DNA of 52,916 nt from Clostridiales bacterium (GTDB lineage: Bacteria > Bacillota > Clostridia > Lachnospirales > WRAX01), in the NCBI GenBank assembly GCA_031277225.1, contig JAITMQ010000003.1, forward strand, positions 1 to 52,916, in the 5' to 3' direction. Below are positions 1 through 52,916 of the stretch, piece by piece. Below the pieces are notes generated by a model that worked only from the letters and a program-made list of their open reading frames with translations, was not told the DNA's origin and did not search any database. Numbering within the stretch: the stretch's first letter is position 1; every line of letters starts with the position of its first letter. A program made the position numbers and the translations under genes.

Positions 1-50
1 AAAACAGGGTTTGGTTAATTCTTGGTCTTTACCAGAAATGGAGGCTGAAT

Positions 51-85
51 CTAGTTTCTAGTTTCTAGCCTCTAGTTTCTAGTTC
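51..85. repeat. Heptamer tandem repeat (CTAGTTT/CTAGCCT) x5, CTAG every 7 nt
   Basis: CTAG at 51, 58, 65, 72 and 79. The 7-nt period puts TAG in all three frames on both strands. Confidence 0.9.
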
Positions 86-256
86 GTAATTATTCGGTTT
101 TCAAAGAGCGAGATGGGCCTTTGCAAAAGGCGCGAAGATTATAATATCATCTATCGAAAGATTTGTCAAGCGTTTTTTTAAAGTTTTTTTGGAAATTTTT
201 AAAATATATTGCAAAGGGGGAGGGATTGTGGTTTAATAGGGGGTGGAGGTGGTTTT

Positions 257-1585
257 TTGCGGCGCGGTGATTTGGTTGAGGTTGTGGTTGGGGATATTTC
301 GTTTCCAAATATTGGTTTGGCGCGGATTGGCGACCGGCTGCTTGAAATTAAAGGCGGCCTGCCGGGGCAACGCTTGAGAGTGCGCATTACGCGCAAAGGC
401 AGGCGGAATTTGGGGCGCATTGTTGAGGTTTTGCAGACTGCGCCGCAGGAAATTTCTGCCGAATGTGCCGTTTTTGGAGATTGCGGCGGCTGTGCCTTCC
501 AAAATATTCCTTATGAATATGAAATCGAATTAAAGACATATATGGTTAAAAAAATTTTTGCGCCTTATAATATGGAAGACAAATTTTTGGCGAGTGTCCC
601 CTCCCCCGCCCGCGGCTATCGCAACAAAATGGAATATTCCTTCGGCGACGACGGCGCGGACGGCAATTTGACCCTTGGAATGCGCAAAAAAGGCAGTTAT
701 TACGAGGCCGTGGACGCAAGCGGCTGTCTGCTGCCCCATGCGGATTTTGGGCGAATTGTGGCGGAAACTGTCGAATATTTTCGGGCAAAAGGCGCAACTT
801 TTTATCATCGCAAAAAAGATAGCGGCACGCTTCGGCATTTGGTCATTCGCCACGGCGTAACCTCCGGCGAAATCCTTGTAAACTTGGTAACCAAAGGCGG
901 CGACGATTATGCCGAATTCGCCAAAATGCTACTTGAAATTCCGCTAGAAAACAAAATCATCGGCATTTTGCATACCATAAACGATTCCCTGGCCGACGCC
1001 ATCGTCCCCAACAGCGTTAAAACCCTGCACGGCCGCGATTTTTTCCACGAAATGGGCTATAAAATTCCCGCTTTCTCGTTCTTTCAAACAAATTCCGGCA
1101 TGACCGAATATCTCTACGCCACAATCGCCGAATTTGCCGGGGATTTGCGCGATAGGACAATTTTCGACCTCTATTGCGGCGCGGGCACAATTGCGCAATT
1201 TTTGGCGCGGCGCGGCGCAAAAAGGGTTGTTGGGGTTGAAATTGACGAGGCGGCAGTAAGCTGCGCCCGCGAAAACGCCGCAAATCTCGGCAATTGTGAA
1301 TTTATTGCCGGGGATGTTAAGCAAGTCGTTAAAGATTTGGCCGAAAAGCCCGACATTATCGTCTTAGACCCGCCGCGCGAAGGCATTGTCCCCAAGGCCA
1401 TTCCCGATATTCTGGCCTTTAATGCCCAAAAGATTATCTATGTTTCCTGCAAACCCACTTCCTTGGCGGCAAATTTGCCCGCCTTCTTGGACGGCGGCTA
1501 TGAAGTGGCGCAAATTCAATGTATTGACATGTTTCCGCGCACGGCCAATGTCGAGGTGGTCTGTGCGCTTGTTAGAAAGGGGTGA
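257..1585 (+). CDS. rlmD: 23S rRNA (uracil-5-)-methyltransferase, RlmD/RumA family (TRAM + SAM MTase)
   Basis: TRAM-like N-terminus (RRGDLVEVVVGDISF), Cys cluster CAVFGDCGGCAFQ, SAM motif DLYCGAGT, DPPREG, and catalytic YVSCKP. The ORF track starts at TTG 209. In-frame TTG 257 has GGAGGT about 7 nt upstream, so the start is uncertain. Confidence 0.88.
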   Translation: MRRGDLVEVVVGDISFPNIGLARIGDRLLEIKGGLPGQRLRVRITRKGRRNLGRIVEVLQTAPQEISAECAVFGDCGGCAFQNIPYEYEIELKTYMVKKIFAPYNMEDKFLASVPSPARGYRNKMEYSFGDDGADGNLTLGMRKKGSYYEAVDASGCLLPHADFGRIVAETVEYFRAKGATFYHRKKDSGTLRHLVIRHGVTSGEILVNLVTKGGDDYAEFAKMLLEIPLENKIIGILHTINDSLADAIVPNSVKTLHGRDFFHEMGYKIPAFSFFQTNSGMTEYLYATIAEFAGDLRDRTIFDLYCGAGTIAQFLARRGAKRVVGVEIDEAAVSCARENAANLGNCEFIAGDVKQVVKDLAEKPDIIVLDPPREGIVPKAIPDILAFNAQKIIYVSCKPTSLAANLPAFLDGGYEVAQIQCIDMFPRTANVEVVCALVRKG

Positions 1586-1589
1586 TTCC

Positions 1590-2000
1590 ATGGAATCCGC
1601 TCAATTCAACGAAAATTACAGCCCCAATGTCAAATCCGTTTTGCGCTTTACGGGACGGGTGAATTATAAAGCCGTCGACGAAATTAAGGAAGAAATGCGC
1701 GAATATATAAAATTGCACGGGGCGCAGGAAACAGGCCGTTTTTGCACATTTGTGTATAAGGCCCTGGTCGCCATGGGAACTTTAAATATAGAAATTTTTG
1801 TTCCTATAGACAAAAAAATCCCCTCGTCAAGAAGATTTAAATTTATGGAAGAATTGCAGATTCAGGGCTGCATAATGTCCAAATATCAAGGCTTTTTCAT
1901 GCCGCCCGATTCGGAATATACAAAACTCAAATTCGAAGCATTGGACATGCTTTGGCAGATGCACCTGAGCGAATTCGAGGCCGCGCGGAACAAAAATTGA
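1590..2000 (+). CDS. Hypothetical protein (136 aa), possibly a GyrI-like/effector-binding fold
   Basis: ATG 1590 lies 2 nt after the rlmD stop (1583-1585). The long ORF-track form (1386) overlaps rlmD and was trimmed. No diagnostic motif was recognised. Confidence 0.5.
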   Translation: MESAQFNENYSPNVKSVLRFTGRVNYKAVDEIKEEMREYIKLHGAQETGRFCTFVYKALVAMGTLNIEIFVPIDKKIPSSRRFKFMEELQIQGCIMSKYQGFFMPPDSEYTKLKFEALDMLWQMHLSEFEAARNKN

Positions 2001-2038
2001 CTGCTCGCCGTCTATACATATAGGAAGGAGTGGTTTAA

Positions 2039-5000
2039 ATGAAAAAATTAAAAAGAATTAATTTTCAATTGACAGCAATAATTCTGGCTGTGCTAATGGC
2101 GGTTTCCGCCGTTTTCGTATATCCGACAGGCGGCGGCGAGGATATTATTCCGCAAACCGCCGAAATTGCCGCCGCGCAGCGCACTTTCGCTGCGGCAAAT
2201 CTTTTGGGGAATACCCATGCCGCGCCAATTTCTTTCGAGGCCGCGCTAATCGACCAAACCCCGCGAGATGGCTATATTCTAGCCCCGACCCTATTTGGCC
2301 TTTCGGGAATAGACCCCCTAAGTAACTTCATTTTGCAAACCCCAACGGACGCAATACCGCAAATTTCCATTGACGGCCAGCCCGCGCCAACAATTGAGCG
2401 CGGCGACGAAAACAGCTTTATTATAACCCCCGCAATGCCGCTAAGCTCAAACAGCGTCTATATCTTCAGAATTGCCCGTAGCAACGAAACCGACATAACT
2501 TGGGCATTTCAGACTTCAAAACGCTTTGAAATAGTTTCAACCCTGCCGCGCAATCAGGCCACAAATGTGCCCGTGCGCACGGGAATCGAAATCGAATTCT
2601 CCTTTGGCGACGCCCCCGATATTTCCGAATTTTTCGGCATCTATCCGCATGTGGCGGGCAGCTTCACCTCGCGCGGGTCTACGGCAATTTTCGTGCCTGA
2701 AAATCCCCTGGACTTTGGTCGAGTATACACCGTAACCCTACAAGCGGGCATAGTCGGGCCAAACAACGAGATAATCAATGCGAATCGTGTATTTTCATTC
2801 GAAACAGCCCCCGATGCCCCCCAACGCAATGTAAATTGGACCTCGCGCCTACATTTTTCGATTCCCAATATCGAATTCCCCTCATTCGCAGCACCTACGG
2901 TGCATTTTTGGCTAAATTACAATCAAAATCGCCCGGTCGTTAATGTCGAGGTCTTTCGCTTTAACGACGCGCAAAGCGGAATTGATGCCGCAACCCTGCT
3001 CGCCGGCGCGCCAACTTGGTCAAGCTTCGGCTTTATGGAACGCTATGTCGACACAAGCGGCCTAAATTCCGTCTATTCCACGACATGGAACAGACGGCAG
3101 GGCGACGACTCTCATTGGAATGAATCCTATACTTTCACAAGCAATTTGCCGCCGGGCTTCTATGTCATGAATGCCGTGGTTGCAGGCACAACAAGCCAGA
3201 TGATTATCCAAATCACGGACTTGGCCGTGCAAGTAATCGCCGACGACACACGCGCTCTCGTTTGGGTTAACGATATGCAGACGGGCCGCCCCGCCGCAGG
3301 AGCGTCCGTTTTTGACCCGATTAGCGGTGAAACTTCCATTGTAAGCGAATATGGAATTGCCGTGGTCGAGCGCATGATGTCCGCGGGCGAATATTTAATT
3401 GTGCGCGCCACAGACGGCAAAGAGGCCGCTGTTTTCGCACATTCGCGGGCATTTCAACATTTTCACCGTGGCTTTAGCCTGTGGGATTGGGATATTGTGC
3501 CTGTTGCCGAACCCATGGCGCGCAGCTTTAGTTGGTGGCCAACGCAACAGGAGGCTAATAGCCAATATTGGACGGCCCTGCAACTCGACCGCACTTTGTT
3601 TCAGCGCAACGACAACTTGAATCTTTGGGGCTTTATTCAAAATCGTAGTCAAGTCGAGGAAATAAGCCATGTAACGGCCATTATAACCGAACGCAATTGG
3701 TGGTGGCGGGGCGATGGCGGCGGCAACGACACTCTCATTCGGCAGAATATTCCGGTGGCAAATGGCGCGTTTTCGGGCGAAATTCGCCTGCCGCATCTTG
3801 ACCCCGGAATGTATGAGCTGGCCATCTATCATGGCGACATTTCCATCAGCTCGATATTCTTTAACGTTCAAGACTATGTTAAGCCGCCATATCAGCTGAC
3901 CTTAAGCGCAAGCCAAGCCGCAATTTTCGCGGGCGAAGAAGTCATTTTCACCGCAAGGACAGAATTTTTTGAGGGAACGCCCGTGCCGGATTTATTGCTG
4001 AGCCATCGCGTTTCGGGCTGGCAACTTAGCCCGCAGGCGGGCACGATTAGCGAGCGCACCAATAGCGAGGGCGTGATTACCGTTCCCGTTAGGCCAAACG
4101 CCGCGGGCGACGCGCAAGGCGAGCGCAGTCTAAGCTTTACGGCCGAGGCCGAACTGCCCGAAATTGGCTGGGTGCATGAAATGGCCTCCGTGCGCGTTTT
4201 TGTGAACGATATAAATGTTAGAGCGCGCACCAGTCGCGAGGGCGAGAATGCCACAATTTCCGTGAATGTTCATGATATTACCTTGGAAAGGCTTAATGAC
4301 GGTACCGCTAGTTCTTGGGGTGATTTTTTGGGCGCGCCGCGCGCCGCGCAGGATTTGAGCGTTGAAATCCTTGAAATTTATTGGGAGCGCGTCCCCGATG
4401 GGCAGCGTTATGACCATATTTTGCGCCAAACCGTGCCGCGCTATCGCCATGTGCGGCGCGAGCGTTCGCTTCAGCGTTTTGAAATGACGACGGATGCCGA
4501 GGGCTTTTCCGAGCGGAATTTTCAAGTGCCAAATCGCGAAAATGCAAGCTATCAGGCGCGCGTAACCACAACAGACGGCAATGGCCGCCGCATAGTCCAC
4601 GACCTATTTATTGGCCGCAATTGGGAAAGTTTTTTCCGCAATGCCGAGGATGGGCGACTATTCCTTTATGGCGCGAATGAAGAGGGCTATGACATTGGCG
4701 ACATGGTTGAGCTTGCCGTAAAAAGCGGCACAGACAATGTAACTCGCGGCAATTTCTTGTTCGTGGTGGTGCAGGGCGGAATTTTAAGCTATCATATAGG
4801 CGAAAATCCCCTAAGTTTCACCTTTGGCGAGGAGCATGTCCCAAATGCCCAAGTTTTTGCATTTCATTTTAATGGGCATATCTACACAACGGGCGGGCCA
4901 ATGTCGCAGCGTCTGCGCTATAATCCCGTGAATCGGCGGCTGAATATAGAAATCGTCGCCTGTCAAGAAGATTATCGCCCCGGTGGGGAGGCTACGATTA

Positions 5001-7198
5001 CGATTCGCGCTACAGACCTTTTGGGCAATCCTAAGGCCGCGAATGTTAATATTAGTTTGGTGGACGAAGCACTTTTCGCGCTAATGGACTATAATGTGGA
5101 CAGTCTGGCCGCGCTTTATGCGAGCATAGGCGACAATCTTCGCTTTAGTTTGGCCACGCACCGCAGCTTTAGGAGCGATGGCATTGAAAATTCCGATATT
5201 ACCGATGATGTTACCGTCAGTCATATGGCCATGGCCGCGCCCGGCGAAGCCCCTGCGATTGCAATGGAAGCCGAGTCGGTGAGCCGCGATGCGGGCGGCG
5301 GAGATGGCGATACCCGAATTCGTGAGCGTTTCGAGGATACGGCCGTTTTCATAAGTTTGCGCACAAATGCGCAGGGCGAGGCTAGCTTTACCTTTGAATT
5401 GCCCGATAATATTACCTCGTGGCGGATTACGGCTTCGGCCATAAGCAACGACTTATACGCCGGAAATAGTTTGCAAAACCTGCGCGTAACCCAACCCATG
5501 TTTCTGCATTACAGCCTCAACAGCGTCTTTCTGGCGGGCGACGCGCCCTATATCGGCGTAAATGCCTTTGGAACAAGTCTGTCGGGCGGCGAGGCGGTAA
5601 CCTTCGAAGTCTGGCGCGAAGGCGCGCCAAATGACATTCGGCGGGCTTCGGGCGTGGCCTTTGAGCGCGTGAATATTCCGCTTTGGGAGAAGACTTCCGA
5701 GGGCTTTGGCGCAATAATCGTGCGCGCCTCCGTTGCGGGCTATAGCGATGCCGTGCGCCATGCCTATCAAGTTTTGAATTCGCATAGACAGGTTGATATT
5801 GCGGTCTTTTACGAAGTCAGCCCCGATACAATTTTTGACATTAACCCAATCGGCATGACCGACATAACCTTTACAGACCACGGGCGCGGCCGATTTTTAA
5901 GCGACTTATTCGGCCTGCGCAATATTTGGCGAAGCGGCGCGCGGGTTGAAGGCCTTGTCGCGCGGCGCGAGGCCACCATTCTAATCCAAAGGCATTTCCC
6001 CGACATCCGCCTTTTTGGCGAGGCCGGCAATTTTGACATGCTCGAATATCAGACGGAAAACGGCGGAATCGCCATTTTGCCCTATGCAAGCGCGGATTTG
6101 GCCACAACCGTAATGCTGCTCCCCTTCATTAAAGACGACGTAAATTTGGCCACTTTGCGGAATTATCTTTGGAATATCGCCTCGGGTTCGGCGACCGACA
6201 ATCGAATTTTGTCGATCTATGGACTGGCCGTGCTGGGCGAACCCGTGCTTTTGGACTTGCAAAGATATGCCGCCCTGCCCGAACTTTCCGTCAGAAATGC
6301 GGCCTATGTTGCGCTTGCGCTGGCGACTTTGGGCGAAATTCAGGCCGCCCGCGACATTTTTAATGACCGCATTGCCCCGCAACTTGAACGAATCGGGCCA
6401 TATTACCGCGTTTCGGGCGCGAATCGCGCGGCGATTTTGGACGCGACCTCTGCGGCGGCGCTTTTGGCGGCGAAAATCGGCGCAGGGGAGGCTGTCGCCC
6501 TGCATGAATATTCCATGCGGAATCGGCCTGCAACCCTTTTGATGAATATTGAGCGGCTGAAATTTATTACCTTTGAAATTGAAAATCATACGGACATTCA
6601 AGCGAGCATCACTTATACACTCTTTGGTGAAAGCATAACCCGCGAACTTGGGCGCGGCGCGTCTTTTAACCTGCGTATTCCCGCCCAAAATTTCCATGAA
6701 TTCAGCCTAATTTCGGTTGCGGGCGAGGTGGGTGCGGTTTCCATAATCCGAACGCCTTTGGAGAATTTGGAGCAAATGGAAGACGACATAGTCGTCCGCC
6801 GCGAATTCTTCAGAGCGGGGTCGAACACCCCCGCCACAACCTTTGAACAGGGCGATTTGGTGCGTGTGCAAATTTCGGTTGATTATTCGGCGCGCGCAAT
6901 TAGCGGCTCTTATATCATAACGGACTTTTTGCCCGCAGGGCTTGTGCATGTGGCGAATTCGGCGCGTTTTCAGGCGCGCGGTACGGCCACGGATTGGTGG
7001 GCGCATGTAACAACCGAGGGGCAACGCATAACATTTTTTGACTTTAATTCCAGATTTAACCGGGTGCATACCTATTTCTATTATGCCCGCGTTGTAAATC
7101 CCGGCATATTCACGGCAGAAGGCACCATGGTGCAAAGCTTCGGCGCGCGGGAATATATGGCGGTTGGTGAAGGGGCAATTATCACGATTAGCCCGTAG
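2039..7198 (+). CDS. Alpha-2-macroglobulin family protein (1719 aa), signal/anchor N-terminus, Ig-like domains, no thioester motif
   Basis: N-terminal hydrophobic segment (LTAIILAVLMAVSAVFVY). Bacterial Ig-like segment (VSTLPRNQATNVPVRTGIEIEFS). A2M hallmark RERFEDTAVFISLRTNAQGEASFTFELPDNITSWRITASAIS. No CxEQ thioester motif anywhere in the protein. RBS GGAAGGAG lies upstream. Confidence 0.85.
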   Translation: MKKLKRINFQLTAIILAVLMAVSAVFVYPTGGGEDIIPQTAEIAAAQRTFAAANLLGNTHAAPISFEAALIDQTPRDGYILAPTLFGLSGIDPLSNFILQTPTDAIPQISIDGQPAPTIERGDENSFIITPAMPLSSNSVYIFRIARSNETDITWAFQTSKRFEIVSTLPRNQATNVPVRTGIEIEFSFGDAPDISEFFGIYPHVAGSFTSRGSTAIFVPENPLDFGRVYTVTLQAGIVGPNNEIINANRVFSFETAPDAPQRNVNWTSRLHFSIPNIEFPSFAAPTVHFWLNYNQNRPVVNVEVFRFNDAQSGIDAATLLAGAPTWSSFGFMERYVDTSGLNSVYSTTWNRRQGDDSHWNESYTFTSNLPPGFYVMNAVVAGTTSQMIIQITDLAVQVIADDTRALVWVNDMQTGRPAAGASVFDPISGETSIVSEYGIAVVERMMSAGEYLIVRATDGKEAAVFAHSRAFQHFHRGFSLWDWDIVPVAEPMARSFSWWPTQQEANSQYWTALQLDRTLFQRNDNLNLWGFIQNRSQVEEISHVTAIITERNWWWRGDGGGNDTLIRQNIPVANGAFSGEIRLPHLDPGMYELAIYHGDISISSIFFNVQDYVKPPYQLTLSASQAAIFAGEEVIFTARTEFFEGTPVPDLLLSHRVSGWQLSPQAGTISERTNSEGVITVPVRPNAAGDAQGERSLSFTAEAELPEIGWVHEMASVRVFVNDINVRARTSREGENATISVNVHDITLERLNDGTASSWGDFLGAPRAAQDLSVEILEIYWERVPDGQRYDHILRQTVPRYRHVRRERSLQRFEMTTDAEGFSERNFQVPNRENASYQARVTTTDGNGRRIVHDLFIGRNWESFFRNAEDGRLFLYGANEEGYDIGDMVELAVKSGTDNVTRGNFLFVVVQGGILSYHIGENPLSFTFGEEHVPNAQVFAFHFNGHIYTTGGPMSQRLRYNPVNRRLNIEIVACQEDYRPGGEATITIRATDLLGNPKAANVNISLVDEALFALMDYNVDSLAALYASIGDNLRFSLATHRSFRSDGIENSDITDDVTVSHMAMAAPGEAPAIAMEAESVSRDAGGGDGDTRIRERFEDTAVFISLRTNAQGEASFTFELPDNITSWRITASAISNDLYAGNSLQNLRVTQPMFLHYSLNSVFLAGDAPYIGVNAFGTSLSGGEAVTFEVWREGAPNDIRRASGVAFERVNIPLWEKTSEGFGAIIVRASVAGYSDAVRHAYQVLNSHRQVDIAVFYEVSPDTIFDINPIGMTDITFTDHGRGRFLSDLFGLRNIWRSGARVEGLVARREATILIQRHFPDIRLFGEAGNFDMLEYQTENGGIAILPYASADLATTVMLLPFIKDDVNLATLRNYLWNIASGSATDNRILSIYGLAVLGEPVLLDLQRYAALPELSVRNAAYVALALATLGEIQAARDIFNDRIAPQLERIGPYYRVSGANRAAILDATSAAALLAAKIGAGEAVALHEYSMRNRPATLLMNIERLKFITFEIENHTDIQASITYTLFGESITRELGRGASFNLRIPAQNFHEFSLISVAGEVGAVSIIRTPLENLEQMEDDIVVRREFFRAGSNTPATTFEQGDLVRVQISVDYSARAISGSYIITDFLPAGLVHVANSARFQARGTATDWWAHVTTEGQRITFFDFNSRFNRVHTYFYYARVVNPGIFTAEGTMVQSFGAREYMAVGEGAIITISP

Positions 7199-7214
7199 TC
7201 GACCCAATATCGAA

Positions 7215-7500
7215 GCGAAAATGCCGGTTAAAACCGGCTAAAGATTCCGACTGAAAGTCGGGCGATATATGCGCACCCGCAAGGGCGGCCTAAAGGCCGC
7301 CCTTTAGATTGAGGCAAGCCCGGGATGACGGCGCAGAGGCGACCGCCCTCGGTCGCCCGAATTCCGACGGGGACATGTCGGGCGCGCAAGCGCGCCCGAA
7401 GGGCGGCCTAAAGGCCGCCCTTCTCAACTAGTTGCAGATGACAAGTCGTTGCTTTGCAAGCGTTACTTTAGCCGACTTCAGTCGGCACCTCATGTCGCTC
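7215..7500. repeat. Cluster of at least 8 GC-rich stem-loops (REP/BIME-like) in a convergent intergenic region
   Basis: Hairpins at 7223-7238, 7247-7261, 7281-7304, 7338-7357, 7364-7381, 7380-7397, 7398-7423 and 7471-7486. AAGGGCGGCCTAAAGGCCGCCCTT occurs twice (7281-7304 and 7399-7422). Confidence 0.85.
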
Positions 7501-8916
7501 CTATTTTGCAATAGCCTTCCCCTTCCATTTCCCGCGCAACAGCCGCGGATAAAAGAAAGCACTCCGCGCAACCCAATCTATATACATTGCAATCCAAACC
7601 CCCAAAACCCCCATGCCAAAGACAATGCCGAGGATATAGCTAAACAACAGCCGCGCCAGAATCATGGTTGAAATTGAAATCACCATGGTGTACACCACAT
7701 CGCCCGTGGCGCGCAGGCAGGCCGGCAGGATAAACGACGACGGCCATAAAAACGGGGCCAGCATCATATAGGAAATGAGCAGCGGCGGCAAAAGTTCAAG
7801 GGTTTCCGGCGAAGGGTTAAAGAGGCTAAAAATCGGATTCCTAAAGAAAAGAATCAGACTTCCCATAACAAGCAGGAAAATTCCCGCAACCACCAAGGCA
7901 AATAATGCCGTAGTTTTAACATCTTTTTCATCGCCGCGCCCAATCCTCTGCCCAACCAAAATCATTGCTCCCGTGCCAAAAGCCATTGCAGGCACATTAA
8001 AAAAGTTTACAAGCGAAAAACCTATAGTATTTGCGGTTATGGCAAAAGTTGTCATTGACACGATTATAACCTGTGTAACTAAGCGGCCGGCCTGAAACAG
8101 CCCCGCCTCAAAGCTGGTGGGCAGGCCAAGCTTTAGAATCGTTTTTTGCCTGCCAAAGTCGGGTTTGAAATATTTAAGCTTGTTTAGCCTTATTCCTTTG
8201 GCTTTTTTTAGCAAAAACCAAGTGGCGGCCGCCAGCCCGAACAGCTTCGCCGAAACCAAGGCCCAGCCCGCCCCATGGATTCCAAAGCCGCCAATGGTTG
8301 CAAAGCCCAAATCTACGCCCCTTATCAGCACAAAGCCCAGCAATAAATTCAAGACATTCATCATAACGGAAATAAGCATGGGCGCAAAAGTGTCGCCGGA
8401 GCCGCGAATTATGCCAAACATTGTAAGAGTAACCGCCACAACGGGATATGCAAAGCTGACAATTCCGAGGAAAATGCGCGATGCGGCCATGACTTCATAA
8501 TCGGCATCGGCAAATAGAGCCATAAGAATTTGGTCGCGGAAAATGGTTATTATGGCAAACATTACCAGCGAAAAAACGGCGGAAAGCAGAATTGCCTGTC
8601 CGCCCGCCCTCTTGGCCGAACGCCTGTCATCCCGCCCGATATATTGCGACACAACAATTGTGCCGCCCGTGGTAAGTGCGGCAAAAAGTGCCAAAATCAA
8701 ATGGGTTACAGAATCCACCATGCCCAAGGCGGAAGTGGCATATTCCCCCACAGACGAAATCAACATGGTCGAAACCATGCCCATAACCGACACCGACACA
8801 TGCTCAATGGCCATGGGCACGGATATTCTAAGTAATTCTTTGGTTCTGGATTTTATCTCAACTCGCCCCAAAATATCACCCCACCCTATTATAACATAAA
8901 TCCGGGTCATCTGCAA
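7501..8916 (-). CDS. MATE family efflux transporter
   Basis: About 12 predicted TM segments and a typical MATE N-terminus (ELLRISVPMAIEHVSVSVMGMVSTMLIS). Length is about 460 aa. The exact start is uncertain. Confidence 0.88.
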   Translation of the reverse strand: MQMTRIYVIIGWGDILGRVEIKSRTKELLRISVPMAIEHVSVSVMGMVSTMLISSVGEYATSALGMVDSVTHLILALFAALTTGGTIVVSQYIGRDDRRSAKRAGGQAILLSAVFSLVMFAIITIFRDQILMALFADADYEVMAASRIFLGIVSFAYPVVAVTLTMFGIIRGSGDTFAPMLISVMMNVLNLLLGFVLIRGVDLGFATIGGFGIHGAGWALVSAKLFGLAAATWFLLKKAKGIRLNKLKYFKPDFGRQKTILKLGLPTSFEAGLFQAGRLVTQVIIVSMTTFAITANTIGFSLVNFFNVPAMAFGTGAMILVGQRIGRGDEKDVKTTALFALVVAGIFLLVMGSLILFFRNPIFSLFNPSPETLELLPPLLISYMMLAPFLWPSSFILPACLRATGDVVYTMVISISTMILARLLFSYILGIVFGMGVLGVWIAMYIDWVARSAFFYPRLLRGKWKGKAIAK

Positions 8917-8942
8917 TAAAATTAAAAAAAGCCTGACCGGGG

Positions 8943-9209
8943 GTGTGTATCGTGGTTAGAATTTATGAATTGAGGCAAAAGGAGATAATTAATATTAGAG
9001 ATGGCACAAGATTTGGCTATGTGGCCGACATTGAAATTTGCAAAAAGGCCGGCGACATCCAAAGCCTAATTGTGCCCGGCCCCGCCCGCGTTTTCGGTGT
9101 TTTCGGCCGCGACACGGAATATTGCATCCCCTGGGCCGCCGTAAAACAAATAGGCGACGACATAATCCTTGTAGACGTTGACCCGGAAGATTGCGTCGAG
9201 GAGCTTTAG
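8943..9209 (+). CDS. ylmC: YlmC/YmxH family sporulation protein (PRC-barrel)
   Basis: IYELRQKEIINIRDGTRFGYVADIEI...IPWAAVKQIGDDIILVDV matches the YlmC/YmxH pattern. GTG 8952 with an upstream GGGGGTG is an alternative start. Confidence 0.85.
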   Translation: MCIVVRIYELRQKEIINIRDGTRFGYVADIEICKKAGDIQSLIVPGPARVFGVFGRDTEYCIPWAAVKQIGDDIILVDVDPEDCVEEL

Positions 9210-9225
9210 AGACTGTTCGAAATCT

Positions 9226-10518
9226 TCATTCCAACAGCATTTCGGCGACCTTATGCACGTCGCCCGCACCCATGGTTATCGCCATATCACCGGGCGCGAG
9301 ATGCTCGGCAAGATGCTTTGCGGCGGCCTCAAATGACGGTATATAGCGGCTTTGCGGGATTTTCGCGGCCAAATCTTTGGCGTGAATGGGGGACTCGTCC
9401 TCCTCGCGCCCCGCGGGCTTATAAATGTCCAAAATCAAGACCTCATCGGCAATTCGCAGGCTTTCGGCAAATTCGTCCAGAAATTCGGCGGTGCGCCCCG
9501 GGGTATGCGGCTGAAAAATGGCCCAAATCCGCGCGGGATTAAGGGATTTTGCGGCCTGCAGGGTTGCGGACACCTCGGTGGGATGATGGGCATAATCGTC
9601 GATAATTTCGGCATCGTTAAAGCGTCCCTTGCGCTCAAAACGCCGCAATGCGCCCGTAAAGCCCTGCAACGCATGGGCAATTTTGCCCTCGTCCAAGCCA
9701 CAAAAGCGCGCGGCCAAAATTGCGGCCTTTGCATTGGAAATATTATGCTCGCCCGGAACATTCAAACTAAAACCAAGTCGCTCCTCCCCATATGTCAAAA
9801 CCTGACAATCAAGCCCATCAACAATTTCGTGAATTTCGTGAATTTCGTGGTTAATAATCAGCAGACCATCGGGCGGAATGAGTTCCGCAAATTTACGAAA
9901 AGAAGCCCGAAGCCCCGCCTCATTCCCAAAATAGTCGCTATGGTCCATTTCGATATTTAGAATTATTCCAATAAATGGATGAAATTGTAAAAAGCTGTCA
10001 TGATATTCACATGCCTCGGCGATAAAATATTTGCGATTGCCGCCAATACGCATTGTGCCGCCCATGGCAGGCAAAACCCCGCCATTCATCACGGTTGGGT
10101 CGGCTTCTGCCGCCATAAAAATTTCGGCCAACATGGACGTGGTGGTCGTTTTTCCATGTGTTCCGGCCACGCAAATTGCAGAGCTGTAATTTCGCATTAA
10201 AAGCCCCAAAAGCGCGGGGCGTTCCAAAAATTTCAGCCCGCGCGCGCGCGCCGCCGCCATTTCGGGATTTTTGGCGGGAACGGCGGCATTATAGACCACA
10301 ACCTCGGCTGAATCGGGCAAATTTGCGGCATCATGTCCAATGCTGACATTAATTCCAAGCCCGCGCAAATGCGCCACCAGCGGCGAATCCGCCTTATCCG
10401 ACCCGGAAACAGAATATCCCGCCAAAAACAAAACCTCGGCCAAGGCCGACATATTAACGCCACCAATTCCCACGAAGTGGAAATTTCTATAATCGAATCC
10501 TAAATCGAATTTCTGCAT
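9226..10518 (-). CDS. murC: UDP-N-acetylmuramate--L-alanine ligase
   Basis: FHFVGIGGVNMSALAEVL N-terminus, P-loop GTHGKTTTTSM, and Mur ligase C-terminal DDYAHHPTE. It contains an in-frame triple 9-nt repeat (HEIHEIHEI). Confidence 0.95.
   Translation of the reverse strand: MQKFDLGFDYRNFHFVGIGGVNMSALAEVLFLAGYSVSGSDKADSPLVAHLRGLGINVSIGHDAANLPDSAEVVVYNAAVPAKNPEMAAARARGLKFLERPALLGLLMRNYSSAICVAGTHGKTTTTSMLAEIFMAAEADPTVMNGGVLPAMGGTMRIGGNRKYFIAEACEYHDSFLQFHPFIGIILNIEMDHSDYFGNEAGLRASFRKFAELIPPDGLLIINHEIHEIHEIVDGLDCQVLTYGEERLGFSLNVPGEHNISNAKAAILAARFCGLDEGKIAHALQGFTGALRRFERKGRFNDAEIIDDYAHHPTEVSATLQAAKSLNPARIWAIFQPHTPGRTAEFLDEFAESLRIADEVLILDIYKPAGREEDESPIHAKDLAAKIPQSRYIPSFEAAAKHLAEHLAPGDMAITMGAGDVHKVAEMLLE
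9823..9849. repeat. Perfect 9-nt tandem repeat x3 (AATTTCGTG) inside murC
   Basis: Three identical units at 9823-9831, 9832-9840 and 9841-9849. The repeat is in frame and encodes (H-E-I)x3 on the minus strand. Confidence 0.95.
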
Positions 10519-10529
10519 AAATCCTCCCT

Positions 10530-10563
10530 CTAATTTCTAATTTCTAATCTCTAGTTTAGATTA
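10530..10563. repeat. Heptamer tandem repeat (CTAATTT-like) x~5 between the DUF4153-like gene and murC
   Basis: CTAA/CTAG at 10530, 10537, 10544 and 10551. The repeat gives TAA/TAG in three plus-strand frames and TAG in three minus-strand frames. It lies immediately upstream (minus sense) of the murC RBS GGGAGGA. Confidence 0.85.
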
Positions 10564-10595
10564 TACATTATTTTCGGAAAAAATAAACATCTTTT

Positions 10596-11846
10596 TTAAT
10601 TGAACCAAGCAATAAACGCATCGGGATTTAAATAACCCAGCGCGACATACCAAATTAGCAGCAGCAGGGCAGCCAAAACCAACACGGGAAGCCGCTTCCA
10701 AAACAGGCGAATGGCGCAAAGCGCGACTGTTGCGGCCATATAGAGGATGAACCAGGCGGAAAGCAGGCGCAGCCATGTCATGCCAAAGACCTCAATATAG
10801 AGATTTAGGCGAACCGCGCCCGAAATCAGCATTACGACGGTTAGGGCAAGCAGAGCCATCAGTAGGGCGCGCAGGAATTTGCGGCCGGCCTCCTTTGGCC
10901 CAAAGCGCAGGAAAATGCCGAAAATCAGCAGATTTATGGCGCAAACGGCCACGGTTTGGGCAAAGCCCGCGCGGGCATATTCGGCATAGGTCAGCCCGGC
11001 GGGAAGGCCCGCGCCCGCAAAAAGATAAGTGAATTGGATAATGCAAAACAGGATGTAAATTAAAATTACGCTGCCCAGCACTATCCCCGAAATTACGGGG
11101 TCTATGGCGAATTTTTCGGGTATGCGGCGAATTTTATTTTCGCCCATGCCGATATTCCACAAAAACGAGTAGAACAGGCCAAAGGCGATGATTATCACGG
11201 TCAGATGGAATAGCAGACTGCGGATATTAAAATTCGCGAAAATTCGGCTTATATAGTGGTTAAAAACCTGGTCTGCGCCCATTAACAGCGGAATTATGAC
11301 CGCCATAACCACCACAGCCACGCCCGCGCCGATTAGCACACGAAGCGCAAGCGGCCTGTTCTTTTTCGTGAAGAGCGAGCCGACGGCTTCAAATAGCGGC
11401 ACAAGGCCTGTAAAGGGCTTGACAAATGCGCCAAAAATCCAGGCCAAAGCCATTCCTTCGGAATTTTTTAGCGTGAAGCCGCACGCCGTCCATTGGGCGT
11501 GCGCCATTAGCACGGCGGGAATTACAAAAAATGTAATTGCGGCGAATTGCCAATTATGCCCACTTTGTCCGAAGGCGAAATTCCAGATACAAAGCGCGGT
11601 TACGCAAATGGCTACGAACCAGGCAACGCTGTCGCGCTTGAGTTTTGACCAATAGAAAGCGTAGAAAATCGCCAGATAGCACAGCCAAAAAATGGCAGAA
11701 AAGAATGTCAAGTCTTGGAAAATATTTGCGACCATCAGGCGGTCGAATAGGATTGCCAGAGCCAAAGCTATGGGCAACAACAGCCTTTCCGCCAAAATTC
11801 GCTGTTTTGCATTAGTTATTGTCATGTATTCCATCTCCTTCCACAT
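10596..11846 (-). CDS. Polytopic membrane protein (DUF4153/DUF4173-like)
   Basis: At least 10 hydrophobic segments. It overlaps the stop of the upstream small HTH gene. An internal start near 11825 (MTITNAK) is possible. The family name is recalled from memory only. Confidence 0.7.
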   Translation of the reverse strand: MWKEMEYMTITNAKQRILAERLLLPIALALAILFDRLMVANIFQDLTFFSAIFWLCYLAIFYAFYWSKLKRDSVAWFVAICVTALCIWNFAFGQSGHNWQFAAITFFVIPAVLMAHAQWTACGFTLKNSEGMALAWIFGAFVKPFTGLVPLFEAVGSLFTKKNRPLALRVLIGAGVAVVVMAVIIPLLMGADQVFNHYISRIFANFNIRSLLFHLTVIIIAFGLFYSFLWNIGMGENKIRRIPEKFAIDPVISGIVLGSVILIYILFCIIQFTYLFAGAGLPAGLTYAEYARAGFAQTVAVCAINLLIFGIFLRFGPKEAGRKFLRALLMALLALTVVMLISGAVRLNLYIEVFGMTWLRLLSAWFILYMAATVALCAIRLFWKRLPVLVLAALLLLIWYVALGYLNPDAFIAWFN

Positions 11847-12036
11847 ATTCCAAAATATCCCCGGGCTGGCAATTAAGCTCTTTGCACAGCCTCGCCAAAG
11901 TCGAAAATCTTATGGCCTTGCCCTTGCCGTTTTTCAGAATCGAAAGATTCGCCTGTGTTATATCCACACGCGCGGCAAGCTCTCCAAGCCCAATTTTGCG
12001 CCTTGCCATCATGACATCCAAATTTATTCTAATCAT
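11812..12036 (-). CDS. Small XRE/Cro-type HTH regulator (YozG-like)
   Basis: MIRINLDVMMARRKIGLGELAARVDITQANLSILKNGKGKAIRFSTLARLCKELNCQPGDILEY is the typical 70-aa YozG-type HTH. Confidence 0.88.
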   Translation of the reverse strand: MIRINLDVMMARRKIGLGELAARVDITQANLSILKNGKGKAIRFSTLARLCKELNCQPGDILEYVEGDGIHDNN

Positions 12037-12046
12037 GGCGCACCCC

Positions 12047-12505
12047 CTAAATCGTAAGGTCGTTTTCCTCGCGAAAAACGACGGATTGGCGGATTAGGGC
12101 GGCGAGAGTGAAGGCGAAAAGCCCGCTTAGGACAAAGAAAAAGACGCAAAACAGCGTTAGGACGGTTAGGAAGAAGAAACATTTGAAGATAAAGGCCGCC
12201 GCCAATGCGATTAAAAGCACGCCAATTCGGTATAGAGCGCGGACATTTCGCATGACGAAGGGGCCTTTTGGAATGGAATTCATCATCCAAATCATTTCCA
12301 AAACAATCCATAGGGCGGGCGCGGCCACCACCATTAAAAAGGGCAGGATAAAGTCCCAATAGGCCGCGCCGAGGGCGTTAAAGCCCCATATGAGCCGGAC
12401 ATAGAAGTCCAGCATGAAGGGCAGGGTTGCGGCACCGGCCAGGCCGACGACAAAAATCGCGTATAATGCGATTCTTAAAATGCGGCTGAAAATTGATTCT
12501 TGCAT
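12047..12505 (-). CDS. DUF2975-like membrane protein
   Basis: ATG 12505 is preceded by GGAGGAAT. The protein has four hydrophobic segments. A DUF2975-like gene followed by a YozG-type HTH is a known gene order. Confidence 0.7.
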   Translation of the reverse strand: MQESIFSRILRIALYAIFVVGLAGAATLPFMLDFYVRLIWGFNALGAAYWDFILPFLMVVAAPALWIVLEMIWMMNSIPKGPFVMRNVRALYRIGVLLIALAAAFIFKCFFFLTVLTLFCVFFFVLSGLFAFTLAALIRQSVVFREENDLTI

Positions 12506-12517
12506 AATTCCTCCTTC

Positions 12518-12540
12518 GGGCGACCGAGGGCGGTCGCCCC
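12518..12540. repeat. Palindromic element GGGCGACCG-AGGG-CGGTCGCCCC (family A, copy 2)
   Basis: The same stem appears at 7338-7357 and 41112-41135. Here it sits between the minus-strand promoter and the RBS of the DUF2975-like gene. Confidence 0.9.
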
Positions 12541-12554
12541 TACGTTTTTTAACC

Positions 12555-12583
12555 ATTATACACCGGAATAAGTTGAATGTCAA
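12555..12583 (-). promoter_or_regulatory. Sigma-A-type promoter (TTGACA-17-TATAAT) for the DUF2975/HTH/membrane operon
   Basis: The minus strand reads TTGACA (12583-12578), a 17-nt spacer, then TATAAT (12560-12555). Confidence 0.65.
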
Positions 12584-12680
12584 TAACAAATTATCGAAAA
12601 ACAATAAATTTTTATCGTTGCCATATGGCGCGGCATATAAGCCACCCTCAGCCGCTACTTGCGGGTCGCAACAAATAATG

Positions 12681-12709
12681 TTGACAAACTTGGCAAATTA
12701 TGATAAATT
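12681..12709 (+). promoter_or_regulatory. Sigma-A-type promoter for the activase cluster
   Basis: TTGACA (12681-12686), a 17-nt spacer, then TAAATT (12704-12709) with a TGn extended -10. Confidence 0.55.
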
Positions 12710-12738
12710 AAAGTCATGATTACATAGGGGGTGCGAGT

Positions 12739-13668
12739 TTGAAGAAGGTAAAAATCGGAATTCCTAAGGCTTTGTTGTATTATAAATACCAGGTCATGTG
12801 GCGCAGTTTTTTTGAGGAGCTGGGCCTTGAGGTCGTGGTTAGCCCAAATACAAATAAGGCCATTTTGGACTTGGGCACAAATTCGTCAATCGACGAAAGT
12901 TGCACTTCCGCAAAGATTTATATGGGCCATGTGGAGTGGCTTATAGGCAAATGCGACTATATTTTTGTGCCGCGAATTGTAAGCTATGAGGGCGGCGACA
13001 TCACCTGCACGAAATTTCACGGAATTTATGACATTGTGCGCGCAACTTTTCCGGCCGCCAAATTTTTGCACTACAATGTAGATTATGCCGAGGGTCATAC
13101 GCAAGAAAAGGCCTATAGCAAGCTTGGCAAGGAATTGGGCGCAAAGCCTGCGGCCGTTAAGCTGGCCTATGAAAACGCGCTTAATGCCCTGAAAAATTAT
13201 GAAAAAGGCCTGGAAAGCAGGCAGGAGGCACTTGTTTGCGCCGAAAGTCTAAAGGTTTTGGTTGTGGCGCATCCTTATAATATTTACGACAAGCTTATCG
13301 GCGAACCTATTGTTAAGGCGCTGGAGGAGCTTAATGTGGGCGTGCTTTATGCCGACATTCCCGACACCATCGACATGTGCAAGCAGTCAAAAACCCTGTC
13401 TGACTCTATGTATTGGCGTTATAATAAGGAATTGGTCGGCGCAATCGGTCATTATAAGGACGATATTGACGGCATAATTTTCATGGCAACTTTTCCCTGC
13501 GGCCCCGATTCGTTGGCAATTGAGCTTTTAATGCGCAAACTTAAGGAAATTCCCATGACGACGCTGATTGTGGACTCAAATTTTGGCGAGGCGGGAATTC
13601 AAACCCGAATCGAGAGTTTTATTGATATTATCGAGGCTAAGAAAAAGGAGGCGGCTCATGCAGTATAG
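12739..13668 (+). CDS. Acyl-CoA dehydratase activase-related protein (DUF2229-type), subunit 1
   Basis: KIGIPKALLYYKY N-terminus, DESCTSAKIYMGH, and FPCGPDS...IVDSNFGEAGIQTRIESF are typical of CoA-enzyme-activase-associated domains. The start codon is TTG. Confidence 0.78.
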   Translation: MKKVKIGIPKALLYYKYQVMWRSFFEELGLEVVVSPNTNKAILDLGTNSSIDESCTSAKIYMGHVEWLIGKCDYIFVPRIVSYEGGDITCTKFHGIYDIVRATFPAAKFLHYNVDYAEGHTQEKAYSKLGKELGAKPAAVKLAYENALNALKNYEKGLESRQEALVCAESLKVLVVAHPYNIYDKLIGEPIVKALEELNVGVLYADIPDTIDMCKQSKTLSDSMYWRYNKELVGAIGHYKDDIDGIIFMATFPCGPDSLAIELLMRKLKEIPMTTLIVDSNFGEAGIQTRIESFIDIIEAKKKEAAHAV

Positions 13669-14734
13669 GATTTCTTTTCCACATATGGGAAAATATTATA
13701 TTCCCATTAAAAAGGCCATGGAGGCATTTGTAGGCAATTATGGCGAGGTAATTTTGCCGCCGCCCATAACCAAGCGCACTATAGAGCTGGGCGCGCTTCA
13801 CAGCCCCGATTTCGTTTGTGTTCCTTTTAAATATACTTTGGGTAATTTTATTGAGGCGCTGGAAAATGGCGCAAATGTGTTGTTTCAAATTGCGGGGGAC
13901 TGCCGCCTGGGCTTTTATAGCGAGGTGCAGGAGCAAATTCTGCAAGACTTGGACTTTGACTTCACTTTCCATATGATGGAATTAAATGGCAAAAATGCGA
14001 AGGGACTGTATGAGGTCTTTAAGGCCATGAATCCCGAGCTTACGCTACCAAAAGTTGTGTCAACGCTGGCCGTGGTTGTGCGCATTGTCTATGCTATGGA
14101 CGGAATTGAGAAATACATACGCCAAAATATCGGCTTTGAGGTCGAAAAGGGCGGATTTGAGCGCATTGAGAAGCAATTTTTGGCGGAAATTGCCACGGCG
14201 GAAACCATGCCGCAGGCGGGTAGAATTTTCAAGAAATACCTTAAGAAACTTAAGACCGTGGCACTGAACAAGCCCGCAAAACCCCTTAGAGTCGGCGTTG
14301 TGGGCGAGCTTTATGTGTTGATGGAGCCTTTTTCGAATTATTTTATCGAGAAAGAGCTGGCAAAATTCGGAATCGAAGTCGAACGTTTTATAACCGCGTC
14401 CTATTTGATTTTCTCGACACAGCACAATGTTAAGAAAATTTTAAAACAGGCGGATGGTTATGTCAGCTATGAAATTGGCGCAGACGGCACGGACAGCGTG
14501 GCCAAAAGCGTTGTTATGGCCAAAAAGGGCTATGACGGAATCATTCATTTAAAGCCATTCGGCTGTACGCCGGAGGTTAATTCGATTCCCATGGTGAATA
14601 AAATTAGCGAGGATTTTGAAATCCCCGTATTATATTTCAGTTTCGACGCGCAAACGTCGGAAACGGGCGTAAAAACAAGGCTTGAGGCCTTTTATGATAT
14701 GTTGGAAATGAAGAAGAGGGGGCGGGCGTTATGA
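13658..14734 (+). CDS. Acyl-CoA dehydratase activase-related protein (DUF2229-type), subunit 2
   Basis: ATG 13658 follows AAGGAGG. Motifs are HSPDFVCVPFKYTLGNF, GDCRLGFY and KPFGCTPEVNS...FDAQTSETGVKTRLEAF. It overlaps the neighbouring genes by 11 nt upstream and 4 nt downstream. Confidence 0.78.
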   Translation: MQYRISFPHMGKYYIPIKKAMEAFVGNYGEVILPPPITKRTIELGALHSPDFVCVPFKYTLGNFIEALENGANVLFQIAGDCRLGFYSEVQEQILQDLDFDFTFHMMELNGKNAKGLYEVFKAMNPELTLPKVVSTLAVVVRIVYAMDGIEKYIRQNIGFEVEKGGFERIEKQFLAEIATAETMPQAGRIFKKYLKKLKTVALNKPAKPLRVGVVGELYVLMEPFSNYFIEKELAKFGIEVERFITASYLIFSTQHNVKKILKQADGYVSYEIGADGTDSVAKSVVMAKKGYDGIIHLKPFGCTPEVNSIPMVNKISEDFEIPVLYFSFDAQTSETGVKTRLEAFYDMLEMKKRGRAL

Positions 14735-15672
14735 AGGCCTATTTAGGCGTGGATATTGGCAGCATTTCAACGAAAGGCGTAATTATCGACGGCGATAATC
14801 GCATAATTGCAAATGAATATTTATGGACAGAAGGCAATCCAATTGCGGCCGTAAAAGGCGTGGTCGAGTCGCTTCAAAAGCAGATTGCCCCCGAAGTGCA
14901 GGTTATGGCCGTGGGCACGACGGGTTCTGCGCGCAAGCTTATCGGCGTTGTGCTTAATGCACAAATTGTTAAGAATGAAATAACCACTCATGCAATCGGA
15001 ACAATGAGTCGCGTTCCCGATGTTCGCACAATTTTAGAGATTGGCGGGCAGGATTCCAAAATTATCCTATTGCGCAACGGCATTGTTACGGACTATGCCA
15101 TGAATACGATTTGCGCGGCCGGCACGGGGTCTTTCTTAATGTCGCAGGCCAAGCGGCTGGGTCTGGCTATTGAGGAGCTGGGCGAAATGGCCCTGCAGTC
15201 CGAAAATCCGACAAGAATCGCCGCGCGTTGCACGGTTTTCGCGGAATCCGATTTGGTGCATAAGGCGCAAATTGGCCACAAAAAAGAGGATATTGTCGCG
15301 GGAATTTGCACAGCCGTTGTCAATAATTACCTAAACAATGTCGGCAAGGGCAAGCGCATACTCGCTCCCATCGTTTTCCAGGGCGGCGTAAGCAAAAATG
15401 TCGGCGTTGTGCGCGCTTTTGAGCAAATCCTCGGCCATGAAATTTATGTGGACGAATTCGGGCATCTCATGGGCTGCCTGGGTGCGGCCGTCCTCGCCAA
15501 AAACAGCGGCGTTGAGCAACTTTTCGACTTTAATATACAAGAAGTAGACTTCGTAACAAAAGGCCGCGAATGTGAGCTCTGCTCCAACAATTGCGAAATA
15601 ATCTATATCTATCGCAACAACGAAGTCCTCGACGCCTGGGGCAATCGCTGCGAGCGGGGGCTTTCGGCCTAA
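14731..15672 (+). CDS. BadF/BadG/BcrA/BcrD-type ATPase (2-hydroxyacyl-CoA dehydratase activase-like)
   Basis: LGVDIGSISTKGV, AVGTTGSARK and EIGGQDSKII match the family. The cluster-bridging Cys contexts NTICAAGTGSF and ARCTVFAESD are present. A C-terminal CxxCxxxC...C tail follows. Confidence 0.9.
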   Translation: MKAYLGVDIGSISTKGVIIDGDNRIIANEYLWTEGNPIAAVKGVVESLQKQIAPEVQVMAVGTTGSARKLIGVVLNAQIVKNEITTHAIGTMSRVPDVRTILEIGGQDSKIILLRNGIVTDYAMNTICAAGTGSFLMSQAKRLGLAIEELGEMALQSENPTRIAARCTVFAESDLVHKAQIGHKKEDIVAGICTAVVNNYLNNVGKGKRILAPIVFQGGVSKNVGVVRAFEQILGHEIYVDEFGHLMGCLGAAVLAKNSGVEQLFDFNIQEVDFVTKGRECELCSNNCEIIYIYRNNEVLDAWGNRCERGLSA

Positions 15673-15692
15673 TTGAATTGTTGGTGATATTT

Positions 15693-16622
15693 ATGCTTAA
15701 AAAAACGCAAAGCTTCACCTATATTGACTTATTTGCCGGCATCGGCGGTTTTCATCAGGCGGCCTCATCTTTGGGCGGCCTATGTGTGTTTGCAAGCGAA
15801 ATTGACACCGAGGCACAAAGGGCATATGAAGCAAATTATGCCATTAAACCGCATGGTGATATTACACAAATCTCCGCCGATGAAATACCCGACCACGATA
15901 TTTTGTTTGCGGGATTTCCTTGTCAGGCATTTAGTATTTGCGGAAATATGCGTGGTTTTGAGGATACGCGGGGAACGTTGTTTTTTGATATTGCGCGCAT
16001 TTTAAAGCAAAAAATGCCGCCAATGTTTATCCTTGAAAATGTAAAGCAATTGAGCACGCACGACAGAGGGCGAACCCTTAAGACAATTTTGGCAACACTT
16101 GAAGGGCTGGGATATAAAGTTTATTGGAAAATCCTTAATGCTTTAGATTTTGGCTTGCCGCAAAAACGAGAGCGAACGATAATTGTAGGTTTTTTAAACC
16201 ACAACGCAAACTTTGGCTTTCCGCAAACTATTGGCTCCGGGAAACTTGAGGATATACTTGAGAATGATTCCAGCATTGACCCCAAGTTTTTTGCGAGCGA
16301 GCATATAGTGGCTAAGCGCAGACGCAGCCATATTAGTAAACATAGCCCGGGCATTTGGCATGAAAATAAGGCGGGAAATATAACCAGTTATCCTTATTCC
16401 TGCGCCTTAAGGGCAGGAGCATCATATAACTATTTGCTTGTAAACGGAATTCGGAGGCCAACAATGCGTGAATTACTTAGGCTACAGGGCTTTCCGGATT
16501 CATTTAAAATAGTCTGCAACGACAGCCAAACCCGAAAGCAGGCAGGAAATGCCGTGCCTGTAAACATGATTAAGGCAGTATTAAAGGAGGCTTTATATGC
16601 AACGTCCGCGATTGCGCGATAA
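15693..16622 (+). CDS. DNA (cytosine-5)-methyltransferase (type II)
   Basis: Motif I DLFAGIGGF, motif IV GFPCQAFS, motif VI ENV, motif VIII QKRERTIIVGF, motif IX LRLQGFPDSF and motif X GNAVPVN. ATG 15693 was chosen over the ORF-track start at 15591. Confidence 0.93.
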   Translation: MLKKTQSFTYIDLFAGIGGFHQAASSLGGLCVFASEIDTEAQRAYEANYAIKPHGDITQISADEIPDHDILFAGFPCQAFSICGNMRGFEDTRGTLFFDIARILKQKMPPMFILENVKQLSTHDRGRTLKTILATLEGLGYKVYWKILNALDFGLPQKRERTIIVGFLNHNANFGFPQTIGSGKLEDILENDSSIDPKFFASEHIVAKRRRSHISKHSPGIWHENKAGNITSYPYSCALRAGASYNYLLVNGIRRPTMRELLRLQGFPDSFKIVCNDSQTRKQAGNAVPVNMIKAVLKEALYATSAIAR

Positions 16623-17325
16623 TAGGGGGCGCGGGCCATTTGAACTTTACCCGCTTGGCCAAATTCCCGCAGAAAATATTTACGAAATCGGAAAATGGTT
16701 CGTATATCGATATTCGGTGGGCAATAAAGATATAAACGGGAGTGAATGGGGAGATATTTTTGCAAATGGCATTAATGGAGAACATTTAAGCAGCCCACTA
16801 GGCCTTGCCGATGTGGTGCACGAAAATATGGCATGGTCTACAAAAACCGTTAAACACAATAATCCACATAGCCAGCAAAAGGTCAGGGTTATTTCCGGAC
16901 GATGCTCTCCCGACTATTCATATGGCATAACAGACCCCCACGAAGACATACAAAAAACCGGAACCGCCGTACTGTCCATTTATAATGAGCGCATAAATAT
17001 CGCCAAAGACCGCTTCGAGCCTTTGCGCGCAATAATTCTTATTCGTAACTTTGAAAGATTTGAATTTGTTTTATTTGAAGATGATGTACATAGATATGTA
17101 ACCTCGGAATATAGATGGCGCAAAAACAGCAATGGCAATTTACAAGGCCATGATTCGGCAGGCAGGCATTGTTTTACGTGGCAACCCCACGGTTCGCAAT
17201 TTACGGTTTTATACGATGTGCCGTCATCGGCAATTAAATTCACGGTAAAACAGCCCCCTGTGCTGGATTTTGATAAAACTCTTATGCAAATTGGATTTGA
17301 TGAAAGCTGGATAAAAATTTTATAG
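16597..17325 (+). CDS. Putative type II restriction endonuclease (cognate of the C5-MTase)
   Basis: ATG 16597 follows AAGGAGG and overlaps the MTase 3' end by 26 nt. The size (242 aa) and position fit a REase. No family was recognised, and only a weak PD...(S/T)xK-like stretch was seen (LADVVHENMAWSTK). Confidence 0.5.
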   Translation: MQRPRLRDNRGRGPFELYPLGQIPAENIYEIGKWFVYRYSVGNKDINGSEWGDIFANGINGEHLSSPLGLADVVHENMAWSTKTVKHNNPHSQQKVRVISGRCSPDYSYGITDPHEDIQKTGTAVLSIYNERINIAKDRFEPLRAIILIRNFERFEFVLFEDDVHRYVTSEYRWRKNSNGNLQGHDSAGRHCFTWQPHGSQFTVLYDVPSSAIKFTVKQPPVLDFDKTLMQIGFDESWIKIL

Positions 17326-17343
17326 GAGCAAAGGGGGTTTGAT

Positions 17344-18021
17344 GTGAAAAAGGGATGGTTTTTGGTTTTGATTTTGGTGTTTTTGGTTGCTTGCGTTTCG
17401 GAGGGCGAGGATGGCGGCTTTGCGCGGGATGCCGAGGCGGGGTTTTCTTCTACTTGGGCGCGAAATTCTACGCATTTTTTCTTTTTGCCGCATAGTGGCG
17501 CAATTTATCGCCTGCCATTTGGCAATATTGAGCGGGGTGAGGCGGTTCTTTTTAGCGCAGACGGCGAAATTGAGATTGTTGGAATCAGCGAGAATTACCT
17601 ATTCATCAGCTTTAGAAGCGGCGATTGGGAGGCGCGCAATTACGCCACCTATCGCCTGTCGCTTGAAGAATTTGAGCCGGAGCTACTTGACTCCGGCATA
17701 TATTACGGCCTACCACGCCTTCACGCCGCCGGCGCGTCAATTTTGTTTACCCACGCAAATGTCGACGAAGGGCGCGTTTGGATTGAGGCTCTCAGCCTTG
17801 AAACGGGCGCGCGCCGCATAATTTACGAGTTTGACAGCCAAAATTTTACCAGTTTTAACACGGGCTGGTGGCAGATGGAAAATAATGCCGTTGCATTCAT
17901 AAATAGCAGCTGGGGCGGCGCGGAGGGCGGTTCTGACTTCATTTTCATAGATTCGCAACTTAGGGCGCGGCGGATTCAGCTTGACGAAATCGAAAATCTC
18001 CCCCATGGCAACCGCAACTGA
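17344..18021 (+). CDS. Lipoprotein, hypothetical (beta-propeller-like?)
   Basis: GTG start and lipobox LVFLVAC. No recognisable catalytic motif. Confidence 0.6.
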   Translation: MKKGWFLVLILVFLVACVSEGEDGGFARDAEAGFSSTWARNSTHFFFLPHSGAIYRLPFGNIERGEAVLFSADGEIEIVGISENYLFISFRSGDWEARNYATYRLSLEEFEPELLDSGIYYGLPRLHAAGASILFTHANVDEGRVWIEALSLETGARRIIYEFDSQNFTSFNTGWWQMENNAVAFINSSWGGAEGGSDFIFIDSQLRARRIQLDEIENLPHGNRN

Positions 18022-18032
18022 TTGTTAATGAT

Positions 18033-18287
18033 ATGACATTCACAACCGTTTTCGCAAAAGACCTTGACGCAACGGCATTGTATAAGGCCGTAAAACTCTC
18101 GCCCGACGGCGAAATCGAAAAAGTGCTGGCCGAAGGCTGGCATGGCCATAATGCCGCCTTTGGCGTGCGCCGCCTCGCGAACACGGGCTTGGTGCTGGCC
18201 GTACAATCAAGCTTTTTCACAATCGACGGCCTAATCCAAGCCGTCTATTGCACCGAAACAGGCGCGCTTTTCAATCCCGGCCGATAA
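18033..18287 (+). CDS. Hypothetical 84-aa ORF, possibly the frameshifted C-terminal continuation of 17344..18021
   Basis: This reading frame stays open upstream across the stop of the preceding ORF. A C5 run lies at about 18000-18004. Confidence 0.35.
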   Translation: MTFTTVFAKDLDATALYKAVKLSPDGEIEKVLAEGWHGHNAAFGVRRLANTGLVLAVQSSFFTIDGLIQAVYCTETGALFNPGR

Positions 18288-18301
18288 ATTAAAATTTGTG
18301 C

Positions 18302-18357
18302 TTGACAAGTATACTTTGCATATGCTATAATAATTTTGACAATAAAACTTGTCAAAA
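18302..18357 (+). promoter_or_regulatory. Sigma-A promoter plus operator palindrome
   Basis: TTGACA (18302-18307), an 18-nt spacer, then TATAAT (18326-18331). A perfect 9-bp inverted repeat TTTTGACAA-N6-TTGTCAAAA follows at 18334-18357. The half-site TTGACAA also overlaps the -35. Confidence 0.7.
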
Positions 18358-18382
18358 TAACAAGTGTATTTGGAGGGAAATT

Positions 18383-18709
18383 ATGAACAAAGACGAGATT
18401 TTGGAAAAAAGTCGGGCTGCGAAGGGCGACGAGGGTGCGGAAAATGCTGTGAATAAGGGCTTAAAGTGGGGTTATGTAAGCTTTGTTGTTGTCGCAAACT
18501 TTTTTGTGATAACCAATATATGGTTAAGCGGCAACGACACGCCAAAAATTGGCATTGTAACCGCGTCGTTGCTTTTCACTTTCGCCGCCGCCCAATGCTT
18601 CAGCACATATCGCTTTAACAAAAAGCCGATGTATGCGGTGCTTGGGGTTGCCCTTGTTTTGGCGATTATAGCTTTATGCGTTGGTTTCGTAATCTTGATA
18701 AGCCAATAG
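18383..18709 (+). CDS. Small membrane protein (DUF6442-like)
   Basis: ATG 18383 follows GGAGGG. The protein has three hydrophobic segments and is followed by a 69-aa HTH gene, a common pairing. The family name is from memory. Confidence 0.62.
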   Translation: MNKDEILEKSRAAKGDEGAENAVNKGLKWGYVSFVVVANFFVITNIWLSGNDTPKIGIVTASLLFTFAAAQCFSTYRFNKKPMYAVLGVALVLAIIALCVGFVILISQ

Positions 18710-18718
18710 AGGGATGCG

Positions 18719-18928
18719 ATGAAAGGCGAGCTTACGCTTAAAAACAGACTAAAAGTAGCACGCGCAGAGCGCGGCCTATCCCAGGCCGCGCTGGCTGCGC
18801 TTGTTGGCGTGTCGCGCAACACGATAAGCTCGATAGAAACAGGCCAGTTTTGCCCCACGGCAAAACTGGCCCTAATCCTATGCATCGCGCTGGACAAAAA
18901 ATTCGAGGAATTATTTCATTTCGAGTAA
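18719..18928 (+). CDS. XRE-family HTH transcriptional regulator (69 aa)
   Basis: LKNRLKVARAERGLSQAALAALVGVSRNTISSIETGQFCPTAKLALILCIAL. Confidence 0.9.
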   Translation: MKGELTLKNRLKVARAERGLSQAALAALVGVSRNTISSIETGQFCPTAKLALILCIALDKKFEELFHFE

Positions 18929-18965
18929 AGGAGCATTTTTTTGAATACAAAACGACCGTAAGCCG

Positions 18966-19043
18966 GCAGACAAGCCGCCAACCAAGGCACGCCTATGCTT
19001 TCCAAGCGTTACTTTAGCCGGCTTTCAGCCGGCATTTCATGTC
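18966..19043. repeat. Family C intergenic element (copy 2), homologous to 7434-7496
   Basis: The shared string is TGCTTTSCAAGCGTTACTTTAGCCGRCTT..CAGYCGGCA..TCATGTC. The hairpin GCCGGC/GCCGGC here corresponds to GCCGAC/GTCGGC in copy 1. The element abuts or overlaps the stop of a minus-strand exporter gene in both copies. Confidence 0.85.
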
Positions 19044-19812
19044 AGCTCATAATTAATGATAGCAGCAACAGCGCCAGCACACCGACCAGCACGGGCTTAA
19101 TAATTTTTGGCCCAATTTTGATAGCCAGGGCCGAGCCCAGAAGATTCCCCAAAACCCCCGCAATTGCGGCGGGGATGGCCAGCGCGAAAATAACCTGCCC
19201 GCCAATCAAAAATGTAACCATTGAGCCTAAGTTGCTTGAAAGGTTGATAATCTTCGCATTTCCATTTGCTGTTACAAGGTCAAAACGCAGAAAAATTGTA
19301 AAGACTAAAATCAAAAATGTGCCCGTGCCGGGCCCGAAGAAACCGTCGTAAAAGCCGATAATCGCCGCGGCCGCGGCCGCCCCTGCCAAAATTGTGCCGG
19401 GGCGAAGGCTGTCCATGCGGTTCTCCTTGCCGAAGTCCTTTTTGACAATGACCACAATGGCAACAATTGGCAAAATTACCAAAATTGCATATCGCAAAAT
19501 TTCGTCGCTGGTCAAAAGGGCGACAAAAGAACCCAGCGACGAACCCGCCAGCGCAAAAACCACCGAAACGGGAATCGCCTTGATATAGACCTTTCCATTG
19601 CGCAAAAAATTAAAGGCCGCGAGTGCCGTGCCAAATGTCGAGGAAAATTTATTTGAGCCCAAGGCCATATGCATGGGTATTCCCATCAAAACATAGGCCG
19701 GCAGGGTTATCAGCCCGCCGCCGCCCGCAATTGAATCGATAAAACCACCCAAAAAAACCAAGGCGCATAATATCACAATTTGTAGAATTTCAAAAGTCAG
19801 CAATTCTTCCAT
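19042..19812 (-). CDS. TSUP (TauE/SafE) family anion exporter
   Basis: LGGFIDSIAGGGGLITLPAYVLMGIPMHMALGSNKFSSTFGT and 7-8 TM segments. Confidence 0.9.
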   Translation of the reverse strand: MEELLTFEILQIVILCALVFLGGFIDSIAGGGGLITLPAYVLMGIPMHMALGSNKFSSTFGTALAAFNFLRNGKVYIKAIPVSVVFALAGSSLGSFVALLTSDEILRYAILVILPIVAIVVIVKKDFGKENRMDSLRPGTILAGAAAAAAIIGFYDGFFGPGTGTFLILVFTIFLRFDLVTANGNAKIINLSSNLGSMVTFLIGGQVIFALAIPAAIAGVLGNLLGSALAIKIGPKIIKPVLVGVLALLLLSLIMS

Positions 19813-19832
19813 GGATATATTATACTATTTAT

Positions 19833-19861
19833 TTGACTTTTGCACAAGTGTTTGATAGAAT
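19833..19861 (+). promoter_or_regulatory. Sigma-A promoter of pheS (short leader)
   Basis: TTGACT (19833-19838), a 17-nt spacer, then TAGAAT (19856-19861) with TGn. Only about 20 nt separate the -10 from the pheS ATG. Confidence 0.65.
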
Positions 19862-19881
19862 TGTTTAAAGGAGTGGTTTAT

Positions 19882-20916
19882 ATGAAAGATGATTTATTGA
19901 AAATTAAAGGACAGGCCTTGGATAGCATTGCCCAAGCCGCCGATTTGCGGGCTTTAGAGGATGTGCGCGTGGCCACCTTCGGGAAAAAAGGCACGGTTAC
20001 GGCACTTTCGCGGACAATGGGTTCGCTTAGTGCCGAAGAAAGACCCGCCATGGGTCAGATGGTAAATGAGGTGAAAGACGCTCTGGAAGCGGCTTTTACA
20101 GCCAAAAAGCAGGGGCTGGCAGATGCGGCCTTAGAGGCTTCGCTTGCCGACGAAAAAATCGACATAACTCTGCCCGGGCGCAATTTTGCTTTGGGAAGCA
20201 AGCACCCCCTAACCACCGTTATTGACGAAATTTGCAGGATTTTTATGGGCATGGGCTATGAAATTGCCACGGGGCCCGATGTTGAAACGGATTATCATAA
20301 TTTTGAGGCACTCAATATCCCGAAAAACCACCCCGCGCGGGACGAACAGGACACCTTTTATGTCGAAGGCGGCCATGTTTTGCGCACGCATACAAGCCCC
20401 GTGCAAATCCGCAAAATGTCGGAGGGCAGGCTTCCTATTGCGGCCGTTGCGCCCGGCAAAGTCTTTCGTTCTGACGAGGTTGATGCCACACATTCCCCCG
20501 TTTTTCACCAAATTGAGGGGCTGGTGGTGGATAAGGGGATACACATGGGTCATCTTAAGGGCGCGCTGACGGTCTTTGCCGAGGCCCTCTTTGGCGAGGG
20601 CGTTAAAACCCGCTTTAGGCCGCATCATTTCCCATTTACCGAACCTTCCGCCGAAATGGATATTTCCTGCTTCGGCTGTGGGCAGGATGCCGAAAAAATG
20701 CAGGATTGTCGCATTTGTAAGGGCGAGGGCTGGGTTGAGCTGCTGGGTTGCGGAATGGTGCATCCCAAGGTGCTGGCGGGCTGTGGCATTGACCCCGAAG
20801 TCTATTCGGGCTTTGCATTCGGCATGGGCTTAGAGCGCATTGCCATGCAACGCTATAATATAGACGATATGCGCCTGTTGTTCGATAATGATATGCGATT
20901 CTTAAAGCAGTTTTAG
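19882..20916 (+). CDS. pheS: Phenylalanine--tRNA ligase alpha subunit
   Basis: HPARDEQDTFY, FHQIEGLVVD and FTEPSAEMD, plus the Cys-rich CFGCG...CRICKGEGWVELLGCGMVHP segment. ATG 19882 follows AAAGGAG. Confidence 0.97.
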   Translation: MKDDLLKIKGQALDSIAQAADLRALEDVRVATFGKKGTVTALSRTMGSLSAEERPAMGQMVNEVKDALEAAFTAKKQGLADAALEASLADEKIDITLPGRNFALGSKHPLTTVIDEICRIFMGMGYEIATGPDVETDYHNFEALNIPKNHPARDEQDTFYVEGGHVLRTHTSPVQIRKMSEGRLPIAAVAPGKVFRSDEVDATHSPVFHQIEGLVVDKGIHMGHLKGALTVFAEALFGEGVKTRFRPHHFPFTEPSAEMDISCFGCGQDAEKMQDCRICKGEGWVELLGCGMVHPKVLAGCGIDPEVYSGFAFGMGLERIAMQRYNIDDMRLLFDNDMRFLKQF

Positions 20917-20934
20917 TGGGCGGTGGTGGATAAT

Positions 20935-21369
20935 ATGAAAGTGTATTTGGATAATTGCTGCTTCAACAGACCATTTGATGACCAAAGTGCCTTGATTGTC
21001 AGACTTGAAACGGAGGCCGTGTTGCTGATTCAGCAGTTAATTAGGGATGGAAAGCTTAAGCTTGTGTGGTCTTTTATGATTGATTATGAAAATGCAGCCA
21101 ACCCTTTTATTGAAAAACGTAGCAGAGTAAATGCTTGGAGAAGCATGGCGGACGAGAATATTCAACATTCATTTCATATCGCAAAGAAAGCTGCCGAATG
21201 TATGTATTTGGGATTCCGAGAAAAGGATGCCGTCCACATAGCTTGCGCGTTTGACGCAAAAGCCGATTATTTTATAACAACCGACAAAAAAATACTCAAC
21301 AAATCTGTAGATGGTGTCGAATTTTTGAATCCAATCGAATTTTTGAGGAGGTATGACGATGTTAAGTGA
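20935..21369 (+). CDS. PIN-domain protein (putative toxin/RNase)
   Basis: MKVYLDNCCFNRPFDDQS...VWSFMIDYEN...KDAVHIACA...YFITTDKKIL supplies the acidic PIN residues (D6, E, D, TTD). It starts 18 nt after the pheS stop. Confidence 0.78.
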   Translation: MKVYLDNCCFNRPFDDQSALIVRLETEAVLLIQQLIRDGKLKLVWSFMIDYENAANPFIEKRSRVNAWRSMADENIQHSFHIAKKAAECMYLGFREKDAVHIACAFDAKADYFITTDKKILNKSVDGVEFLNPIEFLRRYDDVK

Positions 21370-21568
21370 TACTTTATTACAGCGAGAGGGCATGAGGGTT
21401 TTGGCCGAAAATTTGGGTCTGGTTGAGGCGGGGCGATTTATTGCTCTTATGAATAGAGAGCCTTTTGATTATACCAAATGGCAGCATGGCTTATTTGCGG
21501 ATTTATCCCTTGAAGAGCTTCTTGCGCGGGCAAATCAATATCAAATTGAAAATTTTGGGAGGTCATGA
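21353..21568 (+). CDS. 71-aa protein, putative partner (antitoxin?) of the PIN protein
   Basis: It overlaps the PIN 3' end by 17 nt. Its TGA (21566-21568) overlaps the pheT ATG(s) at 21565/21568. No family was recognised. Confidence 0.5.
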   Translation: MTMLSDTLLQREGMRVLAENLGLVEAGRFIALMNREPFDYTKWQHGLFADLSLEELLARANQYQIENFGRS

Positions 21569-23952
21569 TGAAATTACCTATATTATGGTTAAAGGAATTT
21601 ATTGACATAGACTTAGAAGGCGGGCGGCTTTTGGAATTTGCCGAGAGGATGACCATGAGCGGCTCTAAAGTCGAGAAGATTCACCGTTTTGGGCATGAGA
21701 TTACGGGGGTTATTGCGGGGCGCGTTGAGCAGCTTTTGCCCCATCCCAATGCCGACAAATTGCTGATTGCGCGCGTAAATGTCGGCGCGCCCGAATTGAA
21801 GCAAATCGTTACGGGTGCGGACAATCTTAAAGAGGGCGATTATATCCCCGTTGCGGTTCATGGCGCGAATTTGGCGAATGGCCTTAAAATCAAGAAGGGC
21901 AAAATCCGCGGCGAGGTTTCCGACGGCATGTTGGTGTCCATTGAAGAAATGGGCTATAGCCGCGCGGAATTTCCGGAAGCGCCGGAAAATGGCATCTACG
22001 TATTCGACAAGCCGCAAGAATTGGGCGCGGATGCGCGACCCTTGCTTGGGCTTTTGGATGATGTTATAGAGTTTGAAATTACGACGAATAGGCCGGACTG
22101 CTTCTCAATTGTCGGTCTGGTTCGCGAGGCTTCTGCGGCTTATAATTATCAATTATCAATTAACAATTATCAATCAAATGTTGAAAAGGCCGCGCCTATT
22201 GAGGTGGAGATTGCTAATCCAGAGCTTTGTCCGCGATATATTGCCGCCGTGGTTGAGAATGTTCGGATTGCGCCATCTCCGCTTTGGCTGCGCTCGCGGC
22301 TGATTGCCTGCGGTCTGCGCCCCGTTAACAATATTGTTGACATTACAAATTATGTAATGCTTGAATATGGCCAGCCCATGCACGCCTTTGATATTCGCGC
22401 AATCGAGGGCGGCAAAATCATTGTGCGAAATGCCGCCAAGGGCGAAAAAATCACGACTTTAGATGGCATTGAGCGGGATTTAAGCGAGGATATGCTGCTA
22501 ATTGCCGACCCCGTTAAGGCCGTGGGCATTGCCGGCATCAAGGGCGGCGAATTTTCCAAAATTTTGGACGATACAACCACGATTTTATTTGAATCGGCAA
22601 ATTTTTATGGGCCGAATATTCGGCTAAGCTCTAAGGAGCTTGGTTTGCGCACGGATTCTTCGGGACGCTATGAAAAAGGGCTTGACCCGACTCTGGCCGA
22701 AACCTGCATTTTGCGGGCTTTAGAGCTGGTGGAGCTGCTTGATTGCGGCGACATTGTGCCGGGTCTGACGGATTGTTATCCCATGCGGCGCGACACGCGC
22801 GAGCTAAAGTTTGACCCACAGCGCATTAACGCCCGTTTGGGTATTGACCTGCGCCCCGCGCAAATTGCCGAAATTTTGGAGTGTTTGGGCATTTCTGTCG
22901 CAAAAAATGTCGCAACAATACCCACTTTCCGCTATGATATAACAACTTGGGAGGATTTGTCGGAAGAAGTTGCGCGGCTTTACGGATATGATAATATTCC
23001 CACGGTTGTGGCATCTTCCGCCAATGTTGGCGTTAAAAATTCCGCGCAAATTATGGAAGCGCGGCTGGTGGACATCATGGTTGCGCTGGGCTTTTCCCAA
23101 GCCCTAACCTATGCCTTTGAATCGCCCAAAGTCTTTGATAAGCTGCTTATTCCCGAAAATTTCGAGCTTCGCAACACGGTTCGAATTCTTAATCCCTTGG
23201 GCGAGGACACAAGCATAATGCGCACAACCCCGCTAAATTCAATGCTTACGGCACTTTCAACGAATTATAATCGCCGCAACCCGACAGCACGGCTTTTTGA
23301 GCTGGTTAAAGTCTATACGCCGAATGAGAATCCGCAGGAATTGCCCGCCGAAACGCAAAAACTCGTGGTTGGCGGCTATGGCGATATGGATTTTTATGAC
23401 ATCAAGGGCGTTTTGGAGGCCGTAACCAAGGCCTTTGGCGTTGAAAGCAATTTCGAGCCGCCATTTTTCGACGTTTTGCCCTATATGCATCCCGGGCAGG
23501 TTGCCTGCGCAACCTTTGAATGTGGCGCGCCGCTGGCTTTTTGCGGCAAAATTCACCCCAAGGTTGCCGAAAATTATGAAATTGACCGGCCTGCCTTTGT
23601 GGGCGTGCTAAATTTTGACAAATTGTGCGAAAACGCCGTTTTAAGCAGGGATTACAGCCCCCTGCCGCGCTATCCGCAAATCAGCCGCGACCTTGCCGTC
23701 GTCGTTAAAAATGACATTCGTCATGGCCAAATCGCCGCCAAAATCAAAGAAGCGGGCGGCAAATATCTCCGCGCGCTAAAGCTTTTTGACATTTATGCGG
23801 GCAAAACCCTGCCCGAAGGGCATAAATCCATGGCCTATAATCTTATTTTCCGCGCGGACGACCGCACATTGGAAGACAAAGATGCGACAAAAGCCACCGA
23901 AAAAATCCTGGCGGCCCTAGGCGAAGCCTTCGACGCCCAATTGCGGCAATAA
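21565..23952 (+). CDS. pheT: Phenylalanine--tRNA ligase beta subunit
   Basis: The tRNA-binding domain (HPNADKLLIARVNVG) is followed by B3/4, B5 and FDX-ACB regions, giving 795 aa. The start is ATG 21565 or 21568, after GGGAGG. Confidence 0.97.
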   Translation: MMKLPILWLKEFIDIDLEGGRLLEFAERMTMSGSKVEKIHRFGHEITGVIAGRVEQLLPHPNADKLLIARVNVGAPELKQIVTGADNLKEGDYIPVAVHGANLANGLKIKKGKIRGEVSDGMLVSIEEMGYSRAEFPEAPENGIYVFDKPQELGADARPLLGLLDDVIEFEITTNRPDCFSIVGLVREASAAYNYQLSINNYQSNVEKAAPIEVEIANPELCPRYIAAVVENVRIAPSPLWLRSRLIACGLRPVNNIVDITNYVMLEYGQPMHAFDIRAIEGGKIIVRNAAKGEKITTLDGIERDLSEDMLLIADPVKAVGIAGIKGGEFSKILDDTTTILFESANFYGPNIRLSSKELGLRTDSSGRYEKGLDPTLAETCILRALELVELLDCGDIVPGLTDCYPMRRDTRELKFDPQRINARLGIDLRPAQIAEILECLGISVAKNVATIPTFRYDITTWEDLSEEVARLYGYDNIPTVVASSANVGVKNSAQIMEARLVDIMVALGFSQALTYAFESPKVFDKLLIPENFELRNTVRILNPLGEDTSIMRTTPLNSMLTALSTNYNRRNPTARLFELVKVYTPNENPQELPAETQKLVVGGYGDMDFYDIKGVLEAVTKAFGVESNFEPPFFDVLPYMHPGQVACATFECGAPLAFCGKIHPKVAENYEIDRPAFVGVLNFDKLCENAVLSRDYSPLPRYPQISRDLAVVVKNDIRHGQIAAKIKEAGGKYLRALKLFDIYAGKTLPEGHKSMAYNLIFRADDRTLEDKDATKATEKILAALGEAFDAQLRQ
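22144..22178. repeat. Heptamer tandem repeat (AATTATC-like) x5 inside pheT
   Basis: The units are aattatc aattatc aattaac aattatc aatcaaa. The stretch is translated as YNYQLSINNYQSN. Confidence 0.85.
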
Positions 23953-23968
23953 TGAAAGGGGAATTATT

Positions 23969-24247
23969 ATGACCAAAACCAGCATGACTTTAGACATTGA
24001 CTCCGATTTGAAAGAGCAAACCGAGGAATTGCTTCAAGATATGGGGCTGGACATGTCCACGGCCGTAACCCTTTTTGCGAAGGCCGTGGTGCGGCAGCAA
24101 CGAATTCCTTTTGAAGTTGTGGCAAGTAATCGAGCTTATTATGATTTTAACAGAAAAAAAGCCCTTGAGCCTGACAGCATGGCCGGCAAAATTTGGATTG
24201 CGGATGATTTTGACGCACCTTTGGATGAATTTAAGGAGTATATGTGA
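23969..24247 (+). CDS. RelB/DinJ-type antitoxin with a Phd/DUF2281-like C-terminal tail
   Basis: TLDIDSDLKEQTEELLQDMGLDMSTAVTLFAKAVVRQQRIPFEV matches DinJ. The C-terminal GKIWIADDFDAPLDEF is typical of VapB-type tails. Confidence 0.8.
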   Translation: MTKTSMTLDIDSDLKEQTEELLQDMGLDMSTAVTLFAKAVVRQQRIPFEVVASNRAYYDFNRKKALEPDSMAGKIWIADDFDAPLDEFKEYM

Positions 24248-24627
24248 TGAAAATACTTTTGGACACCCATATCGTGTTGTGGATTCTTAGTAGCAGCAAG
24301 AGGCTTTCGCAATCAACCATCCACATAATTTCAGAAAAAAAGAATCAAAAATTCATCAGTTTGGCGGCCGTATGGGAGTTGGCCATCAAAATAAATCGTG
24401 GAAAAATGGCCTTTGAGGGCGGCATCACAGGATTTCTTAATTTGATACAGGAAAGCGACATTGAAATATTGCATATAACTCCGCCGCATATTGAATATCT
24501 GGAAAAGTTACCGCCTATCCACCAAGACCCTTTTGACAGAATAATGGTGGCGCAGGCCATGTTTGAAGGCATGTTTTTTGCAACGGTGGATAGTAATGTA
24601 AAGAAATATGATATTATGCACATTTGA
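24247..24627 (+). CDS. vapC: VapC-family PIN toxin
   Basis: MKILLDTHIVLW...SLAAVWELAIK...QDPFDRIMVAQA. It shares a TGATG stop/start overlap with the antitoxin. Confidence 0.88.
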   Translation: MKILLDTHIVLWILSSSKRLSQSTIHIISEKKNQKFISLAAVWELAIKINRGKMAFEGGITGFLNLIQESDIEILHITPPHIEYLEKLPPIHQDPFDRIMVAQAMFEGMFFATVDSNVKKYDIMHI

Positions 24628-24633
24628 TACGGA

Positions 24634-24666
24634 AGTTGGGGGCGTGTGGTTTACACGCCCCCAACT
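24634..24666. terminator. 14-bp-stem hairpin between convergent vapC and the oxidoreductase gamma gene
   Basis: AGTTGGGGGCGTGT-ggttt-ACACGCCCCCAACT. There is no clear U-tract on either strand. Confidence 0.6.
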
Positions 24667-24668
24667 TA

Positions 24669-25205
24669 TCATCCCAGACTTTCCAACCCCTTTTTAATCG
24701 AGGCCATATTCATATCCACCAACTCCTGCCGCCCTTTAAAACGGCGCAGCAGCGCGGCTTCTATATCTTCCGGCGTAAAAAGTTCGGTTTGGGTTAAAAA
24801 GCCTGCCAGCATGGTCATATTCGCGCCGCGAGGATTGCCTGTGGCCGTAGCAATATTTGAAGCGTCAATGGCTATAATTGTAACATCATCTCTTTCGACA
24901 GGTTCTGTAACTATCGACGAATTTATGAAGATTATTCCACCCGAACGAACTTTATCAAGAAATTTCGTTACCGAAGGGCCGTTTAGGGCGCAAAGGATGT
25001 CAATATCCCCTAAAACTATGGGGCTGCCGATTACATTATCGGAAATTATAACCGAGCAATTCGCCGTGCCGCCGCGCATTTCCGCGCCATAGGACGGCAT
25101 CCACGTAACCTCTTTTTCCCGCGCAAGCGCAATATCGGCCACAACCTGCCCCAGCGTCAACACGCCCTGCCCTCCAAATCCCGAAAAAATCATCTTTGTA
25201 GTCAT
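24669..25205 (-). CDS. 2-oxoacid:ferredoxin oxidoreductase, gamma subunit
   Basis: MIFSGFGGQGVLTLGQV...SYGAEMRGGTANC is the typical gamma-subunit N-terminus. Confidence 0.9.
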   Translation of the reverse strand: MTTKMIFSGFGGQGVLTLGQVVADIALAREKEVTWMPSYGAEMRGGTANCSVIISDNVIGSPIVLGDIDILCALNGPSVTKFLDKVRSGGIIFINSSIVTEPVERDDVTIIAIDASNIATATGNPRGANMTMLAGFLTQTELFTPEDIEAALLRRFKGRQELVDMNMASIKKGLESLG

Positions 25206-25948
25206 TGCGCCTCACCCCCGTCTCTATAGACACCCAGCGGATAATATGGCAGCATATCGCTTGCCACAAATTTCATTGCATCCACGGGCTTTTTCGCCCA
25301 ACCAATCGGGCAGGTTGACAAAACCTCGACCATGGAGAAGCCGCAGCCGTCAATTTGGTTTTGAAAGGCCTTTTTAATGGCCTTTTTGGTTTGGTTAATA
25401 TGCCTTATATCGTGAATTGACGTGCGCTCGATATAAGTAACCGACGGAATTTGCGCAAGCATTTCACTCATGCGGATTGGGCGGCCCGTTGTCGGTTCGG
25501 CGCGGCCTTGCGGGCTGGTTGAGGTTTTCATGTCGATAAGCGTTGTCGGTGCCATTTGCCCGCCCGTCATGCCATAAATGGCATTATTTACAAAAATAAC
25601 GGTGATATTTTCGCCGCGATGCGCGGCATGAACAATTTCCGCCGTGCCAATGGCCGCCAAATCGCCATCGCCTTGATATGTAAAGACGATTTTGTCGGGA
25701 TTTGTGCGTTTTGCACCCGTGGCCACGGCGGGCGCGCGCCCATGCCCTGCCTGAATCCCGTCGCAATTAAAATATTCATAGGCCAAAACCGCACAGCCCA
25801 CGGGCGCAATTGTAATTGTGCGCTCTAAAATATCAAGCTCTACCAAATTTTCGGCAATAAGCTTGTGAACGATTCCATGCCCGCATCCCGGGCAATAGGA
25901 CAACGGAATATCCGTCAGCCCCCTTGTTTTTTCATATGTCCTAGCCAT
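25202..25948 (-). CDS. 2-oxoacid:ferredoxin oxidoreductase, beta (TPP-binding) subunit
   Basis: YCPGCGHG and GDGDLAAIG...NNAIYGMTGGQ form the TPP motif. ATG 25948 lies 10 nt after GGAGGAT. The ORF-track start at 26044 was rejected. Confidence 0.92.
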   Translation of the reverse strand: MARTYEKTRGLTDIPLSYCPGCGHGIVHKLIAENLVELDILERTITIAPVGCAVLAYEYFNCDGIQAGHGRAPAVATGAKRTNPDKIVFTYQGDGDLAAIGTAEIVHAAHRGENITVIFVNNAIYGMTGGQMAPTTLIDMKTSTSPQGRAEPTTGRPIRMSEMLAQIPSVTYIERTSIHDIRHINQTKKAIKKAFQNQIDGCGFSMVEVLSTCPIGWAKKPVDAMKFVASDMLPYYPLGVYRDGGEAQ

Positions 25949-26123
25949 TTTTATCATATCCTCCCACTTCAGGCATGGCCTTGCAATAAATATCATCAAG
26001 CACCACGCAAATTTCCTCATGTGCGCAACGTTGCATTTCCCCATAAAACGTAATAAACATCTCCATCTGTCCCTTGGTCATTGTGTCAATAATAGCATAA
26101 CATCTTTCTTGTAAAGTCATCAT
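25941..26123 (-). CDS. 60-aa hypothetical protein, third gene of the relE cassette
   Basis: ATG 26123 follows GAGGTGA. The 3' end overlaps the beta-subunit start by 8 nt. It begins MMTLQERCYAIIDTMTKGQMEMF. No family was recognised. Confidence 0.4.
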   Translation of the reverse strand: MMTLQERCYAIIDTMTKGQMEMFITFYGEMQRCAHEEICVVLDDIYCKAMPEVGGYDKNG

Positions 26124-26142
26124 ATCACCTCGGTATCTTTCG

Positions 26143-26388
26143 CTATTTCCTATATGCGTCGCCTCTATTGTCGATTTCCACAACCAAAATGCCATAATCT
26201 TGGTATACCCAAACGATTCGCCAACCTCCGACACGAAGACGAAACTTCCCCTTGAAGCCTGTCAAAGGCACATTATCCCCTTGCGGCAACTTAAAAATTG
26301 CTTTTGCAAGCCTTGATTTTTGCTTTAATGGCAAGCGGTCGAGGAATTTTTCTACGCTTTTATGCAATTCAATCTTCATCTTCGTCAT
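26143..26388 (-). CDS. relE: RelE/ParE-family toxin
   Basis: KIELHKSVEKFLDRLPLKQKSRLAKAIFKL...LTGFKGKFRLRVGGWRIVWVYQDYGILVVEIDNRGDAY is the canonical RelE/StbE pattern. Confidence 0.85.
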   Translation of the reverse strand: MTKMKIELHKSVEKFLDRLPLKQKSRLAKAIFKLPQGDNVPLTGFKGKFRLRVGGWRIVWVYQDYGILVVEIDNRGDAYRK

Positions 26389-26608
26389 CTCCCGCCTCTA
26401 AGTCTATGCCCCATTTCGCGGCATAATCTTCAACGGAAATACCTCGCTCATATTTGTCGGGCCGTTTTTCGTGCCTGGCAAGCATGGAAAGGCAAAAAGC
26501 CATGTCAAGCCTGTCTTCCGACTCCATGTCTGCGAGTTTGCGCTCTAAAAATTTGTCTGCAGGTATTAAAGCCTGCGGAGCTTTGATAAGCATTACGCCA
26601 CTTTCCAT
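26369..26608 (-). CDS. Putative antitoxin (acidic C-terminus) upstream of relE
   Basis: It overlaps relE by 20 nt. ATG 26608 overlaps the alpha-subunit TGA as TGATG. It has an acidic tail, GDDEDED. Confidence 0.55.
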   Translation of the reverse strand: MESGVMLIKAPQALIPADKFLERKLADMESEDRLDMAFCLSMLARHEKRPDKYERGISVEDYAAKWGIDLEAGDDEDED

Positions 26609-27657
26609 CAAATCACCTCAATAACTTTTTCTGCGATTTCTTCCGGCTCAAAAATCATTCCCCCGGTGCGGCCGTAGAAATGCACGGGGATTTTGCCCGC
26701 CACGCCAAGCCTTACATCTTCCACCATTTGACCCATGCTAAGCTCGCAAACCACGACATTTTTCACAGAAGCGGGCAAATTTTGGAAACTTTCGTATGGG
26801 AAGGGCCAAAGCGTAATCGGCCGAACAAGCCCCGCCTTAATCCCCTTAGACTTTAGGATTTCAATTGAATTCAAAACTATACGCGCAGGCGTGCCATAAG
26901 CCACCAAAGCAACTTCGTCGCCGTCCGTAACGCGATTGTCGACCATAATCTCCTTCGCCCGAATGATTTCATAGGTAGCAAAACGCCGCAAATTCATCTC
27001 TTCCAATGCTTCAGCCTTAAGACTAAGCGAATTAGCAATATTCCGCCGCCCACGCCCACTATCGCCATTAGCCGCCCAACACTTCTCATTATTCATTATT
27101 AATTCTTCATTATTAATTGGCAAAACCGGCTCCATCATCTGCCCAAGCATCCCATCCGCCAGCACCATAACCGGTGTGCGATAAAGGTCAGCCACATTGA
27201 AGGCCTTATAGACCAAATCCATGGCTTCCTGTATGCTAAACGGCGCGTAAACGGGCAAATAATAGTCGCCATTGCCGCCGCCTCTTGTGGCCTGAAAATA
27301 GTCGCCTTGCGCGGGCAAAATTCCGCCAAGGCCCGGCCCTGCGCGCGACACGGAAACGATGACGCAGGGCAAATCCGCCCCCGCCATATATGAAATGCCC
27401 TCTTGTTTAAGCGCGATTCCGGGGCTGGAGGACGAAGTCATTGTCCGCACGCCCGTGGCCGCCGCGCCATAGGCCATATTAACGGCCGCAACCTCGCTTT
27501 CGGCCTGCACAAAAACCCCGCCGACCGCCGGCATTTTGGTTACCATATACTCAACAATTTCATTTTGCGGCGTTATGGGATAGCCGAAAAACGCCCGACA
27601 ACCCGCGGCAATGGCCGCCGCCGCAATGGCCTCATTGCCCTTCATTAAAATTTTCAT
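26608..27657 (-). CDS. 2-oxoacid:ferredoxin oxidoreductase, alpha subunit
   Basis: MKGNEAIAAAAIAAGCRAFFGYPITPQNEI...QAESEVAAVNMAYGAAATGVR is the typical POR/KOR/VOR alpha-subunit pattern. Confidence 0.92.
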   Translation of the reverse strand: MKILMKGNEAIAAAAIAAGCRAFFGYPITPQNEIVEYMVTKMPAVGGVFVQAESEVAAVNMAYGAAATGVRTMTSSSSPGIALKQEGISYMAGADLPCVIVSVSRAGPGLGGILPAQGDYFQATRGGGNGDYYLPVYAPFSIQEAMDLVYKAFNVADLYRTPVMVLADGMLGQMMEPVLPINNEELIMNNEKCWAANGDSGRGRRNIANSLSLKAEALEEMNLRRFATYEIIRAKEIMVDNRVTDGDEVALVAYGTPARIVLNSIEILKSKGIKAGLVRPITLWPFPYESFQNLPASVKNVVVCELSMGQMVEDVRLGVAGKIPVHFYGRTGGMIFEPEEIAEKVIEVI

Positions 27658-27707
27658 GAATTATCACCCTCTGTAATTTCTTTATTTGATGCCTTTTCCT
27701 GCGAAGA

Positions 27708-27914
27708 TTAAGCCGCCTTTTTGACAGCGATAACAGAATCCGGGCAAATCCAATTGCAAACCCCACAGGAGATGCATTTGTCCGCATCGGTGCAGACCAT
27801 GGGATTATAACCCTTCGCATTTACACGCGTGGCGTCAAGGTGCAGGATTTTTTTGGGGCAGACCCAAGCGCAAAGGTCGCAGCCCTTGCATAAATCTTCG
27901 TTAAAAATAACCAT
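27708..27914 (-). CDS. 4Fe-4S dicluster ferredoxin (delta subunit)
   Basis: Two CxxCxxCxxxCP motifs are present: CKGCDLCAWVCP and CISCGVCNWICP. Confidence 0.9.
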   Translation of the reverse strand: MVIFNEDLCKGCDLCAWVCPKKILHLDATRVNAKGYNPMVCTDADKCISCGVCNWICPDSVIAVKKAA

Positions 27915-27927
27915 AATCTCACTCTCC

Positions 27928-28578
27928 TTATTGCCAATCTTCCCTCATTTGCAACTTGCTAAATGTCAAAACTTCTTCCGATTGTATTTCATTGCCAATT
28001 TGCGCATAAATATCCTCACGAACCAGAGTATACCGCAGCGGCAGCCCCAAGGACAATATCGCCTCCTGCGAGGCCAACACATGTTCTGCCGTGGTTTCAT
28101 GCAGCATATGGCCGTTATTCACCAATCCCGTCAGCGGAATTTGGGTTTGCATATTGATAGACCGCAGATATTCCGCCATTTTCGCCGCAGAAGCGGTTTC
28201 CGGGCGAAATAGATTGAGGACACACAAAAATTCATAGGCAGGCGCGCTTAAAATTGCATCATAGCAAGACGCAAGTAGGCGTAGACCTATATGGCCGCCA
28301 CCTAGGTCAATTATTACATTTTCACCCGCGCGCACCTTGGACAAAAAGGCAAAACTTGCGGCGGGCAGGTCTTGCCCCGTATTCCCCTGCAAATGGTCGC
28401 TCATTAGGGTAATCCCGCGGGAGGCCAGCCGCGTGGCCGCCTCCCGCGAGCGGAAGTAGGGGTTGATTACGTCTAAGTCGGCTATAGATATTGCGCCTTG
28501 CTTCGCAAGAGCTAAGGCAAGGTTTACGCTAAATTCCGTCTTTCCGCTTCCGAAATAGCCCGTGATAATATGGGTCAT
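27928..28578 (-). CDS. P-loop NTPase, conserved hypothetical
   Basis: ATG 28578 lies 1 nt after the dehydrogenase stop. A Walker A motif is present (GYFGSGKTEF). Confidence 0.7.
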   Translation of the reverse strand: MTHIITGYFGSGKTEFSVNLALALAKQGAISIADLDVINPYFRSREAATRLASRGITLMSDHLQGNTGQDLPAASFAFLSKVRAGENVIIDLGGGHIGLRLLASCYDAILSAPAYEFLCVLNLFRPETASAAKMAEYLRSINMQTQIPLTGLVNNGHMLHETTAEHVLASQEAILSLGLPLRYTLVREDIYAQIGNEIQSEEVLTFSKLQMREDWQ

Positions 28579-28579
28579 A

Positions 28580-29665
28580 TTAAGCCTTAGTCCAAATGGA
28601 CTTAATTGTGCGCACGGCCTCAAGACGGTCTTCAGCCAGCCTGTCCGCCACTTCATAGGTCAAACGACCCGATTCGTCCGAAATCTTTAAAATATCGCGC
28701 ATTCTGTAATAAATGCCGTCAATATCGCGAAGCGCGGCCTCTTCATTATAGCCGAATTCGGCGCGCTCGTAAGAAACATTAATAACCCCGCCCGCATTTG
28801 CCAAATAGTCGGGCGCGTAAATTATGCCGCGCTCTTGCAAAGCCTTGCCGTGAATGGCGGGCTTGTGCAGCTGATTATTCGCGCCGCCGCAAACAATTTT
28901 GGATTTAAGTAGCGGAATTGTGGAGTCATTTATAGTTGAACCCAAAGCGCATGGCGCGTAAATATCACATTCCACGCTGTAAATATCGTCGGGCGCAACA
29001 ACTTCCGCGCCAAATTCTTCAACCGCCCTGTCAAGATTCGCTTGATTAACATCGGCAATAATCAGCTTTGCGCCGTCTTCATGCAAAAGCTTACAAAGAT
29101 GATAACCCACATTGCCCACGCCTTGAACGGCAATAACCTTGCCTTCAACCGACCTGTCGCCATAGACATGTCTGCAACAGGCCAAAATCGACTTAAACAC
29201 GCCGCGCGCGGTATAAGGCGAGGGGTCGCCGCTGCGTCCGGGAAGGCCTACAACATGGTTTGTTTCCATGTGAATATAGACCATGTCCTGCGTCGTTGTG
29301 CCGACGTCCTCGGCGGTGATATATCTGCCGCCAAGCCCTTCAAGATAACGCCCGAAGGCGCGCCAAAATGCCTCGCGCTTGATTGGGTCTTTGCGCAAAA
29401 CCTTGGGGTCGCCGATAATTACGCTTTTGCCGCCGCCAAGGGCCAGACCCGCCAGCGCAGACTTATAAGTCATGCCGCGCGCAAGGCGAAGCGCGTCTTC
29501 AACGGCCGCCTCCTCGTCCTCATAAACCCAAAAACGACTTCCGCCTAAGGCCGGGCCCAAAACGGTGTTGTGAATGGCCGTAATGGCCTTAAGCCCCGTT
29601 GACTTGTCCTGAAAAAAGCAAAGCTGTTCAAAGCCATACCTCTCCATATAACCGAATTTGTCCAT
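28580..29665 (-). CDS. Leucine (branched-chain amino acid) dehydrogenase, Glu/Leu/Phe/Val dehydrogenase family
   Basis: [10 protein letters not shown]...[22 protein letters not shown] contains the catalytic Lys motif. A Rossmann motif follows (VQGVGNVG). Confidence 0.9.
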
Positions 29666-29749
29666 AAAATCTCCTCCTAAAATTAGTTATTGTTTATATT
29701 CTGTTCATTGATACCCGGCGGAAAGTTCTTTTCGCCTTGATTCTATATA

Positions 29750-30106
29750 CTAGAGTGCGAATTCGACGAGATAGCTGTCGCCGACGGTTTGGCCGCCTAT
29801 TGTAACCGTGCCGAGAGAATAAGTGCTTGTGCCGAAGGGCGCGCGGCAATGTATGACATTTTGGTTGTCGATATTCGTGAAGGTAAAGCCATGGCGGCCT
29901 GTGGTGGGCGGTCTGTCCGCTTCCAAATAAATGCCATGCGTTCCGTCTTCATGAAAATGCACAATGTCGCCGCTTGTAAGGCTTGCGCGCTCCGTCCCGA
30001 CTATATCCCTAATAAAATCAACGACAAAAAACGCCCCAAACCCAACAGTTCCCAAAAGCAAAACGCCCGCAAGAATCGCCAATAATAATAAATTCTTCCC
30101 CTTCAT
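29750..30106 (-). CDS. Membrane-anchored hypothetical protein (118 aa)
   Basis: N-terminal TM segment LLLLAILAGVLLLGTVGFGAFFVV. No family was recognised. Confidence 0.5.
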   Translation of the reverse strand: MKGKNLLLLAILAGVLLLGTVGFGAFFVVDFIRDIVGTERASLTSGDIVHFHEDGTHGIYLEADRPPTTGRHGFTFTNIDNQNVIHCRAPFGTSTYSLGTVTIGGQTVGDSYLVEFAL

Positions 30107-30172
30107 GAAAGCCTCCTAACTCATTTATTTCTGCAAGGTCTGCTCTCGCTCCTGCCGAATAAATTATTTTAT

Positions 30173-30361
30173 TCATGGAGATAACCCCAGGCTTTTCTTA
30201 ACCTCATCAGCCGTAAACCAACCATGCTCCTCGCCGCTTTTTCTGCCCTTTTCAAGTTCTGCCATAAGCCATGCAATGGCTCGCTCTCTATCATGCTCCC
30301 CAACGCTTAGTGCGGCATAATCGCGATTTTTCAAGCCGGGCATACTTTTTGTTGTTGTCAT
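30173..30361 (-). CDS. 62-aa antitoxin-like orphan ORF
   Basis: The C-terminal ELEKGRKSGEEHGWFTADEVKKSLGL resembles the tails of RHH/ParD-type antitoxins. No adjacent toxin gene is present. Confidence 0.4.
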   Translation of the reverse strand: MTTTKSMPGLKNRDYAALSVGEHDRERAIAWLMAELEKGRKSGEEHGWFTADEVKKSLGLSP

Positions 30362-30397
30362 TTAATCAACTCCTCAATTGAAGTAAGTTTTTGTCTT

Positions 30398-31474
30398 TTA
30401 CTCATCGGCCAAACCCTCATAGATTTTGGCTTCCTCCTCACCGCGCAACACACGCAGCGCGCCGCCTGCGAGGGCCGCCAGCTCATCCTCGCCGGGATAG
30501 ATATGCACGGGGGCTATAAAGCTTATTCTGCGGGCAACTTCGTCGGTTATGGGTTTTGCGCGGGCAATGCCGCCGGTTAGCAGAATGGCCTCAACCTGCC
30601 CCGCCGCCGAGGCGGCCATGGTCGCAATTTCTTTGGCAATTTGCAGGGCCATGGCTTCCATTACAAGCTTCACTTCGGGCTCATTTTTGGCGCGGTTTTC
30701 AATGTCAAGCATGGAATTTGTGCCAAAATAGGCCGCCATGCCGCCTTTACCAACCAACATGGCCTTCACCTCGTCATGGCTATAATCGCCGCTAAAGCAT
30801 AACGCCGCCAAATCGCCCGCGGGCAGGCCGCCGCTGCGCTCCGGCGTGAAGGGGCCGCAGCCGCCAAGAGCGTTATTTGTGTCAATTGCGCGGCCATTTG
30901 AGTGCAGAGCAACGGAAATTCCGCCGCCCATATGCACAACAATTAAATTCACCTCATTGTATTTTTTGCCGCGCTCTGCGCAATATTTGCGGGCGGTTGC
31001 CTTATGGTTCAGCGCGTGAAAAACCGAGCGGCGCGCAAGTTTCGGATGGCCGCTTATGCGGAAAATGTCCTCCATTTCGTCAACCACCACGGGGTCAACA
31101 ATATAGGCCGGAATTGAGGCGGCGTCGGCCAAAGCACGCGCTATAAGGCCGCCCAAATTCGAGGCGTGTTCGCCGTATTTGCCGGATTTTAAATCCGCTA
31201 CCATGGTGTCATTCACCAAATATGTTCCGCCGTCTAAGGGGGCCAAAAGGCCGCCCATGCCTACGACGGAAGAAAGTTCTTCCGGCTTGATGCCGCGATT
31301 TTCTAATTCCTTCGCGATAATTTGCATACGAAAATCGTATTGATTGGCGACCGCGCCAAAGGGGGCGAGTTCTGACATTTCATGCCGCAAAGTATGCTCA
31401 AAAACCAGGGCCTCGCCGTCATAAAGCCCCATCTTAGTAGATGTAGAACCGGGATTAACAATCAAAATCTTCAT
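30398..31474 (-). CDS. buk: Butyrate (branched-chain fatty acid) kinase
   Basis: MKILIVNPGSTSTK and VHMGGGISV, in the acetate/butyrate kinase family. An RBS AAGGAGA precedes the start. Confidence 0.95.
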   Translation of the reverse strand: MKILIVNPGSTSTKMGLYDGEALVFEHTLRHEMSELAPFGAVANQYDFRMQIIAKELENRGIKPEELSSVVGMGGLLAPLDGGTYLVNDTMVADLKSGKYGEHASNLGGLIARALADAASIPAYIVDPVVVDEMEDIFRISGHPKLARRSVFHALNHKATARKYCAERGKKYNEVNLIVVHMGGGISVALHSNGRAIDTNNALGGCGPFTPERSGGLPAGDLAALCFSGDYSHDEVKAMLVGKGGMAAYFGTNSMLDIENRAKNEPEVKLVMEAMALQIAKEIATMAASAAGQVEAILLTGGIARAKPITDEVARRISFIAPVHIYPGEDELAALAGGALRVLRGEEEAKIYEGLADE

Positions 31475-31488
31475 AAATTCTCCTTTAT

Positions 31489-31737
31489 CTAGGCTATCGC
31501 CATTTCGCGCACAGGCACTTGAGAATGCATTTCTTCTTCTCTTTTGGCCTCACAAAAATCAATCCAGCTTTCAACAGCTCTTGCAAAATCTGCTTTCAAT
31601 TCGCCCAAGCTTGTTCCGTCGTACATAAATAGGCCGTGAATGCCTAATATTTCGCCGTGCAAAAGGTCGTCGGGTGCAGAATATTCAACCGAACCGTAAA
31701 AACCTTTGTATTCCAAGCAGCTATCTTTGTCAATCAT
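31489..31737 (-). CDS. hicB: HicB-family antitoxin-like protein, copy 2
   Basis: CLEYKGFYGSVEYSAPDDLLHGEILGIHGLFMYDGTSLGELKADFARAVESWIDFC. It is a paralog of 31765..32013 at a 276-nt period. No C-terminal DNA-binding domain is present. Confidence 0.78.
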   Translation of the reverse strand: MIDKDSCLEYKGFYGSVEYSAPDDLLHGEILGIHGLFMYDGTSLGELKADFARAVESWIDFCEAKREEEMHSQVPVREMAIA

Positions 31738-31764
31738 ATTTAACCCCCCTAAAACAACACGAAC

Positions 31765-32013
31765 TTAGGCTATCGCCATTTCGCGCACAGGGGCGTGGGA
31801 TTGCATTTCTTCTTCCCTCTCGGCCTCGCAAAAATCAAGCCAACGCTCAACTGTATCTGCGAATTCTTTTTTTAGTTCGTCCAAGGACGTGCCGTCATAC
31901 ATAAACAATCCGTGAATGTCTAAGATTTTGCCATATAGCAAGTCATCGGGTGCGGAATATGCAACCGAACCGTAAAAGCCCCTATACTCTAAGCATCTGT
32001 CTTTGTCAATCAT
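31765..32013 (-). CDS. hicB: HicB-family antitoxin-like protein, copy 1
   Basis: Same pattern as copy 2. It shares an ATGA start/stop overlap with hicA. Confidence 0.8.
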   Translation of the reverse strand: MIDKDRCLEYRGFYGSVAYSAPDDLLYGKILDIHGLFMYDGTSLDELKKEFADTVERWLDFCEAEREEEMQSHAPVREMAIA

Positions 32014-32270
32014 ATTAAACCCTCGCTTTCCAGAATCATTAAAATTTCATCAATTTGATACCTGAGCAGCACTTTGCTCCTACCATGAGGCCTATGCAAT
32101 TCTATAGGTCTTGCCCCTCCTTCACGCTTATATGCAAGTTTAGAGCCGCTTGTTCTGCCTTTGTTAAAGCGTCTGTAACCCAGCGACAAAATCAAAGTTT
32201 CAATCTCGCTTAAAGTCATGTCTTTAGGTCTGGACTTCAGTCTGCTAATAAGCTTCTGCCTTTTACTCAT
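32010..32270 (-). CDS. hicA: HicA-family toxin (YcfA-like mRNA interferase)
   Basis: LSEIETLILSLGYRRFNKGRTSGSKLAYKR...IELHRPHGRSKVLLRYQIDEILMILE. ATG 32270 lies 13 nt after the ptb stop. Confidence 0.8.
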   Translation of the reverse strand: MSKRQKLISRLKSRPKDMTLSEIETLILSLGYRRFNKGRTSGSKLAYKREGGARPIELHRPHGRSKVLLRYQIDEILMILESEGLI

Positions 32271-32283
32271 AGATTGAACCCCC

Positions 32284-33189
32284 CTAAAACAAAACCGACA
32301 GCGCAATCGAAATCAGCTTACTTTCCGCCGAATCTGCGCGGGAGGTCAGGATTATCGGGCGTTTTGCGCCCAAAACCACGCCGCCGTTTTTTGCCTTAGT
32401 AATGAAGGACAGCGATTTATAGAGGATATTGCCCGCCTCGATATTGGGGCAGAACAGAATGTCGGCATCCCCGCCAACGGGCGAATTTATGCCCTTAATT
32501 TCGCAGGCCTCAACCGACACGGCATTATCCAAAGCCAGCGGCCCGTCGACAATGCAATTTTGCATCCTTTCGCCGGACTTGTGCAGGGCCACAATTTGGG
32601 CATATTCCTGCGTTATGGGCATTTTGTCGTCAACTTTTTCCTTGGCGGCCAAAAGCGCGACTTTAGGGAGATTTATGCCCATATTCCGCAGGGCATCCAC
32701 GGTATTTTCAATAATGTCAATTTTTGTATCAAAGTCGGGGGCGATATTTACGGCGCAGTCTGCGGCAAATAGCAGTTTATGGTAATTTGGCGTTTCAAAA
32801 ACCGCCACATGGCTTAGCTTTTTGCCGGCACGAATCCCCGTTTCACGGCATAAAACGGCCCTCATTATTGTGGAAGTTTCCGTGTCGCCTTTCATTAAAG
32901 CCGTGGCGCGCCCGGACTTAACAAGCTCTACAGCCGCCTGACAAGCCGCGAATTCATCGGCTTCGTCCACAATTTCAAAATTGTCAATATTAATATTCAT
33001 TTCCTTCGCCAGGGCAAAAATTTTGCTTGCATCGCCCACCAAAATCATGGACGCAATGCCCTGTCCGACGGCCTCCGCAGCCATTTCCAAAATATGGGCG
33101 GAATCCGCCGCAGCCACAGCCACCGTAGACTTTTTTTCCTTTGCCAACCGAAAAACCTCATCAAAATTTTTGATAATATCACCCCTCAA
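32284..33189 (-). CDS. ptb: Phosphate butyryltransferase
   Basis: FDEVFRLAKEKKSTVAVAAADSAHILE...LVGD...MKGDTETS belongs to the phosphate acetyl/butyryl transferase family. The start codon appears to be non-ATG (TTG 33189), so the start is uncertain. Confidence 0.9.
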   Translation of the reverse strand: MRGDIIKNFDEVFRLAKEKKSTVAVAAADSAHILEMAAEAVGQGIASMILVGDASKIFALAKEMNINIDNFEIVDEADEFAACQAAVELVKSGRATALMKGDTETSTIMRAVLCRETGIRAGKKLSHVAVFETPNYHKLLFAADCAVNIAPDFDTKIDIIENTVDALRNMGINLPKVALLAAKEKVDDKMPITQEYAQIVALHKSGERMQNCIVDGPLALDNAVSVEACEIKGINSPVGGDADILFCPNIEAGNILYKSLSFITKAKNGGVVLGAKRPIILTSRADSAESKLISIALSVLF

Positions 33190-33234
33190 CTTTTGTATAT
33201 CTTAGTATATCACAAGGTTTTGCTTTGCACAAGA

Positions 33235-33263
33235 TTGACTTTTGCCATTCATTGTGTTATGAT
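33235..33263 (+). promoter_or_regulatory. Sigma-A promoter of polA
   Basis: TTGACT (33235-33240), a 17-nt spacer, then TATGAT (33258-33263) with TGn. Confidence 0.6.
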
Positions 33264-33290
33264 GATGGGATAGGCTTAGGAGGTATACTT

Positions 33291-35906
33291 ATGGATAATA
33301 AAAAATTAATGCTTTTGGACGGAATGTCCTTGATTAACAGGGCTTTTTATGCCCTTCCGCCGCTGACGACTGCGGCCGGCGTGCCCACAAATGCGCTGTT
33401 GGGATTTTTAAATATATACTTTAAGTTGCTGGAAGAAGAGGCGGCAAGCCATGTCGCCGTGGTTTTTGACCTGCCGGGCCCGACTTTTCGGCATAAAAAA
33501 TTTGCGGAATACAAAGCCACGCGCAAACCCTTCCCCAAAGAATTGCAGGCTCAAATTCCCCTCTTGAAAGATTTGTTAACCACTATGAATATACCAATTG
33601 TATCCCTGGAGGGCTATGAAGCCGACGATGTTATGGGAACTTTGGCCGTAAAATCGCAGGATTTGGGCTTTTCAACGACTATTGTAACCGGCGACCGCGA
33701 CCTGCTTCAAATTGCTACGGATAGTATTAAAATTCGGATTCCGAGGACAAGAGGCGGTCAGACGATTACCGAGGACTATTTTGCGGCGGATTTTAGCGAA
33801 AAAATGGGGATTACGCCGACGGAATATATTGACATGAAGGCGCTTATGGGCGATTCTTCGGACAATATTCCCGGAGTGGCGGGAATTGGGGAAAAAACCG
33901 CGCTGAAGATTATTCAAGAGTTTGGGAATATTGAGGCGGCGATTGCGGCCGTAAATGCCGATATTACTTGTGTTAAGCCGAAGAAGGCGGCGCAAAATTT
34001 GTTGGAAATGGCGGAAATTGCGCGGCTTTCCAAAGAGCTGGCGACTATTGTAACCGATGCGGAAATCGATTTTGACCCGGAGCGGCTTAAGCCGGGCGAA
34101 ATGTTTAATCCACAGGCCTTTGAGGAGTTTCGGCGGCTGGAGCTTAAGAGCCTTATGAAGAAATTCGGGAATTTAAGCAACGAGCGAAGCTCTGCGCAAA
34201 TTTCCGGCGAAATTTTGGACAAAATGCCCGAAATTCCGCCCGACATGCCTGTTGTCTACCATATTTTGCGCGAGGGCGGCGCGGCGCGGGGCTTCGCCCT
34301 GGCTTTTGGCGAAAAAATTGCCTTTTTGCCGCATATTTCCGCACTTGGCGACTTTTTTCAAGGCCCAAATCCAAAGATTGGTTTTGACACCAAAAAGGAC
34401 ATACATTTTCTGCGTCAAAACGGCATTGAGGTGAACAATCTGGCCTTCGACCTGCTAATCGCGGGCTATCTGCTGGGCAATCTTAAAGACGGCGATTCTA
34501 TCGCCGACCTTAGCCTCGAATATCTCAAAGAACCGCTGGATTTGCCCAAGGCAAAAGACACGCAGTTGAGTTTATTAGAGCAACACGAAGAATCATCCGA
34601 GGATTTGGCGCAAACGGCTTTTGGTTATGTTTCCGCCATTTCCCGCGCCTATCCCCTTATGCGGGATTTGCTTGCCGGGCAGGGCATGGACAAGCTGTTT
34701 TACGAGGTCGAAATCCCGCTAATATCGGTTTTGGCCGATATGGAAAGTCGCGGCATTGCTATTGATAGTAACTTTATAAAAGAATACGGAAAGAATCTTG
34801 ATGTGGACATAAGCCGCCTTACGGGCGAAATTTACGACCTGGCGGGCAGCGAATTCAACATAAATTCGCCAAAACAGCTGGCTAAGGTGCTTTTTGAGGA
34901 TTTGGGTCTGCGCGGCGGAAAGCGCACAAAAACGGGCTTTTCAACAAATGTTGAGGTTTTGCAGAAATTGGCGCGAGAACATGCAATTGCCGCGAAAATC
35001 CTCGAATATCGGTCTTATGCCAAGCTTCGTTCGACATATGTAGACGGCCTGCTAAACGCCATAAATCCCGAAACGGGGCGGGTTCACACGACTTTTAACC
35101 AGGCCGTGGCCGCCACGGGCCGCCTTTCGTCAAATCACCCGAATCTGCAGAATATCCCCGTTCGCACGGCCTTGGGGCGGGAATTGCGCCGCGCTTTTGT
35201 GGCCGCACCCGGCTTTGTCTTCGTCGACGCCGACTATAGCCAAATCGAATTGCGGATTTTGGCGGAATTGTCGGGGGACGAAACATTCCTGACGGCATTT
35301 GCGCAAAAGCAGGACATTCACCGCATAACCGCCGCGCGTGTATTCCAAGTAGATTTTGACGAGGTTACGGATAGTATGCGAAGCGCCGCCAAAGCCGTCA
35401 ATTTCGGCATTGTCTACGGCATTTCGGCCTTTGCGCTGGCGGAGGATATAAATGTCAGCGTGCGGGAGGCCGAAAGCTTTATCAAAGGCTATTTTGCCCG
35501 CTATCCCGCCGTTTCCGCTTATATGGAGCGCGCCGTGGCAGACGCGAAGGTCAAGGGATATTCCGAAACACTTTGGGGTCGTCGCCGCCCGCTTCCCGAA
35601 CTTTCGCACAGCAATTTTCAGACGCGCGCCTTTGGCGAGCGCGCCGCAATGAATATGCCCGTGCAAGGCTCGGCGGCCGATATAATCAAGATTGCCATGG
35701 TTAAAGTGTACAATCGGTTGCGCGCGGAAGGTTTACAATCCCGTCTGATTTTGCAGATTCATGACGAACTTTTGATTGAGGCCGCAGAGGGCGAAATTGA
35801 GGCGGTTCGGGCGATTTTGCTGGATGAAATGCAAAATGCGGTGCAGATGTCGGTGCCGCTGGACATTGATATTAATATCGGGGCGAATTGGTATGATGCG
35901 AAATAG
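33291..35906 (+). CDS. polA: DNA polymerase I
   Basis: 5'-nuclease N-terminus (LLDGMSLINRAFYA), polymerase motif A (DYSQIELR) and motif C (QIHDELL). ATG 33291 follows AGGAGG. Confidence 0.97.
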   Translation: MDNKKLMLLDGMSLINRAFYALPPLTTAAGVPTNALLGFLNIYFKLLEEEAASHVAVVFDLPGPTFRHKKFAEYKATRKPFPKELQAQIPLLKDLLTTMNIPIVSLEGYEADDVMGTLAVKSQDLGFSTTIVTGDRDLLQIATDSIKIRIPRTRGGQTITEDYFAADFSEKMGITPTEYIDMKALMGDSSDNIPGVAGIGEKTALKIIQEFGNIEAAIAAVNADITCVKPKKAAQNLLEMAEIARLSKELATIVTDAEIDFDPERLKPGEMFNPQAFEEFRRLELKSLMKKFGNLSNERSSAQISGEILDKMPEIPPDMPVVYHILREGGAARGFALAFGEKIAFLPHISALGDFFQGPNPKIGFDTKKDIHFLRQNGIEVNNLAFDLLIAGYLLGNLKDGDSIADLSLEYLKEPLDLPKAKDTQLSLLEQHEESSEDLAQTAFGYVSAISRAYPLMRDLLAGQGMDKLFYEVEIPLISVLADMESRGIAIDSNFIKEYGKNLDVDISRLTGEIYDLAGSEFNINSPKQLAKVLFEDLGLRGGKRTKTGFSTNVEVLQKLAREHAIAAKILEYRSYAKLRSTYVDGLLNAINPETGRVHTTFNQAVAATGRLSSNHPNLQNIPVRTALGRELRRAFVAAPGFVFVDADYSQIELRILAELSGDETFLTAFAQKQDIHRITAARVFQVDFDEVTDSMRSAAKAVNFGIVYGISAFALAEDINVSVREAESFIKGYFARYPAVSAYMERAVADAKVKGYSETLWGRRRPLPELSHSNFQTRAFGERAAMNMPVQGSAADIIKIAMVKVYNRLRAEGLQSRLILQIHDELLIEAAEGEIEAVRAILLDEMQNAVQMSVPLDIDINIGANWYDAK

Positions 35907-36510
35907 CGTAATTATAGGCCTTACGGGCGGTAGTGGCGCGGGCAAAAGCGAGGCGGCGAAAATCTTCGCTACAGTCGGTGCAGAAATTATTGATGCCGAC
36001 CGTATCGGGCATGAGGTAATCCTAAAGGGCGCGAGTGCCGCTTATGATGAGGTTTTGGCGGAGTTTGGCACCCATATTCTGAGCTTGAGTGGCGAAATTG
36101 ACCGAAAATCGCTTGGGGCGATTGTCTTCGCCGATGCGGACAAGCTTGCGCGGCTGTCGGAAATTGTGCATAAATACATCATTGAGCGCATTTTCGGCAT
36201 TATTGCAGCAACAGAAAGTAGGTTGATTATTATAGACGCAGCCGTGCTGATTCAGGCGGGTATACACAAAATTTGCGACAAAGTTTTGGGGATTTTTGCG
36301 CCGCTTGATGCACGAATTGCGCGAATTTGCGCGCGCGACGGGCTGGAGAGGGCAGATGCGCTGGCGCGCATCAGAAGTCAGATGTCAGATGGCGAGCTGG
36401 CGCAATATGTGGATGCGAGGATTGATAATGATGGGAATTTTGAGGAATTTCAGACGCGGATTATGGATTTTATTGCTGATATTTTTGGCGGGCTGTGGAC
36501 GGGAAATTAG
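35893..36510 (+). CDS. coaE: Dephospho-CoA kinase
   Basis: IGLTGGSGAGKS P-loop. The protein is 205 aa and overlaps the polA end by 14 nt. Confidence 0.9.
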   Translation: MMRNSVIIGLTGGSGAGKSEAAKIFATVGAEIIDADRIGHEVILKGASAAYDEVLAEFGTHILSLSGEIDRKSLGAIVFADADKLARLSEIVHKYIIERIFGIIAATESRLIIIDAAVLIQAGIHKICDKVLGIFAPLDARIARICARDGLERADALARIRSQMSDGELAQYVDARIDNDGNFEEFQTRIMDFIADIFGGLWTGN

Positions 36511-37936
36511 CCCCGCGCCGATAAGCCCCGATTTTGCGTTGCAAACGCCGCCGCCTGTCGAGGCCGAAACGCCGGAATTTCCCATAGAACCGGCCTTCGG
36601 CGGCCATTTGCGAATTGCCATGCCCATGCCGCAGACGCTAAATCCGCTGCTAAATTCCTGCCCCCAAACGGCGCAAATTCTGCGCCTAATTTTCGAACCG
36701 CTCTCCGTTTTGGCCGAAAATATCACATTTGCGCCCAGCGGCCAAAGCCTTGCCATCACGCTAAAAGATGACATTTTTTGGGAGGACGACATGCCAATCA
36801 CCGCCGCCGACATCGCCTTTTCCATCGACACTCTGCGCAATCATGCCCCCGAAACCGCCGTCTATCGCCCAAATGTCGCCGCAATTGCAAGCCATAATAT
36901 TGTCGACCCGCGCACAATTCATATTAATCTTGACGCGCCCATGTGGCAATTTATGTATTTGCTGGATTTTCCAATAATTCCCGCCGGATATTATAGCGGC
37001 GTGCCCATGACAAATTTGCGCGCCGCGCGAAATATGCATCCCGTCGGCAACGGCCCTTTCCGCTTTTTTTCCTATGTTTTGGCCACTCGTTTGGAATTGA
37101 TTGCCAATGAAAATGCCGCGCGCGGGCGGCCCTATATCGAGAGGGTTACAGCCACCGTTTTGCGCGATTTTAGCGACGCAACCCATGCCTTTGAGCGCGG
37201 AATGACCGACATTTTGGCCGGTTATGCCGCCGATTTGGGGCGTTTTCGCGCCTTGGGCAAAAATTATGTCGGCACGATACCCGGTCAAAACCTCGATTTT
37301 ATCGGATTTAACCACGCCCGCCCGATTTTTGGGGAAATTGCTATGCGGGCGGTCATAAATAATCCGAGCATTGAAGCCTTTGCGGAGCTGGGCTTTGAAG
37401 TGGGTGAGGACGGGATTCTGGAGCGTAGGATTGCTCCGGCTCTGCCGCCCATTCCCCTAAATTTGACAATTATAGTAAATAATGAGAATTTGCGAACTTT
37501 AACCATAGCCAAAAATCTATACTATGAGCTGTTGGAAACGGGCGCAAACACGCGCCTTTACGAGCTAATTCCCGCAGACTTCCACGCCCGCCTAAGCTCC
37601 GGCGATTTCGACCTCGCCATAGGCACAATAACCCTGCAAAACCCCCTAAATCTCGAATTCCTGCGCACGGGCAACCAAGCCGCCGGCAATTATTTCAGCC
37701 ACAATTCTGCGGAATTTAATCGCCTGTTGGACACGACCAACCTTGCCCCCAATGAGGCCGCCCTAAACGCCGCCGCCGCCAATCTTCGCGCCTATATGTC
37801 CGAAAACCTGCCGATAATCAGTCTTGGCTTTGACGATAGGGCGATTTTTGCAAGCCCGCGCCTGCACGGAAATCTCGCCCCCGCAGGGCGCAATATTTTT
37901 CATAATGTTGCCGAATGGTTTATAGTAGACAATTGA
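36428..37936 (+). CDS. Solute-binding protein family 5-like lipoprotein (peptide/nickel type), orphan
   Basis: Lipobox LLIFLAGC. GGHLRIAMPMPQTLNPL...DDIFWEDDMPITAADIAFSI resembles SBP_bac_5. No permease or ATPase genes lie nearby. It overlaps the coaE 3' end by 83 nt. Confidence 0.7.
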   Translation: MMGILRNFRRGLWILLLIFLAGCGREISPAPISPDFALQTPPPVEAETPEFPIEPAFGGHLRIAMPMPQTLNPLLNSCPQTAQILRLIFEPLSVLAENITFAPSGQSLAITLKDDIFWEDDMPITAADIAFSIDTLRNHAPETAVYRPNVAAIASHNIVDPRTIHINLDAPMWQFMYLLDFPIIPAGYYSGVPMTNLRAARNMHPVGNGPFRFFSYVLATRLELIANENAARGRPYIERVTATVLRDFSDATHAFERGMTDILAGYAADLGRFRALGKNYVGTIPGQNLDFIGFNHARPIFGEIAMRAVINNPSIEAFAELGFEVGEDGILERRIAPALPPIPLNLTIIVNNENLRTLTIAKNLYYELLETGANTRLYELIPADFHARLSSGDFDLAIGTITLQNPLNLEFLRTGNQAAGNYFSHNSAEFNRLLDTTNLAPNEAALNAAAANLRAYMSENLPIISLGFDDRAIFASPRLHGNLAPAGRNIFHNVAEWFIVDN

Positions 37937-37975
37937 ATTATTATGTGGTATAATAGGGTGAGGGAGTGTGAAAAT

Positions 37976-38965
37976 ATGAAGAAGACGGTATTTTCGGGAA
38001 TGCAGCCCACGGGCGTTGGCCAGCTTGGAAATTATTTGGGGGCAATTAAAAATTGGGTTAGTCTACAAGATGAGTATAACTGCTTGTACTCGGTGGTAGA
38101 TTTACATGCCATAACCATTCGGCAAGAACCCGATGTTTTGCGCCAAAATTCGCTGGATTTGCTGGCCATGTTCATATCCTGCGGGCTTGACCCCGACAAA
38201 AATATTATCTATATGCAGTCGCATTATCACGGCCATACAGAGCTGGCCTGGCTTTTGTCCTGCTATGCCTATTTTGGCGAACTTAGCCGCCAGGCGCAAT
38301 ATAAGGACAAATCGGCCAAAAATGCCGAAAATGTGAATGTGGGGCTGTTTAGCTATCCTGTGTTGCAGGCGGCCGATATTTTGCTGTTTGGCACAAATTT
38401 TGTGCCCGTGGGCGAAGACCAAAAGCAGCATTTAGAGCTTTCTCGCGACATTGCGATTCGTTTTAACAATGCCTATGGCGAAACCTTTGCCGTGCCCGAG
38501 CCGCTTATTCCAAAGACGGCCGCGCGCGTAAAATCCCTTAGCCATCCCGACAAAAAAATGTCAAAATCCGACGACGCGGGCAGTTATATCAGCCTTTTAG
38601 ACCCCGCCGAAACCGTGATGAAAAAGTTTAAACGCGCCGTAACCGATTCGGAAACGGAAATTCGTTATGACCCGGAAAACAAGCCGGGCATAAGTAATCT
38701 GCTGGAAATCTACGCTGTTACGAATGATATGACTATTCAGGCCGCCGCAAGCGAATTCGCGGGTAAGAATTATGGCGCGCTTAAAATTGCAACCGCCGAG
38801 GCTGTTATCGGGAAGATTACCGACCCGATTCAAAGCAAGTACTTCGACTTAGCCAAGAACGTCGACTATTTGTACGAAATCATGCGCAAAAACGCCGCGC
38901 GCGCGCGCGATTTGGGCGACAAGACTTTGCAAAACGTTAAAAATAAGATTGGATTGATTCTATAA
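37976..38965 (+). CDS. trpS: Tryptophan--tRNA ligase
   Basis: FSGMQPTG...GNYLG corresponds to the HIGH region, and KKMSKS is present. The protein is 329 aa. Confidence 0.96.
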   Translation: MKKTVFSGMQPTGVGQLGNYLGAIKNWVSLQDEYNCLYSVVDLHAITIRQEPDVLRQNSLDLLAMFISCGLDPDKNIIYMQSHYHGHTELAWLLSCYAYFGELSRQAQYKDKSAKNAENVNVGLFSYPVLQAADILLFGTNFVPVGEDQKQHLELSRDIAIRFNNAYGETFAVPEPLIPKTAARVKSLSHPDKKMSKSDDAGSYISLLDPAETVMKKFKRAVTDSETEIRYDPENKPGISNLLEIYAVTNDMTIQAAASEFAGKNYGALKIATAEAVIGKITDPIQSKYFDLAKNVDYLYEIMRKNAARARDLGDKTLQNVKNKIGLIL

Positions 38966-38984
38966 TCAGAAGGGAGTTGATATA

Positions 38985-39392
38985 ATGGAAATGGCTCATT
39001 GCAAGAGATGCAAGCGTTTGTTCGCCAGAGTTTTAGGGCCCATTTGCGACGAATGTAATAAAGCCGAGGAGGAAATTTTCCACGGCGTTAAGGAATATTT
39101 GAGGGACAATCCAAAATCCACCGTTGGCGAAATTTCCGAAGCTACGGGGGTTTCGGCCAAAAAGATTTTCGGGTATTTAAGGGAAGGGCGGCTGGAAGTG
39201 GCGGAAGGCGCGGGGCTTCATTGCGCGCGCTGTGGCATTGCGATTGCGTCGGGCAAGCTTTGTGAAGAATGTTTTGTTATTGCACAACGCGAAATTTCGG
39301 GCATTATCGCCGCCGCCGAACCTCAGCCTGCCGCGCCCGAAATGCCCGAACGCCAAAAGGCCATGATGCACACCACGCGCAGACGAAAATAA
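38985..39392 (+). CDS. Zinc-ribbon protein of the TIGR03826/YvyF 'flagellar region' family
   Basis: CKRCKRLF...CDEC at the N-terminus and CARCG...CEEC at the C-terminus, with a central HTH-like segment STVGEISEATGVSAKKIFGYLREGRL. Confidence 0.7.
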   Translation: MEMAHCKRCKRLFARVLGPICDECNKAEEEIFHGVKEYLRDNPKSTVGEISEATGVSAKKIFGYLREGRLEVAEGAGLHCARCGIAIASGKLCEECFVIAQREISGIIAAAEPQPAAPEMPERQKAMMHTTRRRK

Positions 39393-39417
39393 AATCTATA
39401 GAAAGGAGACTTTTCCT

Positions 39418-39888
39418 ATGTTTTATATTGCTATAGGCCTCTTTATTGTGGCCTTGCTGGTTTTAATTGCCGACATTTTTATTGAGGGCTTTGGGCCGCT
39501 GGCTGTGGTTGGGCTTGTCGGAGTTCTTGTTTCCATGGTTCTAACCGCGTTTTTCGTGCCGCTTGGCGGCCTTATCGTCCTTGGTAAAATTGCGGTTACG
39601 GTTCCCGGCGTATGGCTGCTTTTCCGCTTTTTGCGCAAAAGACAGCTGGATGGGAAATTTATACTTAATGAAACCCTTGCCGAAGATACCGCCCCTGTTG
39701 GCGGCCTTGAATATTTCTTGGGCAAAGAGGGCATGACAAAAACGGCTTTGCGCCCACAGGGTTCCGCCGATTTTAACGGGCAAAATGTTGAAGTTGCGTC
39801 GGATTCGGGCTTTATTCCTGCGGGTAAGCGGGTTAAGGTCGTGGACGTTCAGAATCGTAAGGTATTGGTGAAGCTAATCGAAAATTAA
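39418..39888 (+). CDS. NfeD-family membrane protein
   Basis: Three TM segments followed by an OB-fold tail (GMTKTALRPQGSADFNGQNVEVASDSGFIPAGKRVKVVDV). It lies upstream of floA. Confidence 0.82.
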   Translation: MFYIAIGLFIVALLVLIADIFIEGFGPLAVVGLVGVLVSMVLTAFFVPLGGLIVLGKIAVTVPGVWLLFRFLRKRQLDGKFILNETLAEDTAPVGGLEYFLGKEGMTKTALRPQGSADFNGQNVEVASDSGFIPAGKRVKVVDVQNRKVLVKLIEN

Positions 39889-39906
39889 AGAATTAGGAGG
39901 TTTACA

Positions 39907-40926
39907 ATGGATTTTTTGAATATGGACCCGGGCACATTGACCCTAATTGTCGTTTTGGGCATAGTTGTATTTTTATTTTTAGTACTATTTTTCAATTTTA
40001 TCCCCGTGGGGCTGTGGATTTCGGCCATTTCTGCGGGCGTTAAAGTCAGCATTTTCTCCCTTGTGGGTATGCGCCTTAGGCGCGTTCGCCCCGCAAAGGT
40101 TATAAATCCCTTGATTAAGGGAACGAAGGCGGGTCTGGCCATAAGCCAAAACCAGCTGGAAAGCCATCTTTTGTCGGGCGGGCGCGTGGATAATGTCGTG
40201 GATGCGCTGATTGCCGCGCATCGCGCCAATATGGAGCTTAGTTTTGAGCGCGCCGCCGCAATTGACCTGGCCGGCCGCGATGTTTTTGAGGCCGTGCGTA
40301 TGAGCGTTATGCCAAAAATCATTGAAACGCCAATGATTTCGGCCATGGCGGTCAATGGTATTGAAATTAAGGCTTTGGCGAAAGTAACCGTGCGCGCGAA
40401 TATTGCCCGCTTGGTTGGCGGCGCGGGCGAAGACACCATAATTGCGCGCGTTGGCGAAGGAATTGTAACCACAATCGGTTCTGCCAAAAGCCATCAAGAA
40501 GTTTTGGAAAATCCCGATAGAATTTCGCAGACTGTACTTAATAAAGGCCTTGATTCGGGCACGGCATATGAAATTTTGTCAATTGACATTGCGGATATTG
40601 ACGTTGGCCGCAATATCGGCGCGGAATTGCAAATTGACCAGGCCGAGGCCGACAAGCGCATTGCGCAGGCCAAGGCCGAAGAACGCCGCGCCACCGCGAT
40701 TGCGCGCGAGCAGGAAATGAAGGCGCAGGTTGAGGAAATGCGCTCTAAGGTTGTTGAGGCCGAGGCGCAAGTGCCGCAGGCCGTCGCCGAGGCCCTTAAA
40801 TCGGGCAATATGGGCGTAATGGACTATCTCGCCATGCAAAACAAGCTGGCCGATACGAAAATGCGGGAAGGATTGTCGGCTATAAAGGTCAATTTGGGCG
40901 ATACTAAGGACTTGCCGATGGAGTAG
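39907..40926 (+). CDS. floA: Flotillin-like protein FloA (SPFH/UPF0365)
   Basis: [30 protein letters not shown]...[24 protein letters not shown]. Confidence 0.92.
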
Positions 40927-40937
40927 GAGGGATAGCA

Positions 40938-41102
40938 TTGTATAAACGGATGTTGTATCAGCTCTTAGCGGTGAGGCAAGATATGGAAAAAAGAGGGTTT
41001 GCTTCCGATATTTTAAATCAATATATTAATGAACTAGAAACGGAAATGGATGCCGGTGAAGCGGCCTATGTGCTTATGAAAGTGAAAAAATCGCAAGAAT
41101 GA
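40938..41102 (+). CDS. Possible 54-aa ORF downstream of floA
   Basis: TTG 40938 lies 7 nt after AGGAGG. The stop at 41100-41102 is followed directly by a terminator. The ORF is not in the track because it is under 60 aa. Confidence 0.35.
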   Translation: MYKRMLYQLLAVRQDMEKRGFASDILNQYINELETEMDAGEAAYVLMKVKKSQE

Positions 41103-41111
41103 CAGCCCCAA

Positions 41112-41139
41112 GGGGCGACCGCCCTCGGTCGCCCCTTTT
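41112..41139 (+). terminator. Rho-independent terminator built from the family A palindrome
   Basis: GGGGCGACCG-CCCT-CGGTCGCCCC followed by TTTT. Confidence 0.78.
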
Positions 41140-41173
41140 AATAGGGGAAATTTGGTGATTAGGAGGTTGTGCG

Positions 41174-41440
41174 ATGACATTGACGAGGATTAACGAAAGT
41201 ACCGAAATTACGGTAAATCAGGCGCGGAGAATGTATCCGGACAAATATATTTTCATGATAATTGACAAGCAAGTGGACTTTTCCGGCAATAATATCGGGC
41301 GTGTGATTTTTATTATGGATTCTAAGGAAGAAATTTACAATGTGGATATGGCGGAATTCGCTGGGCGTACAAAAAAAATTGTAGAAGGAATCGAAATTCT
41401 TAGAAGGCCGAGTATAGGGGGAATCAGCATTGAAGCATAG
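41174..41440 (+). CDS. 88-aa hypothetical protein, first gene of the retropepsin module (DUF5678-like?)
   Basis: ATG 41174 follows AGGAGG. It overlaps the protease gene by 11 nt. The resemblance to small partners of archaeal/cyanobacterial clan AA proteases is from memory only. Confidence 0.5.
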   Translation: MTLTRINESTEITVNQARRMYPDKYIFMIIDKQVDFSGNNIGRVIFIMDSKEEIYNVDMAEFAGRTKKIVEGIEILRRPSIGGISIEA

Positions 41441-41909
41441 CATAAAGCTGGAAGCAGGCAAGATAATTGTGCCTATGAATATCCAAGATGCCAATTTAAA
41501 AGACATGTCCGAGGTTGACTTTAAAGTGGACACTGGTTCGGATTATACAACGATTTCAAAAAAAGAATTGTATACGCTGGGATATTCCGCAGATTGGATT
41601 AAGCAAAATGCCATAAGAAACGACAGGGATGCCAAAACAGCCGACGGCAGCACAATTCCCATTTATTTTTTACAAATACCGAAAATGAATATATTGGGAA
41701 CCGAGGTTTCCAATATGCGCTTACATATTTTATTGGATGGCGATGGCGGGGCGGCAAGGGACTTAAACAATCTTTTGGGGCTGGATTTATTGCTGTCTTT
41801 CAATTATATGGTCAACAATGACGAGGATGAATTCATCATCCACAGAACAACAAAACCAAGCAAAACAAAGACTATTTACCCGGAAGTGCAACTATTTAAT
41901 CTTGATTAG
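41430..41909 (+). CDS. Retropepsin-like (clan AA) aspartic protease, cytoplasmic
   Basis: A single catalytic FKVDTGSDYTTIS (hh-D-T-G-S) and a downstream LLGLDLL (hhGxD) motif. No signal peptide. The size (159 aa) implies a homodimeric protease. Confidence 0.75.
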   Translation: MKHSIKLEAGKIIVPMNIQDANLKDMSEVDFKVDTGSDYTTISKKELYTLGYSADWIKQNAIRNDRDAKTADGSTIPIYFLQIPKMNILGTEVSNMRLHILLDGDGGAARDLNNLLGLDLLLSFNYMVNNDEDEFIIHRTTKPSKTKTIYPEVQLFNLD

Positions 41910-41918
41910 GAGGAGAAT

Positions 41919-43943
41919 ATGAAAAAATTTATTTTTGCAACAGCGGCTTTATTTGTATTATGTTTTGGGCTTGCGGTGCCGGTTTTTGGCATAGACGCCG
42001 CCCCACCGCCGGGTGTGCCGGACACAGGCCAAAACTTCACCCTAACCCTATCATCCTCGCCATACGAGGGCGGCCTAATGCGCTGGCGCACGCCGGATGA
42101 CACCGATTTTGGGCGCAATATAACCGAATTTTTCGGCGAAAACACTCGAATTCATTTGATGGCCGTGCCCGTCCAGGGCTGGGAATTCGTGGGCTGGTAT
42201 GAAGGGAATGCTCGAATTGACAGCGAAAGAGCGTTCACTTTCAACATAATATCAGACCGAAACCTCGAAGCAAGGTTTGTTCAAACGGGGCAGCAGCCTG
42301 CAACACCGCCAACACCGCCACCCGCAACGCCACCGCCAACCCCTGCACCAACACCACCACCAACCACGCCACCACCAACCACGCCGCCAACCCCACCCCC
42401 GACAACAACCGCCACCGGACGAGTTGTCGCCGCGGCACAAAGCTGGAATAGGATGGCATTATTGGATAATGGCGATTTATTCTCATGGGGCAGAAATGAC
42501 TTTGGCCATGTGGGCGACGGCACAACACAACCCCGCCACGAACCCGTTAAAATAATGGAAAATATTGTGGCCATTGCGGCGGGCGGCAATCATTCCTTGG
42601 CGCTTACGCGGGATGGTTATGTATATGGTTGGGGCGCAAATACCAGCGGTCAAGTTGGCGACTTTTCCGGGCATAGTGTCAACAGCCCCGCCAGAATAAT
42701 GGGAAATGTCAGGGCCATCGCCGCCGGTTCTACTTCCTCTTTTGCAATCACGACAGATAATGTCCTATGGGGTTGGGGTGCTTCTGCCTTGGGCGAATTA
42801 AGCGACCTTGCGAGGCAGCAATTGCAAGCAAGCGACCGTGTGCGTATAATGGATAATGTTGCGCAGGTTTCAATTTTATCCAATACCGTTAAGGCAGTCA
42901 GAACAGATGGGACATTGTGGGGCTGGGGCAGCATTATGGGAGCACAGATTTATATGAATACGATTAGGGCGGCAGGGGTTGAAGTCAGACAGCTTTCCAG
43001 ATGGCGCGACACCCCGCTTCTCTTTATTTCAACGCCTGTACAAATATTTGAAAATGTTGCCTATGTTTCAACAGGCACCCTCCACACCATGGCAATCACA
43101 ACAGACGGCGTTTTATGGGGCTGGGGCGCAAATCACCACGGCCAAATAGGAGATGGCACAGTCATAAGCAGGGCAGCACCCGGTCAAAGGTTTCATCCTG
43201 TCCGAATAATGGATAATGTGGTATCCGTTTCCACCCCTGCCGACATCGCAACCACGGCAATTACAGCCGACGGCTCTTTATGGGTTTGGGGATTCTCCGG
43301 AATTTTTGACTTTATCGAAGGCAGGGAATCAATTCCCACCCCCATGAGGGTTACGGAGGATATAGCCTCTATACCCGCCGAATCCTTAGCCATTACAACA
43401 CGCGGCGACTTATTGACCTGGACACCCATTTTGCATAGTGGCACATCTTGGTTCACAGGCGAACGGCAAGACCCAACACAGCCCGTAAGAATCGAATTCC
43501 CGATACAGGCGGGGCAGCCCTTGCACGCCACCGCAACAGCCGCGCCCTCCGCCCACAATGTCCGAATAAACGGCCAACCCGTGGCCTTGGCCGCTTTTAA
43601 TATTGGCGACAGCAATTTCTTTATGCTTCGCGACATTGCTTTTGCGCTAAACGGCACGGCAGGCCAATTTGAGGTGGCTTGGGATGGCGCGCGCAATGCC
43701 ATAAATTTGGTGAAAGGTCAAGCTTATACGCCCGTTGGCGGCGAAATGACGGCAGAGGGCGGGCAGGCCGCCACAGCCACGCCCACCACGGCCTCGGTGC
43801 TGGTAAACGGCCAACCCGTCAATTTGCGGGCTTATAATATAGGCGGCAATAATTTCTTCATGCTGCGCGACTTGGGCGAGGCTCTTGGTTTCGGCGTAGA
43901 TTGGGATGCCGCCACCGCCACTATACTAATTAACACAAACTAA
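41919..43943 (+). CDS. Secreted RCC1-repeat protein with an InlB-B-repeat-like N-domain, a Pro/Thr linker and two copper-amine-oxidase-N-like stalk domains
   Basis: Signal peptide; GWEFVGWY; a PT-rich linker; repeated (L/V)(W/Y)GWGAN..GQ(I/V)GDG blades; two C-terminal V.(I/V)NGQPV.L.A(F/Y)NIG..NFFMLRD repeats. Confidence 0.85.
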   Translation: MKKFIFATAALFVLCFGLAVPVFGIDAAPPPGVPDTGQNFTLTLSSSPYEGGLMRWRTPDDTDFGRNITEFFGENTRIHLMAVPVQGWEFVGWYEGNARIDSERAFTFNIISDRNLEARFVQTGQQPATPPTPPPATPPPTPAPTPPPTTPPPTTPPTPPPTTTATGRVVAAAQSWNRMALLDNGDLFSWGRNDFGHVGDGTTQPRHEPVKIMENIVAIAAGGNHSLALTRDGYVYGWGANTSGQVGDFSGHSVNSPARIMGNVRAIAAGSTSSFAITTDNVLWGWGASALGELSDLARQQLQASDRVRIMDNVAQVSILSNTVKAVRTDGTLWGWGSIMGAQIYMNTIRAAGVEVRQLSRWRDTPLLFISTPVQIFENVAYVSTGTLHTMAITTDGVLWGWGANHHGQIGDGTVISRAAPGQRFHPVRIMDNVVSVSTPADIATTAITADGSLWVWGFSGIFDFIEGRESIPTPMRVTEDIASIPAESLAITTRGDLLTWTPILHSGTSWFTGERQDPTQPVRIEFPIQAGQPLHATATAAPSAHNVRINGQPVALAAFNIGDSNFFMLRDIAFALNGTAGQFEVAWDGARNAINLVKGQAYTPVGGEMTAEGGQAATATPTTASVLVNGQPVNLRAYNIGGNNFFMLRDLGEALGFGVDWDAATATILINTN

Positions 43944-43948
43944 ACAAG

Positions 43949-44017
43949 CGTCATTCCGCGCTTGACGCGGAATCCCCCCTACTTGGCAAGGGGATTCCCG
44001 CTTTCGCGGGAATGACG
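43949..44017. repeat. Family D compound palindrome (two inverted ~28-nt units, each itself a hairpin)
   Basis: CGTCATTCCGCGcttgacGCGGAATCCCC ... GGGGATTCCCGCtttcGCGGGAATGACG. A related copy lies at 52358-52411. Confidence 0.9.
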
Positions 44018-44041
44018 TTTTATGGCAAAGGAGTGATACAT

Positions 44042-45316
44042 ATGAAAAAAATTCTGACAATATTTGCGGCGTTAATTTTGCTCCTCGTTTTCGCGGGATG
44101 TGAATACGCGGATTTGAGCTATTCCAATGCGGAATATATTCAAGACTTCGAGTATATGCTCGAAGTCCTGCGCGAGAATTTCCCATATTTCGGCATTGCC
44201 GAGCGGCGCTTTGGCGCAAATACAGAGCGGATTATTGACAATACCCGCCGCGCCCTTTTGGAGGCCGAAATCACCGATGCCGACCGGTTTGCGGACATTT
44301 TGCAGCTCAATTTCATCATGCCCCTGCGCAGCATCGGCCATCTATCCCTGCAAGACCGCGACGTTTTGCATTTGATTTTGGGCAATATTTATCGCGGGCC
44401 AATCGATTATAATGGCGAGCCAATCTATATGCATGGCCGCGATTTTACATATTGGGGGCTGAAATTTAAGGCCGTGGCGCGTTCCGAGGCCGCGCAACAG
44501 TTTTATGGGCTTATTGAGGTGGATTTGGGTTATGAATATGGCATGATTATGCCAAATAATGTCATAACCGAAGTCCTTACGCCCGGCGAAGTCGCCTATA
44601 TTCGCGTGAATCAATTTTGGCATTACAATATCCCGCATGACAAGGCCATAGTCTTTGACTTTTACGAAGAAATTCGCGGTTTTGACCATCTTATTTTGGA
44701 TTTTAGGGGCAATCCCGGCGGCTTTACGCGCTATTTCATCCAAATTTTTATGGCGCCGAATATTCCGTATGACCTTAAGCTTGACATTTACACCCTTTTT
44801 ATGGGCGGCGCGCACAATTTGGCCTGGATTGCGCCGACAAAAGACGATGCGCGCGTTTTTTACGACAGCGAATTGCAGAAAATTCCGCTGGATGAGATGT
44901 TGTATCGTTTTCCGAATTTGCATCCGGGGGATGCCGCAAAACTGGACTATATTTTGCCCCATCCCGTGCAAATCCGCTCCACGGGCGAGATGCTCTTTGA
45001 TGGCAAAATTTGGATTTTGGTTGACCCTTTTTCTGCCTCCGCCGTCGAATATGCCCTGCTTTACGCCATTGCCGCCGATTTTGCCACAATTGTGGGCGCG
45101 CCCACACGCGGGGTTACGGGCGGCGCGCTGACGGCTTTTGCGACGCTGCCGAATACGGGGCTGATTCTTCGTTATGATTTTGGCTATTTTATTGACGCGA
45201 CGGGCCGCGCAATTGATGAATTTGGCGTTGCGCCGCATTATACAAATCTGCCGGGGCAAAATGCTTTGCAGACTGTCATGTATCTAATTTTGAACGATAG
45301 GAGTTATTATGATTGA
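44042..45316 (+). CDS. S41-family (C-terminal processing-type) peptidase lipoprotein
   Basis: Lipobox LLLVFAGC. LILDFRGNPGGF and ILVDPFSASAVEYA (Ser nucleophile context) are present. Confidence 0.85.
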   Translation: MKKILTIFAALILLLVFAGCEYADLSYSNAEYIQDFEYMLEVLRENFPYFGIAERRFGANTERIIDNTRRALLEAEITDADRFADILQLNFIMPLRSIGHLSLQDRDVLHLILGNIYRGPIDYNGEPIYMHGRDFTYWGLKFKAVARSEAAQQFYGLIEVDLGYEYGMIMPNNVITEVLTPGEVAYIRVNQFWHYNIPHDKAIVFDFYEEIRGFDHLILDFRGNPGGFTRYFIQIFMAPNIPYDLKLDIYTLFMGGAHNLAWIAPTKDDARVFYDSELQKIPLDEMLYRFPNLHPGDAAKLDYILPHPVQIRSTGEMLFDGKIWILVDPFSASAVEYALLYAIAADFATIVGAPTRGVTGGALTAFATLPNTGLILRYDFGYFIDATGRAIDEFGVAPHYTNLPGQNALQTVMYLILNDRSYYD

Positions 45317-45935
45317 AAAATTTAAGACTATTGCACAGCCCGGCGAGGCGGAGTTTTTCGAGAAAAATTCGCGTTTTATCGGCTATGCTTATCCGGTTGA
45401 GGGCGAGGAGGCGGCACAGGCGTATTTAAGCGACCTGCGGCGGCTTCATGTTAAGGCTGCCCACAATTGTTTTGCCTATCAAATTGGGATGAACAACGAA
45501 TTCATCCGCCAAAGCGACGATGGCGAGCCTTCCGGCACGGCGGGCCTGCCTATTTTGGATGTCATTCAAAAGCAGGGCCTGCGGAATGTTTTGGTGGTGG
45601 TTACGCGGTATTTTGGCGGGATTTTGCTTGGCGCGGGCGGCCTTGTGCGCGCATATAGCCGCGCCGCGAAGGAGGCCGTGGCCGCCGCCGGCATAATTGA
45701 ACCCGTCCTGCACCAAAAATTCCAAATCGCCGTGCCATATACCCTGGGCGGCAAGCTGGAACACGAAATTCGCCTGCAGAACTATATTCTCGTAGACACC
45801 GCCTATGCGGAAGAAGTAAGCTTCACACTCCTAACCCCCGCCCAAAACGCCGAAGCCCTAATAAAGCACCTAACAAACCTAACCAATGCCAAAGCAGTCA
45901 TCATCCCCGCCGAACAGCTGTACTATTCACCATGA
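45309..45935 (+). CDS. yigZ: YigZ/IMPACT family protein
   Basis: KNSRFIGYAYPVE...AHNCFAYQIG...QSDDGEPSGTAGLPIL...VVVTRYFGGILLGAGGLVRAY. Confidence 0.9.
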   Translation: MIEKFKTIAQPGEAEFFEKNSRFIGYAYPVEGEEAAQAYLSDLRRLHVKAAHNCFAYQIGMNNEFIRQSDDGEPSGTAGLPILDVIQKQGLRNVLVVVTRYFGGILLGAGGLVRAYSRAAKEAVAAAGIIEPVLHQKFQIAVPYTLGGKLEHEIRLQNYILVDTAYAEEVSFTLLTPAQNAEALIKHLTNLTNAKAVIIPAEQLYYSP

Positions 45936-46252
45936 TGATATATGTATCTCTTAACCATATCCAAAATAAATAATTTCCCATTTTCATCCACAGAATGTAA
46001 TAAAATATTAATCTCCCGAATCAAGCCGTCCTCCCCGGCTTCTTTTAGGCTGTCGCTGAGTAGGCTATCGACCGTTGTTCCTAGGGCGTTGGCTATGTCT
46101 ACCAAAGTCTTTACGCTGGGATTACATTCCCCTCGTTCAATTTGTCCAACAAAATGCAAACTTTTGTCAATCCGCTCCGACAATTGCTCAATAGTCAGGC
46201 GCGACAAAAGCCTCTCATCCCTAATCCGCTTCCCCAAAAGTTTAACGTCCAT
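45923..46252 (-). CDS. XRE-family HTH regulator (109 aa)
   Basis: LGKRIRDERLLSRLTIEQLSERIDKSLHFVGQIERGECNPSVKTLVDIANAL. It converges on yigZ and overlaps it by 13 nt. Confidence 0.85.
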   Translation of the reverse strand: MDVKLLGKRIRDERLLSRLTIEQLSERIDKSLHFVGQIERGECNPSVKTLVDIANALGTTVDSLLSDSLKEAGEDGLIREINILLHSVDENGKLFILDMVKRYIYHHGE

Positions 46253-46323
46253 ATAAAAACACCCCCACCACTATTTTACATGCACTAAAAACTTTATTTA
46301 AGTGGATAATACTATTTTTTATA

Positions 46324-46352
46324 TTGACAAATACTGTTTTTGATGATACAAT
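46324..46352 (+). promoter_or_regulatory. Sigma-A promoter (TTGACA-17-TACAAT, TGn)
   Basis: TTGACA 46324-46329 and TACAAT 46347-46352. Confidence 0.6.
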
Positions 46353-46400
46353 GCACTATAACATTCTAATAACAAAAATTTCCGAAGAGGTGGTATGCGT

Positions 46401-46559
46401 ATGTCGAAAGAGTTTAATGAGGCCAGTACACAAATCGAGCTTAGGCAAAAGGAGCTTGAAGCTTTGAGGGAAAAGCGGGACGCGCTTTCAAAAGAATTGG
46501 AAGAAATTGAAGCGCTGCGGAAAGCGAAATATGCAGAGCGGAACATGGAAGGGCAATAG
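46401..46559 (+). CDS. Possible 52-aa coiled-coil micro-protein
   Basis: ATG 46401 follows GAGGTGG. The sequence MSKEFNEASTQIELRQKELEALREKRDALSKELEEIEALRKAKYAERNMEGQ is bracketed by a good promoter and an intrinsic terminator. Confidence 0.45.
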   Translation: MSKEFNEASTQIELRQKELEALREKRDALSKELEEIEALRKAKYAERNMEGQ

Positions 46560-46589
46560 GTTCACAAGCGTCTTATTCCTACATAACAC

Positions 46590-46617
46590 AAAACCCCCTT
46601 TCCGCCAAGGGGGTTTT
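46590..46617 (+). terminator. Rho-independent terminator
   Basis: AAAACCCCCTT-tccgcc-AAGGGGGTTTT. Confidence 0.72.
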
Positions 46618-46620
46618 ATC

Positions 46621-46648
46621 TTGCAATTTTTGTTTTTTGTGGTATAAT
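46621..46648 (+). promoter_or_regulatory. Sigma-A promoter for the 80-aa ORF + Uma2 unit
   Basis: TTGCAA (46621-46626), a 16-nt spacer, then TATAAT (46643-46648) with TGn. Confidence 0.6.
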
Positions 46649-46668
46649 CAAAAGGGGTGATGGTTTCG

Positions 46669-46908
46669 ATGAATAAATTGAGGCTTAAGATTGCTACTCC
46701 GGAATATGTTGTCTATTTTTATTATCCGGAGGGCGAGGGCGAATATGGGGAGATTCGCATGAATATCGACGATGGCGAGGCCTTTGTGGTGTCGCGGGCA
46801 AGCGGGGATACGACTGCCGGGATGTATGCCTTTAAGGCCACAAGGGCTGTTAAAGAATGTGTTCAAGACAAAAATTTCCCTTTGGAATTTTCGCAAGCAT
46901 GGCATTAG
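46669..46908 (+). CDS. 79-aa hypothetical protein
   Basis: ATG 46669 follows AAGGGGTGA. The protein begins MNKLRLKIATPEYVVYFYYPEGEGEYGEIRMNIDDGEAFVV. No family was recognised. Confidence 0.55.
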   Translation: MNKLRLKIATPEYVVYFYYPEGEGEYGEIRMNIDDGEAFVVSRASGDTTAGMYAFKATRAVKECVQDKNFPLEFSQAWH

Positions 46909-46938
46909 GCGCAATATTGCGTTGTGAGGAGGTTGAAT

Positions 46939-47523
46939 ATGTCGGTTTTAGCTTATCCTTTGTCAAAAAGGCATATGCCGCCGCGAACTAAGGAGATTAT
47001 TGGCGGCAAGGTTGTAATGATGGCCCCTGCGCGGGTTGCGCATCAAGATGCAGAGGTGAATCTTGTTGAGATTTTTCGTCGCTATTTGCGCGGAAAGCGT
47101 TGCAAAATCTTGACAAATGCCTATTTGCACCTAACGGACGAAGATAAATTCGTTCCCGATATTATGATTGTCTGCAATAGAAAGATAATCAAACCAAATG
47201 GCGTTTTTGGCGCACCCGACCTTGTTGTGGAAATTTTATCTCGCAGCAGTATGAGCAGCGACAGAAACGACAAAAAAGCGGTCTACGAAAAATGCGGCGT
47301 TAAGGAATATTGGATTGTAACCGCCGAAGCCCGCACAATTGAGGTTTATTTGCTGACAGACGGCAAATACCGCCTGGACAATACCTATGCCGCCATTGAC
47401 GAAATTGATAAAGAATTTATGACCGAAGAAGAAATAGAAAATATTGTTCATGAATTTAAAACCTCAATTTTTGACGATTTAATTATAAAAATCGAAGAAG
47501 TATTTGAAGATATGGACTATTAG
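46939..47523 (+). CDS. Uma2-family (DUF820) endonuclease
   Basis: KFVPDIMIV...APDLVVEILSRSS...DKKAVYEKCGVKEYWIV carries the PD-(D/E)xK-type Uma2 signature. ATG 46939 follows GAGGAGG. Confidence 0.85.
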   Translation: MSVLAYPLSKRHMPPRTKEIIGGKVVMMAPARVAHQDAEVNLVEIFRRYLRGKRCKILTNAYLHLTDEDKFVPDIMIVCNRKIIKPNGVFGAPDLVVEILSRSSMSSDRNDKKAVYEKCGVKEYWIVTAEARTIEVYLLTDGKYRLDNTYAAIDEIDKEFMTEEEIENIVHEFKTSIFDDLIIKIEEVFEDMDY

Positions 47524-47540
47524 AATTTTAGGAGGATATT

Positions 47541-48266
47541 ATGGCGGGACATTCTAAGTTTGCTAATATTAAGCATAAGAAGGAGAAGCAGGATTCTAAG
47601 CGGGCCAAGCTTTTTACAAAGTTTGGCAAGGAGTTGTCGGTGGCGGTTAAGATGGGCGGGGCAGACCCCGGCGCGAATAATCGCCTGCGGGATGTTATTG
47701 CCAAGGCCAAGGCCAATAATATGCCGAATGACAATATTGACAGGGCCATAAAAAAGGCCGCGGGCGACAAAGGAAGCGCGAATTTTGAGGCCTTTACCTA
47801 TGAGGGCTTTGGGCCGGGCGGCGTGGCCGTTATGGTGGAAACGCTAAGCGATAATCGAACGCGAACGGTAAGCAATGTTCGCGCGGCCTTTAATCGCGGC
47901 GAGGGCAATTTGGGCGTAACCGGTTCGGTTAATTTTCAATTTGACCATATCGGGCAAATTACCGTGCTTAAGGCCGACGATATTTGCGAAGAGGATTTAA
48001 TGATGCTGGTTTTAGAAGCGGGCGCGACCGATGTTTTAACCGAAGAAGAAGGCTATGAAATTATCACCGAGCCGAACAGCTTGGGTTGTGTTTTGGAGGC
48101 CATGGAGGCGGCCGCCATTCCCGTGCTGACCGCCGAGGTAATAATGCAGCCAAAACTCTATACCACCCTAACAGACCCGCTTGACATCAAAAATATGAAT
48201 AAAATCCTAAACACCCTCGAAGACGACGACGATGTGCAGGCGGTCTTCCATAATTGGGAAGAATGA
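47541..48266 (+). CDS. yebC: YebC/PmpR family DNA-binding regulator
   Basis: MAGHSKFANIKHKKEKQD... Confidence 0.95.
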   Translation: MAGHSKFANIKHKKEKQDSKRAKLFTKFGKELSVAVKMGGADPGANNRLRDVIAKAKANNMPNDNIDRAIKKAAGDKGSANFEAFTYEGFGPGGVAVMVETLSDNRTRTVSNVRAAFNRGEGNLGVTGSVNFQFDHIGQITVLKADDICEEDLMMLVLEAGATDVLTEEEGYEIITEPNSLGCVLEAMEAAAIPVLTAEVIMQPKLYTTLTDPLDIKNMNKILNTLEDDDDVQAVFHNWEE

Positions 48267-48275
48267 AATGAAGAT

Positions 48276-48317
48276 TAGGGCGTGCTGCCACTATAAAGTC
48301 AGTGGCAGCACGCCCTA
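48276..48317. terminator. 17-bp-stem hairpin between convergent yebC and the MCP gene
   Basis: TAGGGCGTGCTGCCACT-ataaagtc-AGTGGCAGCACGCCCTA. Confidence 0.68.
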
Positions 48318-48329
48318 GATTTAAGCTTC

Positions 48330-50669
48330 TTAATAATTTTTTACCCTAAACCTCTCAACCAGGCCTTTAAGTGTGCTTGCTTGTGCGGAGAGCTCCTCAC
48401 TTACGGCGGCATTGCTTTGCACCGCCATGGCATTTTCGTTCGCCGCGTTGTAAATGGCCTCCATGCTATTTTGAATTTTACCGATTTCGTCGGCTTGCTC
48501 GCCCGAAACGGCCGCAATATTCGCCACAACCCGGCCAATATTTGAAATCATATCAACGATATTTTGCAAAGCACCCGCCGTCTGCGCGGATTTTGCCGTT
48601 CCCGCGTCCACATGGCCCAAGGACTTGGCAATAAGCTCCGCCGTGTCTTGAGCGGCGGCGGCAGAACGCCCCGCAAGGCTTCGCACTTCTTCGGCCACAA
48701 CCGCAAAGCCCTTGCCATGCTCGCCCGCGCGCGCCGCCTCAACCGAGGCATTAAGCGCAAGCAAATTCGTCTGGAAGGCAATGCCTTCAATAATGCTGAC
48801 AATTTTGGCAATTTCGCCCGAAGAACCCTTAATTTCGTCCATTGCGGCGGACATGTCCTGCATATACTCGCTTCCCTCGGCGGCGGCCTTTTGAACCTGC
48901 TCGGACAGCGAATTCGCATTTTGCGCGTCTTCGGCGTTTTCCTTGGTTTTTTCGGTTAAAATGCCGACGGCGTCCTTAACCAAACTCATGGACGAGGCCT
49001 GCTCCTCGAAGCTGGACATTAAATTTTGTGTCGAGTCGGAAATATCGGCAGCACCATCCTCAACCCCCGCAGATGCCTCTTGAATTTGGGAAACAAGCCC
49101 GCTTATGGAATCCACAATCGAATCCAAAGAATTCTTGATAGAGCCAAAATCTCCAATATATTGCTGCTTAATTTGCGTGTTAAAATTATTCTCGGAAAAT
49201 TCACCAAGAGTATAGGTAATTTCATCTACATAGCCCTTAACAACCCCCACACTCTTTTGCAAAACGCCCTGCATAATGTCGAATTCCTGCGCAATTTCGC
49301 GCGTATCGTCGTCGCTTGCGCTTTTTGCGATATTAAGCGAAAGATTGCCCTTCTCAAAGGCCGCAGACAGGCTGTCCATAAGCTTTTTAGACTGCTCATT
49401 GCGATAAATGGCCAATTTTTCGTTGTGCCGCGCAGAATTTCTAATGTCCGTAAAGTCCGTAAGCATAAGCGCAAGCCCCGAAACATCGCCTTTAGCACTC
49501 CAAAGAGGCACGGGCACCAAAAACAGGTCAAAAAACATATCGGGTCGTCTTGGGTCAAGAGCCAGGCGCGCCTCGAAGCTTTCAGAGCTGCCGTCGCGCA
49601 TACAATTCGTGATATTTGCGCGGTTTGACATATTGTCCTTCATTATGTCGTTTATATTCATGCCGATGGACGAATCGGTGTTTAGGCCGCTAAAGCTGTT
49701 AAATCCGGGATTTGTATATGTAACCTTATAATCCCTGTCAAACACAACCATGGGATTCGTATAATTCATATAGTCCACAAGTTCCTCCACAAGGCCGTTA
49801 ACGCCGTCCAGAATCTCCTTATAGACCCCGCCGGATTGCGTGCAATCAAGGCGGTGATTTAATTGCCCCTCTCTAATTTTTGTTTCGGAGCTGACAAATT
49901 CCGACATCAAGCTATTCATGCTTTCGACAATTTCCATAAAGGCGGCGGAAACCTGCCCAACCTCGTCATTGGAATTGGCCTGCAAATTCACGGCAAGATT
50001 GCCTTTGGCAAGCTCTTTTGCGTTGACGGCCAGGGCATGTAAGGGCTTTAACATTCTGCCGATTACAAAAACCAAAAGCGCGGACGCAATGAGAATTCCG
50101 CCCACGGTGGGCACCATGTCCATAAAAATTTCCCAGCCGATATTGACCACAGCGTCGGCATCAAAAAAGCTGATAATTGTCCAGCCCAAGAGGGGATAGG
50201 CACTTATATAAGCCAATTTGTCCGCGCCCGTTATGGCCGAATTATGCTCGAACATAACATTCATGGGCACATAGCCAAAGGCCTCCACAACGCCCAAATC
50301 GCCGAGGGTTCGGCCAATATAGGCGGCTCTGTTGGAGAAAACTATGATTCCTTCGGCATTGGCTATATTAATGAAGCTTACGTCGCCATATAGAGCCTGC
50401 CCTAAAGTGTGGTTCAAAAAGTCGGTTTCGTCGACAAGTTGCGACAGGCCGTCGCTGTCAACAATGCCGTTTGTAAGCCTAACCGAGTCCAAAATTCCAA
50501 TGGTGGCACTTGCATTGCTTAGCAAACGCTCGCTGATTTGGTCATGGGTTATTTCGGAAAAGCGCGAAGCGCGCAATGTCGCCACCAAAGCCGTAGCCGC
50601 CACAACAACAAAAACTAAAACCAAAATAACTTTGGTTCTTATGCCCAAATTTCTAATAAATTTAATCAT
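48330..50669 (-). CDS. Methyl-accepting chemotaxis protein (Cache-like sensor, HAMP, PAS-like insert, MCP signalling domain)
   Basis: The highly conserved [31 protein letters not shown] is present. Two TM segments flank a periplasmic domain. Confidence 0.93.
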
Positions 50670-50851
50670 CTACCCCACCCTTTTTAATTTTTTGTCAATG
50701 ATTATTTATAGCATTTGTCCGGACTTCTGTCAAGAGGTAAAAAAAGCCTTGTAGCCAAGTTTTTTTGCAAGTTAAAATTTATGCTTGATTTTGCTTTAAA
50801 AATTTGGTATACTTGGATAAGTATGGAAATTTTAGCAAAGGGGATGAGGGT

Positions 50852-51184
50852 ATGGAGCTGGGTTTTGTGGAACGCAACGGAAATTTGATTGTTAAAATTA
50901 GAGGCGAAATTGACCATCACAGCGCGGACAGGATTCGCCACTCGGTTGAATCGCAATTTAAGTCTTCGGGCGCGCGCAATATCGTCTTCGATTTTGCCCG
51001 CGTAAGTTTTATGGATTCGTCGGGAATTGGCATGGTTATTGGCCGCTATAAAGAGCTTAACAAAATCGGCGGCCGCGTTTTCGCCATAAATATCGGCAGC
51101 GAACTTAGCCGAATTTTTGAAATTTCGGGCTTAAAGAAGATTATACCTTGTTTTGCAAGCCTTGATGAGATTGAGAATTCTTAG
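50852..51184 (+). CDS. spoIIAA: Anti-sigma-F factor antagonist (STAS)
   Basis: LIVKIRGEIDHHSA...FMDSSGIGMVIGRY contains the phosphorylatable Ser context. It lies upstream of spoIIAB-sigF. Confidence 0.9.
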   Translation: MELGFVERNGNLIVKIRGEIDHHSADRIRHSVESQFKSSGARNIVFDFARVSFMDSSGIGMVIGRYKELNKIGGRVFAINIGSELSRIFEISGLKKIIPCFASLDEIENS

Positions 51185-51194
51185 GGGGGATAAA

Positions 51195-51620
51195 ATGTTT
51201 AAGAATGAAATGGAGCTTAAATTTGCGGCTTTGTCGGAGAATCAGGCCTTTGCGCGGGTTGTGGCGGCGGCCTTTGCCACGCGCCTAAACCCGACTGTGG
51301 CCGAAATTACGGAAATCAAAACCGCGGTGAGTGAGGCGGTTACAAATGCTATAATTCATGGCTATGACGGGCTTGACGGCGCGGCGGTGATTATGCGGGG
51401 CTACATAAAGGGGCGCGAAATTTTGATTGAAATTGAGGACGCAGGGCGCGGCATTGAAGACATTGAGCAGGCCCGCGAGCCGCTTTTTACCACAAAGCCG
51501 GACGAGGAGCGTTCGGGCATGGGTTTTACGGTTATGGAGGAATTTATGGACTCGCTTGAAGTCGAAAGCGAGCCGGGGCGCGGAACAATCGTGAAAATGC
51601 GTAAGATTATCGGGGGCTGA
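51195..51620 (+). CDS. spoIIAB: Anti-sigma-F factor / Ser kinase
   Basis: EAVTNAIIHGY, IEDAGRGIEDIEQAREPLFTTKP and RSGMGFTVM are HATPase_c motifs. Confidence 0.93.
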   Translation: MFKNEMELKFAALSENQAFARVVAAAFATRLNPTVAEITEIKTAVSEAVTNAIIHGYDGLDGAAVIMRGYIKGREILIEIEDAGRGIEDIEQAREPLFTTKPDEERSGMGFTVMEEFMDSLEVESEPGRGTIVKMRKIIGG

Positions 51621-51621
51621 C

Positions 51622-52356
51622 ATGGAAAAGGTTCTGGACAGGACAATTGAGCTTATTGTGGCTTCGCAAAACGGCGACAGCCGCGCGCGCGACACAATTG
51701 TTACGGAAAACACGGGGCTAATTTGGTCCGTTGTGAAAAAATTTATTGGGCGTGGCTATGAAGCCGAGGATTTGTTCCAAATCGGCTCTATTGGCTTGAT
51801 GAAATGCATTGACAAATTCGATATAAATTTCGGCGTAAAATTTTCGACTTATGCCGTGCCCATGATTATGGGCGAAATTAAGCGATTTTTGCGCGACGAC
51901 GGCATGATTAAAGTCAGTCGTCCGCTTAAGGAAATGGCCATGAAGGCCAAATATATGCAGGAAAATTTGCAGCAGGCCACGGGGCGCGTGCCTACGATTA
52001 CAGAAGTGGCCGACGCGCTTGAAATTGACGCGGCAGACCTGGCACATGCCATGGACGCGGGCGGCGAGGTGGAGTCGCTGCACGCAATTGTGCATCAAGG
52101 CGACGGCAGCCCTGTCTATTTGCTGGACAAGCTTGAAATGACGGGGCATGATTATGGCGACCGTATGATTGACAAAATCGCGCTGAGGGAGATTATTACG
52201 AAGCTTGAGCCGAAGGAGCGGCAGGTCATAGTAATGCGCTATTTTCAAGACAAAACGCAAAGCCAAATAGCACAGGCGATTGGCGTGTCGCAAGTGCAGG
52301 TTAGTCGGATTGAGAAGCGGGTGCTAAAGACCCTGCGGATGAAGCTTGAGGCCTAG
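51622..52356 (+). CDS. sigF: RNA polymerase sporulation sigma factor F
   Basis: Sigma-70 regions 2-4 are present (DLFQIGSIGLMKCIDKFD, FSTYAVPMIMGEIKRFLRD, SQSQIAQAIGVSQVQVSRIEKR). The position after spoIIAB fits. Confidence 0.95.
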   Translation: MEKVLDRTIELIVASQNGDSRARDTIVTENTGLIWSVVKKFIGRGYEAEDLFQIGSIGLMKCIDKFDINFGVKFSTYAVPMIMGEIKRFLRDDGMIKVSRPLKEMAMKAKYMQENLQQATGRVPTITEVADALEIDAADLAHAMDAGGEVESLHAIVHQGDGSPVYLLDKLEMTGHDYGDRMIDKIALREIITKLEPKERQVIVMRYFQDKTQSQIAQAIGVSQVQVSRIEKRVLKTLRMKLEA

Positions 52357-52357
52357 G

Positions 52358-52411
52358 CGCGCGGAATGACGGTCAATAAGCAACGTCATTCCCGCGAAAG
52401 CGGGAATCCCC
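52358..52411. repeat. Family D palindromic element (copy 2)
   Basis: GCGCGGAATGACG-N12-CGTCATTCCCGCGAAAGCGGGAATCCCC. The core fits ATTCCC-N8-GGGAAT. Confidence 0.88.
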
Positions 52412-52412
52412 A

Positions 52413-52482
52413 TTTTCGTGTGTTTTTGTGCATTTCGTGGTTCATTTTTTTAAACCACGAAAAGCACGAAAAGCACGAAAAC
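52413..52482. repeat. Long imperfect inverted repeat (~30-nt arms) with an internal 9-nt periodicity (CACGAAAAG x3)
   Basis: TTTTCGTGTGTTTTTGTGCATTTCGTGGTT-cattttttta-AACCACGAAAAGCACGAAAAGCACGAAAAC, between convergent sigF and the S41 fragment. Confidence 0.85.
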
Positions 52483-52486
52483 GTCA

Positions 52487-52816
52487 TCAAGACCGGATTA
52501 TTGTTAACACGGTTTCCAGAGCATCAAGGCCGGGTAGGTTGAAATGATGCGGAATAGTTCCCGCCTCAAGGGGGCGGCCGTGGGCATCTATTGGGTAGAG
52601 CATATCGAAAGTTAGGGCAATGCCCGTATTTGGCAGTCGGGCATTTGTGCGCGGGCCGCCATAGCTGCCGCCCGTAATGTCCCCAACAAGTGTTGCAAAT
52701 CCCGATTCTTTTGCAAACCATGCAGCAACTTGCGCAGCAGAGCCCATATTTTCATTTACTAACATCCATATTTTTCCGTTAAAATTTAAATCAAAAGAGG
52801 TGTGGACAAACAACAC
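52487..52816 (-). pseudogene. 5'-truncated S41 peptidase paralog (C-terminal ~105 aa only)
   Basis: NGKIWMLVNENMGSAAQVAAWFAKESGFATLVGDITGG...LPNTGIALTFD aligns with the C-terminus of 44042..45316. An in-frame TAA lies immediately upstream of the first codon. Confidence 0.7.
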
Positions 52817-52837
52817 TTAATATGATATAATAACTAC

Positions 52838-52916
52838 ATGGATAATCTAACTAAAAAACAATGCCCCAAATGCAAAGCTGAAACCGGCCAAATGAAAAAT
52901 GGACGCAATCGTTCGG
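52838..52916 (+). mobile_element. Start of a zinc-ribbon ORF resembling IS1/IS1595-type transposase N-termini (runs off the window)
   Basis: MDNLTKKQCPKCKAETGQMKNGRNRS... shows CPxC...KNG..R as in InsA-like zinc fingers. TATAAT lies about 8 nt upstream. The ORF begins exactly where the S41 homology breaks. Confidence 0.35.

Follow-up and report, generated by a model that had tools for sequence, protein, structure and literature searches.

The genes pheS and pheT encode the alpha and beta subunits of Phe-tRNA synthetase (PheRS), and in the locus studied here a two-gene cassette with a PIN-domain gene is located between them. This raises the question of whether the cassette is functionally related to the synthetase, or whether it is a mobile module that has entered the operon by opportunity. 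The window analysed is a stretch of 52,916 nucleotides from a Clostridiales bacterium, and all features of the locus described below are located on the + strand.

Gene organization of the pheS-pheT locus

The pheS gene (19882..20916) codes for an alpha subunit of 344 aa (PF01409, E 3.5e-102, and PF02912), and its stop codon TAG was read directly at 20914-20916. It is followed by a spacer of 18 nt (20917..20934), also read directly, which contains the Shine-Dalgarno sequence GGTGG of the PIN gene; a spacer of this size is too short to give the cassette its own promoter or operator. The PIN gene (20935..21369) extends from the ATG at 20935 to the TAA at 21369, and its product of 144 aa is a putative toxin or RNase with a VapC-like PIN domain. 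The initial annotation had placed this gene 18 nt past the pheS stop and the cassette between pheS and pheT, which was borne out by the sequence reading.

The second gene (21359..21568), referred to here as the partner, encodes a small helical protein of 69 aa (71 aa if the ATG at 21353 is used), a putative antitoxin; its stop codon TGA was read at 21566-21568. A product of 71 aa and an overlap of 17 nt with the PIN gene had been proposed. The gene itself was confirmed, but the start is most likely the ATG at 21359, which gives 69 aa and an overlap of 11 nt. This start is favoured because the sequence GAGGAGG ends 7 nt upstream of it and merely 1 nt upstream of the ATG at 21353, because the partner relatives all begin with M-L/K-T-D, and because gene callers record 69 aa. 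The 11-nt overlap is also the commonest value of the family (34 of 77 pairs).

The pheT gene (21568..23952) codes for a beta subunit of 794 aa with five PheT Pfam domains (795 aa from the ATG at 21565), and direct reading gave ATGATG at 21565-21570 as its start. The native pheT Shine-Dalgarno sequence GGGAGG (21555..21560) is intact and now lies within the partner coding sequence, where it is spanned by the final codons GGG AGG TCA TGA. The context (A/G)GGAGGTCA(T/A)T-ATG before pheT was also found in two relatives (L170 and L172), and a close variant in a third (L175). The earlier claim that the partner stop is coupled to the pheT start stands, and the coupling is tight with either pheT start. 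The exact overlap is more probably a TGATG junction of 1 nt, with pheT starting at ATG 21568, than an ATGA, since the alignment of pheT with its relatives begins at the second Met (MKLP..., residue 2 onward) and GGGAGG sits 7 nt upstream of this ATG. The PIN and partner genes are real genes rather than chance ORFs, because both proteins have many homologues and a 1177-nt stretch of the locus is 100% identical in a second assembly (Logan SRR14710899).

The PIN-domain protein

The AF2 model of the PIN protein (pLDDT 95.6, pTM 0.89) is composed of alternating strand and helix elements, in agreement with a compact alpha/beta/alpha PIN fold. Its best PDB matches in Foldseek were VapC toxins (probability 1.0, E 3e-5, TM 0.57-0.63), the top ones being from Rickettsia, Shigella, Salmonella and M. 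tuberculosis. Altogether 26 PDB matches were found at E<=1e-3, and nearly all were VapC/PIN proteins (TM 0.54-0.63). The residues D6, E25, D98 and D117 are invariant across 31 PIN-family sequences, the window's protein included, and in hhalign D98 and D117 were matched to the final two acidic residues of the canonical VapC that the window also encodes. The PIN-domain claim of the initial annotation is supported by this VapC-like fold and the four acidic residues; the alignment check proposed for the active site showed that all four are kept.

The PIN protein scored 17.4 bits against PIN_3 (cut-off 27) and 13.4 bits against TIGR00305 (cut-off 29.15), and taken alone it reached no Pfam or NCBIfam cut-off; PF01850 was matched weakly by 30 of the 31 PIN relatives at E<=0.1 (best 1.7e-6). 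Since these scores are below the cut-offs, the PIN membership rests on the fold and the catalytic residues. From the model and the alignment, the first gene of the cassette encodes a VapC-like PIN-domain protein with predicted nuclease activity.

Homologues of the PIN protein are very numerous, with at least about 3000 among the matches listed (E down to 1e-53), including those from Firmicutes, Treponema, Desulfosarcina, Holophagales, Synergistaceae and Coriobacteriia. The family has a distinctive DNCC(F/Y)NRP(F/Y)D motif. In PHROGs, only the C-terminus gave a match, a weak one to phrog_14427 (function unknown). PADLOC matched none of the four toxin-antitoxin proteins of the locus, and the PIN and partner family profiles found nothing meaningful among PDB chain sequences. 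The isoelectric points of PIN and partner are both acidic and are uninformative.

The partner protein and the PIN-partner module

The partner profile search revealed 1468 cluster representatives. The family members are about 67 aa long and share the invariant motif REPFDYTxW. The AF2 model of the partner has four helices (pLDDT 76, moderate confidence), and its fold search against PDB and BFVD gave only matches at the noise level (E>=3). The partner had no Pfam, NCBIfam, PADLOC, PHROG or PDB match, and neither it nor its 16 relatives matched HicB in Pfam or NCBIfam. It contains no recognisable DNA-binding or antitoxin domain and has no structural relative. The initial annotation had assigned the partner to no recognised family, and the family, PADLOC, PHROG and fold searches were indeed empty.

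In all 78 informative loci (those with room for a partner), the PIN gene is immediately followed by the partner gene in the same orientation, and the two genes overlap by 4-23 nt in 71 of 77 pairs. Distances among the PIN proteins correlate with those among their partners (r 0.77; Mantel, 0 of 2000 permutations), which indicates that the two proteins co-evolve. The mean pairwise identity is 47% for the partner and 51% for PIN, and the pair is still found together on plasmids of cyanobacteria and Butyrivibrio, where PIN identity is as low as 31-38%. The nuclease-first order, reversed relative to vapBC, was correctly described. It is not peculiar to this locus: the position of the partner in 78 of 78 loci indicates that PIN-first is the rule, an invariant architecture of a large family. 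Some copies are degraded: one locus (L112) consists of tandem fragments and is a decayed copy, and in another (P0183) a truncated PIN is joined to a partner that is still intact, also a decay product. A further candidate for a PIN-partner fusion (P0018) was rejected, as it is only an N-terminally extended PIN.

The contexts of the individual family loci differ. In the neighbour census, 92 flanking ORFs matched 119 Pfam families, none of which occurred in more than 3 loci. No PIN or partner homologues were found by tblastn in 50,697 phage records. No operator-like palindromes were shared upstream of nine free-standing relatives, which is a weak test for the family as a whole. The module thus resembles type II toxin-antitoxin systems in its obligate, adjacent and co-oriented small partner gene and in its patchy, horizontally transferred distribution (many phyla, plasmids, no recurrent neighbours and deviant GC). 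It departs from them in that the partner is downstream of PIN and has no Pfam/NCBIfam domain or PDB fold of a known antitoxin, and in that no autoregulated promoter or operator of its own was seen in the 18 nt upstream of PIN at this locus. In the literature, no paper was found that describes a toxin-antitoxin module separating pheS from pheT, nor one that describes the partner family.

Foreign origin of the cassette and insertions at the pheS-pheT spacer

The GC content is 39.1% in the PIN gene and 41.9% in the partner gene, compared with 50-52% in pheS and pheT; the cassette is at least 10 points below its flanks. Of 80 Clostridia genomes, 77 have a pheS-pheT gap shorter than 200 nt; the median gap was estimated by eye at about 19 nt. 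The cassette was absent from 80 of 80 related Clostridia pheST loci and from all eight closest lineages (PheS 73-81% identical). The closest PheS relatives are 78-81% identical, and the named ones are Defluviitaleaceae MAGs. The synteny check of pheST therefore pointed to a lineage-specific, unconserved insertion, as far as the data reach. The closest available relative is just 81% identical in PheS; the insertion may thus be recent or old, and the cassette may be conserved within the species or genus. None of about 84 other family loci is located at pheST.

The same junction contains other genes in the sister lineages, namely a retropepsin-like pair, an AAA_18 kinase or a Uma2 endonuclease, and further sister lineages have expanded non-coding pheS-pheT spacers. 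Gene insertions at this junction were found in 3 of the 8 sister lineages (those with a source name are all Defluviitaleaceae MAGs) versus 3 of 79 distant genomes (Fisher p 0.009). The three unrelated cargoes in eight sister lineages indicate, from this genome comparison, that the spacer is an insertion hotspot in this group. Because the same spacer collects unrelated foreign genes, the placement of the cassette also looks opportunistic and not tied to the synthetase.

Target-site duplications, terminal inverted repeats and an attC-like repeat were searched for in 20600-21800, and only short, chance-level repeats were found, none of which bracket the cassette; the partner ORF runs directly into the pheT Shine-Dalgarno sequence. 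Insertion as a transposon or an integron cassette was rejected as a positively supported mechanism, given that there are no border repeats. The search for a recent DNA donor gave a best protein identity of 63%, and the DNA similarity is confined to a stretch of about 50 nt encoding the conserved N-terminal motif.

Transcription signals and the downstream vapBC pair

A promoter-like site (TTGACT-17-TAGAAT with TG; 19833..19861) was found by a consensus scan (10 of 12 matches) about 20 nt before the pheS ATG. No other site could plausibly serve the cassette as a promoter, but the evidence is weak, as the counts of promoter and terminator sites in the region are no higher than in shuffled sequence. 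The Rfam scan of the whole window gave no family at gathering score, and hence no T-box leader before pheS and no nearby tRNA as an integration site. The terminator scan revealed no G+C-rich hairpin between pheS and pheT on the + strand; a weak terminator-like site lies within the partner gene (21443-21461, + strand), with a 6-pair stem including 3 G-C pairs. The 'stoichiometric co-expression' of PIN with pheST that had been suggested is unsupported; every gene has its own Shine-Dalgarno sequence.

A second toxin-antitoxin pair, a canonical antitoxin-first vapBC (23969..24627), starts 16 nt past the pheT stop. It consists of a RelB/VapB antitoxin (23969-24247; PF04221, E 1e-9; TIGR02384, E 1.7e-16; TA_VapB) and a PIN toxin (24244/24247-24627; PF01850, E 2.1e-13). 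This pair has a GC content of 40-44% and is absent from the relatives. No terminator-like site was found between pheT and vapBC in the scan, and the pair is probably on the same transcript as pheST.

Possible origin and function of the cassette

The cassette is probably a mobile PIN-partner module, most likely a toxin-first type II toxin-antitoxin system, that inserted opportunistically into a pheST hotspot. It would be one of the copies of a two-gene module that is very widespread and horizontally mobile, in which the first gene encodes a VapC-like PIN endoribonuclease and the second a translationally coupled, all-helical partner of about 67 aa. The partner might inhibit PIN by binding at its active site, and the gene overlap would ensure that it is made whenever PIN is made. 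In an uncultured Defluviitaleaceae-like bacterium, the module would have entered the 9-24-nt pheS-pheT spacer without a promoter, at a point after the pheS stop and before the native pheT ribosome-binding site. With such a promoterless insertion, transcription would start at the pheS promoter and cover pheS-PIN-partner-pheT, probably reading on into the vapBC pair that follows, and pheT would still be translated from its own Shine-Dalgarno sequence, now inside the last codons of the partner. The location may be explained by a lineage-specific hotspot together with the difficulty of deletion inside an essential operon; it does not appear to reflect a role in phenylalanyl-tRNA synthesis. Some observations are at odds with this explanation. 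The partner has neither a DNA-binding or antitoxin domain nor a structural relative, and the window's PIN protein falls below every Pfam/NCBIfam cut-off. Antitoxins usually diverge faster than their cognate toxins, whereas this partner is about as conserved as PIN; and operator-like palindromes were not seen upstream of the free-standing family members.

The same conservation of the partner, with its strictly invariant REPFDYTxW, would also suit a two-subunit RNase or a phage-defence effector, in which the small partner serves as a sensor, adaptor or specificity subunit. The lack of a DNA-binding domain in the partner and of an operator agrees with such a function, as do some of the neighbours. 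For example, several family loci adjoin genes for reverse transcriptase, UvrD helicase or AAA_13 proteins, one neighbour has a weak AbiEii match (E 2.8e-4, just below the Pfam cut-off), another is a TPR protein with a weak sub-threshold TIR match, and one pair is located between hsdS and hsdR of a type I R-M operon. However, no PADLOC model matches PIN or partner, the phage records contained no homologues, and unrelated housekeeping genes prevail in the neighbour census; moreover, bicistronic coupling and patchy distribution suit a toxin-antitoxin system equally well. An effector of this kind is therefore considered unlikely. Somewhat more doubtful is a broader proposal, in which the pheS-pheT spacer of the sister lineages would be a dedicated landing site with scar-free capture of promoterless selfish or defence-type genes (so far PIN-partner, Uma2, retropepsin-like pair and P-loop kinase), expressed from an essential operon where imprecise deletion would be lethal. 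In addition, PIN-partner would represent a new toxin-first family, of toxin-antitoxin or defence type, in which the antitoxin has a new fold; its activity at this locus, slaved to pheST expression, would be tied to translation status.

A functional tie to PheRS, as suspected in the initial annotation, would mean that the nuclease, co-expressed from the operon, acts on tRNA-Phe or other translation RNAs and thereby links the toxin to the supply of charged tRNA-Phe. VapC toxins are indeed known to cut tRNAs or the sarcin-ricin loop of 23S rRNA (PMC5499597 and established knowledge), the cassette lies within the operon in tight coupling with pheT, and one family locus (L085) sits 5 nt past a class I aminoacyl-tRNA synthetase gene. 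Nevertheless, one such synthetase among about 53 upstream neighbours is within chance (rough P ~0.3 if these synthetases are ~0.7% of genes). The family does not recur at pheST and its neighbours appear random, with no recurrent family; the cassette is missing from the relatives, which have unrelated cargo in its place, and the base composition is foreign. The association was not borne out by these data and is very improbable. It is still harder to regard the cassette as a decaying, functionless remnant, tolerated since its deletion would endanger pheT. The absence of an own promoter and the decayed copies elsewhere in the family are in line with decay; but here both frames are intact and of full length, all invariant residues are kept (27 in PIN and 13 in the partner), and both genes have good Shine-Dalgarno sequences at optimal spacing.

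Implications

A very large PIN family has an obligate downstream partner that no database recognises, and for this reason its PIN genes could be scored as antitoxin-less, given that surveys describe PIN loci with a seemingly absent antitoxin. If the partner is shown to be an antitoxin, it would represent a new antitoxin fold, and the module another toxin-first architecture in the VapC group. The locus also indicates that foreign genes can be accommodated between the cistrons of a two-gene operon that is essential and normally inseparable; the pheST of one clade takes them up repeatedly, with different cargo each time, which bears on how selfish genes find genome sites that are hard to delete from. 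For annotation, a toxin gene inside an aminoacyl-tRNA synthetase operon should not be taken as a functional link without a synteny check.

Comparison with known systems

The closest known systems are the VapBC modules, such as Shigella/Salmonella VapBC, Rickettsia felis VapBC2 and the M. tuberculosis VapBCs. They share with the present cassette a PIN toxin of ~130-145 aa with four acidic residues, they include the best structural matches of the PIN model, and they are also mobile, patchily distributed modules of bicistronic overlapping genes. The cassette differs in its reversed gene order, and its partner is none of the RHH, AbrB, Phd or HTH antitoxins and belongs to no known family or fold. 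No promoter or operator was seen at the cassette, and its PIN protein, which carries the DNCC(F/Y)NRP(F/Y)D motif, does not reach the Pfam PIN cut-offs.

Toxin-first order is also found in predicted 'T-AT' modules of Synechocystis 6803, where a PIN toxin is upstream of a small partner (PMC4963859). These include PIN3-HicB pairs such as slr5116/ssr5117 and the PIN-hypothetical pairs slr1383/ssr2317 and sll1543/ssl2999; initial results indicated RNase activity of Slr5116 (PMC4963859). Cyanobacterial plasmids carry distant members of the present PIN-partner family. The present partner, unlike that of PIN3-HicB, has no HicB match in Pfam/NCBIfam.

PIN genes in type I R-M operons (Matelska et al. 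2017, PMC5499597) are similar in being promoterless PIN modules within a host operon. These arrangements are not conserved between close species, and the antitoxin is sometimes seemingly missing (PMC5499597). The distant family member between hsdS and hsdR is on a Planktothrix plasmid, 4 nt past hsdS. In contrast to these cases, the present host operon is an essential housekeeping operon and not a defence one. Finally, cDHS1 of Pseudomonas aeruginosa, near pheS/pheT/rplT, is also a variable-cargo hotspot beside pheST (PMC10250203). It is located beside the operon, in a region with a tRNA-Pro gene, and carries full defence systems (PMC10250203); whereas the present site accommodates single genes or pairs between pheS and pheT, with no tRNA gene or integrase seen.

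Organization of the pheS-pheT region

The pheS gene (19882-20916, + strand; PF01409, E = 3.5e-102) ends at a TAG stop codon, and the PIN gene of 144 codons (20935-21369, + strand) begins 18 nt past it, with a GGTGG Shine-Dalgarno sequence ahead. The partner gene (+ strand) overlaps the end of the PIN gene and terminates at TGA 21566-21568. Its start is more probably ATG 21359 (69 aa) than the alternative ATG 21353 (71 aa), since GAGGAGG lies 7 nt upstream of the former, the relatives all begin with M-L/K-T-D, and gene callers give 69 aa; the PIN/partner overlap would then be 11 nt. The pheT gene (+ strand), which encodes five PheT Pfam domains, opens at ATGATG, and this hexamer contains the partner TGA. 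The junction is probably TGATG and not ATGA, because the relatives align from the second Met of pheT and GGGAGG is located 7 nt upstream of ATG 21568. Whichever of these starts apply, the four cistrons are closely packed and co-oriented, and an identical 1177-nt stretch covering both junctions was found in an independent assembly (Logan, SRR14710899). The coordinates of the initial annotation, made from the sequence alone, were right on direct reading. The gene overlap and the tight pheT junction that it described also hold; its partner length of 71 aa and its exact form of the junction are the less likely ones.

A promoter-like site is present 20 nt upstream of pheS. No G+C-rich terminator hairpin was found on the + strand between pheS and pheT; one weak terminator-like site lies inside the partner gene (21443-21461, + strand), and such sites are no commoner than in shuffled sequence. 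Past the pheT stop, after 16 nt, comes a canonical antitoxin-first vapBC pair (23969-24627), which encodes a 92-aa RelB/VapB antitoxin and a 126/127-aa PIN toxin (PF01850, E = 2e-13). Its genes overlap (TGATG/GTGA), its GC content is low (40-44%), and the pair is absent from the relatives. The transcript is likely pheS-PIN-partner-pheT-vapB-vapC. The pheST operon thus has one PIN module inside it and another behind it, and the two differ in gene order. In Firmicutes, pheST is usually under T-box control. The region upstream of pheS is just ~70 nt (19813-19881) and has no T-box leader; an Rfam scan of the whole 52.9-kb window returned no family, hence no T-box.

The PIN protein and its partner

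The PIN protein alone scores below every curated cut-off of the Pfam and NCBIfam profiles (PIN_3, 17.4 bits against a cut-off of 27; TIGR00305, 13.4 bits). At least ~3000 homologues were present among the matches listed, with E-values down to 1e-53 and identities of 55-63%; where named, their sources include Firmicutes, Treponema, Desulfosarcina, Holophagales, Synergistaceae and Coriobacteriia. Across 31 aligned PIN-family members (A1), D6, E25, D98 and D117 are invariant, as are the distinctive N-terminal motif YLDNCC(F/Y)NRP(F/Y)D and the motif DAxHxACA, and 30 of the 31 proteins match PF01850 weakly. The AlphaFold2 model is confident (pLDDT 95.6, pTM 0.89), and its best PDB folds (probability 1.0, E = 3e-5, TM ~0.6) are VapC proteins from Rickettsia, Shigella, Salmonella, the E. 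coli F plasmid, Caulobacter and M. tuberculosis, together with archaeal PIN proteins. D98 and D117 also pair, in a weak profile comparison, with the last two acidic residues of the canonical VapC in the window. The PIN-domain assignment already made in the initial annotation is accepted on this evidence: the first cassette protein is an intact VapC-like PIN nuclease domain, and we infer that it is enzymatically active.

The PIN family also carries invariant or near-invariant residues that adjoin the catalytic aspartates and have no equivalents in canonical VapC proteins: C8 and C9 of the DNCC motif, and H101 and C104 of DAxHxACA. An additional metal site, or a site sensitive to redox state, may be built from them.

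A word-indexed search yielded 16 relatives of the partner, and a full HMM search with their profile raised this to 1468 cluster representatives at E≤1e-3, of which 557 reach E≤1e-10. Their length is 60-80 aa in almost every case, and REPFDYTxW is the invariant core of the family. The partner had been described as belonging to no recognised family; in agreement, it matched nothing in Pfam, NCBIfam, PADLOC or PHROGs, and every source giving a name calls it a hypothetical protein. Its AF2 model consists of four helices at moderate confidence (pLDDT 76), and a fold search with this model against the PDB and BFVD found no match.

Conservation and genomic contexts of the pair

Eighty metagenomic loci encoding PIN relatives were retrieved, and HMMs of the PIN protein and of the partner were run on them. 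In 78 of the 80, the partner gene comes next after the PIN gene, in the same orientation; the other two contigs end too early for one. Of the 77 pairs that are complete, 71 have overlapping genes: 34 share 11 nt (the arrangement in the window, and the commonest), 18 share 4 nt, 16 share 8 nt and 3 share 23 nt. In the remaining 6, a gap of 1-7 nt separates the PIN stop from the partner start. Loci with more similar PIN proteins also have more similar partners (correlation of pairwise identities, r = 0.77; reached by 0 of 2000 Mantel permutations). The pair also occurs in Treponema primitia ZAS-2 (partner 48% identical), and on Butyrivibrio and several cyanobacterial plasmids at 31-38% PIN identity, where the ~68-aa downstream gene is still detectably homologous to the partner. 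Since the partner follows in every locus with room for it, PIN-first is an invariant family architecture and not a rearranged vapBC; the reversed order that had been noted is thus real, but is no peculiarity of this locus. Decayed copies of the module were also found: a tandem remnant (L112:4621-4789; PIN residues 1-21 and partner residues 31-65) right behind an intact pair, and one family protein (P0183) that consists of the ~60 N-terminal PIN residues fused to an intact partner.

The family has no fixed genomic neighbourhood. The 92 nearest flanking ORFs contained 119 Pfam families, each in three loci or fewer. Individual pairs adjoin a RelE gene, with flagellar genes about 1 kb downstream, lie between flotillin and ftsW, or neighbour ABC transporters. 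In other loci the gene ahead of the pair encodes a reverse transcriptase, a UvrD helicase, a TPR protein that matches TIR weakly or a protein that matches AbiEii weakly, or the pair is placed just upstream of an AAA_13 ATPase. In about a quarter of the loci, the PIN start is no more than 50 nt past the end of a same-strand gene, so tight lodging behind another gene is common in the family. A distant pair (PIN identity 34%) on the Planktothrix agardhii plasmid NZ_LR882945.1 (L169:704-4428) is separated by 4 nt from hsdS upstream and by 57 nt from hsdR downstream, an operon-internal position in another host operon, of type I restriction-modification. The literature already reports PIN toxin-antitoxin genes inside such operons, in some cases 'without' an antitoxin (PMC5499597).

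Insertion into the pheS-pheT spacer

The GC content of the PIN and partner genes (39.1% and 41.9%; GC3 41% and 37%) is lower than that of pheS and pheT (52.4% and 50.0%; GC3 57% and 54%). The 80 GTDB species genomes that come closest in PheT sequence have pheS and pheT next to each other, with a gap <200 nt in 77 and a median gap of ~19 nt, as estimated by eye from the listing; none carries the cassette in this gap. The insertion therefore appears, from composition and distribution, to be foreign and lineage-specific. The nearest PheS among 5.8 billion proteins are no more than 73-81% identical (those named are from Defluviitaleaceae MAGs), which permits only coarse dating.

The pheS-pheT junction varies among these closest relatives. 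The spacer holds a 99-aa ORF and a 165-aa retropepsin-like protein (PF13975/PF13650) in L172/L173 (PheS 79%, 840 nt), a 183-aa AAA_18 P-loop kinase in L174/L175 (79%, 564 nt), and a 202-aa Uma2-family endonuclease (PF05685) in L178 (74%, 657 nt). It is non-coding in L170 (81%, 262 nt) and L171 (80%, 86 nt; two hairpins), and compact in L003 (78%, 13 nt), L176 (74%, 24 nt) and L179 (73%, 9 nt). With the window itself excluded, gene insertions occur in 3 of 8 close lineages versus 3 of 79 more distant Clostridia (Fisher p = 0.009); the latter are a 106-aa ORF of no assigned family (L051:4751-5071), a YitT/DUF2179 membrane protein (L067:3100-3981) and three ORFs of no assigned family (L078:2151-3976). 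All cargo genes are co-oriented with the operon and start 9-18 nt past the pheS stop with a Shine-Dalgarno sequence ahead. The native pheT ribosome-binding context (A/G)GGAGGTCA(T/A)T-ATG is kept downstream in the window, L170 and L172, and the remaining loci have variant GGAGG contexts before pheT; the final codons of the inserted gene cross this ribosome-binding site in the window and in L175. No target duplication, terminal repeats or attC-like element was found at the cassette. By these comparisons, the spacer (20917-21567 in the window; L170-L179) behaves as an insertion hotspot whose cargo differs from lineage to lineage. This repeated reuse by one clade, with such diverse cargo, is the most interesting by-product of the analysis.

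The L170 spacer (L170:1040-1301) repeats the last ~90 nt of pheS in degenerate form, and hairpins of (GTCAGA)n and (TCTGAC)n repeats follow both the pheS end itself and this second copy. This may be the scar of an insertion or an excision in the past, or of a tandem duplication.

Putative function and evolutionary relationships

The most economical reading is that the cassette is a mobile, probably toxin-first type II toxin-antitoxin module. The PIN protein would act as an RNase and the partner as its translationally coupled inhibitor; the module would have entered a hotspot within an essential operon, bringing no promoter of its own, and might be retained in pheST through its addictiveness, the difficulty of deleting it without harm to pheT, or both. 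The partner, however, has no DNA-binding domain and is as conserved as the PIN protein, and both properties fit a classical antitoxin poorly. A less likely alternative is therefore kept, in which the partner serves an RNase or a defence effector as its adaptor or sensor subunit.

The functional tie between the PIN module and the Phe-tRNA synthetase, suggested in the initial annotation, finds no comparative support and is very improbable: the relatives have no cassette, its GC content is foreign, and no other family locus among those examined is placed in pheST. One pair (L085:2-1935) does follow a class I aminoacyl-tRNA synthetase gene (Anticodon_1, tRNA-synt_1) after 5 nt, and precedes an RraA-like gene by 17 nt; as the sole other synthetase among roughly 50 neighbours, it is within chance. 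The placement in pheST thus looks opportunistic, and that annotation stands as an observation, with small corrections, and in part as an interpretation.

As a putative toxin-antitoxin module, the cassette adds a putative VapC-like toxin with a previously uncharacterised downstream partner family. Its toxin-first PIN order has a precedent in Synechocystis, where the predicted PIN-HicB and PIN-hypothetical pairs have the order 'T-AT'; early results pointed to RNase activity of one of these toxins (PMC4963859).

Follow-up and report, generated by a model that had tools for sequence, protein, structure and literature searches.

What are small toxin-antitoxin (TA) genes doing between the genes of a fermentation operon? 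The window analysed here (the whole 52,916-nucleotide stretch, from a Clostridiales bacterium) poses this question through an operon in which a first-pass annotation had seen foreign TA-like genes at three normally tight junctions, reading them as stabilisers of the operon or as a means of coupling growth arrest to fermentation flux. Our analysis points to a different answer: the cassettes are probably selfish type II TA modules that exploit the transcription of host operons, are retained through addiction and gradually decay, a behaviour of the lineage and its cassettes rather than of the pathway.

The host operon

The minus-strand ptb-buk-ldh-P-loop-vorDABG operon is real as claimed, its backbone being backed by Pfam and NCBIfam, and the gene order ptb-buk-(membrane gene)-ldh-P-loop-vorDABG is kept in termite-gut Defluviitaleaceae genomes. 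It begins with ptb (phosphate butyryltransferase, 32284..33189, start codon uncertain; Pfam PTA_PTB, 3.4e-50), which is adjoined by a divergent polA in relatives too, followed by buk (butyrate kinase, 30398..31474; TIGR02707, 2.8e-149) and a Leu/Val dehydrogenase gene, ldh (28580..29665; Pfam ELFV_dehydrog_N and ELFV_dehydrog), whose product is 71-81% identical to its counterparts in termite-gut Defluviitaleaceae metagenome-assembled genomes. The P-loop protein gene (about 27928..28578) has weak family matches, none above threshold in Pfam or NCBIfam. In L001-L007 and L009, tblastn places it between ldh and vorD at 57-62% identity, so that among the closest relatives it is a conserved part of the operon. 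The four subunits of a 2-oxoacid:ferredoxin oxidoreductase complete the operon: vorD (delta, 27708..27914; Pfam Fer4), vorA (alpha, 26608..27657; POR_N and PFOR_II), vorB (beta, 25202..25948; TPP_enzyme_C) and vorG (gamma, 24669..25205; POR).

A candidate operon promoter can be read on the minus strand at 33204..33232 (TTGTGC, a 17-nt spacer and an extended -10, TGaTATACT), some 15 nt ahead of the ribosome-binding site of ptb; its score is under the scanner threshold. At the other end, a perfect 15-bp GC-rich hairpin without a U-tract (24633..24667, inverted repeat I6, assigned to neither strand) lies between the convergent operon ends and is likely to end both transcription units.

The operon is an anaerobic branched-chain amino-acid fermentation unit of a termite-gut Defluviitaleaceae-like bacterium, in whose oxidative step the ferredoxin oxidoreductase takes the place of a dehydrogenase complex. 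The bkd operon of Bacillus subtilis has the order ptb-bcd-buk-lpdV-bkdAA-bkdAB-bkdB. Like it, the window operon joins ptb, a Leu/Val dehydrogenase gene (57-61% identity to Bacillaceae homologues at the protein level) and buk with a 2-oxoacid-oxidising enzyme, but it oxidises by way of a four-subunit ferredoxin oxidoreductase and has two extra conserved members, the membrane protein and the P-loop protein.

Gene content of the three junctions

The hicA-hicB-hicB cassette claimed at ptb|buk is identified by PHROG matches (1e-10, 1e-14 and 1e-14) and by tblastn (1e-13). All three genes lie on the minus strand, as do all features at the other two junctions. The toxin gene hicA (32010..32270; PHROG 8887 'toxin', 1.3e-10) starts 13 nt past the ptb stop behind the Shine-Dalgarno sequence GGGGGG; its product is 41-45% identical to HicA family toxins annotated on plasmids (tblastn, 1e-13), and an AlphaFold2 model (pLDDT 80.6) returned HicA structures as all four of its top Foldseek matches in the PDB. 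Of HicB, hicB1 (31765..32013; PHROG 9151 HicB-like, 1.1e-14) encodes just the N-terminal domain, and its ATG overlaps with the stop codon of hicA (ATGA). The second copy, hicB2 (31489..31737; PHROG, 1e-14), ends 14 nt before buk, so that the gaps along the cassette are 13, -4, 27 and 14 nt. Upstream of hicB2 lies a duplicate of the ptb 3' end with its Shine-Dalgarno sequence (TTGTTTTAGGGGGGTT, direct repeat D2). The two hicB copies share 78% nucleotide identity, with a dS of 1.33 and a dN/dS of 0.09; both are under strong purifying selection, which fits addiction and a domesticated host function equally.

Toxin-first order and a stop/start overlap are shared with canonical HicAB modules (on plasmids, L093 from Leptospira and L092 from Ligilactobacillus; on a chromosome, L012), the HicA proteins being 41-48% identical and the HicB N-terminal domains homologous. 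The canonical HicB partners of L012, L092 and L093, however, are full-length (111-118 aa) and carry the C-terminal DNA-binding domain PF05534, whereas the window has two HicB proteins of 82 aa in which this domain is missing, the alignment stopping before it. The plasmid modules (L092 and L093) also differ in having 600-765 nt of upstream spacer against the 13 nt of the window hicA.

At vorA|vorB, the claimed antitoxin-relE-60aa cassette holds as to RelE, recognised by PHROG, and as to the antitoxin, with the 60-aa ORF turning out to be a truncated second antitoxin copy. The first gene, anti80 (26369..26608), whose ATG overlaps the vorA stop (TGATG), belongs, as a diverged member, to an antitoxin family that is rare and unannotated: a HMMER search of 1.84 billion representative proteins matched only P0003 (7e-10) and P0005 (9e-5), both encoded directly upstream of RelE homologues, and the family of anti80 and orf60 has no match in Pfam, NCBIfam, PHROG or the PDB. 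It overlaps by 20 nt with relE (26143..26388; PHROG 1213 RelE-like, 5e-11), a RelE/ParE-superfamily toxin gene with homologues of 60-63% identity in L084 and L087. The third gene, orf60 (25941..26123), corresponds in blastp and alignments to the N-terminal two-thirds of such an antitoxin (P0005 residues 1-57, 2e-10), which places it in the same family as anti80; orf60 and the start of vorB share 8 nt, and the Shine-Dalgarno sequence of vorB lies within orf60. The gaps here are -1, -20, 19 and -8 nt. A small antitoxin gene overlapping a downstream RelE/ParE-superfamily toxin gene is the arrangement of RelBE and ParDE type II modules, from which the cassette differs in the rarity of its antitoxin family (a handful of members in that protein set) and in the position of its toxin between two partial antitoxin paralogues.

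Profile searches with PHROG assign HicA, HicB and RelE to TA families, but HicA and RelE score under Pfam cut-offs (17.1 bits against 27 for HicA_toxin; RelE under its gathering cut-off). The L091 homologue of the window RelE clears the Pfam ParE_toxin cut-off.

The buk|ldh junction is of another kind. Gaps of 36, 66 and 84 nt had been given correctly for it, and of the two foreign genes claimed there the antitoxin-like ORF is TA-derived while the membrane ORF is native. Next to buk lies a 15-codon remnant of a hicA 5' end (MSKRQKLTSIEELIK, then a stop; 30358..30405; D6, a direct repeat shared with the start region of hicA), which overlaps the buk stop codon and matches the first seven hicA codons at 18 of 21 nt. 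It is followed by anti62 (30173..30361, 62 aa), a decayed antitoxin of the Phd/YefM type from which about 27 internal aa are deleted. Over 71% of its length, it shares 57% identity with P0007/P0008 (89 aa, PF02604); these neighbour a ParE_toxin gene, and at the locus itself there is no intact toxin partner for anti62. The next stretch of some 19 codons (MNKIIYSAGARADLAEINE..., 30120..30176) overlaps the anti62 stop (ATGA) and continues into the membrane gene in a different frame; read directly and compared by eye with the ParE of L086, it is probably the start of a ParE/RelE toxin gene. On these matches, the site between buk and the membrane gene is a decayed TA remnant cluster. The membrane-protein gene (29750..30106) is truncated to 118 aa, having lost some 70-100 C-terminal residues relative to homologues of 178-226 aa that L001-L006 and L009 carry between buk and ldh. 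These homologues in the same place, together with a host-like GC3 of 0.555, rule it out as a foreign gene; because they occupy that place, buk|ldh is not, in the closest relatives, a junction that is normally tight.

Acquisition and expression of the cassettes

Foreign TA genes were therefore claimed at one site too generously, the membrane ORF being native, but two cassettes and one remnant cluster stand. Synteny confirms a conserved operon into which the cassettes are lineage-specific insertions: nearly all relatives lack them at these positions. The ptb|buk spacing is 13-31 nt in L003, L008 and L012, and vorA and vorB overlap in L001 and L003; elsewhere the same junctions hold unrelated cargo (GNAT, methyltransferases, APH-like kinase, NUDIX, cupin). 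Mean GC3 is 0.446 in cassette genes (0.39-0.51) against 0.557 in host genes (0.50-0.60), two sets almost without overlap, which supports the view that the cassettes are TA-derived, compositionally foreign and AT-richer than host genes.

This difference in composition, in a contig evidently derived from a metagenome, might suggest that assembly or binning had joined the cassettes to the operon chimerically. Such an artefact is extremely unlikely. The Logan SRR14710899 assembly, an independent one, repeats both cassette regions in the same order at 99.87-100% identity, which shows that the arrangement did not arise once by faulty assembly; reading frames and start/stop overlaps join without a break on both sides, and analogous embedded modules are found in several unrelated contigs.

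As claimed, the two TA cassettes have no space between genes that could hold a promoter or terminator of their own, their gaps spanning -20 to 27 nt. Promoter-like matches are not above the expectation from shuffled sequence (17 against 14.4±3.8), nor are terminator-like matches (23 against 15.3±4.2). The 3' parts of ptb and vorA, which could contain promoters, hold promoter-like matches that are sub-threshold or at chance level. Because promoter and operator space is lacking and HicB has no DNA-binding domain (PF05534), we infer read-through transcription of the cassettes, and both features fit expression driven by the host operon.

On this reading, horizontally acquired type II TA cassettes have landed in intergenic junctions of the fermentation operon, sharing its orientation and bringing no terminator; they would be transcribed from the operon promoter and translated either by stop/start coupling or from Shine-Dalgarno sites that they carry. 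Their persistence would be due to insertions that leave the host operon unbroken and, if the toxins are active, to addiction penalising the loss of an intact toxin-antitoxin pair. With time, cassettes would duplicate antitoxins, lose toxins and decay.

Another TA pair linked to a host operon is relA-mazEF of E. coli. In Staphylococcus aureus and Listeria, mazEF lies upstream of the rsbUVW-sigB operon and is co-transcribed with it; the transcription of the two is coupled, with read-through past a weak terminator (PMC4885055). The window resembles this system in the physical linkage of a type II pair to a host operon, with co-transcription presumed, but mazEF sits at the operon edge with its own promoter and is conserved across the genus, whereas the window cassettes lie between enzyme subunit genes with a spacer of 13 nt or less, at several junctions of one operon, and are lineage-specific and in part decayed.

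Embedding in other operons

The same arrangement recurs outside the fermentation operon. On the plus strand of the window, pheS, whose identity is backed by Pfam, is separated from pheT by a 148-aa PIN-domain gene and an ORF of 71 aa (20923..21568; gene map and tblastn), the gaps being 6, -17 and -4 nt; the PIN gene matches plasmid genes annotated as PIN domain-containing protein (tblastn, 4e-21), and GC3 of these cassette genes is 0.39-0.42. A RelB/DinJ-type antitoxin gene and a PIN toxin gene (23969..24627, plus strand; TIGR02384, 1.7e-16; Pfam PIN, 2.1e-13) follow pheT in the same orientation, starting 16 nt past it. Homologues of the RelE module are found at grpE|dnaK (L087) and oppB|oppC (L089), after ddl (L084), after an ACT gene beside dapB (L091) and overlapping dnaX (L094), all the relatives found being embedded in unrelated housekeeping gene clusters, and a DUF4160/DUF2442 pair lies between asd and dapA.

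Since embedding is also seen in neighbouring and related housekeeping operons, it seems to be a habit of cassettes in the lineage, some intact and some decayed, and not the regulator of one pathway. Pathway-specific domestication, in which the cassettes guard the operon against deletion or tie growth arrest to branched-chain amino-acid fermentation flux, is accordingly very unlikely, even though three junctions of one operon are occupied, both HicB copies are under strong purifying selection and the expression of the cassettes probably depends on the operon promoter. Stabilisation and flux coupling, as first proposed, are not supported: the pheST operon next door and the grpE-dnaK, opp, ddl, dap and dnaX loci elsewhere show the same embedding; most relatives have the operon without cassettes, one of the three sites is decayed, and unrelated cargo fills the relatives' junctions. 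The logic of the flux coupling is that toxin and antitoxin output would be proportional to operon transcription.

A defence function is a further reading: as abortive-infection or anti-phage TA modules in constitutively transcribed housekeeping operons, the cassettes would be expressed at all times, and a phage that shuts off host transcription would free the toxin. If expression depends on host operons, the supply of antitoxin would indeed react to a halt in transcription. The window does contain other defence-like cargo, namely a Dcm methylase with an ORF of no known function (15591-17325) and a weak PADLOC PDC-M08B match (41430-41909), and the PHROG matches of HicA, HicB and RelE imply that relatives circulate in phages. 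Yet none of the TA proteins matches a PADLOC model, and the decayed locus and truncated antitoxin copies suggest weak selection, leaving defence an unlikely reading. It is compatible with the selfish one.

TA cassettes of chromosomal (super)integrons are small, co-oriented, arranged in arrays transcribed from an external promoter, and proposed to stabilise neighbouring DNA. The window cassettes share small size, co-orientation and a presumed external promoter, but are single insertions in housekeeping operons, not arrays, and neither the gene map nor the repeats reveal attC-like sites or an integron platform. An unrecognised integron-like mobilisation that delivers promoterless cassettes to stop-codon/Shine-Dalgarno junctions inside operons could explain the exact 16-mer match between the ptb end and its duplicate before hicB2, the vorA-end-like GAGGTGATnTGATG motif that recurs before orf60, the integron-like character of the relatives' junction cargo, and the position of all seven RelE-module loci against housekeeping genes. 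We consider it quite unlikely: the cassette boundaries have no repeat or attC-like inverted repeat in common across loci, the gaps are too short for a recombination site, no obvious integrase lies near the cassettes on the gene map, the short repeats overlap with ribosome-binding sites, whose function may be what preserves them, and a selection filter on random insertions accounts for co-orientation.

For selfish cassettes that persist by addiction and decay, signs of turnover are seen in the divergence of hicB1 and hicB2, the remnants between buk and the membrane gene, and an antitoxin remnant at vorA|vorB in L002 (8e-12). This last, being of the same rare family at the same junction as in the window species, may reflect site preference and not random landing followed by a selective filter.

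The host operon in the window and in related genomes

Between 24669 and 33189 on the minus strand, the genes follow one another in the order ptb, hicA, hicB1, hicB2, buk, a 62-aa ORF (anti62, Phd/YefM-like), a 118-aa membrane ORF, a Leu/Val dehydrogenase gene (ldh), a P-loop gene, vorD, vorA, an 80-aa antitoxin-like ORF (anti80), relE, a 60-aa ORF (orf60), vorB and vorG. Pfam and NCBIfam searches bear out the enzyme identities first proposed for the backbone and recover the bkd-type set (ptb, Leu/Val dehydrogenase, buk and a 2-oxoacid-oxidising enzyme), the order of which is kept in at least 12 related loci. The difference from bkd-type operons is that the oxidising enzyme is here a ferredoxin oxidoreductase and not a dehydrogenase complex. 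The set from ptb to vorG is probably read as a single transcript. An assembly artefact can hardly be entertained as the source of the arrangement: in a second assembly (Logan, run SRR14710899), the two cassette regions recur with unchanged gene order and are 99.87% and 100% identical to those of the window, and all five differences fall in host genes.

The nearest relatives in a scan with the dehydrogenase (71-81% identity) are Defluviitaleaceae MAGs of higher-termite guts, an origin for which the sample codes were checked against PMC7024585, and the operon is conserved across the relatives along with its divergent polA neighbour. The first-pass annotation had regarded the small genes as foreign to the operon, and nearly all relatives indeed lack toxin-antitoxin (TA) cassettes at the same junctions. 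The ptb|buk spacing is 13-31 nt in four related loci (L003, L004, L008 and L012), while the vorA|vorB junction is an overlap in L001 and L003 and a gap of 14-35 nt in most other loci. No copies of relE, anti80, orf60 or anti62 were found by tblastx or blastn in 16 related operon loci, the sole related sequence there being a remnant in locus L002. Mean GC3 is 0.446 for the cassette genes versus 0.557 for the host genes. Other co-oriented cargo does occur at the relatives' junctions, namely genes for a GNAT acetyltransferase, SAM methyltransferases, an APH-like kinase with a cupin, a NUDIX hydrolase, a DUF1622 protein, a broken glycosyltransferase and a transglutaminase/InlB-repeat protein of ~1000 aa.

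Two further loci may be mentioned here. L004 carries extra DNA at vorA|vorB (11095-11324), with a 48-aa DUF4177-like ORF, and in L015, which belongs to a termite MAG of the Oscillospiraceae, a PIN-domain gene (4056-4412; Pfam 1.3e-12) lies ~250 nt upstream of a P-loop-vorDABG-ldh cluster and on the same strand.

Toxin-antitoxin genes and remnants at three junctions

At ptb|hicA|hicB1|hicB2|buk, the successive spacings are 13, -4, 27 and 14 nt, as the first-pass annotation described them, and the ATG of hicB1 overlaps the hicA stop (ATGA). The assignment of these genes to HicA and HicB likewise holds in family searches (PHROG and tblastn), with Pfam scores that are sub-threshold or absent. The hicA gene matches PHROG 8887, a toxin family (1.3e-10), and aligns along 100% of its length, at 41-45% identity, with plasmid genes whose annotation is HicA family toxin (tblastn, 1e-13); its Pfam HicA_toxin score is 17.1 bits, under the cut-off of 27, and the homologue in L012 passes with 39.8 bits. 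A single-sequence AlphaFold2 model of HicA (pLDDT 80.6) has only HicA chains among its top four Foldseek matches in the PDB (5yrz_B, probability 0.99, TMt 0.70; 6g26_E and 6g26_F; 4c26), at weak E-values of 0.07-0.4, and PDB sequence searches with hicA and hicB1 returned nothing significant. We take the hicA product to be a HicA toxin with the dsRBD-like HicA fold, for which a ribonuclease toxicity that HicB neutralises is predicted.

Both hicB1 and hicB2 match PHROG 9151 (HicB-like, 1e-14), and the N-terminal HicB/UPF0150-like toxin-binding domain is encoded directly 3' of hicA (PHROG and alignment A3). Both copies stop at residue 82; in the same alignment, the HicB partners of hicA homologues in L012, L092 and L093 are 111-118 aa long, with the PF05534 region at ~55-106, and Pfam HicB PF05534 matches neither window copy. 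As they end before the PF05534 region, hicB1 and hicB2 are HicB N-terminal domains without the DNA-binding (autoregulatory) part. The two copies share 78% nucleotide identity with a dS of 1.33 and a dN/dS of 0.09, so that the duplication is old, or the copies were acquired separately, and both are under purifying selection.

The spacings at vorA|anti80|relE|orf60|vorB (-1, -20, 19 and -8 nt) also agree with those first given. The relE gene matches PHROG 1213 (RelE-like, 5e-11) and has homologues 60-63% identical in termite-gut metagenome contigs. The window copy scores 17.2 bits against Pfam ParE_toxin (cut-off 23), that of L084 scores 22.4 and that of L091 passes with 31.1. Its AlphaFold2 model, of pLDDT 51.8, has a helix-helix-then-four-strand order compatible with RelE/ParE; the fold search made from this low-confidence model was uninformative and is disregarded. 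By sequence, the only PDB match was aRelE (1wmi), at a non-significant E-value of 0.34.

Directly upstream of relE and overlapping it by 20 nt lies anti80, in an antitoxin-toxin pairing that is the same in L084, L087, L089, L091 and L094. It matches nothing in any family library searched, and word-indexed homologue searches with anti80 and relE returned the query alone. Relatives of anti80 came to light only when HMMER was run exhaustively against 1.84 billion representative proteins, and they were just two small proteins (P0003 and P0005), each encoded directly upstream of a RelE homologue; a PDB search with the antitoxin-family profile gave nothing significant. The third gene, orf60, is a homologue of that antitoxin family's N-terminal two-thirds (blastp 2e-10; alignments A1 and A4), and relE therefore lies between two partial antitoxin paralogues. 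In L002, 760 nt at vorA|vorB (11946-12706) include, just before vorB, a remnant of the C-terminal half of this family, found by eye and confirmed by blastp (8e-12 versus P0005), together with other ORF fragments.

The buk|ldh junction is of another kind. The gaps around its two ORFs are close to those first reported (36, 66 and 84 nt), and the antitoxin-like ORF is indeed antitoxin-derived, but it is decayed and has no intact toxin. Only the C-terminal ~44 residues of anti62 can be aligned with Phd/YefM antitoxins of 89 aa such as P0007 (PF02604), which neighbour a ParE-family toxin, and the match covers the C-terminal half of those proteins; ~27 core residues are deleted and the N-terminal Phd/YefM domain is not intact. 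Membership of the anti80 family was ruled out, the two being unrelated. Two remnants beside anti62 had been missed: a 15-codon copy of the hicA start (30358-30405, minus strand; direct repeat D6), which overlaps the buk stop immediately upstream of anti62, and a ParE-like N-terminus (30120-30176, minus strand), which overlaps the anti62 stop (ATGA) and runs for ~19 codons before the frame collapses, so that the downstream toxin is reduced to this stub. Because anti62 carries a deletion and these remnants adjoin it, the stretch between buk and the membrane gene is a cluster of decayed TA genes.

The membrane ORF, on the other hand, had been counted among the foreign genes and is native. It is a conserved two-TM membrane-protein gene without a Pfam family (29750-30106, minus strand), with host-like GC3 and homologues of 178-226 aa at the same position in seven related genomes; the 118-aa window copy has lost its C-terminal third, including the C-terminal transmembrane part.

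Across the cassettes, additional antitoxin copies, truncated antitoxins and lost toxins recur. The last four ptb codons and the Shine-Dalgarno sequence are repeated ahead of hicB2 (an exact 16-mer), and the motif GAGGTGATnTGATG occurs at the end of vorA and again ahead of orf60. These repeats fit a tandem duplication of junction plus cassette followed by loss of the second toxin; they may also reflect functional constraint, since they overlap ribosome-binding sites. A delivery mechanism that targets junctions could be argued from the boundary repeats and from the repeated use of the same junction, but no boundary motif was found and we regard such a mechanism as decidedly unlikely. Integron gene cassettes were considered and rejected, there being no attC-like repeat or shared inverted repeat at the boundaries; the 14-27-nt spacers are too short for attC, and inspection of the gene map revealed no obvious integrase.

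The same embedding in other operons

Such insertions are not confined to the fermentation operon. The genes pheS and pheT, which are universally adjacent, have between them in the window a PIN-domain gene of 148 aa and, overlapping it, a 71-aa ORF without a family assignment, orf71 (20923-21568, plus strand). The gaps measure 6, -17 and -4 nt, and GC3 is low (0.39-0.42). The PIN gene is related to plasmid PIN proteins (tblastn 4e-21); orf71 has no plasmid homologue and does not match the small ORF beside a Butyrivibrio PIN homologue, and we assume from its position only that it is an antitoxin. Co-oriented and 16 nt after pheT, a RelB/DinJ-type antitoxin with a VapB/DUF2281-like C-terminus is followed by a PIN toxin (23969-24627, plus strand). 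A T-box leader is usual upstream of pheS in Firmicutes; an Rfam scan of the whole 52.9 kb, including the stretch that precedes pheS, gave no match at or above a family's gathering score.

In other contigs, the RelE module lies between grpE and dnaK (L087), between oppB-like and oppC-like permease genes (L089), 13 nt after ddl and overlapping the next gene (L084/L085), after the ACT-domain gene of an asd-dapA-dapB cluster (L091) and overlapping the start of a dnaX-like gene (L094). With the window vorA|vorB junction and the L002 remnant, all seven loci found (7/7) abut or overlap conserved genes. Another instance of paired small genes within a biosynthetic operon comes from the termite-gut contig L091, where asd and dapA have a DUF4160/DUF2442 pair between them (1019-1570), with gaps of 8, 9 and 17 nt.

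The first-pass annotation had proposed that the cassettes stabilise the fermentation operon or couple growth arrest to its flux. The embedding of TA genes in pheST and other housekeeping contexts, along with the cassette-free relatives, speaks against any such pathway-specific regulatory or stabilising role, which we now consider highly improbable.

Expression and persistence of the cassettes

The usual picture of a type II TA module is a two-gene operon in accessory DNA that is autonomous and regulates itself, and the families met here (HicAB, RelE/ParE, Phd/YefM and PIN) are already known. The spacers 5' of hicA and anti80 measure 13 and -1 nt, without the promoter/operator room of a canonical type II TA operon. 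The earlier claim that the cassettes leave no intergenic room for a promoter or terminator accordingly stands on spacing, and promoter-like and terminator-like matches in the 23.5-34 kb region show no excess over shuffled sequence, none lying at a cassette boundary. A plausible extended -10 promoter is located upstream of ptb (33204-33232). The RelB-PIN pair and the vor operon end at a common hairpin (24633-24667), a GC-rich inverted repeat whose 15-bp arms match perfectly around a 5-nt loop; it is placed between the convergent pheST-TA unit and vor operon and is followed by no U-tract on either strand. For each cassette gene there is a Shine-Dalgarno sequence or an overlap of stop and start codons, and the vorB ribosome-binding site sits inside orf60. 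Given this anatomy and HicB copies without a DNA-binding domain, transcription of the cassettes from host promoters would be the simplest reading, although promoters within the ptb or vorA coding sequence are possible.

It seems probable that these are selfish TA cassettes, which would enter permissive operon junctions, be tolerated there because they are co-oriented, lack a terminator and are expressed from the host promoter, be kept by addiction and then gradually decay. A markedly more tentative reading is that termite-gut Clostridia harbour a class of type II TA cassettes specialised for housekeeping operons, having lost promoter, operator and antitoxin DNA-binding domain, needing host transcription and translational coupling, and perhaps delivered by preference to junctions where a stop codon meets a ribosome-binding site. 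This class, in which release of the toxin would report directly on host transcription, would have its type example in the RelE module with the unannotated antitoxin family. The data would also accommodate an anti-phage role, but it seems unlikely, PADLOC having returned no match for any TA gene.

Single cases of TA pairs co-transcribed with host operons are known, such as mazEF with rsbUVW-sigB (PMC4885055). The window cassettes differ from such single cases in lying between subunit genes and at several junctions of one operon, in their duplicated HicB copies without a DNA-binding domain, in an unannotated antitoxin family found only in operon-embedded positions, and in their lineage-wide recurrence. 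In the literature searched, the coverage of which was incomplete, we met with no account of TA genes invading operon junctions in these bacteria.

Several TA families are here placed inside conserved operons without regulatory space, and HicB also lacks its autoregulatory domain. Should expression follow the anatomy, translation and proteolysis alone would fix TA stoichiometry, transcription of the host operon would govern antitoxin supply, and essential or metabolic operons may be long-term havens, and eventual resting places, for selfish cassettes. The cassettes offer a natural setting in which to test how TA systems behave without conditional cooperativity, and the RelE module provides a small new antitoxin family. 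Annotation calls for caution, since in gut Clostridia the small ORFs inside operons may be intact or decayed TA genes and not pathway components.

Two other plus-strand loci of the window deserve mention. At 15591-17325, a C-5 cytosine DNA methylase gene (Pfam 2.3e-87) and a 242-aa ORF without a family match, possibly its restriction partner, are joined with overlaps to a DUF2229/HGD-D/BcrAD_BadFG activase cluster (12739-15672). At 41174-41909, between floA and a 674-aa gene, an 88-aa ORF overlaps the gene for a retropepsin-like aspartyl protease of 159 aa; PADLOC matches the protease weakly (1.2e-4) to the candidate defence system PDC-M08B.

Follow-up and report, generated by a model that had tools for sequence, protein, structure and literature searches.

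Two overlapping, co-directional genes of a Clostridiales genome encode a cytoplasmic, free-standing retropepsin-like aspartic protease of clan AA and, immediately upstream of it, a small protein that represents a real and conserved family of unrecognised kind. The pair spans 736 bp (positions 41174-41909, forward strand) of contig JAITMQ010000003.1 (assembly GCA_031277225.1), whose whole stretch of 52,916 nucleotides was analysed and is referred to here as the window. The two genes are co-inherited as a unit and both are under purifying selection; moreover, the number of copies per genome, the unrelated flanking sequences and the low GC content mark the pair as a mobile, multi-copy module. As to its function, we tentatively favour a self-contained module acting in the manner of a toxin-antitoxin pair, in which the upstream partner would serve as the inhibitor of the protease. 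Since a cytoplasmic retropepsin-like protease is here coupled to an unrecognised small partner, the label of candidate two-component module, proposed by a first-pass annotation made from the DNA letters, is justified and supported by the present analysis. The features of the locus are the following:

41110-41139, + strand: intrinsic terminator, with a GC-rich 12-bp stem (41110-41121 with 41126-41137), a 4-nt loop and a U-run to 41139.
41161-41166, + strand: Shine-Dalgarno element AGGAGG of the partner, 7-nt spacer to the ATG, read from the sequence.
41174-41440, + strand: partner gene, 88 aa, ATG start (open reading frame).
41174-41389, + strand: partner residues 1-72, predicted alpha/beta core (AlphaFold2).
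41390-41437, + strand: partner residues 73-88, conserved C-terminal tail (AlphaFold2 pLDDT and alignment).
41416-41421, + strand: ribosome-binding site (RBS) AGGGGG of the protease, inside the partner coding sequence, 8 nt to the TTG, read from the sequence.
41430-41909, + strand: retropepsin-like protease gene, 159 aa, TTG start (open reading frame, Pfam, homologs).
41529-41540, + strand: catalytic motif D34-T35-G36-S37, aligned with ApRick (5c9b).
41772-41786, + strand: second retropepsin motif L115-L-G-L-D119 (hydrophobic-hydrophobic-Gly), from the homologs and the LLG of ApRick.

The two reading frames of 159 and 88 codons are as the first-pass annotation described them and share 11 nt (41430-41440). 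For the partner, the 69-aa protein of the gene caller (P0001) is too short: homologs back 88 aa counted from the first Met, and an independent Logan assembly calls the protein at the same length. In a similar way, the TTG start of the protease is consistent with the N-termini of its homologs. The pair had been noted as AT-richer than its neighbours and does stand out in composition, with a GC content of 0.39 versus a window mean of 0.49 (sd 0.035), a value equally low in only 0.2% of equal-sized segments. Its neighbours in the window are polA, trpS, nfeD and floA, no second copy was found elsewhere in the window, and no Rfam family matches within 40500-42500. The hairpin upstream (41110-41137), already regarded as a strong terminator, folds as RNA with -30.2 kcal/mol (z = -5.03), a stability reached by none of 200 shuffled sequences; a simple pattern scan for terminators leaves the 41110-41139 hairpin unlisted. 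Most likely this terminator closes the nfeD-floA-orf54 unit, and the ATG of the partner lies 34 nt past its end.

Single-domain enzymes of clan AA need to homodimerise to form an active site, each subunit contributing one Asp. The 159-aa protein bears the marks of this clan, as anticipated from its DTGS and LLGLD motifs, which are located at residues 34-37 and 115-119. In particular, it passes the cut-offs of two Pfam families, the best match being PF13975 (gag-polyprotein putative aspartyl protease, gag-asp_proteas; 30.4 bits versus a cut-off of 28.2), followed by PF13650 (Asp_protease_2; 29.8 bits versus 24.3), and precomputed assignments of the PF13975/PF13650 type exist for 11 of its 13 homologs (36-48% identity). 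A 14-homolog profile aligns over approximately 90 residues with the solved Rickettsia retropepsin ApRick (PDB 5c9b; E=1.3e-3): 'fkvdtGad' falls on 'FMVDTGAS', which places the DTG on the catalytic Asp, as the motif assignment had presupposed, and the LLG of ApRick lies opposite the second motif. D34, T35 and G36 are invariant in the 14 homologs, and so are L115, G117 and D119; DTGA or DTGS is present in 47 of 48 non-redundant copies, LLGxD or LIGxD in 46 of the same 48, and the median dN/dS is 0.12. Because the catalytic apparatus is intact, the protease is, judged by its sequence, probably active.

As for its location, no hydrophobic segment or signal peptide was detected in either protein (maximum Kyte-Doolittle value over 19 residues at most 0.73), in agreement with the earlier description of the protease. 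The AlphaFold2 model of the enzyme is mostly beta and only moderate (pLDDT 68.8), and its top PDB matches in Foldseek are mostly pepsin-type aspartic proteases at non-significant values (E>=0.12, TM about 0.4 or lower). With regard to narrower families, the protein falls short of NCBIfam TIGR02281 (clan_AA_DTGA; 23.8 bits versus a cut-off of 57.95), and the AF_0612 family (TIGR03698, clan_AA_DTGF), suggested as a lead by the first-pass annotation, was not borne out either (14.6 bits versus 57.35).

The proteins of the partner family are about 87-89 aa in length; 233 close relatives of the partner are available, and the family amounts to 92 clusters (50% identity) among 1.84 billion representatives, with a median dN/dS of 0.22. 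The partner is acidic (pI 5.4), as is the protease (pI 5.2). That it belongs to no recognised family, as originally stated, still holds: the window partner has no family match in Pfam, NCBIfam, PADLOC or PHROG, 39 diverse relatives searched against the same collections return noise-level matches only, one member per family, and the family profile finds nothing at E<=10 among the sequences of solved structures. The hint that it might be related to DUF5678 (PF18929) failed, as the window partner does not match this family at E<=1 and just one of the 39 relatives does so at E=0.092, among 19 unrelated single-member families.

The AlphaFold2 model of the partner, built from a 42-sequence alignment (mean pLDDT 81.5), predicts for residues 1-72 a compact core in the order strand-strand-helix-strand-strand-helix-helix-strand, for which Foldseek finds no significant match in the PDB (best E=1.1, TM <=0.35) or in BFVD (best E=0.37). 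The weak top PDB matches of the model are ferredoxin-like alpha/beta domains. A ubiquitin-like or Phd/YefM-like fold, considered from the order of the secondary structures, was rejected, being absent from the Foldseek and Pfam matches. Past the core, the mean pLDDT is 65 in block 71-80 and 42 in block 81-88; residues 79-88 all score below 50 and are predicted to be fully disordered. The tail is RRPSIGGISIEA in the window copy and EPYPxIGNVVYHD in most relatives, and its G-G/N and adjacent hydrophobic positions are kept across the family. Mimicry of the N-terminal strand of the protease, that is, of the dimer interface, was rejected as a role for the tail, because its best ungapped 7-mer is no better than those of shuffled tails (median z = -0.3).

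Conservation of the pair was assessed on two sets of loci, one seeded with the protease (n=16) and one seeded with the partner, the latter coming from a metagenome scan with a narrower partner alignment. Persistence of the partner beside homologous proteases, a check set beforehand, was fully borne out: each of the 16 protease-seeded loci has a partner homolog directly upstream, in one case a truncated one. In the partner-seeded set, some sequence beyond the partner is present for 74 copies; in 59 of these it contains at least the beginning of a protease gene, and the 62 testable full-length partners precede a full protease in 47 cases, a truncated one in 6 and none in 9. Four distant members of the partner family divide into one with a full protease, one with a truncated protease and two solitary partners; a solitary protease was seen in no locus. 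Overall, the pair is conserved in about 50 non-redundant loci, always with the partner first, and among 48 non-redundant pairs the overlap measures 8 or 14 nt in 40 and 8, 11 or 14 nt in 41. Over 1128 pair comparisons, the identities of partner and protease correlate (r = 0.86), the partner being the more diverged member in 77% of them.

The hosts are termite-gut Firmicutes (Defluviitaleaceae, Oscillospiraceae), to which metagenomes add further copies. Some GTDB MAGs hold 2-3 copies each, and tandem pairs or partner arrays occur in L020, L021 and L042. The sole sequence common upstream of homologous loci is an AGGAGG-like RBS, beyond which the flanks share nothing; they cannot be aligned between loci, and no conserved operator, promoter or element ends were found in them. 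TATAAT hexamers are nevertheless enriched upstream (18 of 43 loci, versus 2 of 37 and 3 of 36 in control stretches). The genes next to the pair are unrelated from one locus to another and mostly of housekeeping character, as judged from the most-matched and best-scoring Pfam families listed. An enrichment in defence islands, which it had been suggested to look for, did not emerge: the 93 neighbouring proteins of 16 loci fall into 97 Pfam families at E<=1e-5, none with more than two members, no defence family recurs, and the PADLOC matches are scattered single cases. Genes of the TA or Abi type lie beside some orphan or paired copies, namely MNT/HEPN-like at L026, PIN-like at L064 and AIPR at L004. 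A faint Pfam match to AbiEii adjoins copy L096.

In the mechanism that we tentatively propose, the protease would homodimerise to build its active site, and the partner would be made first and in excess over it, because of its stronger RBS and start codon together with translational coupling through the overlap. The tail of the partner would then attach to the protease and hold it in an inactive state, either by occupying the cleft like a pseudo-substrate strand or by blocking dimerisation, and upon depletion or displacement of the partner the free protease would cleave cellular or phage proteins. Binding, inhibition, toxicity, trigger and substrates are in this scheme what we infer for the module. 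A toxin-antitoxin-like or inhibitor/substrate relationship would fit the copy number, the unrelated flanks, the low GC and the orphan partners beside decayed proteases.

Several observations argue for the toxin-antitoxin-like reading. Gene order and coupling are conserved, partner and protease are co-inherited, the module is mobile with several copies in some genomes, and the catalytic apparatus of the protease is intact. The RBS of the protease (AGGGGG) is weaker than that of the partner (AGGAGG), and with an ATG against a TTG start the partner is expected to be translated better. In addition, a folded N-terminal core followed by a disordered, conserved C-terminal tail is the architecture of many type II antitoxins, and some copies adjoin other genes of the TA or Abi type. 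Loss also looks asymmetric, the truncated partner of L016 being the sole reverse case. This asymmetry is, however, biased by the way in which the loci were seeded, the protease presents a larger target to mutation, and the 0 or 1 loss counted in 12-14 protease-seeded loci is not significantly different from the expected number.

Other points weigh against the same reading. A literature search found no retropepsin-like toxin in any toxin-antitoxin system and, across retropepsins with toxin-antitoxin systems or defence, DUF5678, TIGR03698 and PDC-M08, no experimental precedent; the sole connection that emerged concerned where the PDC candidates come from. No DNA-binding domain is recognisable in the partner (no HTH, RHH, AbrB or Phd family match), and because such a domain and a conserved operator or promoter are both lacking, classical type II autoregulation is unsupported; moreover, the window copy, lying between the terminator and the RBS of the next gene, has no evident promoter. 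In toxin-antitoxin pairs the antitoxin is usually acidic and the toxin basic, whereas both proteins of this pair are acidic. Furthermore, the solitary partners of distant branches may point to a separate function of the partner, and the protease model is moderate, with non-significant pepsin-type matches. It seems rather doubtful that the partner represents the first protein inhibitor dedicated to a retropepsin of bacteria, with a fold unrepresented in the PDB and a tail entering the cleft or blocking dimerisation, and that the pair opens a new class of toxin-antitoxin or abortive-infection systems with a cytoplasmic aspartic protease as effector.

The conserved tail also lends itself to another explanation, which we consider unlikely, namely that the partner is a substrate or precursor cleaved in its tail, or else a positive cofactor or adaptor recruiting substrates, with a regulatory or maturation role and neither addiction nor toxicity. 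Co-inheritance and coupling suit an enzyme and its substrate equally well, the partner has no antitoxin-type domain, and the tail, disordered and strongly conserved, reads E-P-[YF]-P-x-I-G in most relatives. Its aromatic-Pro dipeptide resembles the classical cleavage sites of retroviral proteases, a likeness to be taken as a lead only; the dipeptide does not characterise the family, as it is missing in the window copy (RRPSIGG) and in the L007 and L020 types. The persistence of intact partners where the protease is truncated or lost speaks against processing, and so does the absence of any further gene, for example for a target or an exporter, travelling with the pair. Several divergent copies per genome in unrelated flanks would likewise be unusual for housekeeping maturation.

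A specialisation of the toxin-antitoxin-like model would assign the pair to anti-phage abortive infection: a phage factor would be sensed by the partner or would inactivate it, whereupon the freed protease would cleave host or phage proteins. Mobility and multiple copies agree with such a role, as do the few loci that adjoin Abi-, TA- or PDC-type genes and a weak match of the window protease to the B component of the PADLOC model PDC-M08 (E=1.2e-4, 20.1 bits, profile positions 27-122 of 128). Nonetheless, we regard it as distinctly improbable, as none of the 13 closer homologs matches that component at E<=0.01, no partner matches any PADLOC model meaningfully, the neighbourhood consists mostly of housekeeping genes and shows no defence family that recurs, and the window copy sits among polA, trpS, nfeD and floA, outside a defence island. 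Finally, the idea of the first-pass annotation that the pair might be domesticated from the maturation protease of a larger mobile element or virus draws on the 'gag-polyprotein' Pfam match, the low GC and the variable location, but is highly improbable given that no relatives of either gene were found in IMG/VR viral contigs, GenBank phages or PLSDB plasmids, that conservation stops at the two genes with no repeats, integrase, capsid or transposase alongside, and that purifying selection acts on both as a stand-alone pair.

To our knowledge, free-standing cytoplasmic retropepsins have no established role in bacteria, and the protein inhibitors of aspartic proteases that we know of are rare. 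If the partner is an inhibitor or antitoxin, aspartic proteases would join the effector classes of toxin-antitoxin and abortive-infection systems, and a natural way of silencing a retropepsin, by pseudo-substrate or by dimer block, would become open to study. The general importance of the module is limited by its narrow distribution.

Among known systems, the pair recalls type II toxin-antitoxin modules in its small, overlapping, co-directional genes, with a small acidic protein encoded first, translationally coupled and co-inherited, as well as in its multiple copies, variable context, low GC and orphan first genes beside decayed second genes. It differs from them in that neither a DNA-binding nor an antitoxin fold is recognised in the partner and no operator is conserved; moreover, we know of no toxin class made up of aspartic proteases. 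A second comparison is with PDC-M08 of PADLOC, a two-gene phage-defence candidate (FAM_03167>>FAM_00414; Payne et al., bioRxiv 10.1101/2024.01.29.577857). Both are two-gene cassettes, that of the candidate being written in the order A then B, and the window protease shows a weak similarity to B that extends across almost the entire profile; on the other hand, the pair has no defence-island context, shows the B match in the window copy only and has no A match for any of 39 partners. Membership in PDC-M08 was rejected on the unmatched A component and the weak, window-only B match.

Regarding the protease itself, the Rickettsia enzyme APRc/ApRick (PDB 5c9b; PMC4140852) and the Rlo enzymes of P. 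aeruginosa (bioRxiv 10.1101/2025.03.18.643919) are reported to be membrane-anchored or secreted. The window protease resembles them in its single retropepsin-type domain, with D-T-G-A/S and the hydrophobic-hydrophobic-Gly motif, and in its Pfam families; unlike them, it has no signal peptide or membrane segment and comes with a translationally coupled, dedicated partner, and the similarity is remote (E about 1e-3). With the AF_0612-type proteases (TIGR03698) of archaea and bacteria it has in common that it is a small, free-standing member of clan AA.

Pairs of a protease and a dedicated protein-inhibitor gene are represented by staphopain-staphostatin and SpeB-Spi, in which the inhibitor guards the cell against secreted cysteine proteases. 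The yeast proteinase A inhibitor IA3, a eukaryotic protein, is disordered until it binds its aspartic protease and helical when bound. No similarity of the partner to staphostatin, Spi or IA3 was detected in sequence or fold; the analogy would lie in the proposed logic only, that is, a small protein, encoded beside one protease or acting on it, that silences this enzyme in the cytoplasm.

The 159-aa retropepsin-like protease is encoded directly behind, and in overlap with, its 88-aa partner. The features of this region are the following.

40938-41102, + strand: orf54, a 54-aa ORF with TTG start and AGGAGG 7 nt upstream, located between floA, which it follows directly, and the terminator
41110-41137, + strand: terminator hairpin with U-run to 41139 (-30.2 kcal/mol, z = -5, RNA fold)
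41174..41440, + strand: partner ORF, 88 aa, ATG start, AGGAGG 7 nt upstream
41430..41909, + strand: protease ORF, 159 aa, TTG start, AGGGGG 8 nt upstream, within the partner ORF
41919-43943, + strand: secreted protein downstream of the pair, 674 aa, RCC1 and Cu_amine_oxidN1 domains
46924-47523, + strand: putative restriction endonuclease of the Uma2 family (PF05685, E=1.2e-28), located 5 kb downstream of the pair

Both the ORF listing and the raw sequence place partner and protease on the same strand with an overlap of 11 nt, and 34 nt (41140-41173) separate the terminator end from the partner ATG. The GC content of the pair is 39% vs 49% for the window, a value this low being found in only 0.2% of windows of that size; both proteins are acidic (pI 5.4 for the partner, 5.2 for the protease) and neither contains a hydrophobic segment. 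In an independent Logan contig carrying the locus (L095) the partner is called at 88 aa, and orf54, for which Pfam, NCBIfam, PADLOC and PHROGs hold no family match, is called as well. Since conservation among partner homologs starts at the first Met, the 69-aa version in the protein database (P0001) begins too late. With ORFs, overlap, motifs, family, terminator and low GC all verified, the sequence observation of the first-pass annotation is confirmed throughout.

The protease carries the catalytic motif FKVDTGSD (D34-T-G-S) and a second motif, LLGLDLL, at residues 115-121. In Pfam it exceeds the curated cut-offs of PF13975 (30.4 vs 28.2 bits) and PF13650 (29.8 vs 24.3 bits), and in NCBIfam it falls far under those of TIGR02281 and TIGR03698. 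Moreover, a profile of the protease and 13 homologs matched the Rickettsia retropepsin ApRick (PDB 5c9b) at E=1.3e-3, with the DTG and LLG motifs in register in the 14-sequence profile alignment, the DTG proposed as catalytic thereby aligning with the catalytic Asp of a solved retropepsin. The AlphaFold2 model, built on an alignment of 14 sequences, is moderate (pLDDT 68.8), and Foldseek searches with it returned pepsin-type proteases, none significant. Judged by its sequence, the protease belongs to the Pfam retropepsin-like families as a new and divergent member. In addition, the protease and its homologs share a C-terminal extension (residues 141-159, 41850-41906) that is conserved and modeled with low confidence; it reads KPRYKFLPxQEINE in relatives and KTKTIYPEVQLFNLD in the window protease. 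Because an aromatic/Leu-Pro dipeptide is present there, the extension could be a candidate autoprocessing or auto-inhibitory segment.

The partner, on the other hand, is outside every described family and fold. With a profile built from 14 partners, 233 relatives were retrieved; those among the matches listed span 87-122 aa, mostly 87-89 aa, and lack any Pfam domain. When all 1.84 billion representatives were searched with HMMER, no more than 92 partner clusters came up, which makes the partner a small orphan family. DUF5678, put forward as a lead, did not hold, as 1 of 39 family members matches it, at E=0.092, among 19 unrelated single-member families. The AlphaFold2 model (mean pLDDT 81.5, 42-sequence alignment) predicts a strand-strand-helix-strand-strand-helix-helix-strand core over residues 1-72, after which confidence drops, residues 79-88 lying below pLDDT 50. 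Foldseek found nothing significant for this model in the PDB (best E=1.1, TM <=0.35) or BFVD (best E=0.37), and no solved structure matches the partner profile. Despite its low confidence, the tail is a conserved one: most Defluviitaleaceae copies have EPYPxIGNVVYHD, the wider family shows a hydrophobic-G-G-hydrophobic pattern, and the window partner has RRPSIGGISIEA.

That the two genes belong together, as first proposed, is borne out by their distribution. The protease search returned 13 relatives (36-48% identity, all 154-163 aa), and the three inspected all have an 87-aa gene directly upstream with an 8-nt overlap. Tracing by tblastn and ORFs places a partner homolog immediately upstream in 16/16 loci, damaged in one (L016); the window partner aligns with such homologs over its full length at 22-32% identity only. 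The GTDB scan, with one genome per species, yielded 12 loci, 11 of them in termite-gut Defluviitaleaceae MAGs and one in an Oscillospiraceae MAG, some MAGs holding two or three copies, and a partner-seeded search of JGI metagenomes added 78 loci, whose contig names overlap those of these termite-gut MAGs; since the scans depend on conserved peptide patterns, divergent copies are under-sampled. A full protease follows 47 of 79 non-redundant full-length partners, one that runs off the contig follows 12, a truncated one follows 6 and none follows 9, the other 5 being left unclassified. In 48 non-redundant complete pairs, the overlap is 8 or 14 nt in 40, DTGA or DTGS is kept in 47 and LLGxD or LIGxD in 46, and the median dN/dS is 0.22 (partner) and 0.12 (protease). 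Across pairs, the identity of the one protein correlates with that of the other (r = 0.86), the partner being the more diverged in 77% of comparisons. Four distant partner-family members were inspected: one has a full pair (L097), one a protease that breaks off after 110 aa and carries DSG instead of DTG (L100), and two are solitary partners (L096, L099). Neither protease nor remnant lies beside these two (L096 2099-2371; L099 1337-1651), and the L096 partner sits between two class II aminoacyl-tRNA synthetase genes, the first of which it overlaps at its end. In some lineages the partner family may act independently of a protease.

The surroundings of the pair vary from locus to locus. In the window, nfeD-floA-orf54 and the terminator lie upstream, and polA, an SBP_bac_5 protein, trpS, an S41 peptidase, UPF0029, Uma2 and YebC lie further around. 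The ATG of the 674-aa secreted protein is 9 nt past the protease stop, and no other locus links this protein to the pair. It has a signal-peptide-like N-terminus, a divergent InlB B-repeat and a Pro/Thr-rich linker, followed by RCC1 repeats and, at the C-terminus, a copper amine oxidase N-terminal domain. Given spacers of only 34 nt in front of the partner ATG and 9 nt behind the protease stop, a promoter belonging to the window copy itself is not obvious; a perfect TATAAT occurs within 150 nt upstream in 18/43 relatives vs 2/37 and 3/36 control stretches. Across loci no flanking sequence is alignable beyond the RBS, and the 93 neighboring proteins of 16 loci match 97 different Pfam families, each recurring at most twice. 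The best-scoring neighbors are mostly housekeeping proteins (IMPDH, urocanase, tRNA-synt_1b of the class I Trp/Tyr type, SpoIIR, a GTPase of the EngA type and a mismatch-repair protein of the MutL type). IMG/VR, GenBank phages and PLSDB plasmids contain no relative of either protein. Unalignable flanks, unrelated neighbors and absence from these phage and plasmid sets indicate that the mobile unit is the two genes alone.

Several loci show rearrangements. In L020 (2240-3733) two complete pairs (70% and 71% identical) stand in tandem; L021 (726-1733) has three partner copies, one frameshifted, ahead of a single protease; L042 (2610-3805) has one pair and a partial extra partner. L016 (3803-5095) is the sole locus where the partner is damaged and the protease start remains: the last ~34 partner residues form an in-frame fusion with a membrane-protein ORF of 394 aa, the protease is cut off by the contig end, and an intact second pair (L009) lies ~9 kb away on the same contig. 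Judged by eye, orphan partners adjoin an MNT/HEPN-like pair (L026 3320-4016), a PIN/VapC-like gene preceded by a small gene, along with a Bro-N-like gene (L064 3881-4526), and nucleotidyltransferase-like ORFs (L019 898-1708). Right after another orphan, in L022, lies a short palindromic repeat (3257-3454) whose ORFs on both strands encode one peptide, GLDPQSHQ...GLRVKPAMT; the repeat may represent an insertion of REP or MITE type at the point of protease loss.

The reading we tentatively place first, at somewhat short of even chances, takes the pair as a toxin-antitoxin-like or protease-inhibitor module, for which we infer binding, inhibition, toxicity, trigger and substrates alike. The small partner, predicted to be the better translated of the two, comes first and is coupled to the putative effector protease behind it. 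Single-domain clan AA enzymes must form homodimers to be active, so that two silencing routes are plausible for the partner tail: it would occupy the cleft as a pseudo-substrate or, alternatively, cap the strands of the dimer interface. Gene order and coupling, joint inheritance and the multi-copy mobile character of the module argue for this reading, as does the build of the partner: next to a folded core it has a conserved tail that is disordered, as is usual for neutralising segments that take on structure when they meet their target. Intact partners beside decayed or lost proteases, with L016 as the only reverse case, point the same way, although this asymmetry is statistically insecure, given that the seeding was biased and that the protease gene is the larger of the two. 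Also counting against it are the acidity of both proteins, the lack of an evident promoter at the window copy, the absence of a DNA-binding domain in the partner and of a conserved operator, and literature searches that turned up no earlier case of a retropepsin acting as a toxin.

Rather less probable is that the partner serves the protease as substrate, precursor or cofactor. Many partner tails contain an aromatic-Pro dipeptide, which recalls retroviral cleavage sites, but it is missing from the window partner and other subtypes. An abortive-infection defence system is improbable: the window protease weakly matches (20 bits) PDC-M08B, the second protein of the PADLOC phage-defence candidate PDC-M08, yet none of 13 protease homologs does and no partner matches the PDC-M08 A models. 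By sequence, the protease is placed outside TIGR02281, TIGR03698 and PDC-M08B alike. PDC-M08 is itself a two-gene candidate from a guilt-by-embedding screen (bioRxiv 10.1101/2024.01.29.577857). Nor did the suggested enrichment in defence islands appear, the neighbors in 16 loci having no recurrent family and PADLOC matches among the 93 being scattered, single cases. The pair is not part of a recognisable element and does not reside in defence islands; supporting context for a mobile-element remnant was looked for and none was found; that origin is very improbable.

If the toxin-antitoxin-like or inhibitor reading is followed, the likeness to type II toxin-antitoxin and protease-inhibitor pairs would lie in the manner of working, whereas the DNA-binding domain and operator of type II systems are missing from this module. 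The narrow distribution of the pair tempers its interest. It is a clean, experimentally tractable two-gene system with a partner of unrecognised fold and, on this analogy, the aspartic protease would be a new effector class for modules of the toxin-antitoxin or inhibitor type.
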